In this document: positions 1-20,000 of the stretch, in pieces | How positions within the stretch are numbered: the stretch's first letter is position 1 | How the letters are laid out: each line of letters begins with the position of its first letter | IMG/VR virus record: IMGVR_UViG_3300017642_000062 | Strand: one strand, 5' to 3' | Length of the DNA: 20,000 nt | Source of the DNA: an uncultured virus (IMG/VR IMGVR_UViG_3300017642_000062) | Lineage: Duplodnaviria > Heunggongvirae > Uroviricota > Caudoviricetes | The notes under the pieces: model-generated | The model's database searches: none | Seen by the model: the letters and a program-made list of their open reading frames with translations, nothing else | Told to the model about the DNA's origin: nothing | Program-made: the position numbers and the translations under genes

Positions 1-36
1 ATTGCAACCGCAGCGAGGGCAAACGCGGTAATACAT
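1..36 (-). CDS. Small CxxC zinc-finger-like phage peptide (partial, runs off window)
   Basis: ATG at 36 overlaps the upstream stop (TAATG), GGAGGTG RBS at 42-48; reads MYYRVCPRCGCN... Confidence 0.6.
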   Translation of the reverse strand, partial: MYYRVCPRCGCN

Positions 37-407
37 TACGCACCTCCCTGCGAGAAGACCTTGTTGGCAAGATTTGCAATGGCAGCGCGGAGACGCTCTG
101 CTTCGTTGTCCTCCAGTCCAACAATGTCCGGCTCTCCGTTGCGGTACCCATCTTTCATGATGACAATGGTTCCTACAATGGGCTGCTGGTGAATATGAGT
201 GCCGTACAAATAACTTCCGATCGGGTTGAGTGGGAGACCCTTCAGGAGCCCCTCTTCGTTGACAATCATGCAGTACGGATCTTGAAGGAACACCGGGTTC
301 ACGTGCTCAATGTACCCACCGACGACTTCACCGACAGTCTTAAACAGCGGTTCTCCGAAGTCTTGAATTGACATTGCTTTTTCTGCGGTTATAACGACTC
401 CTTTCAT
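36..407 (-). CDS. DUF3846-like phage protein
   Basis: Motifs VGGYIE, IVNEEGLLKGLPLN and IVGTIV; AAGGAG RBS upstream. Confidence 0.8.
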   Translation of the reverse strand: MKGVVITAEKAMSIQDFGEPLFKTVGEVVGGYIEHVNPVFLQDPYCMIVNEEGLLKGLPLNPIGSYLYGTHIHQQPIVGTIVIMKDGYRNGEPDIVGLEDNEAERLRAAIANLANKVFSQGGA

Positions 408-430
408 TTTGCTTGCTCCTTTCTTGGTGC

Positions 431-616
431 TTACACACCGTAATTTCCGAGAATTTCAGCCTTGATGTCCGCAGGAAGAAGTTTGATTTGCTCTTTTAGT
501 GCCGCCTCGTATCGGTACTCGAACACTGTCAATATCCGAGTTCCGCGGATTACCGCCCATCCGTTCGGATGCCGCACGACTTCAAGGCTTTCGGATTCTA
601 TGTATGCAGTCCCCAT
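431..616 (-). CDS. Hypothetical phage early protein
   Basis: GGAG RBS, co-oriented with the early operon. Confidence 0.6.
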   Translation of the reverse strand: MGTAYIESESLEVVRHPNGWAVIRGTRILTVFEYRYEAALKEQIKLLPADIKAEILGNYGV

Positions 617-636
617 TGGTTCGCTCCGTTGCTTTG

Positions 637-834
637 TTATTTGCTGTTGTAGCAGCTTTCTGGTTTTCCACCTGCAGCCGCTTTTCTGGCAAACCGCGCC
701 GCCGTCTTTGCGTCTAAGGCTTCACGGCCTCCGGGAGTAGCCAGAATAGTTTTAAGGAGTTTAATCGTCCCTTCGGAAAGTCTGTCTATTGCTGGCTGCG
801 GTATCTTGCCGATGTCTATGTAGGTCGTGTCCAT
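637..834 (-). CDS. Hypothetical phage early protein
   Basis: AAAGGAGG RBS directly upstream; follows the cro-like gene. Confidence 0.7.
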   Translation of the reverse strand: MDTTYIDIGKIPQPAIDRLSEGTIKLLKTILATPGGREALDAKTAARFARKAAAGGKPESCYNSK

Positions 835-853
835 GCCTGCCTCCTTTCACGGT

Positions 854-1218
854 GTTTAACCGGTTACACACCATCGGCAAAAAAAATCTTGTCCACCGTG
901 GTGTTCAAGGCCTGCGCAAGTTTGACCAGCGTTTTGGTCGAAACAGCTCTATTTGTGCCGTTTTCAAGGGCAGATACTGTGCCTCGACTAACGCCGCTTT
1001 TCTCGCAGAGCTCCTCCTGGGACATTTTGAGGGAGACTCTGATTTCTTTAATTCTGTATCCCATGTAAGCTACCTCCTTTCAAAGTGTTTAATCGGCTGC
1101 ACAGTCACATAGTACACCTCAAATTTCAGCGTGTCAAGAGGATTGAACAAATTGTGTTCAATTTATTTCACAAATACAATTGACATTGCAATAGATGGGA
1201 ATGTATAATGAATTGAAC
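854..1218. promoter_or_regulatory. Lysis/lysogeny switch: divergent sigma-A promoters and five 16-bp operator-like sites
   Basis: Leftward TTGACA(1137-1132)-17-TACTAT(1114-1109); rightward TTGACA(1180-1185)-18-TATAAT(1204-1209); imperfect palindromes of the form GTnnAA-N4-TTnnAC at 854, 1087, 1133, 1156 and 1203. Confidence 0.75.
864..1064 (-). CDS. Cro-like XRE/HTH_3 regulator
   Basis: IKEIR..LKMSQEELCEKSGVSRGTVSALENG HTH signature; AAGGAGGT RBS; divergent from the repressor. Confidence 0.9.
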   Translation of the reverse strand: MGYRIKEIRVSLKMSQEELCEKSGVSRGTVSALENGTNRAVSTKTLVKLAQALNTTVDKIFFADGV

Positions 1219-1238
1219 ATAGCGAGGAGGAATTCAGC

Positions 1239-1637
1239 ATGGATTTGCGAAGTTTTTTAATTAAATACAGGTCTGAGCATGGCCTTTCGCAGCGCCAATT
1301 TTCTGAAGCGTGTGGCATGTCAAATGGATATATATCAATGATTGAACGCGGCAAGAATCCAAAGACACAGCTGCCCGTAACTCCGACACTTACAGCGTTA
1401 AAGAAAATTGCCTCAGGTATGGGAATGACTCTGTCTTCACTGCTCACAGAGGTTGATGACATGGAGGTTAATCTAACCGGAGATTCGTCAAAGAAAAAGA
1501 CCGCCCTCAACAAAGAGAGCGGTCTGATGGATGGTACCGATTCTGAAATTGTGAGCATTATTTTGTCTCTATCTCAGGATAAAAAGGCAGAGGCACTTCG
1601 TTATCTTCGCTATCTTGCAAAGAGCGAAGATATGTAA
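1239..1637 (+). CDS. CI-like XRE repressor without an S24 peptidase domain
   Basis: N-terminal HTH (LSQRQFSEACGMSNGYISMIERG), short helical C-terminus, GAGGAGG RBS. Confidence 0.9.
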   Translation: MDLRSFLIKYRSEHGLSQRQFSEACGMSNGYISMIERGKNPKTQLPVTPTLTALKKIASGMGMTLSSLLTEVDDMEVNLTGDSSKKKTALNKESGLMDGTDSEIVSIILSLSQDKKAEALRYLRYLAKSEDM

Positions 1638-1713
1638 ATAGCGCACACTTGCTGTCCGCCGGCACATCTTCGAGAAGGCGCAGTAGTTCCAGGACTTTCT
1701 TGCTTGATGCCAT
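1558..1713 (-). CDS. Unannotated 51-aa antisense peptide, candidate SinI-like antirepressor
   Basis: AGAAAGGAG RBS (1730-1722), ATG at 1713; MASSKKVLELLRLLEDVPADSKCALFTYLRSLQDSEDNEVPLPFYPEIETK*; TGG-TACACT extended -10 near 1754-1762. Confidence 0.6.
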   Translation of the reverse strand: MASSKKVLELLRLLEDVPADSKCALFTYLRSLQDSEDNEVPLPFYPEIETK

Positions 1714-1866
1714 ATTCGCCGCTCCTTTCTTTTATTCTGCCGGCAGTGTAGTTAGTGTACCACGGTTTGGTATTTATTGCAGAGAAAAGATAATTAATAA
1801 CTTTCGACTGACTTCGACCAGTGATATCCTGTATGTGTGGATTTTATGTTGTTGGGGAGGATTTGT

Positions 1867-2505
1867 ATGAAAAGGGGTTTACTTGTTTCCCTCATCGTTG
1901 CATTGCTTGTTTTTGCTACTTCATGCGGAAGTAATAGCAATTCGATAAATAGCTCAACCGACGAAGACGGTAATCTTGTTCTTGATAGCGACGGGAGAAG
2001 GACCGTAATGATAAATTCTCTACCGCATGATATGCCATATAACGATTTAAGCATATCATTGGAAAGCGTAGAAGTGTATGAGAACGAGGTGAATTATTCT
2101 CACACGCTATTCATTGTCACAACAATTGGAGTATCTGGACTTGATGAAGAATCATTACATTGGCTTATGGAGAGCGATCTAAATGTTTCGGCGTACATAA
2201 CTTGTGCGGATAATGATTACGATTTTAACTCAGCAACAAAGCTTGGGTCGCTGCTCCTCTCTGATGGAAATCTTATTTTTGTAAGCACGTCCGTCTTTGG
2301 CAAGGAAAATCGACACAGTTTCGCCGGGTCTGAAATATGCGTTTCCGTATCAATCAATCAAGAGGGAGAAAACGCTAAAGAAGAATGCGCGCAATACTCT
2401 TACTCGGCTCCTGATTTAATTCCAGACGCTGATGAAATTCAGCAGCCATTAAATGAGCATATAGCCGACTGGCTATACGAAAGAGCGGATTCGCTAAAAC
2501 CATAG
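1867..2505 (+). CDS. Prophage lipoprotein (possible superinfection-exclusion or host-surface protein)
   Basis: GGGAGG RBS before ATG 1867; MKR, hydrophobic stretch and lipobox-like ATSC; sits between repressor and integrase. Confidence 0.75.
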   Translation: MKRGLLVSLIVALLVFATSCGSNSNSINSSTDEDGNLVLDSDGRRTVMINSLPHDMPYNDLSISLESVEVYENEVNYSHTLFIVTTIGVSGLDEESLHWLMESDLNVSAYITCADNDYDFNSATKLGSLLLSDGNLIFVSTSVFGKENRHSFAGSEICVSVSINQEGENAKEECAQYSYSAPDLIPDADEIQQPLNEHIADWLYERADSLKP

Positions 2506-2528
2506 ATTTTTGAATTGAGGTGACGCCG

Positions 2529-4487
2529 TTGGCAAAAAAGAAATCGCTGCCGAGTATCCAAGTGGAGGCGGACGGCGTTGAGTATGCGCGATATAGTAGC
2601 CACGCCCAAAAGGATGCCAGCATTGAGCAGCAGATAGAGAAGTGTGATGAATTCGCATCTATAAATAAAATCCATATCATTGAGAGATATAAGGACAGGG
2701 CAATTACCGGAAAGACTGATCGGCGCGCCGACTTCCAGCGGATGATGCACGATGCAGAAAAAGGGAAATTCAAATATGTCATAGCATGGAAATCAAATAG
2801 AATGGGTCGCAATATGCTGGAAGCGATGTTGAACGAGGCGAAGCTTCAAGACCTGGGAATCCGGGTTCTGTATGTTGAGGAGGACTTCGACGATACCGCA
2901 GCCGGGAGGTTTGCGCTCCGGTCCATGATGAATGTCAACCAGTTTTATAGCGAGAATATGGCGGAAGATATCAAGCGAGGGCTGTACGACAATGCCGCAA
3001 ACTGCAAAGTTACCAACGGGCATCTTCCGTATGGCTACAAAGCGGACGAAGATTTGAAGTATACGCTGGATGATTCAAGGGCCGCTGTCGTTCGGGAGAT
3101 ATTTACACGCGTCTCTTGTGGAGAAGCCATTGTTGATATCTATACAGATCTTAATTTGAGAGGGCTTACAACCTCTCTCGGAAACCAGTGGGGGAGGAGC
3201 AGCTTCAACAAGCTGTTGTCGAATGAGCGGTATCTGGGTATATATATTTACGGAGACGTCAGAATTGATGGCGGGATTCCTCGAATTGTTAGCGATGAAT
3301 TGTTTTACAAGGTGCAGGAGGTGTTGAAAACGAAGAAGAACGCCAGAGGGCGTCATCGTAATGATGCGGCCGATTATCTGCTTACCGGGAAATTGTATTG
3401 TGGGCATTGTAAAAGTCCAATGACTGGAATTTCAGGCACAAGCCGGACTGGCGCTTTGCATTACTATTATGTTTGCCAAAAGAAGCGGCAGGAAAAGTCG
3501 TGCGAAAAGAAGAACGTCAAGCGTGATGAAATCGAGTTGCAACTCGCAAGAGCCATAAAGGAATATTGCCTGACCGACGATCTGATTGAGTGGTATGCAG
3601 ACAAAACTGTTGAATATTTCAAACGTCAGTCTGAAACCGACCATATCAAAGATTTGCAGGAAGATCTGGCTAACACGCAGCGCAGCATAAAAAACACCCT
3701 CAAGGCCATTGACGCCGGGATTATCACAGAAAGTACCCGGACTCATCTTATAGAATTGGAGGCAAAACAATCGAGGCTTTCTGGAGCAATCTCTGCCGCA
3801 AAATCCGATGTCGTGCAAGTCGACCGCGAGGATCTAATTAGCAGCATGGAAATGGTGCGGGACGGAGATACCTATGACAAAAAATATCAAGCGCTGCTGT
3901 TCGATACTTTTCTCATACGGGTCTATTTATACGATGACGATCTGGAACTCATATTTAGTTGCCCTGGTGTTAAAAACTCAATAAGAATTCCGTTGGATAT
4001 TTCAGCAGTTGAAAATACAGAAGAAACAGCCACCTCAACGGTTCGTTTAAGCTCAACTTTGAGCCACCATATAAGAACGCTAATATTGATACGGTTAGTA
4101 TCGGTGTTAGCGTTCTTATTTTATGCCCGAAAAGCCTGTATTTACAGGCTTTTTTGTGTTTCTACACTCTATCACTTCTTTCACCTATACGAAAAATGCA
4201 CCCGCCGACCGTGTAAATTTGCCCTTTTTTATACCCTCGCAGAACGATTGCTTGCAAGGGGGTGCAAATTTCGGAGGGGGGTGCATTTTTTCATAGAGGG
4301 GGGTGCAAACGAAAAAAGAGGCCAAGCCTTACAGCTCGACCTCAATCTCTGTGCCGTTCTTAAACTCAAACACCATCCTGCCGTCATGGAAAACCGTAGC
4401 CTTTTCCAGCAATCCAACCCACAGCCTTTCGTTCCAGCTTTCGAGGACGAGGGGCTGTTCTTTTATGGATTCAATGAAAAGCCTTAG
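2529..4487 (+). CDS. Large serine recombinase (prophage integrase); recognisable part ends near 4069 and the remainder is read-through past the att site
   Basis: Catalytic YARYSS motif, recombinase domain, Zn ribbon (LTGKLYCGHC...YYYVC...C), coiled coil; likely TTG start at 2529 after GAGGTG. Confidence 0.9.
   Translation: MAKKKSLPSIQVEADGVEYARYSSHAQKDASIEQQIEKCDEFASINKIHIIERYKDRAITGKTDRRADFQRMMHDAEKGKFKYVIAWKSNRMGRNMLEAMLNEAKLQDLGIRVLYVEEDFDDTAAGRFALRSMMNVNQFYSENMAEDIKRGLYDNAANCKVTNGHLPYGYKADEDLKYTLDDSRAAVVREIFTRVSCGEAIVDIYTDLNLRGLTTSLGNQWGRSSFNKLLSNERYLGIYIYGDVRIDGGIPRIVSDELFYKVQEVLKTKKNARGRHRNDAADYLLTGKLYCGHCKSPMTGISGTSRTGALHYYYVCQKKRQEKSCEKKNVKRDEIELQLARAIKEYCLTDDLIEWYADKTVEYFKRQSETDHIKDLQEDLANTQRSIKNTLKAIDAGIITESTRTHLIELEAKQSRLSGAISAAKSDVVQVDREDLISSMEMVRDGDTYDKKYQALLFDTFLIRVYLYDDDLELIFSCPGVKNSIRIPLDISAVENTEETATSTVRLSSTLSHHIRTLILIRLVSVLAFLFYARKACIYRLFCVSTLYHFFHLYEKCTRRPCKFALFYTLAERLLARGCKFRRGVHFFIEGGANEKRGQALQLDLNLCAVLKLKHHPAVMENRSLFQQSNPQPFVPAFEDEGLFFYGFNEKP
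4040..4069 (+). other. Putative att junction resembling a tRNA 3' end (possibly tRNA-Phe)
   Basis: GGTTCG (T-loop-like) at 4040-4045 and TGAGCCACCA at 4060-4069; coding character collapses immediately afterwards. Confidence 0.6.
4071..4122 (+). terminator. Long hairpin or intrinsic terminator after the att site
   Basis: 22-bp stem ATAAGAACGCTAATATTGATAC / GTATCGGTGTTAGCGTTCTTAT, fully paired as RNA with 3 G:U pairs, followed by a short T run. Confidence 0.7.
4130..4309. repeat. Element-end motifs: a palindrome plus GGGGGTGCA repeats
   Basis: AAAAGCCTGT-ATTT-ACAGGCTTTT at 4130-4153; AG5-6TGCA at about 4257, 4275 and 4297; inverted copy GAAAAATGCACCC at 4191-4203. Confidence 0.7.
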
Positions 4488-5524
4488 TTCACGGTCGCGG
4501 TCTTGTTTCCGTGTCCGCTCGTCGCTCAGTTCGTCCACTCGTTTTGTGGCTTTCTCGTAACGCTTGACCAGCGCATTGTACTTTTTCGTGTATTCCTCTT
4601 GGGACTGCGCCGAAGAAGCGTTTTCCCTTACGCAGGACTTGACCATTTCGGCAACTACTTCGATTTCCTCTGACAGCCGGTCGATTTGCGCATCCAGTGC
4701 CGTGCAGTCCGAAACAGCCAATCGCATGAGCTCACAGTCGCTGATAACTGACTCGCGGCTTGCAATAAGCCGGTCGTAGGCAATCAGGAACTTCTGCTGG
4801 ATGGTCTCCGCATCGAGGTGCGGCGTAGCGCATCGCTGTTCGCCTTTGAATTTACTGTTGCAACGCCATATCACCTTGCGGTAGGTGTCGGTGGAGTGCC
4901 AGACCTTCTGCCCATAGAATCCACCGCAATCGCCGCAGACCAGCTTGGACGAAAACACGCTGTTGCCGCTGTAGGCTCTGCCGAGCGTCTTTCGGCGGGC
5001 AATCTCTGCCTGCACCATGTCCCATTCGACAGGACTGATAATAGCTTCGTGGCTGTGTTCCACATAATACTGCGGCACTTCGCCCTCGTTGGGCTTCATC
5101 TTTTTCATCAAGAAATCGACTGTGAACTTCTTTTGCAGAAGAGCATCACCCTTGTATTTCTCATTGGAGAGCATACTGTTTACCGTGGTCTGGCTCCATT
5201 TCTTTTTGCCGGAAGGTGTCGGAACGCCCTGTGCATCAAGGTATCGGCAAATTCCGGCAGGCGTCTTTCCCTCAAGGAAAAGCGTATAGATGAGCCGTAC
5301 AATGGTGGCTTCCTCCTCGTTGATAACAGGAGTGCCGTCCGCGCCTTTTTCGTAACCGAGGAATTGCTTGTACGGCATACTGACTTTGCCATCAGCAAAA
5401 CGCTTTCGTTGCCCCCATGTGACATTCTCGGAGATTGAGCGGCTTTCTTCCTGCGCAAGGCTGGACATTATCGTGATGAGCAGCTCGCCCTTGCTGTCGA
5501 AGGTGAAAATGTTCTCTTTTTCAA
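4329..5524 (-). pseudogene. Large serine recombinase, 5'-truncated or interrupted (catalytic N-terminus missing)
   Basis: Frame extends upstream of the annotated Met as EKENIFTFDSKGELLITIMSSLAQEESRSISEN (end of resolvase domain), then loses similarity and meets an in-frame TGA at 5531-5529; recombinase domain and Zn ribbon (CGDCG...WRC) intact. Confidence 0.85.
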
Positions 5525-5643
5525 GCAGTCATTGATTGCTACCATATCGTATTGGAAAGTTGAGAAAAGTGCCGTACTGCGGCCTTTTGTTGCTCTCAAA
5601 AGTGTGTATCGTGGCGCTTCGTGACCGACCGTTTAGAAGATTA

Positions 5644-5704
5644 AAACACCAAATAAACACCAAGCTGCAAGGCAATCTGTGCCTGTCATACAGCTTGGTG
5701 TTTT
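5644..5704. repeat. Candidate integrase arm-type sites and/or int terminator
   Basis: AAACACCAA twice in tandem (about 5644 and 5655) plus inverted TTGGTGTTT (5695-5703); AAACACCAAGCTG...CAGCTTGGTGTTT forms a stem. Confidence 0.55.
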
Positions 5705-5737
5705 TCTGTGTGGGAAGGCTTTTCTGTGCTGTGCCTC

Positions 5738-7099
5738 TCATACATCCGCCGTAGCCAGCGCCGTTGAAATGGCGTCGGAGGCTTGCTTCATGGTTTCGGC
5801 AAAGACGTGAGCGTAAATCGTCTCAGTGGTGCGTGTGTCCCTGTGGCCCAGATGCTCGGAAATCACCTTCACCGGCACACCCATGTTTATCAGGAGCGAG
5901 GCGTTTGCGTGGCGCAGGTCGTGGATATGTACATCCGGGAAATCGTGCTTGGCGAGAAGCTGCTTAAATTGCAGGTTGATATAGGATTTTGCCATGTACT
6001 CGCCGTATGACCCGGTGAAAACGGCTCCACGGTCAATCCAGCGTTTTCCTACAGCTTTCCGGCGCTCGTCCTGCCATTCCTTCTGCTCACGCAGGGTCTC
6101 CACCAATTGTGGCGGCAGCGCAATCACGCGGGCGCTGCTCTTGGTCTTGGGCGTGGTGAGCCGGTATTCTCCGTCCAGCCGGTAAAGATTGTACTTGACT
6201 GTAAGCATGGCCCTGTCCAAATCGACTTCATCCCAGTGCAGGGCGGTCAGCTCACCGACACGCATTCCAGTGTATAGGAGCGTTTTTATTACCCTCGGCA
6301 ACTGCGGATTGGTAAACTCATCGAGGAAAGTCATCAGTTCTTTACATTGCTCGGCATCAAGGTAGACGCGCTCCTTTTCCTCTCCGGCAGGCGTGGTGGC
6401 GTTCGTGACCGGATTTTTCAGCAGGAGCTCCTTTTTTACCGCAGTCGAGAAAATAGGTGACAGCGCTGTGCGGATACGCTTTATGGTACCCACGTCCAGA
6501 CTGCCACCTACTTCTTCTACAATAAATATGTCTTTCAACTTTACGCCCAGTGCCTCGGAAATCCTGACGGCAGTTTCCTTCAGGACCGTTTCACCGTTAC
6601 CGAGAGTGCGCAGTGTGTTCATGTTCACGCCGGACTTGCGGGCCAGCGGTCGGCGGGTACCGTACTCCAGCGTGGCAACGTCGCGCAGCTTGTAAGTTTC
6701 CCGTTTGCGACCGTCCCGGTACAACTCGTTGAACAGAGCGTCTATCCTCGCCGTGTTGATGTCCTTCAGCTTCATATTGCCGATATACGGCAGTACATAT
6801 AAGTTCATCAATTCCCGGTTATTTGCATAGGTGGCCGGTTTCAGCTTGTGAACGGCGATCTGCTCGTAATACCATGTCGCCAATTCCGAGAAGCGGATGT
6901 TCTCGTTCATATTCACCATGCCTTCACAGTGCTTCTCAAACTCGTAGGCATAGGCCATCGCCAGCTTGTCCGCTTTGCCCTCGGTCACACCCTCTGGCGG
7001 CGTGAACGTCGTATTTTTGCGTATCTGCTTACCGTATATATCGTAGCCCTGCGACACCATAATTCTGTAGGTGTCGCCTCGTTTCTGTACGCTCGGCAT
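5738..7099 (-). CDS. int: Tyrosine integrase with an internal HTH-like insertion
   Basis: Catalytic motifs TGMRVGE (R), TPKT (K), HDLRH, LGH and IYAH (Y); N-terminal arm-binding-like region; GGAGGG RBS before ATG 7099. Confidence 0.92.
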   Translation of the reverse strand: MPSVQKRGDTYRIMVSQGYDIYGKQIRKNTTFTPPEGVTEGKADKLAMAYAYEFEKHCEGMVNMNENIRFSELATWYYEQIAVHKLKPATYANNRELMNLYVLPYIGNMKLKDINTARIDALFNELYRDGRKRETYKLRDVATLEYGTRRPLARKSGVNMNTLRTLGNGETVLKETAVRISEALGVKLKDIFIVEEVGGSLDVGTIKRIRTALSPIFSTAVKKELLLKNPVTNATTPAGEEKERVYLDAEQCKELMTFLDEFTNPQLPRVIKTLLYTGMRVGELTALHWDEVDLDRAMLTVKYNLYRLDGEYRLTTPKTKSSARVIALPPQLVETLREQKEWQDERRKAVGKRWIDRGAVFTGSYGEYMAKSYINLQFKQLLAKHDFPDVHIHDLRHANASLLINMGVPVKVISEHLGHRDTRTTETIYAHVFAETMKQASDAISTALATADV

Positions 7100-7155
7100 C
7101 TGCCATCCCTCCATTCCGTAGTGGTATGTTCGCTCTGAACCGTGAAGAAGTCAAC

Positions 7156-7767
7156 TCATTCTTCTGGGTCAGGGCGGTTTATTTTTATCGTCCGATCCTC
7201 AATGGCAAGCCCTCGCTTAACAAGCTGCCTGAGAATGAATTCTTCGATATATTTCTGCAAATCCCAGATGAAATAGCCCTCAAGGTCAATGTTCCCCATG
7301 TGGCTGCGGTCTACATTGCCCTCCTCGACGGATTTAATCTGGGACGATTTGAGCGCGGCATCGTCAAGGAAATCGTAAAAATCTCGGTCGGAGAGCAGTT
7401 CGTTAATGGTTTCCATGAGAGTAGGCCCACCCTCGAAGGAAGCGGCGTCCTTTGCTCTTTTGAGCATATCTATTGCCTCCTCGGAGAGGCCCAGTTCCTC
7501 ATGGATGGATTTATTCTCGGAACTGACGCCCGTCAGCAGGTAATCCACAGATACGCCGAAGAACTCCGCTATCTTGACAAGCGTTTCCGGCGTCGGCTGC
7601 GTCTCTCCATTCTTATATAAGCTCACAGTCTGCTGCCGGATGCCGATTGCTTCCGCGAGCTCTTTGAGCGTGGTCTTTGCGTTTGTCTTTGGATGATGGT
7701 CAAGCAGCTCTCTCAACATCTTGGGGAACATCCCGTCATATCCAACTACTTGTAGCGCCATCGCCAT
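7156..7767 (-). CDS. XRE-family master repressor (Stl/ImmR-like position)
   Basis: LKELAEAIGIRQQTVSLYKNGETQP...IAEFFGVSVDYLL HTH_3 signature; AAGGAG RBS. Confidence 0.9.
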   Translation of the reverse strand: MAMALQVVGYDGMFPKMLRELLDHHPKTNAKTTLKELAEAIGIRQQTVSLYKNGETQPTPETLVKIAEFFGVSVDYLLTGVSSENKSIHEELGLSEEAIDMLKRAKDAASFEGGPTLMETINELLSDRDFYDFLDDAALKSSQIKSVEEGNVDRSHMGNIDLEGYFIWDLQKYIEEFILRQLVKRGLAIEDRTIKINRPDPEE

Positions 7768-7778
7768 ATCTCCTTTAA

Positions 7779-7902
7779 CTTTCGTTTTTCTTGAACTTTC
7801 TATTTTGCATTTCGGTTCTATTGATATTTCGCTTTTCCTGTGATATTATCATCATAACAAGCAAAACGAATGTTGTCAAGAGAAAATAAAGGAAAACGAA
7901 AA
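7779..7902. promoter_or_regulatory. Overlapping opposed promoters of the island switch with TTTCGnTTT-like operator repeats
   Basis: Rightward TTGATA(7821)-17-TATTAT(7844) with TGn; leftward TTGACA(7879-7874)-17-TATGAT(7856-7851) with TGn; TTTCGTTTT/AAAACGAA-like motifs recur in both orientations. Confidence 0.65.
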
Positions 7903-7921
7903 AAGATTGGAGGTACCGAGG

Positions 7922-8107
7922 ATGGCAAAGAAACCACTGGATAAAGCGGCGGCGGAGGCCCGGAGGGAATATTTCCGGGCATGGCGCAGGAAGAACGGCG
8001 ACAAGGTCAAGCAGTATAACGCCGACTACTGGCGCAGACAGGCCGAAAAGAAACTCACGGAGGAGGCGGGTACAAATGGAACAGCCAAACATGATGACGG
8101 TGCGTGA
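7922..8107 (+). CDS. Small basic helical protein, first gene of the rightward operon
   Basis: GGAGGT RBS, ATG 7922; ARREYFRAWRRKNGDKVKQYNADYW. Confidence 0.75.
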   Translation: MAKKPLDKAAAEARREYFRAWRRKNGDKVKQYNADYWRRQAEKKLTEEAGTNGTAKHDDGA

Positions 8108-8321
8108 AATCGCCCGCACGGGCTTGCTCTCGGAGCACGCGCTCCGGCTCATGCTGAAAGCCGGTAAACTCCCGGCAATTTACATCGGCAAAAAGGCGCT
8201 CATCAATTACGATAAGCTGTGCGCTGAACTGCAAGGGCTTGAGGCGGATTTCGCGGCAGAGCCTGTAAGCGACCCGTTCCTGCCGACGCTGCCGGGTGGA
8301 ACCCCGTTCAGGCGCGGCTGA
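8076..8321 (+). CDS. Excisionase-like winged-helix (HTH_17/MerR-like) DNA-binding protein
   Basis: MMTVREIA...LRLMLKAGKLPAIYIGKKALIN pattern; GGAGG RBS. Confidence 0.75.
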   Translation: MEQPNMMTVREIARTGLLSEHALRLMLKAGKLPAIYIGKKALINYDKLCAELQGLEADFAAEPVSDPFLPTLPGGTPFRRG

Positions 8322-8413
8322 CAATTAAAACTGGGCTTGGCCCGGTCGTTTCCCGGAAGCGGATGTCGACCTAAAACAGATTATGGGATTACTATGCCCG
8401 AAGGAGGCGGAGA

Positions 8414-8557
8414 ATGAAAAACCGCAAACGGCAGCGGGAGAACCGCAAAGAAGAAAAACTGGATAAAACGAATCATACGGGAGTAAAAGATTTGACTCCA
8501 TACAATGCCGTCCGGCTGATGCGTAGCGGCAAAATTTATGACATCAAATATAAATGA
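8414..8557 (+). CDS. 47-aa basic hypothetical protein (below the ORF-track cutoff)
   Basis: AAGGAGG RBS at 8401-8407; MKNRKRQRENRKEEKLDKTNHTGVKDLTPYNAVRLMRSGKIYDIKYK*. Confidence 0.6.
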   Translation: MKNRKRQRENRKEEKLDKTNHTGVKDLTPYNAVRLMRSGKIYDIKYK

Positions 8558-8595
8558 ACAGCGCCATAAGCGCTCCGCAGAAAGGAGGTGGCGAG

Positions 8596-10899
8596 ATGGA
8601 GAAGCGAATGCCGGACCCCATGCTGGAGCTAAAACAGATGCGGATCTGGATGCTGTGGCGCTGGGAAGTCAAGGAAAATGGTGAGCGCACGAAGGTGCCT
8701 ATAGCTGCTGGCGGCGGCCCGTCCGGTACCACAGAGAAGTGGAACCGTACATGGGTCACATATGATGAAGTGGTAAAGGCGGAGGAAAAAAATCCTGCAG
8801 CGGCCGGTATCGGCTTCAAGATACCAGAAGGCTACTACTTCATTGATATAGACCACAGAGCGCTTACTGACCCGCTTGTGCAGACGATTCTTTTACGGCA
8901 TGATTCGTATGCGGAATACTCGGTCAGCGGCACCGGCATCCACCAGTACGGTAAATGCGATTTTACGCAAATTCCCACCTATATTGACAAAAACGGAAAG
9001 CTGAAGCTCGACGGGCAGTTCTATACGAAAAATCCCAATAACGAAATGGAACTGTACATCGGCGGCATCACAAACCGCTTCGCAGCCTATACCGGAAATG
9101 TGATTGAAAACAAGCCTCTCCGGGAGTGTACCGCCGCTATCCTTACTACCTTAGATAAGGATATGCGCCGCGCGAGAAAGGTCAAATACAGCGTCAAGCG
9201 TGACGGAGAGAAGGTTACTTTCGATCTTATTTGCAATCTCCGCAAACAGAAAAACGGCGAAAAATTCTGTAAATTGTTTGACAAGGGAGACTTCAGCGAC
9301 TACGGTTCCCAGTCTGAAGCGGACGCGGCGCTCTGCGCGTTGCTCGCATTCCGTGCAGGACCGGACCCGGAAATGATAGACGCCGTCTTTCGGCAGTCGG
9401 CATTGTACCGGGATAAATGGGATCGAGAGGATTACCGGGATGCCACCATTGCCCTCGGCATCGAAGCCTGCCACGGCGTGTTCCACAAGTCAAAAATGGA
9501 TCACCCGTACTTCATCCTTTTTGACGATGATGGTAAGCCCTTTGTATCCGCTCCGCTACTGGCCAAATATATTCGTGAAAACCAGAGATACATCCTCGTC
9601 CGGGACAATGGCAAACAAGGCACACTCATCTACGTTTATAAGAACGGCTGCTACCGGCTATATGCCCCGGATATGATGAAGGGCGTCATCAAAGGCTATA
9701 TCGCGGCGTATGACGAAACATTGGTAAGAATGACTCTCGTCAGCGAAGTGTATGGCCAATTGACTACAGACCTTAACTATGTCAGTCAGGATGAGCTCAA
9801 CGCCGACGAGAGTCTTATCAACTTTACCAACGGCCTCTTGCGCGTGACAGCAACGGAACTGACGCTGCTGCCACACTCCCCGGATGTTCTATCGACTATT
9901 CAGATTCCATGCAGATGGACCGGGCATCCAGAGCCTACGCCGACCTTCGACCAGTATATCACGGACTTCACAAGCGTCGATAAGGCCATCGAGCAACTGC
10001 TTTTGGAATTTATGGGCGTTGGTCTTTCCAACGTGAAGGGCTGGCGTATGAAGAAGTCGCTGTTCATGGTAGGCGATGGCGATACCGGAAAATCCCAGCT
10101 AAAAAGCCTCACAGAGCTGTTGCTCGGTAAGGGTAATTTCATCGGCATCGACCTGAAAGAGATTGAGGCCCGGTTCGGCACCGGTGCTATCTATGGTACC
10201 CGCCTTGCCGGTAGCTCAGATATGAGCTTTCTGTCCGTGGACGAGCTAAAGACCTTCAAAAAGATCACGGGCGGCGACAGTCTGTTCGCGGAGTTCAAAG
10301 GACAGCAGGGTTTTGAGTACACCTACAACGGCCTGCTCTGGTTCTGCATGAACCGGCTCCCCAAGTTCGGCGGCGACGACGGCCAGTGGGTCTATGACCG
10401 CATTATGGTCGTAGAGTGTAAAAACGTGATTCCGAAGGACAAGCAGGATAAGACTCTGCTTGACAAAATGTACGCCGAGCGCGAGGGCATCGTCTACAAG
10501 GCTGTCAAAGCCCTCCAGACAGTCATTTCCAACAGCTATCGCTTCTCCGAACCGGATTTCGTCAGCAAGGCTCGTGACACCTATATGTGCGAAAACAATA
10601 CCGTTATTAGCTTCTATCACGAGTGCATGGCAGAGCGCCCACAGCCGGGTACGGTTAAGGACACCTGCACCACTGGGAAGGTTTATGACGTCTATAAGGC
10701 GTGGTGCCACGACAACAATAATGGCTACGCCAAGACCGCCAAGGAGTTCCGTGACACGCTGGCCGGGATGCTCGGCAGCACGTTTAAAGGTATGACCATT
10801 CATACAGACAAGGGCACCTGCTACCGCGACCTCACGCTCACGATCGACGCAAAGCAGCAGTACCAAAGGGAGTACGGTTATGATGAGCTTCTCGGCTGA
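8596..10899 (+). CDS. Primase-polymerase/SF3 helicase (P4/D5-family primase with NrS-1-like N-terminus)
   Basis: AEP-like DIDH and SVSGTGIH motifs, helical bundle (SQSEAD...FRQSALYRDKWDR), D5_N-like region (INFTNGLL), Walker A GDGDTGKS; AAGGAGGT RBS before ATG 8596. Confidence 0.9.
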   Translation: MEKRMPDPMLELKQMRIWMLWRWEVKENGERTKVPIAAGGGPSGTTEKWNRTWVTYDEVVKAEEKNPAAAGIGFKIPEGYYFIDIDHRALTDPLVQTILLRHDSYAEYSVSGTGIHQYGKCDFTQIPTYIDKNGKLKLDGQFYTKNPNNEMELYIGGITNRFAAYTGNVIENKPLRECTAAILTTLDKDMRRARKVKYSVKRDGEKVTFDLICNLRKQKNGEKFCKLFDKGDFSDYGSQSEADAALCALLAFRAGPDPEMIDAVFRQSALYRDKWDREDYRDATIALGIEACHGVFHKSKMDHPYFILFDDDGKPFVSAPLLAKYIRENQRYILVRDNGKQGTLIYVYKNGCYRLYAPDMMKGVIKGYIAAYDETLVRMTLVSEVYGQLTTDLNYVSQDELNADESLINFTNGLLRVTATELTLLPHSPDVLSTIQIPCRWTGHPEPTPTFDQYITDFTSVDKAIEQLLLEFMGVGLSNVKGWRMKKSLFMVGDGDTGKSQLKSLTELLLGKGNFIGIDLKEIEARFGTGAIYGTRLAGSSDMSFLSVDELKTFKKITGGDSLFAEFKGQQGFEYTYNGLLWFCMNRLPKFGGDDGQWVYDRIMVVECKNVIPKDKQDKTLLDKMYAEREGIVYKAVKALQTVISNSYRFSEPDFVSKARDTYMCENNTVISFYHECMAERPQPGTVKDTCTTGKVYDVYKAWCHDNNNGYAKTAKEFRDTLAGMLGSTFKGMTIHTDKGTCYRDLTLTIDAKQQYQREYGYDELLG

Positions 10900-11189
10900 C
10901 AGTTCTGACAGTTCTCTGACAGTTTCAGGAGCAAACTGTCAGTCAAAAAAGCCAGTAATATCAATGGTTTCACGCTCATGCTGACACTTCTGACAGTTCT
11001 TTCAACTTCTCAGCCGATTTGAGTAAAGTTAAGAAGCAAATAAAAAGTGAGATAAGGATTGTATGAGCGTGGGATAAACACAGAAAAAGTGTCAGAACTG
11101 TCAGTCAAGTCTGGAAAGCCTTGATATGACTATGTTTCCGGCGTTTTGAAACTGTCAGAGAACTGTCAGTCAACTGTCAGAACTGTCAG
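10896..11189. repeat. Iteron array, probable replication origin
   Basis: CTGACAGTT forward at 10896, 10905, 10916 and 10990 (variant 10981); reverse AACTGTCAG at 10934, 11096, 11150, 11161, 11172 and 11181 (variant 11087); A/T-rich core about 10999-11086. Confidence 0.85.
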
Positions 11190-11271
11190 CCGCAAATGTA
11201 ATCCGAGCCGTGGATGGGGGCCTAAACCGTTACCCCACTCACGGTGTTTTTATGAAAGGAGGGAAAACGAC

Positions 11272-11487
11272 ATGAATCTGATCGATTTGCTGTACGGCAA
11301 GAACCACGACAGCGCCAAAGGCAAACTGCGCCTGCAGAATCGCGCTGGTGAGCCGGTTACGGTGACCAAGGAAATCCGCTATACCGTCGCAGACGGAGCG
11401 TCCAATGTCCACATCAACGGCTATGAAGATTTAGCCCAGTACTGCCGAAGGGCCGGATACACCTATCGTTCCGGCAAGACGGTATAA
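11272..11487 (+). CDS. 71-aa hypothetical protein upstream of the capsid homolog
   Basis: AAAGGAGGG RBS before ATG 11272; the longer ORF-track start lies inside the iterons. Confidence 0.7.
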   Translation: MNLIDLLYGKNHDSAKGKLRLQNRAGEPVTVTKEIRYTVADGASNVHINGYEDLAQYCRRAGYTYRSGKTV

Positions 11488-11514
11488 CCATAACAACATT
11501 TGGAGGAAAAACTT

Positions 11515-12441
11515 ATGAATAACGAAAAGAATTATCTCATCGGCACACCTGAATACGACAAGCACTTCTGGAACGCCATGCGCGGAGCAAAAATCGACAC
11601 GGCTCTGGAAGCTGGCAGAAGCAGCGTTACCAACTCCTACGCTCTGCCGAGCGCCGCAAACAACAAATACACGGCGGCGCTGGCCACTGAAAGCCTGTTC
11701 CGGCAGATCGGTACAACTGTTATGGCCTACGATTCCGAGTACCGCATTTTTGCCCACGACTGCGATGATCTGGCACAGTGGGTTCCAGAGGGCGGCAAGC
11801 TCCCGATCTTTGATGGCGCGAACGACTTTACCCGGTACAAGGTAGATAGCTGGAAACTGGGCGCACTCGTGAAGCTGGATGAGGATTTTGTGCGTGATGC
11901 TACCTTTAATGTGGAGGACTATCTTGTACGGCGTCTGGCAAAGAATTTCGGCAGGGCCGAGGACGCCGCCTTCATCAGCGGCACCAGTGAGCAGATGCCC
12001 ACGGGAATCCTCAACGCCACGGGCGGCGCGGAGATCGGCTGCACCGGCAGCATCACATACGACGACGTCATCAAGCTGTACTTCTCTGTCAAGCCGGAGT
12101 ACCGCAAGAACAGTGTATGGCTCATGAACGACGAGACTGCGCTGGCTCTGCGTACACTCAAGGATAGCTCTGGGAATTACCTCTGGCGCGACAGCGATGA
12201 CACCATTCTCGGCAAGCGTGTGGTCATGAACAGCGCCATGCCCTCTGTGGCGGCAGGCGCAAAGCCGATTGCCTTCGGTGATTTCAGTTATTACTGGGTC
12301 ATTGCCCGTGGCCCGGTCAGCGTGGTGCCTATTATGGAACACTTCACGCTGAATCAGCAGATTGGCTATCTGGCGTTTGAGTTCCTTGACGGAAAACTTA
12401 TCCGTCCGGAGACCATCAAGGTGCTGCAAATAGCCGAATAA
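11515..12441 (+). CDS. HK97-fold major capsid protein homolog lacking the N-terminal delta/scaffold region
   Basis: EYDKHFWNAMRG, AEDAAFISGT..MPTGIL, WLMND, LKDSSGNYLW, ILGKRV, AFGDFSYYW and DGKLIRPE motifs; GGAGG RBS before ATG 11515; 308 aa. Confidence 0.88.
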   Translation: MNNEKNYLIGTPEYDKHFWNAMRGAKIDTALEAGRSSVTNSYALPSAANNKYTAALATESLFRQIGTTVMAYDSEYRIFAHDCDDLAQWVPEGGKLPIFDGANDFTRYKVDSWKLGALVKLDEDFVRDATFNVEDYLVRRLAKNFGRAEDAAFISGTSEQMPTGILNATGGAEIGCTGSITYDDVIKLYFSVKPEYRKNSVWLMNDETALALRTLKDSSGNYLWRDSDDTILGKRVVMNSAMPSVAAGAKPIAFGDFSYYWVIARGPVSVVPIMEHFTLNQQIGYLAFEFLDGKLIRPETIKVLQIAE

Positions 12442-12493
12442 GCCGCAATAACGGGAGCAGGGAGCGTCGAGATGGCGCTCTCCGCCCTTAATA

Positions 12494-12576
12494 CCCCGTT
12501 TGATTTCGCGTTTTAACACGCGAGGCCCCACGCCCGTTGTCCGCTTTAAAAGTTGTAGAGATTTTACCTCCCCCCC
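12494..12576 (-). other. Putative phage packaging (cos-like) signal
   Basis: Minus strand GGGGGGAGGTAAAATCTCTAC...GCGGACAACGGGCGTGGGGCCTCGCGTGTTAAAACGCGAAATCAAACGGGG; resembles, from recall, the G-run region between HNH and terS genes in Bacillota siphophages. Confidence 0.5.
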
Positions 12577-12581
12577 GCCGG

Positions 12582-13220
12582 TCACCGGAATGCCGAATTG
12601 CCCGTAAGGTTTTTAAGCAGTACCTTACGGGCAATTTTGTATTCGTCACCAATGAAACCCAGCCGCAGCAGGAAACAGCGGAAAGCGTACTTGTCGTTGT
12701 CGGTCTCGGCTATCACGGCCACCACGCGCTTTTGCTTTCGAGCCATCTCGCATAGCTTGGTAACAAAGGCAGAGTAGGCATTGACCTCGTCCGGTTCCGA
12801 TGTGAACGGAAACCATGGAAAGCTGACCGTTGTATCGGTGACTACCGCCTCAATAGAATCAGCCAGAAACGCTTTCTTGAAAAGAGGCGCTCTGGCTGTT
12901 ACGATTTGCTGCAGTGTTTCAATGTTGGCGTTGGTGAAGAGTTCCCTCGGCATGGAGATTGTGAGCCTGTCCTCGGTCTCAACCGCCTCGCCTACATACC
13001 CACGGGAGCGCAGATGCTCAAGCAGCGTCGTTGCCGTTTCCTCCGCCACGCAGTCCGGTATGATTAGCTTTCCGTCCCGCTCCAGAGTGCAATCACCGAT
13101 TTGGTAAGAGCAGGTGGGATAGCCCAGGTACTTGGGAATGGTGTGCAGGACCACGCTGATGTCCTCGGCAAGCTGCTTTCTCTGCTTGCCGGTGATGTTG
13201 TAGGGTATGGTCATTTTCAT
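12582..13220 (-). CDS. Prophage-type 'virulence-related protein' family hypothetical
   Basis: Conserved C-terminus NDKYAFRCFLLRLGFIGDEYKIARKVLLKNLTGNSAFR and N-terminal GKQRKQL...KYLGYPT; AAGGAGG RBS. Confidence 0.75.
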   Translation of the reverse strand: MKMTIPYNITGKQRKQLAEDISVVLHTIPKYLGYPTCSYQIGDCTLERDGKLIIPDCVAEETATTLLEHLRSRGYVGEAVETEDRLTISMPRELFTNANIETLQQIVTARAPLFKKAFLADSIEAVVTDTTVSFPWFPFTSEPDEVNAYSAFVTKLCEMARKQKRVVAVIAETDNDKYAFRCFLLRLGFIGDEYKIARKVLLKNLTGNSAFR

Positions 13221-13352
13221 GTTCTGTGCCTCCTTGTTTTTGGTAGGTGCATATTCGCTCTGAATGCACAGAATAGCAAGTCATTTTCGAGAAATGTATC
13301 AGAAAGCTAAAAGTATTCTGTAGGATAATTTCTCATAATGTGCGAAACAGCA

Positions 13353-13381
13353 TTGTATTTTGGGATTTTATGTGCTATTAT
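13353..13381 (+). promoter_or_regulatory. Putative promoter of the HTH-hsdRSM operon
   Basis: TTGTAT-17-TATTAT with TGn extended -10, in AT-rich intergenic DNA. Confidence 0.5.
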
Positions 13382-13420
13382 TTAATTTAGGTTATTATAT
13401 ATTAAGCTTGGAGGCACATT

Positions 13421-13651
13421 ATGGCTACCTCATATAACAAGTTATGGAAACTGCTTATAGACAAAAAAATGAGCAAGGCTGACTTGCGGAAAGCCTCCGG
13501 CGTGTCTCCCAACACGATGACCAAGCTGCGCCGGGACGAGCCGGTCATGCTCAATGTGCTGGACAAGATATGCAAAACCTTGGATGTCAACTATGGGGAT
13601 ATCGTTGATTATATTGTGGATGAAACCGGTGGAAAGGATGTGGAGCAATGA
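13421..13651 (+). CDS. Cro/C1-type HTH_26 regulator (controller-like) heading the R-M operon
   Basis: SYNKLWKLLIDKKMSKADLRKASGVS...LDKICKTL signature; ATGA overlap with hsdR. Confidence 0.88.
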   Translation: MATSYNKLWKLLIDKKMSKADLRKASGVSPNTMTKLRRDEPVMLNVLDKICKTLDVNYGDIVDYIVDETGGKDVEQ

Positions 13652-16047
13652 GTTATAACGAGGCTGATACAAGAGCCAAATTAATTGACCCTACTATTCA
13701 CGCAAAAGGCTGGACAGAAGACCACATCAAGCGCGAGGTATCTGCCGGAACAATTGAAATAACAGGTAAAAAAGCCAAGCGGCTAAAAAAAGGCCGTGTT
13801 GACTACACACTTCGTCTAAGGGTGAATAGCGATTCTCAACCGATAGCCGTTGCGCTCATTGAGGCAAAGAAAGAATCATTGTCACCCGGTTTTGGCTTGG
13901 AACAAGGCAAGCGCTATGCAGAAACAAAGTGCAATAATCTAAATATCAAGTTTGTCTATTCCAGCAATGGACATATGTTTGTTGAATATGATAGATTCAC
14001 CGGACTTATCAGCAATCCGAAGCCGATGAGCGAATTCCCAACTACTGAAGAACTCCGTCGTCGCTATGAGGAGGGCATGGGATTCAGTCTTGCAGACGAA
14101 AAGGCCAAGCCACTGCTTGCAAAGTATACTGGTGGTGAATCTGCAAGACGCTATTATCAGGATGCTGCAATCCGAGCAGCATTTGAAAAAATTGCCCAAG
14201 GTGGCAACAGAGTATTGCTTTCACTCGCAACAGGAGCGGGCAAGACTTTTATCGCGGTAAATTTGCTAAAACGTATTTCTGATGCCGGACAGCTTCGTAA
14301 GGCTCTTTTTGTATGTGACCGTGACGAATTACGCACACAGGGTAACAAAGCTTTTCAGGATAAATTCGGCAGTAATGCCGCTATCGCCATAGCAGGTAAT
14401 CCACAGCATAATGCGCGTGTGATTATTGCAACCTATCAGACACTTGGTGTGTCCGCCGATGACGATGATCCTTCGTTCTTGGTAGAGAATTACCCAGAAA
14501 ACTACTTCAGCCATATTGTTATTGATGAATGCCACCGCAGCGCATGGGGCAAGTGGAGCGAAGTCTTAAAACGCAATCCGGATGCAATTCAAATCGGATT
14601 GACCGCTACTCCGCGCCAAATAAAAGTACCGGAGGGTGTCGCTATAACCCCAGAAGACGAACGAATTGCAGCAGACAACATAAAACACTTTGGTGAAGCA
14701 GTGTATGAATACACATATCAACAGGCTGTAGAGGATGGTTACCTTGCCGCCTGCGTGATACAGCCTGGAAATGTTAACATTGACGATACCGGTTTAACCA
14801 TTGATGAAATAATGGCCTTAAAGCCACGTCATGCCATTACGGGTAAATTGATGACGCGAGATGAGCTGCAAGAAATCTATACAAGTCACGATTTCGAGCG
14901 AAAAATTATGTTGCCGGATCGTGTTCAGATTATGTGCAAGAATCTGTTTAATTATCTTCTTGAGACCGGTTCTCCTCTGCAGAAGACAATCATTTTCTGT
15001 GTTAGGGAAAGCCATGCCTCCGCTGTTGCTGCTGCTATGAACAACCTTTATATTGACTGGTGCAACAGCCACGAGATAGAACAGAGCAAGCGTTCGGCAC
15101 ATTATGCCTTTAACTGTACATATCACGAAGGCAAGGACTATGTTGCCGATATGAAAGGTAGCACAAAGGATTACTTTATTGCAACGACCGTAGATCTGCT
15201 TTCTACTGGCGTTGATATTCCTCCGTTGCGTAACATTGCATTCTTCCGCTATTTGGAATCGCCAATCACTGTTATGCAGATGTTTGGACGCGGTACCAGA
15301 CTGTTTGAAGACAAGCTGATGTTCACTATTTATGACTATACTGATGCTACCCGTCTATTGGGCGAAGAATACATCTCAAAACCCAAGTCTGGCGGCGGCC
15401 CCTCTCTACCCGGTGGGGATGGCACCGGTGATGATGGAGAAAACGATGGAAATGATGGCGGTGATGGCGGCAAAATCCCTAATATCATCACAGCAGACGG
15501 TGTGGAATGCTATATTACCAACGGCAGCAAATATATCGTTACTGAGATTGAAGGCAAGATTGGCCGAATGCCGCTGGAAGAATATAAGGAAGCTATTGCA
15601 CAAAGGCTTGTCAACAACTATGACACCATTGACAGTTTCCGCGCAGCTTGGATTGACCCGTCCTCAAGGCAGGAAATAATCAATGGTCTGGTTCGCAGCG
15701 GCTATGGGCCGGAGGTCGTAAGAACGGTCGAAGATATGCAGGCTTTTGATATTTATGATGTTCTGGCTGAGCTTGCCTACGGCTCTGAGCCGAAAACACG
15801 CAGCGCAAGAGTGTCCGGGTTCAAATATAAAAATCGAGCGTGGCTGAGCCAATTCTCTGCGGATGTGGCAGAGGTCATCCTTGCCATTGTTTCCGAATTT
15901 GAGACGGACGGAACCAAAGCCTTGGAAAATCCCCAGATTTTCAGAACAAACAAGGTGATGCAGGCCGGCGGTCTTCGCGTCCTTAAAAGTGCTGGAAAAC
16001 CGAATGAAATTATAGCTGAAGCTAAACGGAGGATCTTTGTAGCATGA
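13648..16047 (+). CDS. hsdR: Type I restriction enzyme R subunit (EcoAI/EcoEI-like)
   Basis: NEADTR start, nuclease motif DY...IEAKK, Walker A ATGAGKT, DECH box, GLTATP, LLSTGVD, QMFGRGTRL. Confidence 0.93.
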   Translation: MSYNEADTRAKLIDPTIHAKGWTEDHIKREVSAGTIEITGKKAKRLKKGRVDYTLRLRVNSDSQPIAVALIEAKKESLSPGFGLEQGKRYAETKCNNLNIKFVYSSNGHMFVEYDRFTGLISNPKPMSEFPTTEELRRRYEEGMGFSLADEKAKPLLAKYTGGESARRYYQDAAIRAAFEKIAQGGNRVLLSLATGAGKTFIAVNLLKRISDAGQLRKALFVCDRDELRTQGNKAFQDKFGSNAAIAIAGNPQHNARVIIATYQTLGVSADDDDPSFLVENYPENYFSHIVIDECHRSAWGKWSEVLKRNPDAIQIGLTATPRQIKVPEGVAITPEDERIAADNIKHFGEAVYEYTYQQAVEDGYLAACVIQPGNVNIDDTGLTIDEIMALKPRHAITGKLMTRDELQEIYTSHDFERKIMLPDRVQIMCKNLFNYLLETGSPLQKTIIFCVRESHASAVAAAMNNLYIDWCNSHEIEQSKRSAHYAFNCTYHEGKDYVADMKGSTKDYFIATTVDLLSTGVDIPPLRNIAFFRYLESPITVMQMFGRGTRLFEDKLMFTIYDYTDATRLLGEEYISKPKSGGGPSLPGGDGTGDDGENDGNDGGDGGKIPNIITADGVECYITNGSKYIVTEIEGKIGRMPLEEYKEAIAQRLVNNYDTIDSFRAAWIDPSSRQEIINGLVRSGYGPEVVRTVEDMQAFDIYDVLAELAYGSEPKTRSARVSGFKYKNRAWLSQFSADVAEVILAIVSEFETDGTKALENPQIFRTNKVMQAGGLRVLKSAGKPNEIIAEAKRRIFVA

Positions 16048-17210
16048 CTTTACACAAGGTATATAAAAGCGTTCCGCTTGGCAGTATATGTGAAATAATA
16101 TCTGGTACAACTCCTTCATCAGCTGTTCCAGAATATTGGAACGGTGAAGTAAAATGGATAACACCTGCAGAACTGTCAGATGACACGTTTTATGTTAATG
16201 ACAGTGTTAGAAAGATAACATCACGGGCTGTCAAAGATTGCTCCCTTCGTCCTATTCCAGCAGGTACCGTTATTTTGTCTTCTCGTGCGCCGATAGGAAA
16301 AGTTGCAATTGCAGCAACAGAATTATACTGTAATCAGGGTTTTAAGAATCTCGTTTGCTCTGAAAAGATTGACAACCTATATCTTTATTGGTTTTTGAAG
16401 GCAAACACCGATCATCTTAATTCATTGGGAAGTGGGGCCACTTTCAAAGAAATATCAAAGAAAGTCATTGAAAAGGTCGAAATCCCTCTACCGCCTATTG
16501 AGATTCAGCAGTCGATAGCTACGAAATTGTCAAAGCAATTATCAGCCATTGATGTACTGGCAAAAAAGACAGAACGGCAATTACAAGACGCCATTAGCCT
16601 TGTTGCTCGTATCAATAAACAAACGATTATATTTAATGGTAAGAAGCAACCGCTTTCCAAGTATTGTTCTGAAGATAAACGGATTATTCAACCAGAATTT
16701 GAAGAAGCAAAAACTCTGAAATATCTTGGAATGGAGAATATCGACAAGGATACCTGGGAGTATATAGCAAGTACGGATATTCTTTTATCTGGCAACAGCA
16801 CAACATATTATTTTAATGAAAACCATGTGCTTTATGGAAAGTTGCGTCCATACTTAAAAAAAGTATTTTTGCCGAAAGAGGCGGGCAGGTGTTCAACCGA
16901 ATTAATACCGCTCCTACCAGCAGATACAATGGAACGCGAGTATTTAGCGCTATTATTAACCGATGATGACCTTGTTAGCTACATCATGAGTGAATCAACT
17001 GGGGCACGGATGCCACGTTCAGATATGAAGAAACTCCTTGCATATAAAGTGGCTGTACCGGATATTGATGAACAACGGGCACGCTTGAAGGCAAGAAATG
17101 AGCAAATGAAAAAATGTACAGAGTTAATTATAAAACTCTGTAAACAGCAGGAAAACATTACAGCCCTGCGTGAATGTGTATTTAAAGAAGCCTTTGGAAA
17201 CGAGGAATAA
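16044..17210 (+). CDS. hsdS: Type I R-M specificity subunit
   Basis: Two TRDs with conserved motifs (SGTTP..YWNG, NQGF, IPLPPIEIQ, YGKLRPYL, VPDIDEQ); ATGA overlap with hsdR. Confidence 0.93.
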   Translation: MTLHKVYKSVPLGSICEIISGTTPSSAVPEYWNGEVKWITPAELSDDTFYVNDSVRKITSRAVKDCSLRPIPAGTVILSSRAPIGKVAIAATELYCNQGFKNLVCSEKIDNLYLYWFLKANTDHLNSLGSGATFKEISKKVIEKVEIPLPPIEIQQSIATKLSKQLSAIDVLAKKTERQLQDAISLVARINKQTIIFNGKKQPLSKYCSEDKRIIQPEFEEAKTLKYLGMENIDKDTWEYIASTDILLSGNSTTYYFNENHVLYGKLRPYLKKVFLPKEAGRCSTELIPLLPADTMEREYLALLLTDDDLVSYIMSESTGARMPRSDMKKLLAYKVAVPDIDEQRARLKARNEQMKKCTELIIKLCKQQENITALRECVFKEAFGNEE

Positions 17211-17213
17211 GAG

Positions 17214-18710
17214 ATGGCAAAAAAATCAAAACAAACAAGCAGCCAGAGTGCATTGAACAGTGAAATTAAGAGCATTTGCGATATAATGCGCCGCAGTAAT
17301 TGTGCCGGGGCTATGCAGTATGTACCGGAACTGACATGGATATTGTTCTTGCGTATTTTAGACGAGCGTGAAGACATCGAAGCAGAAGAAGCGGAAGCAC
17401 TGGGGCAGCGGTTTGATTATAGTCTGGAATATCCCTACCGCTGGCGTGACTGGGCCAACAAAGAAGGAAAAAAACGAAATGAGCTTGTGCAAGGTGCTCT
17501 TGGTGAGTACTTTTCTTTCATTAATGATGACCTGATTCCACATTTAAAAAGTCTTGGTGATATCCCGGACTCCAGTGCCCGCCAAAAGGTTATTGCACAG
17601 ATCATGTCCGGCGTGGAGAGAACCCGTGTGGATACTGAGAAGAATTTCCTTGATATTCTCGATAAGGTTGACGATATCAAGCAAAGCAACATAGATGACA
17701 CACATATTTTCACACTCAGTCAGATTTATGAAGGCCTTCTGCTCAAGATGGGCGAAAAAGGCAATGACGGAGGTCAGTTCTTCACACCGCGTGAGGTTAT
17801 CCGTGCCATGATTCGCATGGCAAATCCGAAGGTAGGCGAAAAAGTATACGACCCTTGCTGTGGTACAAGCGGATTTCTCGCGCAGGCCTACACGCAGATG
17901 ATTGCAGGAGACAATACGGCGGAGGACATCGAAACACTGAAGAATTCAACGTTCTATGGTCGTGAAAAAGAAAATCTTATTTATCCGATTTCCCTTGCAA
18001 ATATGATCTTGCATGGAGTCGATCAGCCACATATATGGCACGGAAATACGCTGACTGGCAGTGAAATATATGGCGGTCTATTTGAAAATGCACCAAGCCA
18101 GTATGATGTTATTCTTACCAATCCTCCTTTTGGTGGCAAGGAAGGCAAGGAGGCACAGACCAACTTTGCATACAAGACAAGTTCAACATCCATTCTTTTT
18201 CTCCAGCACATCATCGACAGTCTGAAAAAAGGCGGTCGGTGCGTTATGGTTATAGATGAAGGTGTACTCTTCCGAACTAACGAGGATGCCTATGTCAAGA
18301 CCAAGCGCAAGCTGCTTGATGACTGCAATTTGCATACGATAATCAGTCTCCCAGCAGGGCTTTTCACTTCAGCGGGTGCCGGTGTGAAAACTAATATCCT
18401 GTTTTTTGAAAAGGGAGAATCAACCGAGAAAATTTGGTACTACGATTTGTCCTGGGTGAAGGTAGGTAAGCGAAATCCGTTTACCATTGACCGGTTTGAT
18501 GATTTCTTTGCCCTGTTTCCGACAAAGGCAGACAGCGAGAACAGCTGGACTGTTGACCGGTCAACAATTGAAGCTAATAACTTTGATATCAAGGCTGTCA
18601 ACCCAAACAAGAAGGTTAAGGTCGATACCCGCACCTCTGAGGAAATAATTGCAGAAATTGAAGCCCTTCATAAAGAAATAAGTCTTGAGATTGCGAAACT
18701 TAAGGGTTGA
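17214..18710 (+). CDS. hsdM: Type I R-M N6-adenine methyltransferase
   Basis: GQFFTPR, SAM-binding DPCCGTSGFL, catalytic NPPF. Confidence 0.95.
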   Translation: MAKKSKQTSSQSALNSEIKSICDIMRRSNCAGAMQYVPELTWILFLRILDEREDIEAEEAEALGQRFDYSLEYPYRWRDWANKEGKKRNELVQGALGEYFSFINDDLIPHLKSLGDIPDSSARQKVIAQIMSGVERTRVDTEKNFLDILDKVDDIKQSNIDDTHIFTLSQIYEGLLLKMGEKGNDGGQFFTPREVIRAMIRMANPKVGEKVYDPCCGTSGFLAQAYTQMIAGDNTAEDIETLKNSTFYGREKENLIYPISLANMILHGVDQPHIWHGNTLTGSEIYGGLFENAPSQYDVILTNPPFGGKEGKEAQTNFAYKTSSTSILFLQHIIDSLKKGGRCVMVIDEGVLFRTNEDAYVKTKRKLLDDCNLHTIISLPAGLFTSAGAGVKTNILFFEKGESTEKIWYYDLSWVKVGKRNPFTIDRFDDFFALFPTKADSENSWTVDRSTIEANNFDIKAVNPNKKVKVDTRTSEEIIAEIEALHKEISLEIAKLKG

Positions 18711-18763
18711 ATTTAGTTGGGCCTAGTTATTACCTACTCTCTAAATCGACGGAGGTATCCGCA

Positions 18764-19471
18764 GTGATAAACTATAATATTTATTGTGACGAAAGTTGTC
18801 ATCTGGAACATGACGGTATCAACGTAATGGTACTTGGTGCTGTCTGGTGTCCACACGATGCTGCGAGAGAGATAAATGAGCGTATTCGCAACATTAAGGT
18901 ACGAAACGGCATTTCTCCAACAGCTGAAATGAAGTGGACAAAAATAAGCCCTGCCAAGATACAGCTATACGCTGATCTAATAAACTATTTCTTTGACGAA
19001 GGGTTATTACATTTTCGTGCAGTTGTAATCCCCAACAAAAACATGTTAGACCATGTGCGCTTTAATCAAACACATGATGACTGGTATTATAAAATGTATT
19101 TTGAGATGTTAAAACAAATTTTAACACCGGAAGACAGATACAATATTTATATTGATATAAAAGATACGAATTCGAATAGAAAAGCCCAAAAGTTACGGGA
19201 AGTGTGCAGTAATTCTATGTATGACTTCAGTAAAACCGTCATTCGTAAGTTACAGCCGATACGCTCCGAAGAAGTGCAGCTTATGCAAATTGTTGATATC
19301 CTTATTGGCGCGTTGGGCTATGCCAATCGACAATTCTCAGATGAGCACATAAAAAGCACGGCTAAACTTGCCATAATAGACCTGATAAAAAAGCGATCAG
19401 AATACTCCCTGCGTAAAACCACACTTCTGCGGGAAGAAAAATTCAATATCCTTATTTGGGATGCGAGGTAG
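18764..19471 (+). CDS. DUF3800 family protein (possibly phage P1 RlfA-like)
   Basis: N-terminal IYCDES and C-terminal Q..D motif (LMQIVDILIGA); GGAGGT RBS before GTG 18764. Confidence 0.8.
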   Translation: MINYNIYCDESCHLEHDGINVMVLGAVWCPHDAAREINERIRNIKVRNGISPTAEMKWTKISPAKIQLYADLINYFFDEGLLHFRAVVIPNKNMLDHVRFNQTHDDWYYKMYFEMLKQILTPEDRYNIYIDIKDTNSNRKAQKLREVCSNSMYDFSKTVIRKLQPIRSEEVQLMQIVDILIGALGYANRQFSDEHIKSTAKLAIIDLIKKRSEYSLRKTTLLREEKFNILIWDAR

Positions 19472-19475
19472 GACA

Positions 19476-20000
19476 ATGCAAAACAATTGTTGGCTTCCCT
19501 GCCTTGAGCAGTTCAATGACTACGCCGGTGATTGGGGCAAATACGAAGCTGTACTTTACGAAATATTCAAAAGAGATTTTATTGATACTAAACCAAACTT
19601 TGAGGACAAGCAGGTGAATATCCGTAGGCAACCTATGGTCAACGATAAAGAAGAAGCGTTTATTCATATCACTCATCAGGATTATAATAAGGACGGTGAA
19701 CGCCTGCCAGATATGCGACGCTGCGAGAGAATACGATGGGTGCGAAGCTTTATCGAAAAATATAATTGCGACTCGTCACAATGTTCAAATTGCGACGGTG
19801 TGAAAGTCTGGGAAGAAGATAAGCAGCCTAAATGGGGTGGAAACCGTATTCATTTGCTCTTGGAGGAGGAACGGTTTATGGTCGTTATTGAACGTAAAAA
19901 TACATATTTTCAGTTAGTGACAGCATTTTACTTCGAGCAAGACCATTCGTTGCGAAAAAAAATACGGCATTATAAAAACTGTGCAACAAAAATAAGATGA
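19476..20000 (+). CDS. Hypothetical partner of the DUF3800 gene (possibly phage P1 RlfB-like)
   Basis: Closely coupled downstream; motifs EEAFIHIT, ERLPDMRRCERIRW and LVTAF; stop at 19998-20000. Confidence 0.7.
   Translation: MQNNCWLPCLEQFNDYAGDWGKYEAVLYEIFKRDFIDTKPNFEDKQVNIRRQPMVNDKEEAFIHITHQDYNKDGERLPDMRRCERIRWVRSFIEKYNCDSSQCSNCDGVKVWEEDKQPKWGGNRIHLLLEEERFMVVIERKNTYFQLVTAFYFEQDHSLRKKIRHYKNCATKIR

Follow-up and report, generated by a model that had tools for sequence, protein, structure and literature searches.

The 20,000-nt window analyzed here, that is, the whole stretch of DNA presented above, contains from base 5524 to beyond base 20000 what is probably the integrase end of a satellite-like island, inserted in a conserved motif of a serine recombinase (SR) gene and thus lying inside another mobile element, probably its helper. 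SR genes of this kind stand at the ends of temperate phages of anaerobic Clostridia. Comparison with related loci establishes, at the level of sequence, site-specific targeting, splitting of the gene with a duplicated core, empty sites, recent moves between SR genes and a prophage context, and the population evidence consists of assemblies and contigs throughout. The gene content suggests that the island is a phage satellite, and gene disruption makes it plausible that the host phage is locked in place. The features of the window are listed in Table 1.

Table 1. Features of the window and of the integrase end of the island
Feature	Position	Strand	Description
Right end of a different prophage (phage A)	1..4069	+	own large serine integrase gene starting at 2520
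SR gene 3' flank	4070..4328	-	part of the SR-bearing prophage end; L108 homologous to 4064-5524 (76%)
SR 3' part	4329..5522	-	397 codons and stop; catalytic domain cut at (F)EKEN
attL core / crossover region	5508..5524	-	TTGAAAAAGAGAACAT on the coding strand, codons (L)-E-K-E-N-I; homology breakpoints, cores duplicated in relatives
Island arm, core to int	5525..5737	-	213 bp; inverted repeat, hairpin, GGTGTTT repeats, int terminator
Int terminator hairpin	5650-5708		in the island arm
Tyrosine integrase	5738..7114	-	458 aa; HTH_26-like insert at residues 156-200 (Pfam HTH_26)
XRE/CI-type repressor	7156..7767	-	Pfam HTH_3 2.8e-16; PHROG transcriptional repressor families
Small HTH protein	8076..8321	+	heads the rightward genes; candidate excisionase (weak), phrog_10045 E 9e-4
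Primase/helicase, replication module	8554..10899	+	phrog_1829 DNA primase 1e-113; Pfam NrS1-1_pol-like_HBD, DUF5906, D5_N, Pox_D5
HK97-type major capsid protein homolog	11500..12441	+	Pfam Phage_capsid 4.9e-62; phrog_10 1.8e-63
Conserved backbone gene	12582..13220	-	'virulence protein' clusters; phrog_2443 6.6e-52, profile 155-414 of 801
Variable cargo	13421..20000	+	HTH_26 regulator, type I R-M, DUF3800 protein, open frame
Type I restriction-modification	hsdR 13648-16047, hsdS 16044-17210, hsdM 17214-18710	+	
DUF3800 protein	18707-19471	+	
Open frame	19461-20000	+	runs off the window end

The SR gene is cut within its catalytic domain, since its Pfam Resolvase match covers only profile positions 101-144 of 145, while the Recombinase (2.3e-23) and Zn_ribbon_recom (1.2e-8) matches are both complete. 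The target gene therefore has the architecture of a large serine recombinase (Resolvase, Recombinase, zinc ribbon), with Resolvase truncated. The 397 residues align to residues 131-527 of an intact 527-aa ortholog found in two viral records (L109/L108), with 83.9% identity, which means that ~130 N-terminal residues are missing; this ortholog matches the phrog_95 integrase family (3.4e-146). The minus-strand frame through 4329-5648 reads ...GSNQ*LLEKENIFTFDSKGELLITIMSSLAQEESRS..., the same junction being given as ...Q*LLEKENIFTFDSKGELLITIMSSLAQEES..., and homology to empty sites stops exactly at window 5524, while related islands inserted in other flanks start matching at 5508 (L038) or 5518 (L039). 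These breakpoints place the boundary within 5508-5524. The preliminary description, which had the SR similarity stopping abruptly at the (F)EKENI motif near 5524, is thus confirmed by the reading frame, the Pfam matches and the homology breakpoints.

The DNA to the left of the SR gene and its 3' flank is of different origin. Window 1-4069 matches an IMG/VR phage fragment of 11.7 kb (G001) with 100% identity and diverges from it after that; its serine integrase gene contains Pfam Resolvase, Recombinase and Zn_ribbon_recom, and G001 runs on into regulator genes and ORFs that resemble, by reading rather than by profile scan, an endolysin amidase and a holin. The interrupted SR does not belong to this phage A. 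To the right, the far end of the island falls beyond base 20000, outside the window; a contig of one sequencing run (X1) continues for 346 nt after that base. No k-mer of at least 10 nt from 5440-5760 recurs convincingly elsewhere within the 20-kb window as a second copy of the boundary, and a scan of viral contigs with the last ORF of the window as bait gave no match. Megablast of 4329-7200 returned 0 plasmid matches and one weak phage match, to the SR part only. One contig (L046) is 99.86% identical to window 1-12510, and past this point carries an opposite-strand 562-aa SR and ORFs reading like chromosomal genes; we rejected it as a view of the far end because its island interior is rearranged after window 12510.

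A survey of junctions next to related integrases reveals that the cut is recurrent. The integrase fetched 84 loci (17 genome contigs, 10 viral contigs and 57 metagenome contigs), 56 of which hold an integrase relative of at least 55% identity together with its 3' end; six of these, with less than 300 nt downstream, were dropped, and the remaining 50 collapse to 42 distinct flanks. In 33 of the 42, the flank is an SR 3' part starting at residue 1 or 2 of the fragment seen in the window, in the same orientation and 186-263 bp past the integrase stop, a gap that is too short for the missing ~130 codons. The insertion sites of integrase homologs, which had been proposed as a check, therefore mostly share one target, even though the cut SRs are only 27-72% identical to that of the window (near-identical L046 set aside). 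Next to integrases of 96-100% identity to that of the window lie SR parts whose identity to its own SR part is 100, 70, 34 and 35% (L046, L037, L038 and L039, respectively). DNA homology between the island of L038 and that of the window begins at 5508 and extends over 8.1 kb with 93.6% identity, and the island of R. callidus shares 99.6% identity across 11.6 kb with its counterpart in an IMG/VR record (G411), yet lies in a different SR. Near-identical islands beside different SR parts indicate that the SR fragment belongs to the flank and not to the island. The hosts of the integrase relatives are Clostridia-type MAGs and R. callidus, and the integrase occurs in only 2 of 401 sampled genomes from the class of the latter.

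The other nine distinct flanks are not SR 3' parts and show look-alike words at their junctions. One contains an SR remnant of 8-9 codons (L003), and two are fliY, in two different sequences (L040, L073). In L009 the flank is a flagellar rod gene 3' end, and in L015/L022, where both flanks are seen and share TTGAAAG, it is that of another gene; in the four others the gene was not recognized. In G003, an SR 5' half at the far flank is paired with the rod gene at the near flank, a mismatch that reflects either a rearrangement, with two copies having recombined, or chimeric assembly of the MAG contig.

The missing 5' half of the gene, which the preliminary description proposed to look for together with a duplicated core, is found in relatives. 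Six records have both a readable far end and an SR near flank, namely, R. callidus (G002) and five IMG/VR records (G407-G411), and in 6/6 a Resolvase N-half (profile positions 1-103/106) is separated by 14.1-15.5 kb from a C-part (90/95-144) on the same strand, which argues against a deletion scar. In the complete genome of R. callidus ATCC 27760, the SR 3' part (VVFEKENINTMT...) lies at L018 523-1761 and the integrase at L018 1941-3302, while the 5' half, ~14.2 kb off and also on that strand, consists of a 141-codon ORF that covers Resolvase positions 1-105 and ends ...GVIFEKENTSTAKVP*. Both junctions contain AAGGAAAACA, and joining the halves across it gives, by reading, ...IFEKENINTMT in frame. 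In four of the five IMG/VR records, the far junction reads SR ...TT(C/T)GAGAAG followed by island sequence; the far junction of G408 was not located, and junction sequences were thus read in five of the six relatives. The core common to both junctions is TCGAGAA(G) in the G409/G410 subgroup. In these relatives the 5' halves end 7-25 codons past the core, the 3' SR part is without a start codon at the junction and, on our reading of the sequence, attP carries no replacement for the part that is cut off, which leaves the integrity of the gene dependent on excision.

Uninterrupted versions of the gene complete the picture. When Logan contigs of four runs were compared with window 4000-20000, all four runs being contigs, one contig in X2 and three in X4 were found to follow the SR to 5524 and then leave the window sequence, with consensus AATAAATCTCCGTGCCGTGCTCCTTCAG. 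Its coding strand, translated by hand, reads ...LKEHGTEIYF directly before EKENIF, as expected of an uninterrupted gene. A search of viral contigs with this consensus, a 28-mer, gave three IMG/VR records with an uninterrupted SR (L107, L108, L109), in which the homology to the window begins beside the 28-mer match and ends at 5524. Unoccupied attB sites are hence seen in three viral records and two sequencing runs, with the same break base. In X4, the island end also occurs next to yet another SR variant, EKENIWTLD, on a separate contig. Taken together, these comparisons indicate that the boundary is an attachment site and not a deletion scar. The earlier proposal that the tyrosine integrase uses an SR coding motif as attB is supported by its recurrence, by the two gene halves, by the empty sites and by the presence of the island in different SRs.

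The motif TTYGARAARGARAAYAT occurs six times in R. callidus, every time within a Resolvase hit, and a reversed control gave 0; one copy is occupied and five are free, including that in the first SR of the same trio. Judging from the words at the junctions, target specificity is at the DNA level. The shared short cores, including TTGAAAG in L015/L022, make it most likely that strand exchange occurs within 7-10 bases around TTGARAAG, which encode (F/L)-E-K. The island side adjoining the core reads YTGYTY, and attP thus imitates the codons for (L/V)(L/F)EKE.

Between the core and the integrase gene, whose 3' end lies near the boundary as had been described (stop codon at 5738-5740), repeats of unequal significance are found. 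The inverted repeat AGCAGTCA-T-TGATTGCT at 5524-5540 is present as first described, with 7/8 pairs and a 1-nt loop, but is at chance level: the 20-kb window contains 38 repeats of this quality, and at least one appears in 26% of 500 shuffles of 5440-5760. It also lacks conservation among the 13 related attL regions that were aligned, and all of it falls on the island side of the crossover; we therefore rejected it as the recombinase core site. The second palindrome, at 5565-5588, is likewise present, with a terminator-like hairpin flagged inside it at 5571-5583; its sequence is partly conserved, but the pairing is not consistently kept across relatives, and it was rejected as a conserved hairpin. 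The arm-like repeats, in contrast to these two, are real and sharper than first described. They consist of tandem GGTGTTT copies on the coding strand (5644-5650 and 5655-5661) that are invariant in 13/13 attL regions in the alignment of diverse relatives, and form part of the clearest invariant block, CTTGGTGTTTATTTGGTGTTT (window 5644-5664 on the opposite strand), the first part of which doubles as the 3' arm of the int terminator hairpin. Each of the six far ends that were read (G002, G003, G407 and G409-G411) also has two tandem GGTGTTT copies, 60-80 bp inward of the far junction. We infer that these repeats are candidate arm-type binding sites.

As for the genes of the island, the first is a tyrosine recombinase. 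Enzymes of this type share the catalytic residue pattern R..K..HxxR..H..Y and an N-terminal SAM-like core-binding domain; the integrase matches Pfam Phage_integrase (2.2e-27, residues 251-439, profile 2-170 of 172) and Phage_int_SAM_3 (3.7e-11), and GMRVGE, HDLRH, LGH and IYAH are readable in its sequence. The small HTH protein, for which Pfam gave no match, has a counterpart in L099 that matches phrog_10045 with E 8e-5. The capsid homolog is the only virion-type gene in the island of the window, in which no terminase, portal or protease gene was found; a small terminase (Terminase_4) was found among relatives only in the island of G003. Recent capture of a helper capsid gene was considered for the capsid homolog and rejected, because identity is only 33-38% (38% to the capsid protein of the prophage that hosts the G411 island). 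The backbone gene, which falls in atlas clusters without a Pfam family, is also present in the islands of R. callidus, G003 and G409, while the cargo varies among related islands. No relaxase was found among the island genes scanned. The integrase, XRE protein, primase and capsid homolog of the window, read as genes alone, amount to a satellite-type set.

The context of the split gene points to a host element that is usually, though not in every case, a prophage of siphovirus type ending in a recombination module. In L109/L108, a tail-fibre protein is followed by a holin, an endolysin, two small proteins, a 436-aa recombinase and, last, the intact SR ortholog; in L108, ~400 bp then separate the SR from an ORF that, by reading and without a scan, is response-regulator-like. 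In G411, the SR trio, of which the third gene is split, is preceded by genes for major capsid, head closure, tail completion, major tail, tape measure, Dit, minor tail, tail fibre, holin and endolysin. Tape measure, Dit, minor tail, holin and endolysin genes precede the trio in G408, and tape measure, Dit, minor tail and endolysin genes precede the split SR in G410. In G409, tape measure, Dit and a tail protein are followed by genes of replication type (a DUF2800 nuclease, an ssDNA-binding protein and a DNA polymerase), and no lysis gene was found there. The neighbors in G407 are a methyltransferase, a nicking replication initiator, an HNH protein, an amidoligase-related protein and a gamma-glutamyl cyclotransferase, and 20 kb to each side of the R. 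callidus island revealed no phage structural genes. The split SR hence lies in a prophage in G408-G411, as does the intact ortholog in L109, but this is not seen in G407 or R. callidus. The preliminary description guessed that the host element might be the helper, and this is strengthened by the finding that the cut SR is, in most cases, the recombinase at the end of a siphovirus-type prophage. In L064, a further full-length SR follows the split one. Host elements retain one or two other intact SR genes, and loss of the split SR may therefore not block excision.

These observations suggest the following mechanism. The island, of ~15 kb or more, carries the integrase, a CI-type repressor, an HTH protein, a primase/helicase, a lone capsid homolog and swappable defence cargo (here type I R-M). 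Its integrase would recombine an attP that mimics YTT-GAR-AAR-GAR-AAY with the matching words of SR genes, which specify (F/L)EKEN within the final stretch of the catalytic domain. Integration would leave a 5' part of ~135 codons, with a stop within a few island codons, and a promoter-less 3' part beside int, and precise excision would rejoin the SR gene in frame. The usual target is the terminal member of a group of two or three recombinase genes located behind the lysis genes where a siphovirus-type prophage ends, which puts the island inside another mobile element, probably its helper. Since the insertion separates the catalytic serine domain from helix E and the DNA-binding domains, the split SR is presumably inactive, as expected for enzymes of this family. 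If it is needed for excision of the prophage, as we infer, the prophage cannot leave before the island and would be stuck until then.

A more elaborate version of this mechanism, which we advance tentatively, is that the satellite uses the integrase gene of its helper as both address and ignition lock. Integrating only where such a phage sits would keep it always linked to its helper, and splitting the recombinase would hold the prophage in the chromosome until the satellite is out and has started to replicate. The leftover 3' part, with helix E, the DNA-binding domains and the coiled coil, could, if read through, even bind the attachment sites of the phage as an inactive competitor.

Rather unlikely, in our view, is that the SR motif is a neutral safe harbor for a defence island or mobilizable element that has no relation to a helper, the SR being split without regulatory meaning. 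A motif that is conserved, multi-copy and confined to mobile elements would make insertion costless for the cell, and its presence in six SR genes of one genome, the contexts that are not phage (G407, R. callidus), the use of look-alike sites outside SR genes, the defence-type cargo and the other intact SR genes beside the split one are all consistent with this. However, the primase, the capsid homolog and, in one relative, the small terminase form a set of satellite type, no relaxase is present among the island genes scanned, and the cut SR ends a phage late/lysis region in the ortholog of the window and in 4/5 IMG/VR records, which all argue for a link to a phage.

It is very improbable that the junction is a deletion scar, i.e., that an unrelated deletion or rearrangement removed the SR 5' half and that the integrase ended up beside the gene by coincidence. 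This might be entertained for the window, which ends at base 20000 before any 5' half is seen, and for which near-identical L046 shows a rearranged island interior after 12510, but it is refuted at the family level by the same cut in 33/42 distinct junctions in SRs of 27-72% identity, by the 5' half with duplicated core in 6/6 inspectable cases and by empty sites that break at the same base. There is next to no chance that the SR fragment is a captured or degenerate gene of the island itself, as its constant position beside int in the same orientation might suggest, since it changes completely between islands that are 93-99.6% identical, lies beyond the point (5508-5524) at which island-to-island homology stops and continues into an intact gene at empty sites, which refutes this possibility.

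A satellite-like island that integrates in an SR motif, probably inside its helper, would be of some general interest. Satellites embedded in helper prophages have been described only in 2023, in the late genes of enterobacterial phages (PMC10111431), and a Clostridia-wide family that targets a phage recombinase would show that the embedded habit is general and has evolved independently. It would also add a point of control, namely, whether the helper leaves the chromosome, as opposed to whether it builds virions. Satellites within prophages are described as difficult to call by De Sousa and Rocha (PMC10085698). Provirus callers may merge satellite and helper, 3/5 of the IMG/VR records used here being labeled 'provirus', and in genomes from the gut and from digesters, SRs that look 'truncated' beside a tyrosine integrase are probably split genes rather than pseudogenes. 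Finally, this would be a natural tyrosine integrase whose site is a protein-coding motif common to hundreds of divergent genes, which would explain how one island moves between unrelated phages and would provide a ready-made attB wherever such recombinases occur.

Several known systems share parts of this arrangement. Streptococcal integrative mobilizable elements insert in genes or in the oriT of conjugative elements, and likewise are small integrative elements whose site is a conserved sequence of a larger mobile element; they differ in having conjugative hosts and mobilization functions, whereas no relaxase accompanies the island genes scanned here. Elements such as skin in sigK and SPbeta in spsM of B. 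subtilis, or the Listeria phage in comK, interrupt genes that are restored on excision. As here, insertion splits a coding sequence that precise excision rebuilds, but those are host genes and those elements are moved by serine recombinases, whereas in our case a tyrosine-integrase element splits the SR of another mobile element. The gene set of PICIs and capsid-forming PICIs (cf-PICIs) comprises int, a repressor that diverges from a replication operon, a primase, structural or packaging genes and defence cargo. Our island resembles them in size (~15 kb) and in its comparable gene set, and differs in having a lone capsid homolog (plus a small terminase in one relative) instead of a full capsid set and an att site in a mobile-element gene instead of a chromosomal site.

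The closest parallel is with the helper-embedded PICIs (HE-PICIs) of Enterobacterales reported by Tommasini, Mageeney & Williams in 2023 (PMC10111431), which use 14 sites in lambda-type late genes that stay disrupted until excision. HE-PICIs are tyrosine-integrase satellites inside a prophage gene, with an attP that provides no replacement so that the gene is broken until excision ('regulated gene integrity'), and one integrase clade repeatedly finds sites in prophage genes (PMC10111431); our probable satellite shares these traits. The paper has 0 occurrences of the word 'serine' (PMC10111431), and within the full-text library that we searched no title or abstract was found that deals with a phage serine recombinase gene as the target of a satellite or island. 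The targets of HE-PICIs are late genes (PMC10111431), whereas ours is a recombinase gene, in Clostridia-type MAGs and R. callidus and in siphovirus prophages with serine recombinases. In the HE-PICI scheme, the composite excises first and the satellite later (PMC10111431), an order that would be impossible here if the split SR is the excision enzyme of the phage. While embedding and the logic of gene disruption are already known, the SR gene is a new target for satellites inside another mobile element, and what sets our island apart from known embedded satellites is the class of the target, the phylum of the host and the expected order of events.

As for the machinery that would position the island, its tyrosine integrase contains an unusual insert between the SAM-like and catalytic domains, in which residues 156-200 match the Cro/C1-type HTH_26 (5.4e-5). 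This insert might have a role in site or arm recognition. In every island examined, both arms carry invariant tandem repeats of GGTGTTT and, in one subgroup, this word is found immediately next to the core, the short word common to the large serine recombinase (SR) gene and the island at the crossover (GGTGTTTGAAAAGG). In one island, on locus L028, the junction (at about 11569) reads TAG-AAA-GAA-AAC, with a stop codon opening the core, and that position is thus supplied by the island side.

Relatives of the island are also found within flagellar genes, twice in fliY and once in a rod-protein gene, with words resembling the SR core at the junctions. The two fliY insertions differ in junction sequence. 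The integrase may have acted off target in these cases, or flagellar genes may be another of its regular targets. On a metagenome-assembled contig (G003; L021 1700-17390), the island is flanked by the 3' end of the rod gene on the integrase side and by the 5' half of an SR gene on the far side, mixed flanks that would result if two island copies had recombined or if the contig had been mis-assembled.

Positions of features in the window and in related loci
Feature	Position	Remark
Integrase gene	window 5738-7114 (minus strand)	
GGTGTTT tandem repeats	window 5644-5664; attR (far-junction) regions of L094-L098, L018, L021, L022	
Capsid-protein homolog	window 11500-12441	
phrog_2443 matches	window 12582-13220; L104 11324-12334	same part of phrog_2443
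phrog_2308/SHOCT genes ahead of SR clusters	L109 7728-8361; L106 8268-8693; L104 10617-11093	
fliY insertion	L040 9198-10259	close to gene 5' end
fliY insertion	L073 1487-2554	close to gene 5' end
Rod-protein gene insertion	L009 11622-11729	within gene 3' end

The end of a second prophage, phage A (window 1-4487), adjoins the sequence that flanks the split SR on its 3' side. Since homology to a phage-A fragment (G001) stops at 4069 and that of the SR flank to an intact-SR viral record (L108) at 4064, the two prophage ends meet within 5 bp. Their serine recombinase genes converge, and the phage-A integrase frame is open to 4487 (655 aa vs 546 aa in G001) because the two ends are joined.

SR clusters have recurrent neighbors. 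A small HTH/zinc-finger protein (phrog_2308) is regularly encoded upstream, as is a SHOCT-domain protein in L109 and G409; both are candidate recombination directionality or regulatory factors of these multi-recombinase modules. In Ruminococcus callidus the SR cluster is flanked by amidoligase and GGACT genes. In G407, whose host element is not a phage, the L104 gene just upstream of the SR cluster matches phrog_2443, as does a conserved island gene.

Every island examined also keeps a lone homolog of the HK97-type capsid protein, 33-38% identical to that of the host prophage, and no portal, protease or scaffold genes were found beside it in these islands. Just past the capsid gene, at 12510, the window diverges from a near-identical contig, L046 (99.86% identity over 1-12510). 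Beyond this break, L046 (1-4605) encodes a 562-aa serine recombinase on the opposite strand, followed by ORFs that, by reading, are hpf-, ligT- and LRR-like. The same junction is also present as a loose end in sequencing run X1, and both forms of the island thus occur together in one sample.

Follow-up and report, generated by a model that had tools for sequence, protein, structure and literature searches.

The 20,000-nt stretch of viral DNA analyzed here (the window; IMG/VR record IMGVR_UViG_3300017642_000062) carries an integrated element that, judged from its sequence and from that of its relatives, probably represents a cos-type, PICI-like family of integrative satellites of anaerobic Bacillota. 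The family is large and apparently previously undescribed. A PICI-like satellite had been proposed at this locus by the initial annotation, and this reading is supported by an element bounded by att sites, by a gene module that recurs in related loci, and by the lack of TerL, TerS, and portal matches in all 109 of these loci.

Boundaries and mobility of the element

The left end of the element is marked by a 20-bp direct repeat, AAACACCAAATAAACACCAA (attL core, 5644..5663), of which the exact 20-mer is also found in the tail of metagenome contig L179. This contig is 100% identical to the window over positions 11979-20000 and shows the second copy of the repeat (attR) at approximately 291-310 bp past the window end, so that the element measures about 14.65 kb between its repeats. 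A contig from run X1 matches the window up to position 5663 and then continues with the right flank beyond the right-hand repeat. This is an empty-site junction, and the run contains a natural mix of empty and occupied sites. The core (5509-13309) was found in 4 of the 4 runs examined, the cargo being absent in run X6 and of low depth in run X4. Conserved core DNA extends to about 13309, and in a relative, L028, the same repeat is present at the end of the cargo. No terminal repeats were found in the contigs examined.

The span originally assigned to the element, 5525..13220, held the correct core genes, but both of its ends were misplaced: the left end is at 5644-5663, and the right end, sought beyond the initial span, was found at the second att copy. 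Directly outside the window there are no terminase, portal, or tail genes; the element stops there after about 310 bp, at attR. Position 13220 itself only marks where a backbone gene stops, and past it the element runs through its cargo to attR. In the left flank, outside the element, lies a 5′-truncated gene for a large serine recombinase (4329..5528, minus strand), of which the part equivalent to residues 128-526 in related proteins is present.

Integration, regulation, and replication genes

The gene order that had been read from the sequence, with integrase and repressor leftward, followed by a small gene, a xis-like HTH gene, a primase/helicase gene, iterons, a 71-aa ORF, and a capsid gene, was recovered in full with Pfam and PHROGs. 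The minus strand encodes a 458-aa tyrosine integrase (5738..7114; PF00589, E 2e-27, with SAM-like N-terminal domains; phrog_1, E 9e-71) and a 203-aa repressor candidate of the HTH_3 (Cro/CI) type (7156..7767; PF01381, E 3e-16, and repressor PHROGs). Overlapping, face-to-face promoter-like sites are present in the gap between the repressor gene and the rightward operon (7821..7879), where they are consensus matches: TTGACA/TATGAT (11/12) on the minus strand and TTGATA/TATTAT (10/12) on the plus strand. The rightward operon encodes a small, 66-aa protein (7907..8107, plus strand; phrog_14214, E 1.6e-7) and an 81-aa Xis/AlpA-like HTH protein (8076..8321, plus strand), which matched a weak HTH PHROG (E 9e-4). 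Homologs of the latter with 74-81% identity are encoded directly upstream of the primase in 3 relatives (L070, L084, and L110), and the equivalent gene of the relatives belongs to HTH_17.

The primase-helicase (781 aa; 8554..10899, plus strand; phrog_1829, E 1e-113) combines an AEP/NrS-1-type N-terminal part with a D5-type helicase, its domains being NrS-1 HBD, D5_N, DUF5906, and Pox_D5 (PF22763, PF08706, PF19263, and PF03288). Adjacent to it lies a putative iteron-type replication origin (10896..11189) with 13 copies of CTGACAGTT, each with at most 1 mismatch. At this threshold, the window contains 16 matches, while 3.9 were expected and none of 200 shuffled sequences reached 16. The 13 copies at the origin, 7 on the plus strand and 6 on the minus strand, are mostly arranged in 2 facing blocks. 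By sequence, the element thus shows the layout that characterizes PICIs, in which a divergent regulatory module leads into xis and primase/rep, with an origin next to the latter.

A capsid homolog without a delta domain

Downstream of the origin, a 71-aa ORF (11272..11487, plus strand) without a match in Pfam, PHROGs, or PADLOC precedes the gene for an HK97-fold capsid protein homolog (11515..12441, plus strand). The capsid ORF is listed as 11500-12441, but translation probably begins with the ATG at 11515, which gives a product of 308 aa, and a 99% identical homolog (P0001) is also 308 aa long. The two genes are inherited together, as the DNA of locus L003 is 94% identical over window positions 11249-12584, in contrast to an identity of only 24% for its primase.

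The capsid homolog matches PF05065 (E 5e-62) over positions 3-279 of the 280 in the profile, and it matches the RcGTA MCP with an E-value of 4.5e-38. Its HK97 fold was confirmed by structure prediction: in an AlphaFold2 model with a pLDDT of 89.9, the best Foldseek match was the RcGTA capsid (E 1.5e-22), and the EcCI2 capsid (9gyi) was among the fold matches (E 6e-17).

The capsids of phage relatives have approximately 75-84 additional N-terminal residues, which form coiled-coil delta (scaffold) domains. The element capsids begin about 18 residues ahead of a shared FWNAMR motif, and their N-terminus roughly coincides with that of mature phage capsid proteins. HK97-type assembly involves a delta domain or a separate scaffold protein; the delta domain is lacking here, no scaffold family was recognized among the neighboring small ORFs, and the description of a lone, scaffold-less capsid homolog was accurate. 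Across 400 sampled genomes, open frames were either 301-340 aa (43-64% identity) or 355-476 aa long (30-43% identity), all but one of the latter being at least 394 aa, and nothing intact fell between the two classes. In a tree of capsids from elements (91) and phages (35 MCPs), the two groups were separated by one branch (SH-aLRT 100), the delta-less element capsids forming a single clade that is sister to the Heliusvirales-type MCPs. The nearest phage MCPs, of Heliusvirales type, are 35-40% identical to the element capsid.

A conserved non-coding motif after the capsid gene

Just after the capsid gene lies a conserved non-coding motif of about 100 nt (12486..12574, plus strand), which is a candidate cos (packaging) site. 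Of 80 related loci in genomes, 72 contain it, as do 26 of 29 element loci from IMG/VR; neither an Rfam family nor a consensus RNA structure was found for it. A profile built from element sequences only was then searched against phage DNA, which it matched at one place, the gap between HNH and TerS. The motif was found there in 11 of the 11 phages and prophages tested, most of them Ca. Heliusvirales-like, with one match being weak. These include 6 of 6 GenBank phages (E 5e-18 to 5e-6), 3 of 3 co-resident prophage regions, and IMG/VR contig L129. The flanking genes were confirmed to encode HNH and Terminase_4. In addition, the 106 nt of the window itself matched 11 phage records in blastn, with 84% identity over 87 nt (E 5e-17) for the top match. 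The motif is homologous to the region between HNH and TerS in the phages whose capsids are most similar, a relationship first noted in this analysis.

The HNH-TerS gap is the usual position of cos, and this position suggests that the motif is a cos site. The packaging signal that the satellite was predicted to borrow from its helper has thus gained a candidate, with its homology to the phage gap observed and its role as cos proposed from its location. Among 51 phage-type IMG/VR loci, the motif was present at E ≤ 1e-3 in L129 only, with a weak match in the right place in L138 (E 0.13); 14 other phage-type loci with a distant HNH match did not contain it. This rarity indicates that the signal is confined to the nearest phage group.

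Recurrence of the module and absence of other phage genes

The capsid homolog had 2,519 matches at E ≤ 1e-3, and nearly all of the 120 listed were 307-317 aa long. In species-representative genomes, 293 relatives were confirmed. A search for loci in which this primase and the short capsid occur together, which had been suggested as a check, showed a primase within 4 kb upstream of the capsid in 51 of the 60 loci whose upstream DNA sufficed, and a recombinase was encoded within 4.5 kb downstream in 52 of 57 loci with enough downstream DNA. The module of primase, capsid, and recombinase is shared by most of 109 related loci. The recombinases are swapped freely, including large serine, Tn916-type, and Xer-like enzymes, with the window having its 458-aa tyrosine integrase. 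As shown by record titles, the hosts span many anaerobic Bacillota lineages; the prediction of a satellite family is supported, although its restriction to Clostridia was slightly too narrow. A complete unit of 9,093 bp was found in genome G098, in 3 tandem copies. Its 13 ORFs, searched with Pfam and PHROGs, yielded matches only for a primase, a capsid, a tyrosine recombinase, and 2 HTH proteins (one match being weak), apart from a c3-like ORF with a weak HNH-like PHROG match; no terminase, portal, or protease was found among them.

As originally noted, no ORF in the window matched terminase, portal, protease, or tail families in Pfam or PHROGs. Phage HNH, TerS, TerL, portal, and protease sequences were also used as tblastn queries against the 109 element loci (1.44 Mb), of which none matched TerL, TerS, or portal. 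The same search detected TerL in 34 and portal in 40 of 51 phage-type loci. The exceptions among the element loci were a weak HNH-like match in L043 (E 9e-4) and a ClpP-like match in L012, separated from the capsid gene by about 9 kb. Neither relaxases nor other transfer functions were seen in the window, the loci of relatives, or the G098 unit.

Accessory genes and defense cargo

The motif is followed by a backbone or accessory gene, c9 (212 aa; 12582..13220, minus strand), which is 91-92% identical in L028, L084, and L085. Its product aligns with positions 155-414 of the 801 in the profile of a phage family, hence with its middle part; the annotation of this family is "amidoligase enzyme" (phrog_2443, E 7e-52). 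The variable cargo region opens with an HTH_26 protein gene (13421..13651, plus strand; PF13443, E 4e-21), a family (c7) that adjoins cargo in 14 loci. L084 and L085 have this gene in common (94%), followed by a different type I restriction-modification (RM) system. The cargo of the window consists of a type I RM system (13648..18710, plus strand; hsdR 13648-16047, hsdS 16044-17210, hsdM 17214-18710) and a candidate defense pair, PDC-M04 (18707..19997, plus strand), composed of a DUF3800 protein (A, 18707-19471; E 2e-93) and a 179-aa protein (B, 19461-19997; E 1e-60). Relatives carry type I and type III RM systems and T5orf172-ResIII genes, among others.

Probable helper phages

The probable helper group consists of temperate Bacillota phages, namely Ca. 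Heliusvirales and their relatives. The phages with the nearest capsids are full phages of 49-79 kb (record lengths) with TerS, TerL, portal, and a ClpP-type protease, and Heliusvirales-like MCPs have about 400 aa, including a delta domain. With the element, these phages have the non-coding motif and the "amidoligase"-family gene in common. In genome G005, a block of serine recombinase, TnpW, and motif is 88% identical between the element and a phage region. Helper-type prophages were co-resident in 4 of 14 element genomes versus 32 of 386 others (Fisher p 0.03), or in 2 of 12 without two hand-picked genomes (p 0.27). In 2 of 3 genomes, the element and the co-resident prophage had no other DNA in common, and in G004 their motifs were not each other's best match. 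A term search of the text of the paper on the Ca. Heliusvirales lineage did not find the word "satellite".

Comparison with known satellites

PICIs have an integrase with specific att sites, are about 10-15 kb in size, and lack lysis, tail, and most structural genes. The element has an integrase, 20-bp repeats, an empty-site junction, and a matching size, with units of 9.09 kb in G098, and such phage genes were absent from the window, G098, and the 109 loci. Upon induction by a helper, PICIs excise and replicate, and they are packaged by way of a terS of their own or the cos or pac site of the helper. TerS was likewise absent by search here, with the motif homologous to the phage HNH-TerS gap present. 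Satellite P4 of phage P2 is likewise small, integrates, and encodes a primase-helicase of the D5 type; it uses the cos and terminase of its helper and forms smaller capsids from helper parts. P4, from Enterobacteria, changes capsid size through the external scaffold Sid, whereas the element has a capsid homolog.

The closest likeness is to the cos-type SaPIs, which published accounts describe as islands of about 14 kb with int, regulators, xis, primase/rep, and ori, without terS, that carry a copy of the phage cos site and one HK97-type MCP homolog, Ccm. SaPIbov4 and SaPIbov5 of Staphylococcus aureus are reported to have the cos phages phi12 and phiSLT as helpers, and such phages are described as needing HNH as well as TerS-TerL. 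The element, compared here by gene content and with these descriptions, similarly has a candidate motif and a single capsid homolog in a sister clade to helper-type MCPs. It differs in its host phylum branch, its helper lineage, its freely swapped recombinases, and its defense cargo. In addition, Ccm of SaPIbov5 is described as having a delta domain (residues 1-87) that is removed by cleavage, whereas the element capsid has no cleavable delta domain of its own. The cf-PICIs (EcCIEDL933 and EcCI2) resemble it in having a PICI-type backbone with its own HK97-fold capsid, which in the accounts of these elements also forms clades apart from phage capsids. However, cf-PICIs are described as carrying portal, protease, head connectors, HNH, TerS, and TerL, a full module that was not found in the element or in the 109 loci.

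Alternative explanations

The element could be a satellite in which the motif is not cos but a regulatory site, either for late-operon control by a helper activator or as a recombinase operator, with the true packaging signal elsewhere or absent. In favor of this, the phage copy of the motif immediately precedes the first packaging gene, and HNH is often preceded by a gene for a "transcriptional regulator"; the copy in most elements is found upstream of a TnpW-like ORF and a serine recombinase gene and stops about 15 nt short of their ribosome-binding site. However, the orientation of the motif in most elements is opposite to that in phages, so that a promoter of the phage type would there run into the capsid gene in antisense, and in G098 the motif is inverted again. 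The window, L028, L084, and L085 moreover retain it though no gene follows on that strand. The motif thus has one orientation to its neighboring genes in phages, another in most elements, and a different one in G098, which fits a DNA site better than a promoter, and we consider a regulatory role unlikely. Equally unlikely is a mobile defense island that is not packaged and whose capsid homolog acts as a dominant-negative decoy, poisoning the heads of related phages. The defensive cargo of the window and its relatives is in line with this, as are the weak co-occurrence with helper-type prophages and the possibility that a delta-less subunit is unable to assemble alone. Yet the family is spread, as a mosaic, across many lineages without any transfer function seen, and defense alone leaves the phage-like motif in 72 of 80 loci unexplained; known satellites, as described, combine interference with transfer.

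It is highly improbable that the element is what remains of a decayed prophage or capsid-forming PICI, with the capsid gene as the sole survivor of the head and packaging genes. The capsid gene and motif are of phage origin, and cf-PICIs with full head modules have been described in Clostridium. Against this, most of the 109 loci have the same minimal architecture, with capsid genes that are intact and conserved in length, the capsids of the elements group in one clade, G098 holds 3 intact 9.1-kb units in tandem, and TerL, TerS, and portal are matched in none of the loci. Decay is close to refuted by these observations, and a one-off deletion, one of the outcomes that would have overturned the initial annotation, is rejected by them together with the 293 relatives.

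Proposed life cycle

We therefore favor a helper-dependent satellite, likely packaged through the motif at 12486-12574. That its capsid protein specifically redirects capsid size is a more tentative proposal, to which we give somewhat less than even chances. A helper phage of the Heliusvirales-like group would lift repression, upon which the island would excise and replicate from its own origin. The HNH-TerS-TerL machinery of the helper would then recognize the cos-like motif and package unit-length island DNA. The delta-less subunit may co-assemble with the helper capsid protein, helper scaffold domains being provided in trans, to form small capsids fitting 9-15 kb, or, like Ccm of SaPIbov5, it may poison helper heads of full size. 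HK97 capsid protein without its delta domain reportedly cannot assemble alone, and the element capsid could therefore be purely an assembly poison. The portal, connectors, and tails of the helper would complete the particle. In the best reading of these data, from which we infer both packaging and capsid remodeling, the element would work like SaPIbov5 with Ccm, but with a "pre-matured" capsid.

Gene content of the element

The gene order proposed in the initial annotation was confirmed by ORF listing and by searches of Pfam and PHROGs. A tyrosine integrase (5738-7114, minus strand) and an HTH_3 repressor (7156-7767, minus strand), both recognized by Pfam and PHROGs, are followed by face-to-face promoter-like sites (7821-7879). 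The plus strand then carries a 66-aa ORF (7907-8107; phrog_14214), an Xis-like HTH gene (8076-8321; weak PHROG match, homologs 74-81% identical), and a gene for a primase-helicase of 781 aa (8554-10899; Pfam and phrog_1829). The iteron block (10896-11189) contains 13 of the 16 CTGACAGTT-like sites in the window; 3.9 such sites would be expected in the whole window, and none of 200 shuffles reached 16. It is followed by a 71-aa ORF that matches no family (11272-11487, plus strand) and the gene for a PF05065 capsid protein (11515-12441, plus strand; Pfam E 5e-62). The capsid ORF is listed from 11500, with the ATG at 11515 as the likely start; its coordinates were taken from tblastn, as ORF calling chose an antisense frame in the window and in 5 loci.

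Beyond the capsid gene lies a 212-aa backbone gene (12582-13220, minus strand), which matches the middle of a phage "amidoligase" PHROG, with an HTH_26 gene downstream of it, a type I restriction-modification (RM) system as cargo downstream of that, and a two-gene defence candidate, PDC-M04 (18707-19997), encoding a DUF3800 protein and a 179-aa protein. Terminase, portal, protease, and tail families had no match in Pfam or PHROGs anywhere in the window, in agreement with the initial annotation.

The PDC-M04 match is strong for both the DUF3800 protein (E 2e-93) and the 179-aa protein (E 1e-60), the latter of which is labelled "replication protein" by PHROGs. The "amidoligase enzyme" family to which the 212-aa gene relates occurs in Heliusvirales phages, and the gene has no Pfam match. 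Members of its family are found on either side of the core, varying between relatives (e.g., 2478-3434 in the related locus L002).

Boundaries, insertion site, and mobility

Within the window, a search for att repeats gave only chance-level 10-11-mers. Scanning metagenome contigs with a 44-nt stretch of the window's end recovered a contig, L179, that is 100% identical to window 11979-20000 and extends 439 bp beyond it. Its tail contains an exact 20-bp copy of window 5644-5663, about 291-310 bp past the window end, which gives an element length of approximately 14.65 kb. Four public runs from bioreactor, sludge, and wastewater metagenomes were chosen among 20 holders from 17 studies. In one of these, X1, a contig follows the window as far as 5663, where it switches to the exact sequence found after the right-hand repeat in L179, forming an empty-site junction; the same run also has contigs crossing into the integrase. 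Terminal direct repeats suggesting circular or packaged forms were present on no contig.

The core, from ~5509 to 13309, was covered in all 4 runs, while the cargo past ~13309 was absent in one (X6) and of lower depth in another (X4). Three related loci (L028, L084, and L085) have the core and the 212-aa gene in common at 86% DNA identity, after which their cargo differs, and the cargo of L028 ends in the same 20-bp repeat as the window element. The shared core with differing cargo, along with the repeat past the window, indicates that the annotated satellite span of 5525-13220 is the conserved backbone and not the whole element, which extends just past the window. The alternative of a phage whose head and tail genes lie just beyond the window is contradicted by the att repeat, at which the element ends without such genes.

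A contig of X1, a contig of X3, and L179, three independent assemblies, all end within ~100 bp of each other. Their ends fall at about +346 to +442 bp from the window end, ~40-130 bp beyond the right att repeat, where a further repeat or a variable junction may lie.

Directly left of the island (~4329-5528, minus strand) lies a truncated gene for a large serine recombinase, with the first ~127 codons missing. The DNA past the right repeat of L028 (9444-9926, minus strand) encodes the N-terminal portion of such a recombinase, truncated near the corresponding residues. As this part matches the one missing from the window, the sub-family to which these two elements belong may insert into, or next to, the recombinase genes of other mobile elements. 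The first 4069 nt of the window are the right end of a different mobile element, with DUF3846, HTH, and 222-aa genes and a gene for a 655-aa serine recombinase. The window and IMG/VR record G001 are 100% identical as far as 4069, with the divergence falling within the 3' end of the recombinase gene, and contigs of X1 and X4 likewise stop at 4069.

The lone-capsid architecture recurs in a family

Homologs of the capsid protein numbered 2519 at E <= 1e-3, and nearly all of the matches listed (the best 120 of 2519) were 307-317 aa long. Relatives were confirmed in a one-genome-per-species scan (293) and in an IMG/VR scan (167), and 80 loci of each set were kept. Primase and short capsid do occur together elsewhere: an ORF of the primase cluster was found within 4 kb upstream in 51 of the 60 genome loci having at least 4 kb of upstream DNA. 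A recombinase was found within 4.5 kb downstream in 52 of the 57 genome loci having at least 3 kb of downstream DNA (45 serine and 7 Tn916-type tyrosine recombinases). The usual order is [defence cargo, HTH_26], c3, HTH_17, primase, small ORFs, often a 103-aa Zn-ribbon ORF, capsid, and recombinase, and the cargo of relatives includes type I RM, type III RM, and T5orf172-ResIII genes. Modules are shuffled among relatives: one of them, L003, is 97% identical to the window element in its capsid protein and 80% in the 71-aa ORF, but just 24% in the primase.

We weighed whether the element could be a one-off deletion remnant of a full prophage. In one genome, G098, a complete unit of 9,093 bp is present in three tandem copies that are 90-97% identical (contig C1, ~336-363 kb; loci L177 and L178), and terminase, portal, and protease families are absent from the 13 ORFs of this unit. 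HNH, TerS, TerL, portal, and protease proteins from three phage sources were further used as tblastn queries. TerL, TerS, and portal had no match in 109 element-type loci (1.44 Mb), where the queries gave one ClpP-like match ~9 kb away (L012) and one weak HNH-like match (L043). Of 51 phage-type loci, 34 were positive for TerL and 40 for portal with the same queries. With an architecture that recurs in this way, the element is a member of a family, not a remnant.

Several features vary among relatives. The 103-aa protein has two CPxC pairs (Zn-ribbon-like) and is encoded directly 5' of the capsid gene in many of them (e.g., L019 9642-9953 and L012 9684-9998); it has no match in Pfam or PHROGs, and the window has the unrelated 71-aa ORF in its place. 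The conserved leftward gene c3 (~319-391 aa, 35 loci; e.g., L023 1318-2277 and L177 6177-7181, both minus strand) occupies the repressor position in most relatives. It belongs to no Pfam family, and an HNH-endonuclease PHROG matches its C-terminus only weakly (E 1e-5 and 4e-4). The G098 units carry a small Xer-like tyrosine recombinase, and in these units the conserved non-coding motif described below lies upstream of the capsid gene in opposite orientation.

A capsid protein without a delta domain

The nearest phage proteins, at 35-40% identity, are the major capsid proteins (MCPs) of Ca. Heliusvirales gut phages and of Erysipelothrix phage phi1605. These are ~400 aa long, the extra ~80 residues being N-terminal. 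The N-termini of the phage MCPs are typical coiled-coil delta domains, and the capsid proteins of the elements start ~18 residues before a shared FWNAMR motif. When capsid open frames were measured in a class-wide sample of 400 genomes, a short group (301-340 aa, 43-64% identity; 12 genomes and 2 with fragments) was found beside a long group (355-476 aa, all but one at least 394 aa, 30-43% identity; 36 genomes). In a tree of 126 sequences (quick search, midpoint root), a single branch with an SH-aLRT of 100 split 91 element proteins from 35 phage proteins.

Some element capsids appeared to have N-terminal extensions of 49-79 residues. These were rejected as delta domains, since they are the region of the upstream Zn-ribbon gene read in another frame, and one contains a stop codon.

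An AlphaFold2 model built from an 82-row alignment had a pLDDT of 89.9. Foldseek ranked the RcGTA capsid first (E 1.5e-22), then the capsid of the cf-PICI EcCI2, followed by the HK97, T5, and SaPI1/80alpha shells, and a profile search of PDB sequences agreed. The window capsid protein is a whole HK97 subunit of the mature type that lacks a scaffold domain.

A conserved motif is a candidate packaging signal

The DNA directly 3' of the capsid gene (12486-12574 in the window) is conserved even where neighbouring genes vary, a feature that was absent from the initial annotation and is new here. A profile of ~100 columns, made from element sequences only, matched 72 of 80 genome loci and 26 of 29 IMG/VR element loci, and of 73 loci with sufficient DNA, 52 have the motif within 450 bp 3' of the capsid gene.

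On phage DNA, the profile matched in a single place: a gap flanked by genes for an HNH endonuclease and a Terminase_4-type TerS, ahead of the genes for TerL, portal, ClpP-type protease, and MCP. The motif was found in this gap in all three co-resident prophage regions (G002, G004, and G005). It was also found in IMG/VR contig L129 (E 7.6e-7 to 2e-7) and in 6 of 6 GenBank phages fetched for testing (E 5e-18 to 5e-6). With blastn, the window's own 106 nt matched 11 phage records, the best being Streptococcus phage Javan630 (84% over 87 nt), just 5' of the first packaging gene. Among the 51 phage-type IMG/VR loci, an HNH-TerS junction of this kind was present only in L129 (E 2e-7) and L138 (E 0.13), and the motif was not found in the 14 phage-type loci with distant HNH matches.

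The HNH-TerS gap is usually the cos position in HNH-dependent cos phages, as in HK97 and phi12. The orientation of the motif relative to adjacent genes differs among phages, most elements, and G098, which fits a DNA site better than a promoter. Its position in the genomes marks the motif as a candidate packaging signal (cos). That such cos phages need HNH is stated in the literature.

The motif was also considered as an RNA, and this was rejected: no Rfam family matched at E <= 1, and RNAalifold gave no consensus structure. In some elements (L078, L001, and L058), G-rich versions (GGGGGCGG) stand where the motif otherwise has C-rich blocks (CCCCACGCC; alignment A2, columns about 60-75 and 105-115), and a parallel swap is seen in some phages (L196, L195, and L185). 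The two versions may be specificity classes.

Relation to probable helper phages

A long phage-type MCP is also present in 3 of 5 hand-chosen element-bearing genomes. In the class sample, it was found in 4 of 14 element genomes vs. 32 of 386 others (Fisher p 0.03), or in 2 of 12 without two hand-chosen genomes (p 0.27). This co-residence lends weak support to a helper link. The element motif was closest to that of the co-resident phage in G002 (73%) and G005 (85%), but not in G004, an anecdotal comparison with n = 3. Acetobacterium carbinolicum DSM 2925 carries both an element (L035) and a prophage capsid gene (L169), and its two motifs, of element and phage, match each other best; Acetivibrio mesophilus N2K1 is a second strain with both an element and a Heliusvirales-type prophage.

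In a blastn search for a common cos site, element and co-resident prophage shared no DNA in G002, and just a 46-bp capsid-internal match in G004; the motif was too diverged for this search and required the profile. In G005, a block of recombinase, TnpW, and motif is 88% identical between the element (L029 11043-13137) and the phage region (L189 9537-12168), so that integrase and motif have travelled together between phage and element. The order in this phage-type region is serine recombinase (minus), TnpW-like 53-aa ORF (minus), motif, and TerS (plus).

Comparison with known satellites

The closest analogues of the element are the cos-type SaPIs. According to the literature, these islands measure ~14 kb, have no terS, and possess both a conserved phage cos site and a capsid homolog, Ccm, which makes the pentamers of small T=4 shells. 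Ccm retains a cleavable delta domain of 87 residues, whereas the element capsid proteins have none. The cf-PICIs, as described in the literature, encode a full head and terminase module, unlike the element. The element is not placed within the SaPI or cf-PICI lineages. No description of the element family was found in the mostly non-subscription full-text literature, nor in passages of papers on the primase, gut transduction, and Heliusvirales.

The recurrent lone-capsid architecture and the candidate packaging motif support the satellite interpretation of the initial annotation. On these genomic grounds, the element is likely to work as a cos-type PICI does, with a Ccm-like capsid protein, as a new form of that strategy.

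A wider reading is tentative, and as a whole we consider it rather doubtful: ancient, monophyletic, "pre-matured" capsid subunits would be obligate co-assembling parasites of Heliusvirales-type heads, travelling with a helper-tracking copy of cos, in a satellite family that shuttles defence genes in hundreds of anaerobic Bacillota species. Subunits without a delta domain would need no protease, and might take pentamer positions to switch the T number. Variants of the cos copy would track particular helpers, the C-run and G-run versions being parallel in phages and elements, and the family would spread restriction and other defence systems in the microbiomes of gut, rumen, and digester.

To our knowledge, the remodelling of helper capsids by satellites has been studied in detail in only a few model bacteria. 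The delta-less capsid protein bears, as a natural experiment, on what sets the size of HK97-type shells and on whether subunits can use the scaffold domain of a neighbour for assembly. The conserved motif is a testable cos-site candidate for Heliusvirales-type phages. The family would extend the SaPIbov5 strategy of a capsid homolog plus a borrowed cos site to strict anaerobes, which prevail in guts, rumens, and digesters. This would tie the strategy to a gut phage lineage that ranks among the most widespread, and reveal a common carrier of restriction-modification and other defence systems in these environments.

Follow-up and report, generated by a model that had tools for sequence, protein, structure and literature searches.

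A capsid protein homolog without the scaffold tower in small integrative elements of Bacillota: a candidate module for capsid piracy

cf-PICIs are usually described as carrying a full head and packaging module. SaPIbov5 encodes Ccm, a homolog of the major capsid protein (MCP) that is 24% identical to the capsid protein (CP) of its helper and builds the pentamers of the small T=4 SaPIbov5 capsids (PMC8569155). Capsid homologs are also encoded by the PICIs EcCICFT073 and PmCI172, the latter of which produces small capsids (PMC6092414), and an MCP or terS occurs in PICI-like tycheposons (bioRxiv 10.1101/2020.12.28.424599). In HK97, residues 2-66 of the scaffold (delta) domain form a coiled-coil tower, which trimerises and contacts the portal, and residues 76-105 form a helix-turn-strand located on the capsomer interior (PMC10275583).

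Here we analyse a 20,000-nucleotide stretch from an uncultured virus record (the window, by which we mean this whole stretch), which encodes a 308-aa homolog of phage capsid proteins. In the reading that we favour, with moderate confidence, the gene serves capsid piracy by a small integrative element that replicates itself and behaves like a phage satellite (PICI-like); its product would work like Ccm but has no scaffold tower. Searches of CC-licensed PMC articles and bioRxiv preprints brought up no description of Bacillota islands with a primase and a recombinase whose capsid homolog lacks the tower or the delta domain.

The capsid gene and the predicted fold of its product

The mechanically called open reading frame over the capsid gene has a TTG start (11500-12441, 313 aa), while the ATG at 11515 gives a protein of 308 aa, with the stop codon at 12439-12441. 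The initial annotation had credited the gene with its own strong ribosome-binding site and an intact frame, and this description stands: the site lies 8 nt before the ATG (Table 1), the 308 codons are uninterrupted, and the product matches PF05065 (Phage_capsid) in Pfam with an E value of 4.7e-62 and 210.4 bits (cut-off 24.2), protein residues 42-305 covering profile positions 3-279 of 280. In PHROG, residues 11-307 match columns 335-636 of the 752 in phrog_10, 'major head protein' (E 5.9e-63). PF05065 is the sole Pfam family in the protein, the encapsulin domain (Linocin_M18 type) being absent, and PADLOC holds no family for the capsid homolog, for orf71, for the primase or for the 212-aa protein.

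The protein begins just before the EY..FWNAMR segment, as had been noted, with EYDKHFWNAMR at residues 13-23. In the MCPs of the complete phages PV036447.1 (399 aa) and MF172979.1 (402 aa), the motif lies at approximately residues 95-106, which bears out the expectation of about 100 residues ahead of it in phage capsids of roughly 400 aa; when aligned, 13 of 13 island proteins begin 82-90 columns after these two MCPs. The replacement of G.YLVP by NSYALP, also pointed out by the initial annotation, is a real difference from the phage proteins (GGYLVP) but is not specific to the window. Across the family the consensus reads GxYAxP, in which Y42 and P45 hardly vary, so the apparent divergence is a family trait and not decay.

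An earlier AF2 model, made from a shallow alignment of 64 sequences that were all at least 61% identical, was poor (pLDDT 56.7) and was replaced by one made from 105 sequences, with a pLDDT of 94 and a pTM of 0.89. The new model shows the HK97 (Johnson) fold with the spine helix, the E-loop and the P and A domains; the predicted shell subunit is complete and its N-arm is present. Model residues 13..308 align structurally with residues 76..383 of HK97 prohead I (8fqk_D). Because residue 13 corresponds to HK97 residue 76, the last ~30 delta residues are kept and only the tower and the spacer are missing. The window protein thus retains the helix-turn-strand of the delta region and has lost the coiled-coil tower alone. 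The earlier suggestion that the protein starts where the delta domain would end is right about the tower and has to be corrected for the retained helix-turn-strand. HK97-like MCPs that use no separate scaffold have a full N-terminal delta domain; the window protein does not, and only ~30 residues precede its N-arm. We assume by analogy with HK97 that the N-terminal extension of the 399-404-aa phage MCPs is a coiled coil.

Two other accounts of the missing N-terminus were discarded. A delta domain split off into its own gene was sought in the ~103-aa ORF directly 5' of the capsid gene in relatives, which proved to encode a CPxC...CPxC zinc-ribbon protein and not a coiled coil, and which the window does not have. 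Capsid fusions, suggested by ORFs of 338-399 aa in five loci (L023, L029, L034, L050 and L052), turned out to be upstream in-frame starts with nonsense-like N-termini.

The best structural matches in Foldseek and VIA are phage, GTA and PICI capsids. The RcGTA capsid gives a Foldseek E value of 2e-22 and a VIA Z score of 20.7, with 29-30% identity to the RcGTA MCP; the VIA Z score is 19.9 for the capsid of the cf-PICI EcCI2 and 17.5 for HK97 prohead II, HK97 structures overall ranging over 16-17.5. The SaPIbov5 procapsid entry 7rwz, matched through chains C and B, gives a Foldseek E value of 2.6e-11 and a Z score of 15.3. Encapsulin structures also align, over residues ~14-305, with Z scores of 15-17 (17.1 for 9i8e) and 8-11% identity. 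This last resemblance raises the possibility of an autonomous shell, in which the protein would self-assemble without a scaffold into an encapsulin- or procapsid-like particle enclosing an element-encoded partner or, non-canonically, the element DNA. The size and layout of the protein, an N-terminal helix followed by the HK97 fold with no scaffold, match those of family 1 encapsulins, and PMC13669383 describes 'mini viral entities' of 5-11.6 kb in which an HK97 MCP occurs without portal, terminase or tail; both satellite and non-canonical options are considered for them there. However, by sequence the window protein sits within a phage family, being far closer to the RcGTA MCP than to encapsulins, it has no encapsulin Pfam domain, and neither a cargo enzyme nor a scaffold gene was seen beside the capsid gene in the scanned neighbourhoods of relatives. 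We therefore regard an autonomous shell as very unlikely. A specific version, in which the short clade would form small, portal-less, encapsulin-like particles and element-encoded partners (orf71, the zinc-ribbon protein or a primase-DNA complex) would dock inside them on the helix-turn-strand, has a similarly slim chance of being correct.

A short-form clade under purifying selection

The short length is shared by nearly all close relatives: 115 of the best 120 homologs have 307-329 aa. A set of 100 representatives, each with an alignment covering 85% or more of the query, comprises 63 short forms, 36 long forms and one of intermediate length, and in a tree of 95 rows a branch with an SH-aLRT value of 100 parts 55 rows, all short and including the window protein, from 40 rows that contain all 32 long forms. 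The closest relatives in complete phages have 399-404 aa and are 36-40% identical throughout the shell region, the EY..FWNAMR helix included. In MF172979.1 the MCP gene follows a portal gene and an annotated Clp protease gene; in PV036447.1 it follows a portal gene and an unannotated gene in the protease position.

An ordinary explanation would be that the gene is a decaying remnant of a prophage head gene, or that it encodes the normal MCP used by a complete phage with a separate scaffold. Some relatives are indeed split or frameshifted (broken copies occur in L018, L022, L039, L044 and L046, where assembly error in metagenome-assembled genomes and real decay are indistinguishable), and source databases annotate the family as 'phage major capsid protein'. 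Against decay, the median NG86 dN/dS is 0.085 over 216 homolog pairs, pN is far below pS in the N-terminal 33 codons too, and the length is kept as described above. Against a normal MCP, the 546 matching phage records are all below 60% identity, the best complete phages carry long forms, and head, tail or packaging genes lie near the capsid gene in 0 of 54 related loci. The initial annotation had named equally short homologs with separate scaffolds in complete phages, or neutral decay of the homologs, as observations that would overturn it; what we found are phage homologs with an N-terminal extension and strong purifying selection. The sequence comparisons thus indicate that the capsid homolog belongs to a deep short-form family and is not a decayed fragment, and we consider the ordinary explanation extremely unlikely.

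The pattern of conservation also bears on whether the protein enters particles. In both the short and the long clade, 36 positions spread over the whole fold reach a conservation of 80% or more, including Y14 and F18 of the retained helix, and a search for positions at least 75% conserved within each clade but occupied by different residues in the two found none. It could be speculated that the protein has been exapted to a non-structural role, its fold being kept as a binding module that senses or titrates the helper protease, portal or scaffold, or that regulates the element. The retention and conservation of the helix-turn-strand, a segment of the capsomer interior in HK97, are in line with such a role, as is the tight conserved linkage with small proteins (orf71 in the window, the 103-aa zinc-ribbon ORF in relatives). 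Yet conservation covers the whole fold and falls on the core positions that bona fide phage MCPs also conserve, as expected of a shell former, and the lack of clade-specific replacements points the same way; we judge this exaptation to be quite unlikely.

The element and its relatives

The features of the element are collected in Table 1. Its integrase has a counterpart in L038, where a fragment 87% identical to it adjoins the same primase type; homologs of orf81 (81% identical) stand 5' of the primase gene in L015 and L038, and phrog_1829 (DNA primase) matches the 781-aa protein with an E value of 1.1e-113. The iteron array is a putative replication origin; relatives have different iterons (GGTAGCAGT) in the same layout after the primase gene, the iteron sequence varying with the primase variant. 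In an alignment of 12 loci, orf71 homologs with 66-83% identity precede the capsid gene, and identity per column averages 83%; orf71 has no match in Pfam, PHROG or PADLOC and no usable match in Protein Atlas. Together with the capsid gene it forms one DNA cassette, 94% identical between window positions 11249-12584 and L004 positions 1707-3044. Homologs of the 212-aa protein are found in L017 (~4.7 kb downstream of the capsid gene), in L046 (adjacent to it) and in the phage PV036447.1. L050 and L052 have a positional counterpart, an opposite-strand ORF of 212/232 aa.

Table 1. Features of the element in the window, with positions counted from its first letter
Feature	Position	Strand	Description
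Integrase	5738..7114	-	Tyrosine integrase of 458 aa; left end of the element; Pfam Phage_integrase E 2.2e-27, Phage_int_SAM_3
Regulator	7156..7767	-	203-aa HTH_3 (cI-like); HTH_3 E 2.8e-16, Phage_CI_repr E 3.4e-4; PHROG repressor families
Divergent promoter-like sites	7821..7879	.	Consensus scan only: 10/12 (+), 11/12 (-), both extended TG; between repressor and rightward genes
orf81	8076..8321	+	Small conserved ORF, first of the rightward operon; weak PHROG HTH match, E 9e-4
Primase-helicase	8554..10899	+	781-aa D5-type; Pfam NrS1-1_pol-like_HBD, D5_N, DUF5906, Pox_D5
Iteron array	10895..11196	.	CTGACAGTT and inverse AACTGTCAG flanking an AT-rich centre; repeat search; putative replication origin
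orf71	11272..11487	+	Conserved 71-aa protein directly 5' of the capsid gene
Ribosome-binding site	11502..11506	+	GGAGG, 8 nt 5' of the capsid ATG; read from the sequence
Capsid gene	11515..12441	+	308-aa HK97-fold capsid protein homolog lacking the coiled-coil tower of the delta (scaffold) domain
212-aa protein	12582..13220	-	Convergent with the capsid gene; matches part of the PHROG 'amidoligase' family, phrog_2443 E 6.6e-52
hsdR, hsdS, hsdM	13648..18710	+	Type I restriction-modification; Pfam ResIII/EcoEI_R_C, Methylase_S, N6_Mtase
PDC-M04 A and B	18707..20000	+	DUF3800 protein and next ORF (runs off the window); PADLOC PDC-M04A E 2.2e-93, PDC-M04B E 1.3e-60

At the left end, contigs of other sequencing runs start matching the window at positions 5487-5509. 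A search for att repeats, in which the left junction (5440-5760) was compared with positions 12440-20000, found no exact match longer than 11 nt; a 15/18 repeat (5720-5737 and 13215-13232) was rejected as att since it conflicts with the contig break points. The N-terminal half of an interrupted serine recombinase gene was not found elsewhere in the window. The nearest genome record (G001) matches window positions 1-4069 only. In the sequencing runs, the core was seen with different flanks, and no excised form was seen. The hsd genes, which accompany the core in runs X2-X4 and are absent in X6, are probably cargo, as are the PDC-M04 candidate defence genes, whose region is matched by 73% identical DNA downstream of the capsid gene in L017. 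With its cargo, the window's element would exceed 14 kb.

The capsid gene of the 54 related loci is likewise part of small integrative elements, which encode a D5-type primase-helicase and a recombinase, have an iteron origin and frequently carry defence genes as cargo. A primase homolog was found upstream of it in 30 of the 33 loci that have at least 3.5 kb of upstream DNA, and additionally in L025 by tblastn; a recombinase, of the serine or Tn916 type in relatives, lies within 8 kb in 33 of 36. None of the 276 flanking ORFs in the 54 loci resembles the portal, the protease or the TerL encoded by PV036447.1 and MF172979.1, and no portal, terminase, prohead-protease or tail Pfam family was found in the sets of 89, 70 and 105 proteins scanned. 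In the window there is no portal, protease, adaptor or terminase gene, and the capsid gene is the sole virus-particle gene. The window thus shows several PICI-like traits, namely an integrase at one end, divergent regulators, its own primase with an adjacent putative origin, and no structural or lysis genes besides those for packaging or capsid redirection. This conserved context of integrase, repressor, primase-helicase, iteron origin and a single virion gene favours the group of readings in which the capsid of a helper is pirated. No terS-like family, cos or pac was recognised, small ORFs having been compared with Pfam and PHROG; orf71, the 103-aa zinc-ribbon ORF, TnpW and other small ORFs gave no informative match in either.

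As for candidate helpers, a 403/404-aa MCP of the sister clade is also present in two of the five genomes that carry the element; in two others (G003 and G004) the island's capsid gene is the sole member of PF05065, and in a third the only additional member is distant. Cultured carriers of the island include Acetobacterium carbinolicum DSM 2925 (L031) and Syntrophomonas wolfei subsp. methylbutyratica JCM 14075 (L028), in both of which it is paired with a prophage that has a sister-clade MCP (403 aa in L031), as well as Anaerobium acetethylicum GluBS11 (L010) and Suipraeoptans intestinalis 68-1-5 (L041). In G002 and G006, the island shares no DNA with the 20 kb around the head genes of the co-resident prophage, except for the homologous coding stretch of the capsid genes, in a comparison that short sites would escape.

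The cargo invites another interpretation. The tower-less subunit might serve for interference only, as a dominant-negative poison of the heads of infecting phages that would protect the host population and bring no transfer to the island. Defence genes adjoin the capsid gene (type I RM and PDC-M04 in the window, other RM genes or the BREX genes BrxA/BrxB in relatives), a subunit without the tower that binds the portal and forms trimers would plausibly upset assembly, and acquired capsid homologs are presented as one route of phage suppression by pirate elements in PMC8569155. However, the capsid gene belongs to the conserved core beside the replication module and not to the variable cargo, and PADLOC does not recognise it. 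Moreover, genes for conjugation or for any other mode of transfer are absent from the elements, so that a transfer role for their only virion gene is more economical. We consider interference as the only function unlikely, although interference and piracy can coexist.

In the capsid-piracy reading, the protein is a complete HK97-fold shell subunit that has kept the capsomer-bound helix-turn-strand and shed a tower of ~80 residues. Head initiation by the tower-less protein alone is probably impossible, because the part that forms trimers and contacts the portal is lost. The protein would instead co-assemble with the full-length MCP of a helper phage, of the type with a portal, a ClpP-type protease and a 400-aa MCP, as Ccm does with the phi12 CP, and the outcome would be small heads that fit an element of ~7-11 kb, spoiled helper heads, or both. 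Our data show the fold, the point of truncation, purifying selection throughout the clade and a conserved element context with no second virion gene; satellite status, co-assembly with the helper MCP, any effect on head size and processing by the helper protease are what we infer for this element.

If this reading is true, anaerobic Bacillota of guts, digesters and sediments harbour a large family of phage satellites that has not been described before. The family comprises dozens of clusters at 50% identity and thousands of proteins, and its elements carry RM, BREX and candidate defence genes. It would also mean that helper heads can be hijacked by a single gene, a capsid subunit minus its scaffold tower, and would provide a natural experiment on the HK97 delta domain, parting the portal-binding, trimerising tower from the capsomer-bound helix-turn-strand. 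Should the scaffold-free shell be the correct reading, the islands would represent a still existing link from tailed-phage capsids to encapsulins, and would also be a new means by which defence islands move among anaerobic Bacillota. Short-capsid islands are already catalogued as viral, IMG/VR accounting for 11 such contigs and GenBank for one 'Bacteriophage sp.' record; small islands are thus counted as viruses in virome catalogues because their genes are annotated 'phage major capsid protein'.

Comparison with known systems

HK97 gp5 and the 399-404-aa MCPs of Bacillota phages and prophages (Ca. Heliusvirales PV036447.1, Erysipelothrix phi1605, and prophages in L059 and L060) belong to the same Pfam family as the window protein. 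In contrast to it, the Bacillota phage MCPs have an N-terminal extension of ~80-95 residues and are encoded within a portal-(protease)-MCP-adaptor-tail module. Family 1 encapsulins share a length of ~270-310 aa, the HK97 fold, the N-terminal helix and the lack of a scaffold domain, but differ in sequence, as given above, and in setting: the neighbours in the window are a primase gene, orf71 and an amidoligase-like gene, with no cargo operon.

The 'mini viral entities' (Nat Commun 2026, PMC13669383) are likewise small, with integrase and replication genes and an HK97-fold MCP as the sole structural gene, and the satellite hypothesis has been raised for them too. Their dominant group has MCPs with encapsulin Pfam domains, a scaffold protein and RepA-type replication, whereas the window has PF05065 only, no scaffold gene and a D5-type primase-helicase. 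The cf-PICI EcCI2 resembles the window's element in that the island encodes its own HK97-fold capsid protein, but the latter lacks portal, protease, adaptor and terminase. PmCI172, EcCICFT073 and the tycheposons share with it the order of integrase, regulators and a primase/replication module, followed by a capsid homolog as the packaging-related gene; unlike it, they have Gram-negative or cyanobacterial hosts.

Ccm of SaPIbov5 is likewise an HK97-fold homolog of a helper CP; it is encoded on an island without portal, protease or terminase large subunit and enters capsids built by the helper (PMC8569155). Ccm has 355 aa and a delta domain of 87 residues (1-87) that is cleaved off, whereas the window protein is without the coiled-coil part. 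Apart from the common fold, no relation between the two was detected in sequence, with 11-14% identity in structural alignment, and their hosts and element types differ. Because Ccm keeps its delta domain, the tower-less feature has no precedent in the known model, and capsid piracy by the short-form family, if true, would be a second and mechanistically distinct case of a capsid protein homolog acting as a pirate.

The capsid gene, its phage relatives and the missing scaffold segment

The capsid gene of the window has an intact reading frame that yields 308 aa from an ATG lying 8 nt after a GGAGG (11502-11506), so that the intact frame and own ribosome-binding site described in the initial annotation are both borne out; a mechanical ORF list also offers a TTG start at 11500 (313 aa). 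The product clearly belongs to Pfam PF05065 Phage_capsid, where its residues 42-305 cover profile positions 3-279 of 280 at E 4.7e-62, and in PHROG it matches the C-terminal part of phrog_10 'major head protein' (columns 335-636 of 752). Its closest complete phages in INPHARED are 36-40% identical to it, and identity stays below 60% in all 546 matching phage records. The initial annotation had named equally short homologs with separate scaffolds in the closest complete phages as evidence against its reading, and the two phages that we opened have longer ones. Anaeroplasmataceae phage NatCom_34063 (Ca. Heliusvirales) has a major capsid protein (MCP) gene of 1200 nt (399 aa), preceded by a portal gene and by an unannotated gene where the protease gene would lie, and Erysipelothrix phage phi1605 has portal, Clp protease and then an MCP gene of 1209 nt (402 aa). 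In alignment A1, 13 island proteins begin 82-90 columns later than these two MCPs, about 10 residues ahead of EY.K.FWNAMR, a motif common to the phage MCPs that reads EYDKHFWNAMR in the window protein (residues 13-23). The phage GGYLVP has diverged to NSYALP in the window, as previously remarked, and is GxYAxP across the family.

With a shallow alignment, AF2 gave a model of only pLDDT 56.7; with 105 aligned sequences spanning both the short clade (capsid proteins without the coiled-coil tower) and the long forms (MCPs with the N-terminal extension), it reached pLDDT 94.0 and pTM 0.89. The top Foldseek matches in the PDB were the capsids of RcGTA (E 2e-22), Mycofy1, cf-PICI EcCI2, HK97, SaPI1 and SaPIbov5. 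VIA-align gave Z 20.7 for RcGTA (rmsd 4.0, 239 aligned), 19.9 for EcCI2, 17.5 for HK97 prohead II, 17.4 for the 80alpha procapsid CP (model 13..308), 16.6 for HK97 prohead I (8fqk_D; model 13..308 on chain 76..383), 15.8 for D3 prohead 1 (model 12..308 on chain 82..394) and 15-17 for family 1 encapsulins (from about residue 14-20). In HK97 prohead I, the scaffold builds trimeric coiled-coil towers from residues 2-66, which touch the portal, and a rigid helix-turn-strand from residues 76-105, which lies against the inner face of each capsomer (PMC10275583). Because the model aligns from HK97 residue 76 onwards, the helix-turn-strand is, in the model, kept in the window protein, and the tower and spacer are gone. 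Helix 12-22 is the EY..FWNAMR segment, with Y14 and F18 conserved in at least 80% of both the short and the long clade. Thus, of the initial claim that the protein begins where the delta (scaffold) domain would end, the late start stands, and the end point has to be moved to where the coiled-coil tower would end (model 13 = HK97 76). From the alignment offsets and the modelled length of mature RcGTA chains, we would expect the counterpart of the maturation cleavage site at some point from residue ~25 to ~40.

The short clade and its selection

A word-seeded search with the window protein returned 2520 proteins at E<=0.001 among 3519 candidates; among the best 120 of these (61-99% identity), 115 have 307-329 aa and the rest 260, 261, 293, 341 and 382 aa. 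An exhaustive search of 50%-identity representatives gave 11726 proteins at E<=0.001 (336 at 1e-30). We examined the best 150, set aside 50 partial matches and kept the 100 aligning over at least 85% of the query. Of these, 63 lack an N-terminal extension and are 284-336 aa long, except for one that reaches 451 aa through an extension at its C-terminus; 36 have an N-terminal extension of 57-301 residues (376-609 aa), and one is intermediate. A quick, unrooted IQ-TREE tree of 95 rows (the window, 62 short and 32 long forms) omits the intermediate row, one short row (>340 aa) and four long ones (>430 aa). One of its branches, with SH-aLRT 100, separates 55 rows, all short and including the window, from 40 rows that hold every one of the 32 long forms together with 8 short forms, possibly truncated calls. 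With long forms prevailing in the wider family, this unrooted tree is read more simply if the ancestor of the short clade lost the N-terminal part.

Selection was assessed on codon alignments of 47 intact genes (the window and 46 loci), excluding broken or partial copies such as those of L014, L015, L018, L022, L037-L039, L044 and L046. Median NG86 dN/dS is 0.085 over the 216 of 1081 pairs with 0.05 <= dS <= 1.5; the window gives 0.11 against L048, and 0.26 against L004, where changes are very few (dS 0.05). The N-terminal 33 codons likewise have a pN much lower than pS in almost every pair. A few relatives have split or frameshifted capsid genes. Neutral decay of the family, the other outcome that would have spoken against the initial annotation, is excluded by these values.

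The island and its relatives

Features of the window and of related loci (L numbers)
Feature	Locus	Position	Strand	Remark
Serine recombinase ORF	window	2520-4487		runs into unrelated sequence past ~4069
Large serine recombinase gene	window	4329-5528	-	N-terminal catalytic domain missing; cut at left end of island
Left junction of island	window	~5505-5530		inside the preceding gene
Tyrosine integrase	window	5738-7114	-	
cI-like HTH regulator	window	7156-7767	-	
Divergent promoter-like sites	window	7821-7879		
orf81, small ORF heading the rightward operon	window			between promoter-like sites and primase-helicase gene
D5-type primase-helicase	window	8554-10899	+	
Iteron array	window	10895-11196		around AT-rich centre
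Iteron arrays of relatives	L010; L028; L031	3997-4305; 7259-7565; 7254-7568		
orf71, 71-aa ORF	window	11272-11487	+	
Capsid gene	window	11515-12441	+	
212-aa amidoligase-like gene	window	12582-13220	-	convergent with capsid gene
Type I RM operon	window	13648-18710		after amidoligase-like gene
PDC-M04 A and B	window	18707-20000		PADLOC candidate defence system; DUF3800 protein and next ORF (E 2.2e-93, 1.3e-60)
~103-aa zinc-ribbon gene	L010; L028; L031	4645-4956; 7657-7971; 7661-7972		
~103-aa zinc-ribbon gene	L033; L008; L041	7662-7973; 7669-7977; 7660-7983		
319-391-aa protein	L010; L028	232-1191; 3492-4667	-	divergent from primase operon

Directly after the primase stop codon, the array has CTGACAGTT iterons in its left arm and the inverse, AACTGTCAG, in its right arm; relatives with a ~70% identical primase have GGTAGCAGT iterons in an equal layout. 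An iteron that differs between primase variants within one layout fits a cognate origin, and we regard the array as a putative origin, with a specificity that would follow the primase variant.

At the left, window 1-4069 is 100% identical to an 11.7-kb virus record (G001), and the recombinase ORF reading into unrelated DNA places a junction of two mobile elements there; the part missing from the second recombinase was not found elsewhere in the window. To the right, PDC-M04 directly follows the RM operon; L017 has, downstream of its capsid gene, a DNA stretch 73% identical to this region. The 212-aa protein aligns with the central part of PHROG 2443 'amidoligase enzyme'. Two capsid-gene loci, L017 and L046, encode homologs of it, and so does Heliusvirales phage PV036447.1 close to its terminase gene (L001 478-1434); L050 and L052 have a candidate counterpart, an ORF in the corresponding position. 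Public metagenomes in which the element occurs come from bioreactors, sludge and wastewater; they make up 20 rows in 16 studies, one being the possible source. Contigs from three other studies hold the core at 5.5-13.3 kb without the left flank, one of them also without 13.3-20 kb.

Scanning one genome per species and IMG/VR gave 43 + 11 loci (44-97% identity). Their common layout starts with defence or other cargo and an HTH protein; after a 319-391-aa protein and a small HTH_17 protein come the primase-helicase, small ORFs (orf71, the zinc-ribbon protein or both) and a ~315-aa capsid homolog, followed by TnpW, by a large serine recombinase that contains DUF4368 and finally by housekeeping genes. 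Variants are L049, with Tn916-type Int/Xis and a DUF3987 helicase-primase, and L038, with a phage-type integrase as in the window. A primase homolog occurs in 30 of the 33 loci with at least 3.5 kb upstream and, by tblastn, in L025, and in neither L007 nor L022; a recombinase lies within 8 kb in 33 of the 36 loci with at least 3 kb downstream (exceptions L045, L050, L052). Where both ends can be guessed (L023, L010, L031, L028), we estimate a span of ~7-11 kb. Among 276 flanking ORFs (>=170 aa), none was similar to the two phages' portal, protease or large terminase. Pfam scans (89 proteins of 8 loci; 66 of 7 more loci and 4 window ORFs; 105 ORFs without BLAST label from the remaining loci) found no portal, terminase, prohead-protease or tail family, and the proteases met were host types outside the elements (Lon, FtsH, BlaR1-like, subtilase, M29).

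DNA identity across the orf71-capsid cassette (window 11249-12584, L004 1707-3044) is 94%, against only 24% identity between the primases of the two elements, which also have recombinases of different classes; this points to recent module exchange. The conserved ~103-aa protein, with two CPxC pairs, directly precedes the capsid gene in most serine-recombinase-type relatives and is absent from the window and L004. The 319-391-aa proteins are conserved, have no Pfam family and at their C-termini weakly resemble a PHROG family of HNH endonucleases (E 1e-4 to 4e-4). The sole contents of L003 (MT838964.1, 4712 bp, human faeces) are a primase homolog at 65-69% identity and, at 53%, a short-form capsid gene; GenBank has it as 'UNVERIFIED: Bacteriophage sp.'. 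Islands of this capsid family get catalogued as phages.

Proposed role and comparison with known systems

The element has PICI-type satellite equipment, namely integration, a lysogeny-type switch and its own replicon, and its sole predicted means of transfer is one capsid gene. In SaPIbov5, the lone capsid homolog Ccm is 24% identical to the helper CP and occupies pentamer positions, giving small T=4 heads (PMC8569155). Capsid homologs are also carried by PmCI172 and EcCICFT073 (PMC6092414) and by PICI-like tycheposons (bioRxiv 10.1101/2020.12.28.424599). From the satellite-like gene set, the lone capsid gene and the Ccm precedent, we infer by analogy that the window protein would be a subunit entering the heads of a helper with portal, ClpP-type protease and 400-aa MCP. 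MCPs of this type, 36-40% identical to the window protein, lie in prophages of two of five island-carrying genomes (G002, 403 aa; G006, 404 aa), and a second PF05065 gene is absent in two of the five. In the two genomes with co-resident prophages, no DNA beyond the capsid gene is common to island and prophage head region. Among the small ORFs, Pfam and PHROG profiles recognised no small terminase. No cos or pac site was recognised either, in comparisons that would miss short sites.

A tower-less subunit could neither join trimeric coiled coils nor contact the portal, and would therefore not nucleate a head; it might nonetheless take lattice positions in a helper-built shell. Because HK97 towers appear as two trimers per hexon beside the portal (PMC10275583), pentons, where trimers cannot form evenly, may suit such subunits best. 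More pentons would favour small shells, by analogy with the argument made for Ccm (PMC8569155). The missing tower would also turn the protein into a poison for the helper, and piracy and interference would be two faces of one mechanism, not separable on these data. Ccm itself retains its delta domain, so the tower-less state is without a tested precedent.

The window protein is a PF05065 member with the HK97 fold, missing two features of a working phage MCP: the full delta domain and the head-gene neighbourhood. Neither its sequence nor its context is that of an encapsulin, and the element is no cf-PICI. Of the PICI features, integration, regulators and an own replicon are present, and no packaging determinant was recognised by the profiles of the small ORFs; we predict that the element is a satellite in which the capsid protein would have the function proposed above. 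A 2026 paper reports 'mini viral entities' of 5-11.6 kb that have an HK97 MCP but lack portal and tail, and raises a satellite hypothesis for them (PMC13669383), so the general phenomenon is already in print. The window's family differs from their main group, which combines a scaffold protein and RepA with MCPs that have encapsulin-type domains. Among CC-licensed PMC papers and bioRxiv, our searches met no account of Bacillota primase/recombinase islands with a tower-less capsid homolog among their core genes. Satellite-encoded capsid homologs are known already; what appears to be new is the tower-less version, which is a real and conserved feature.
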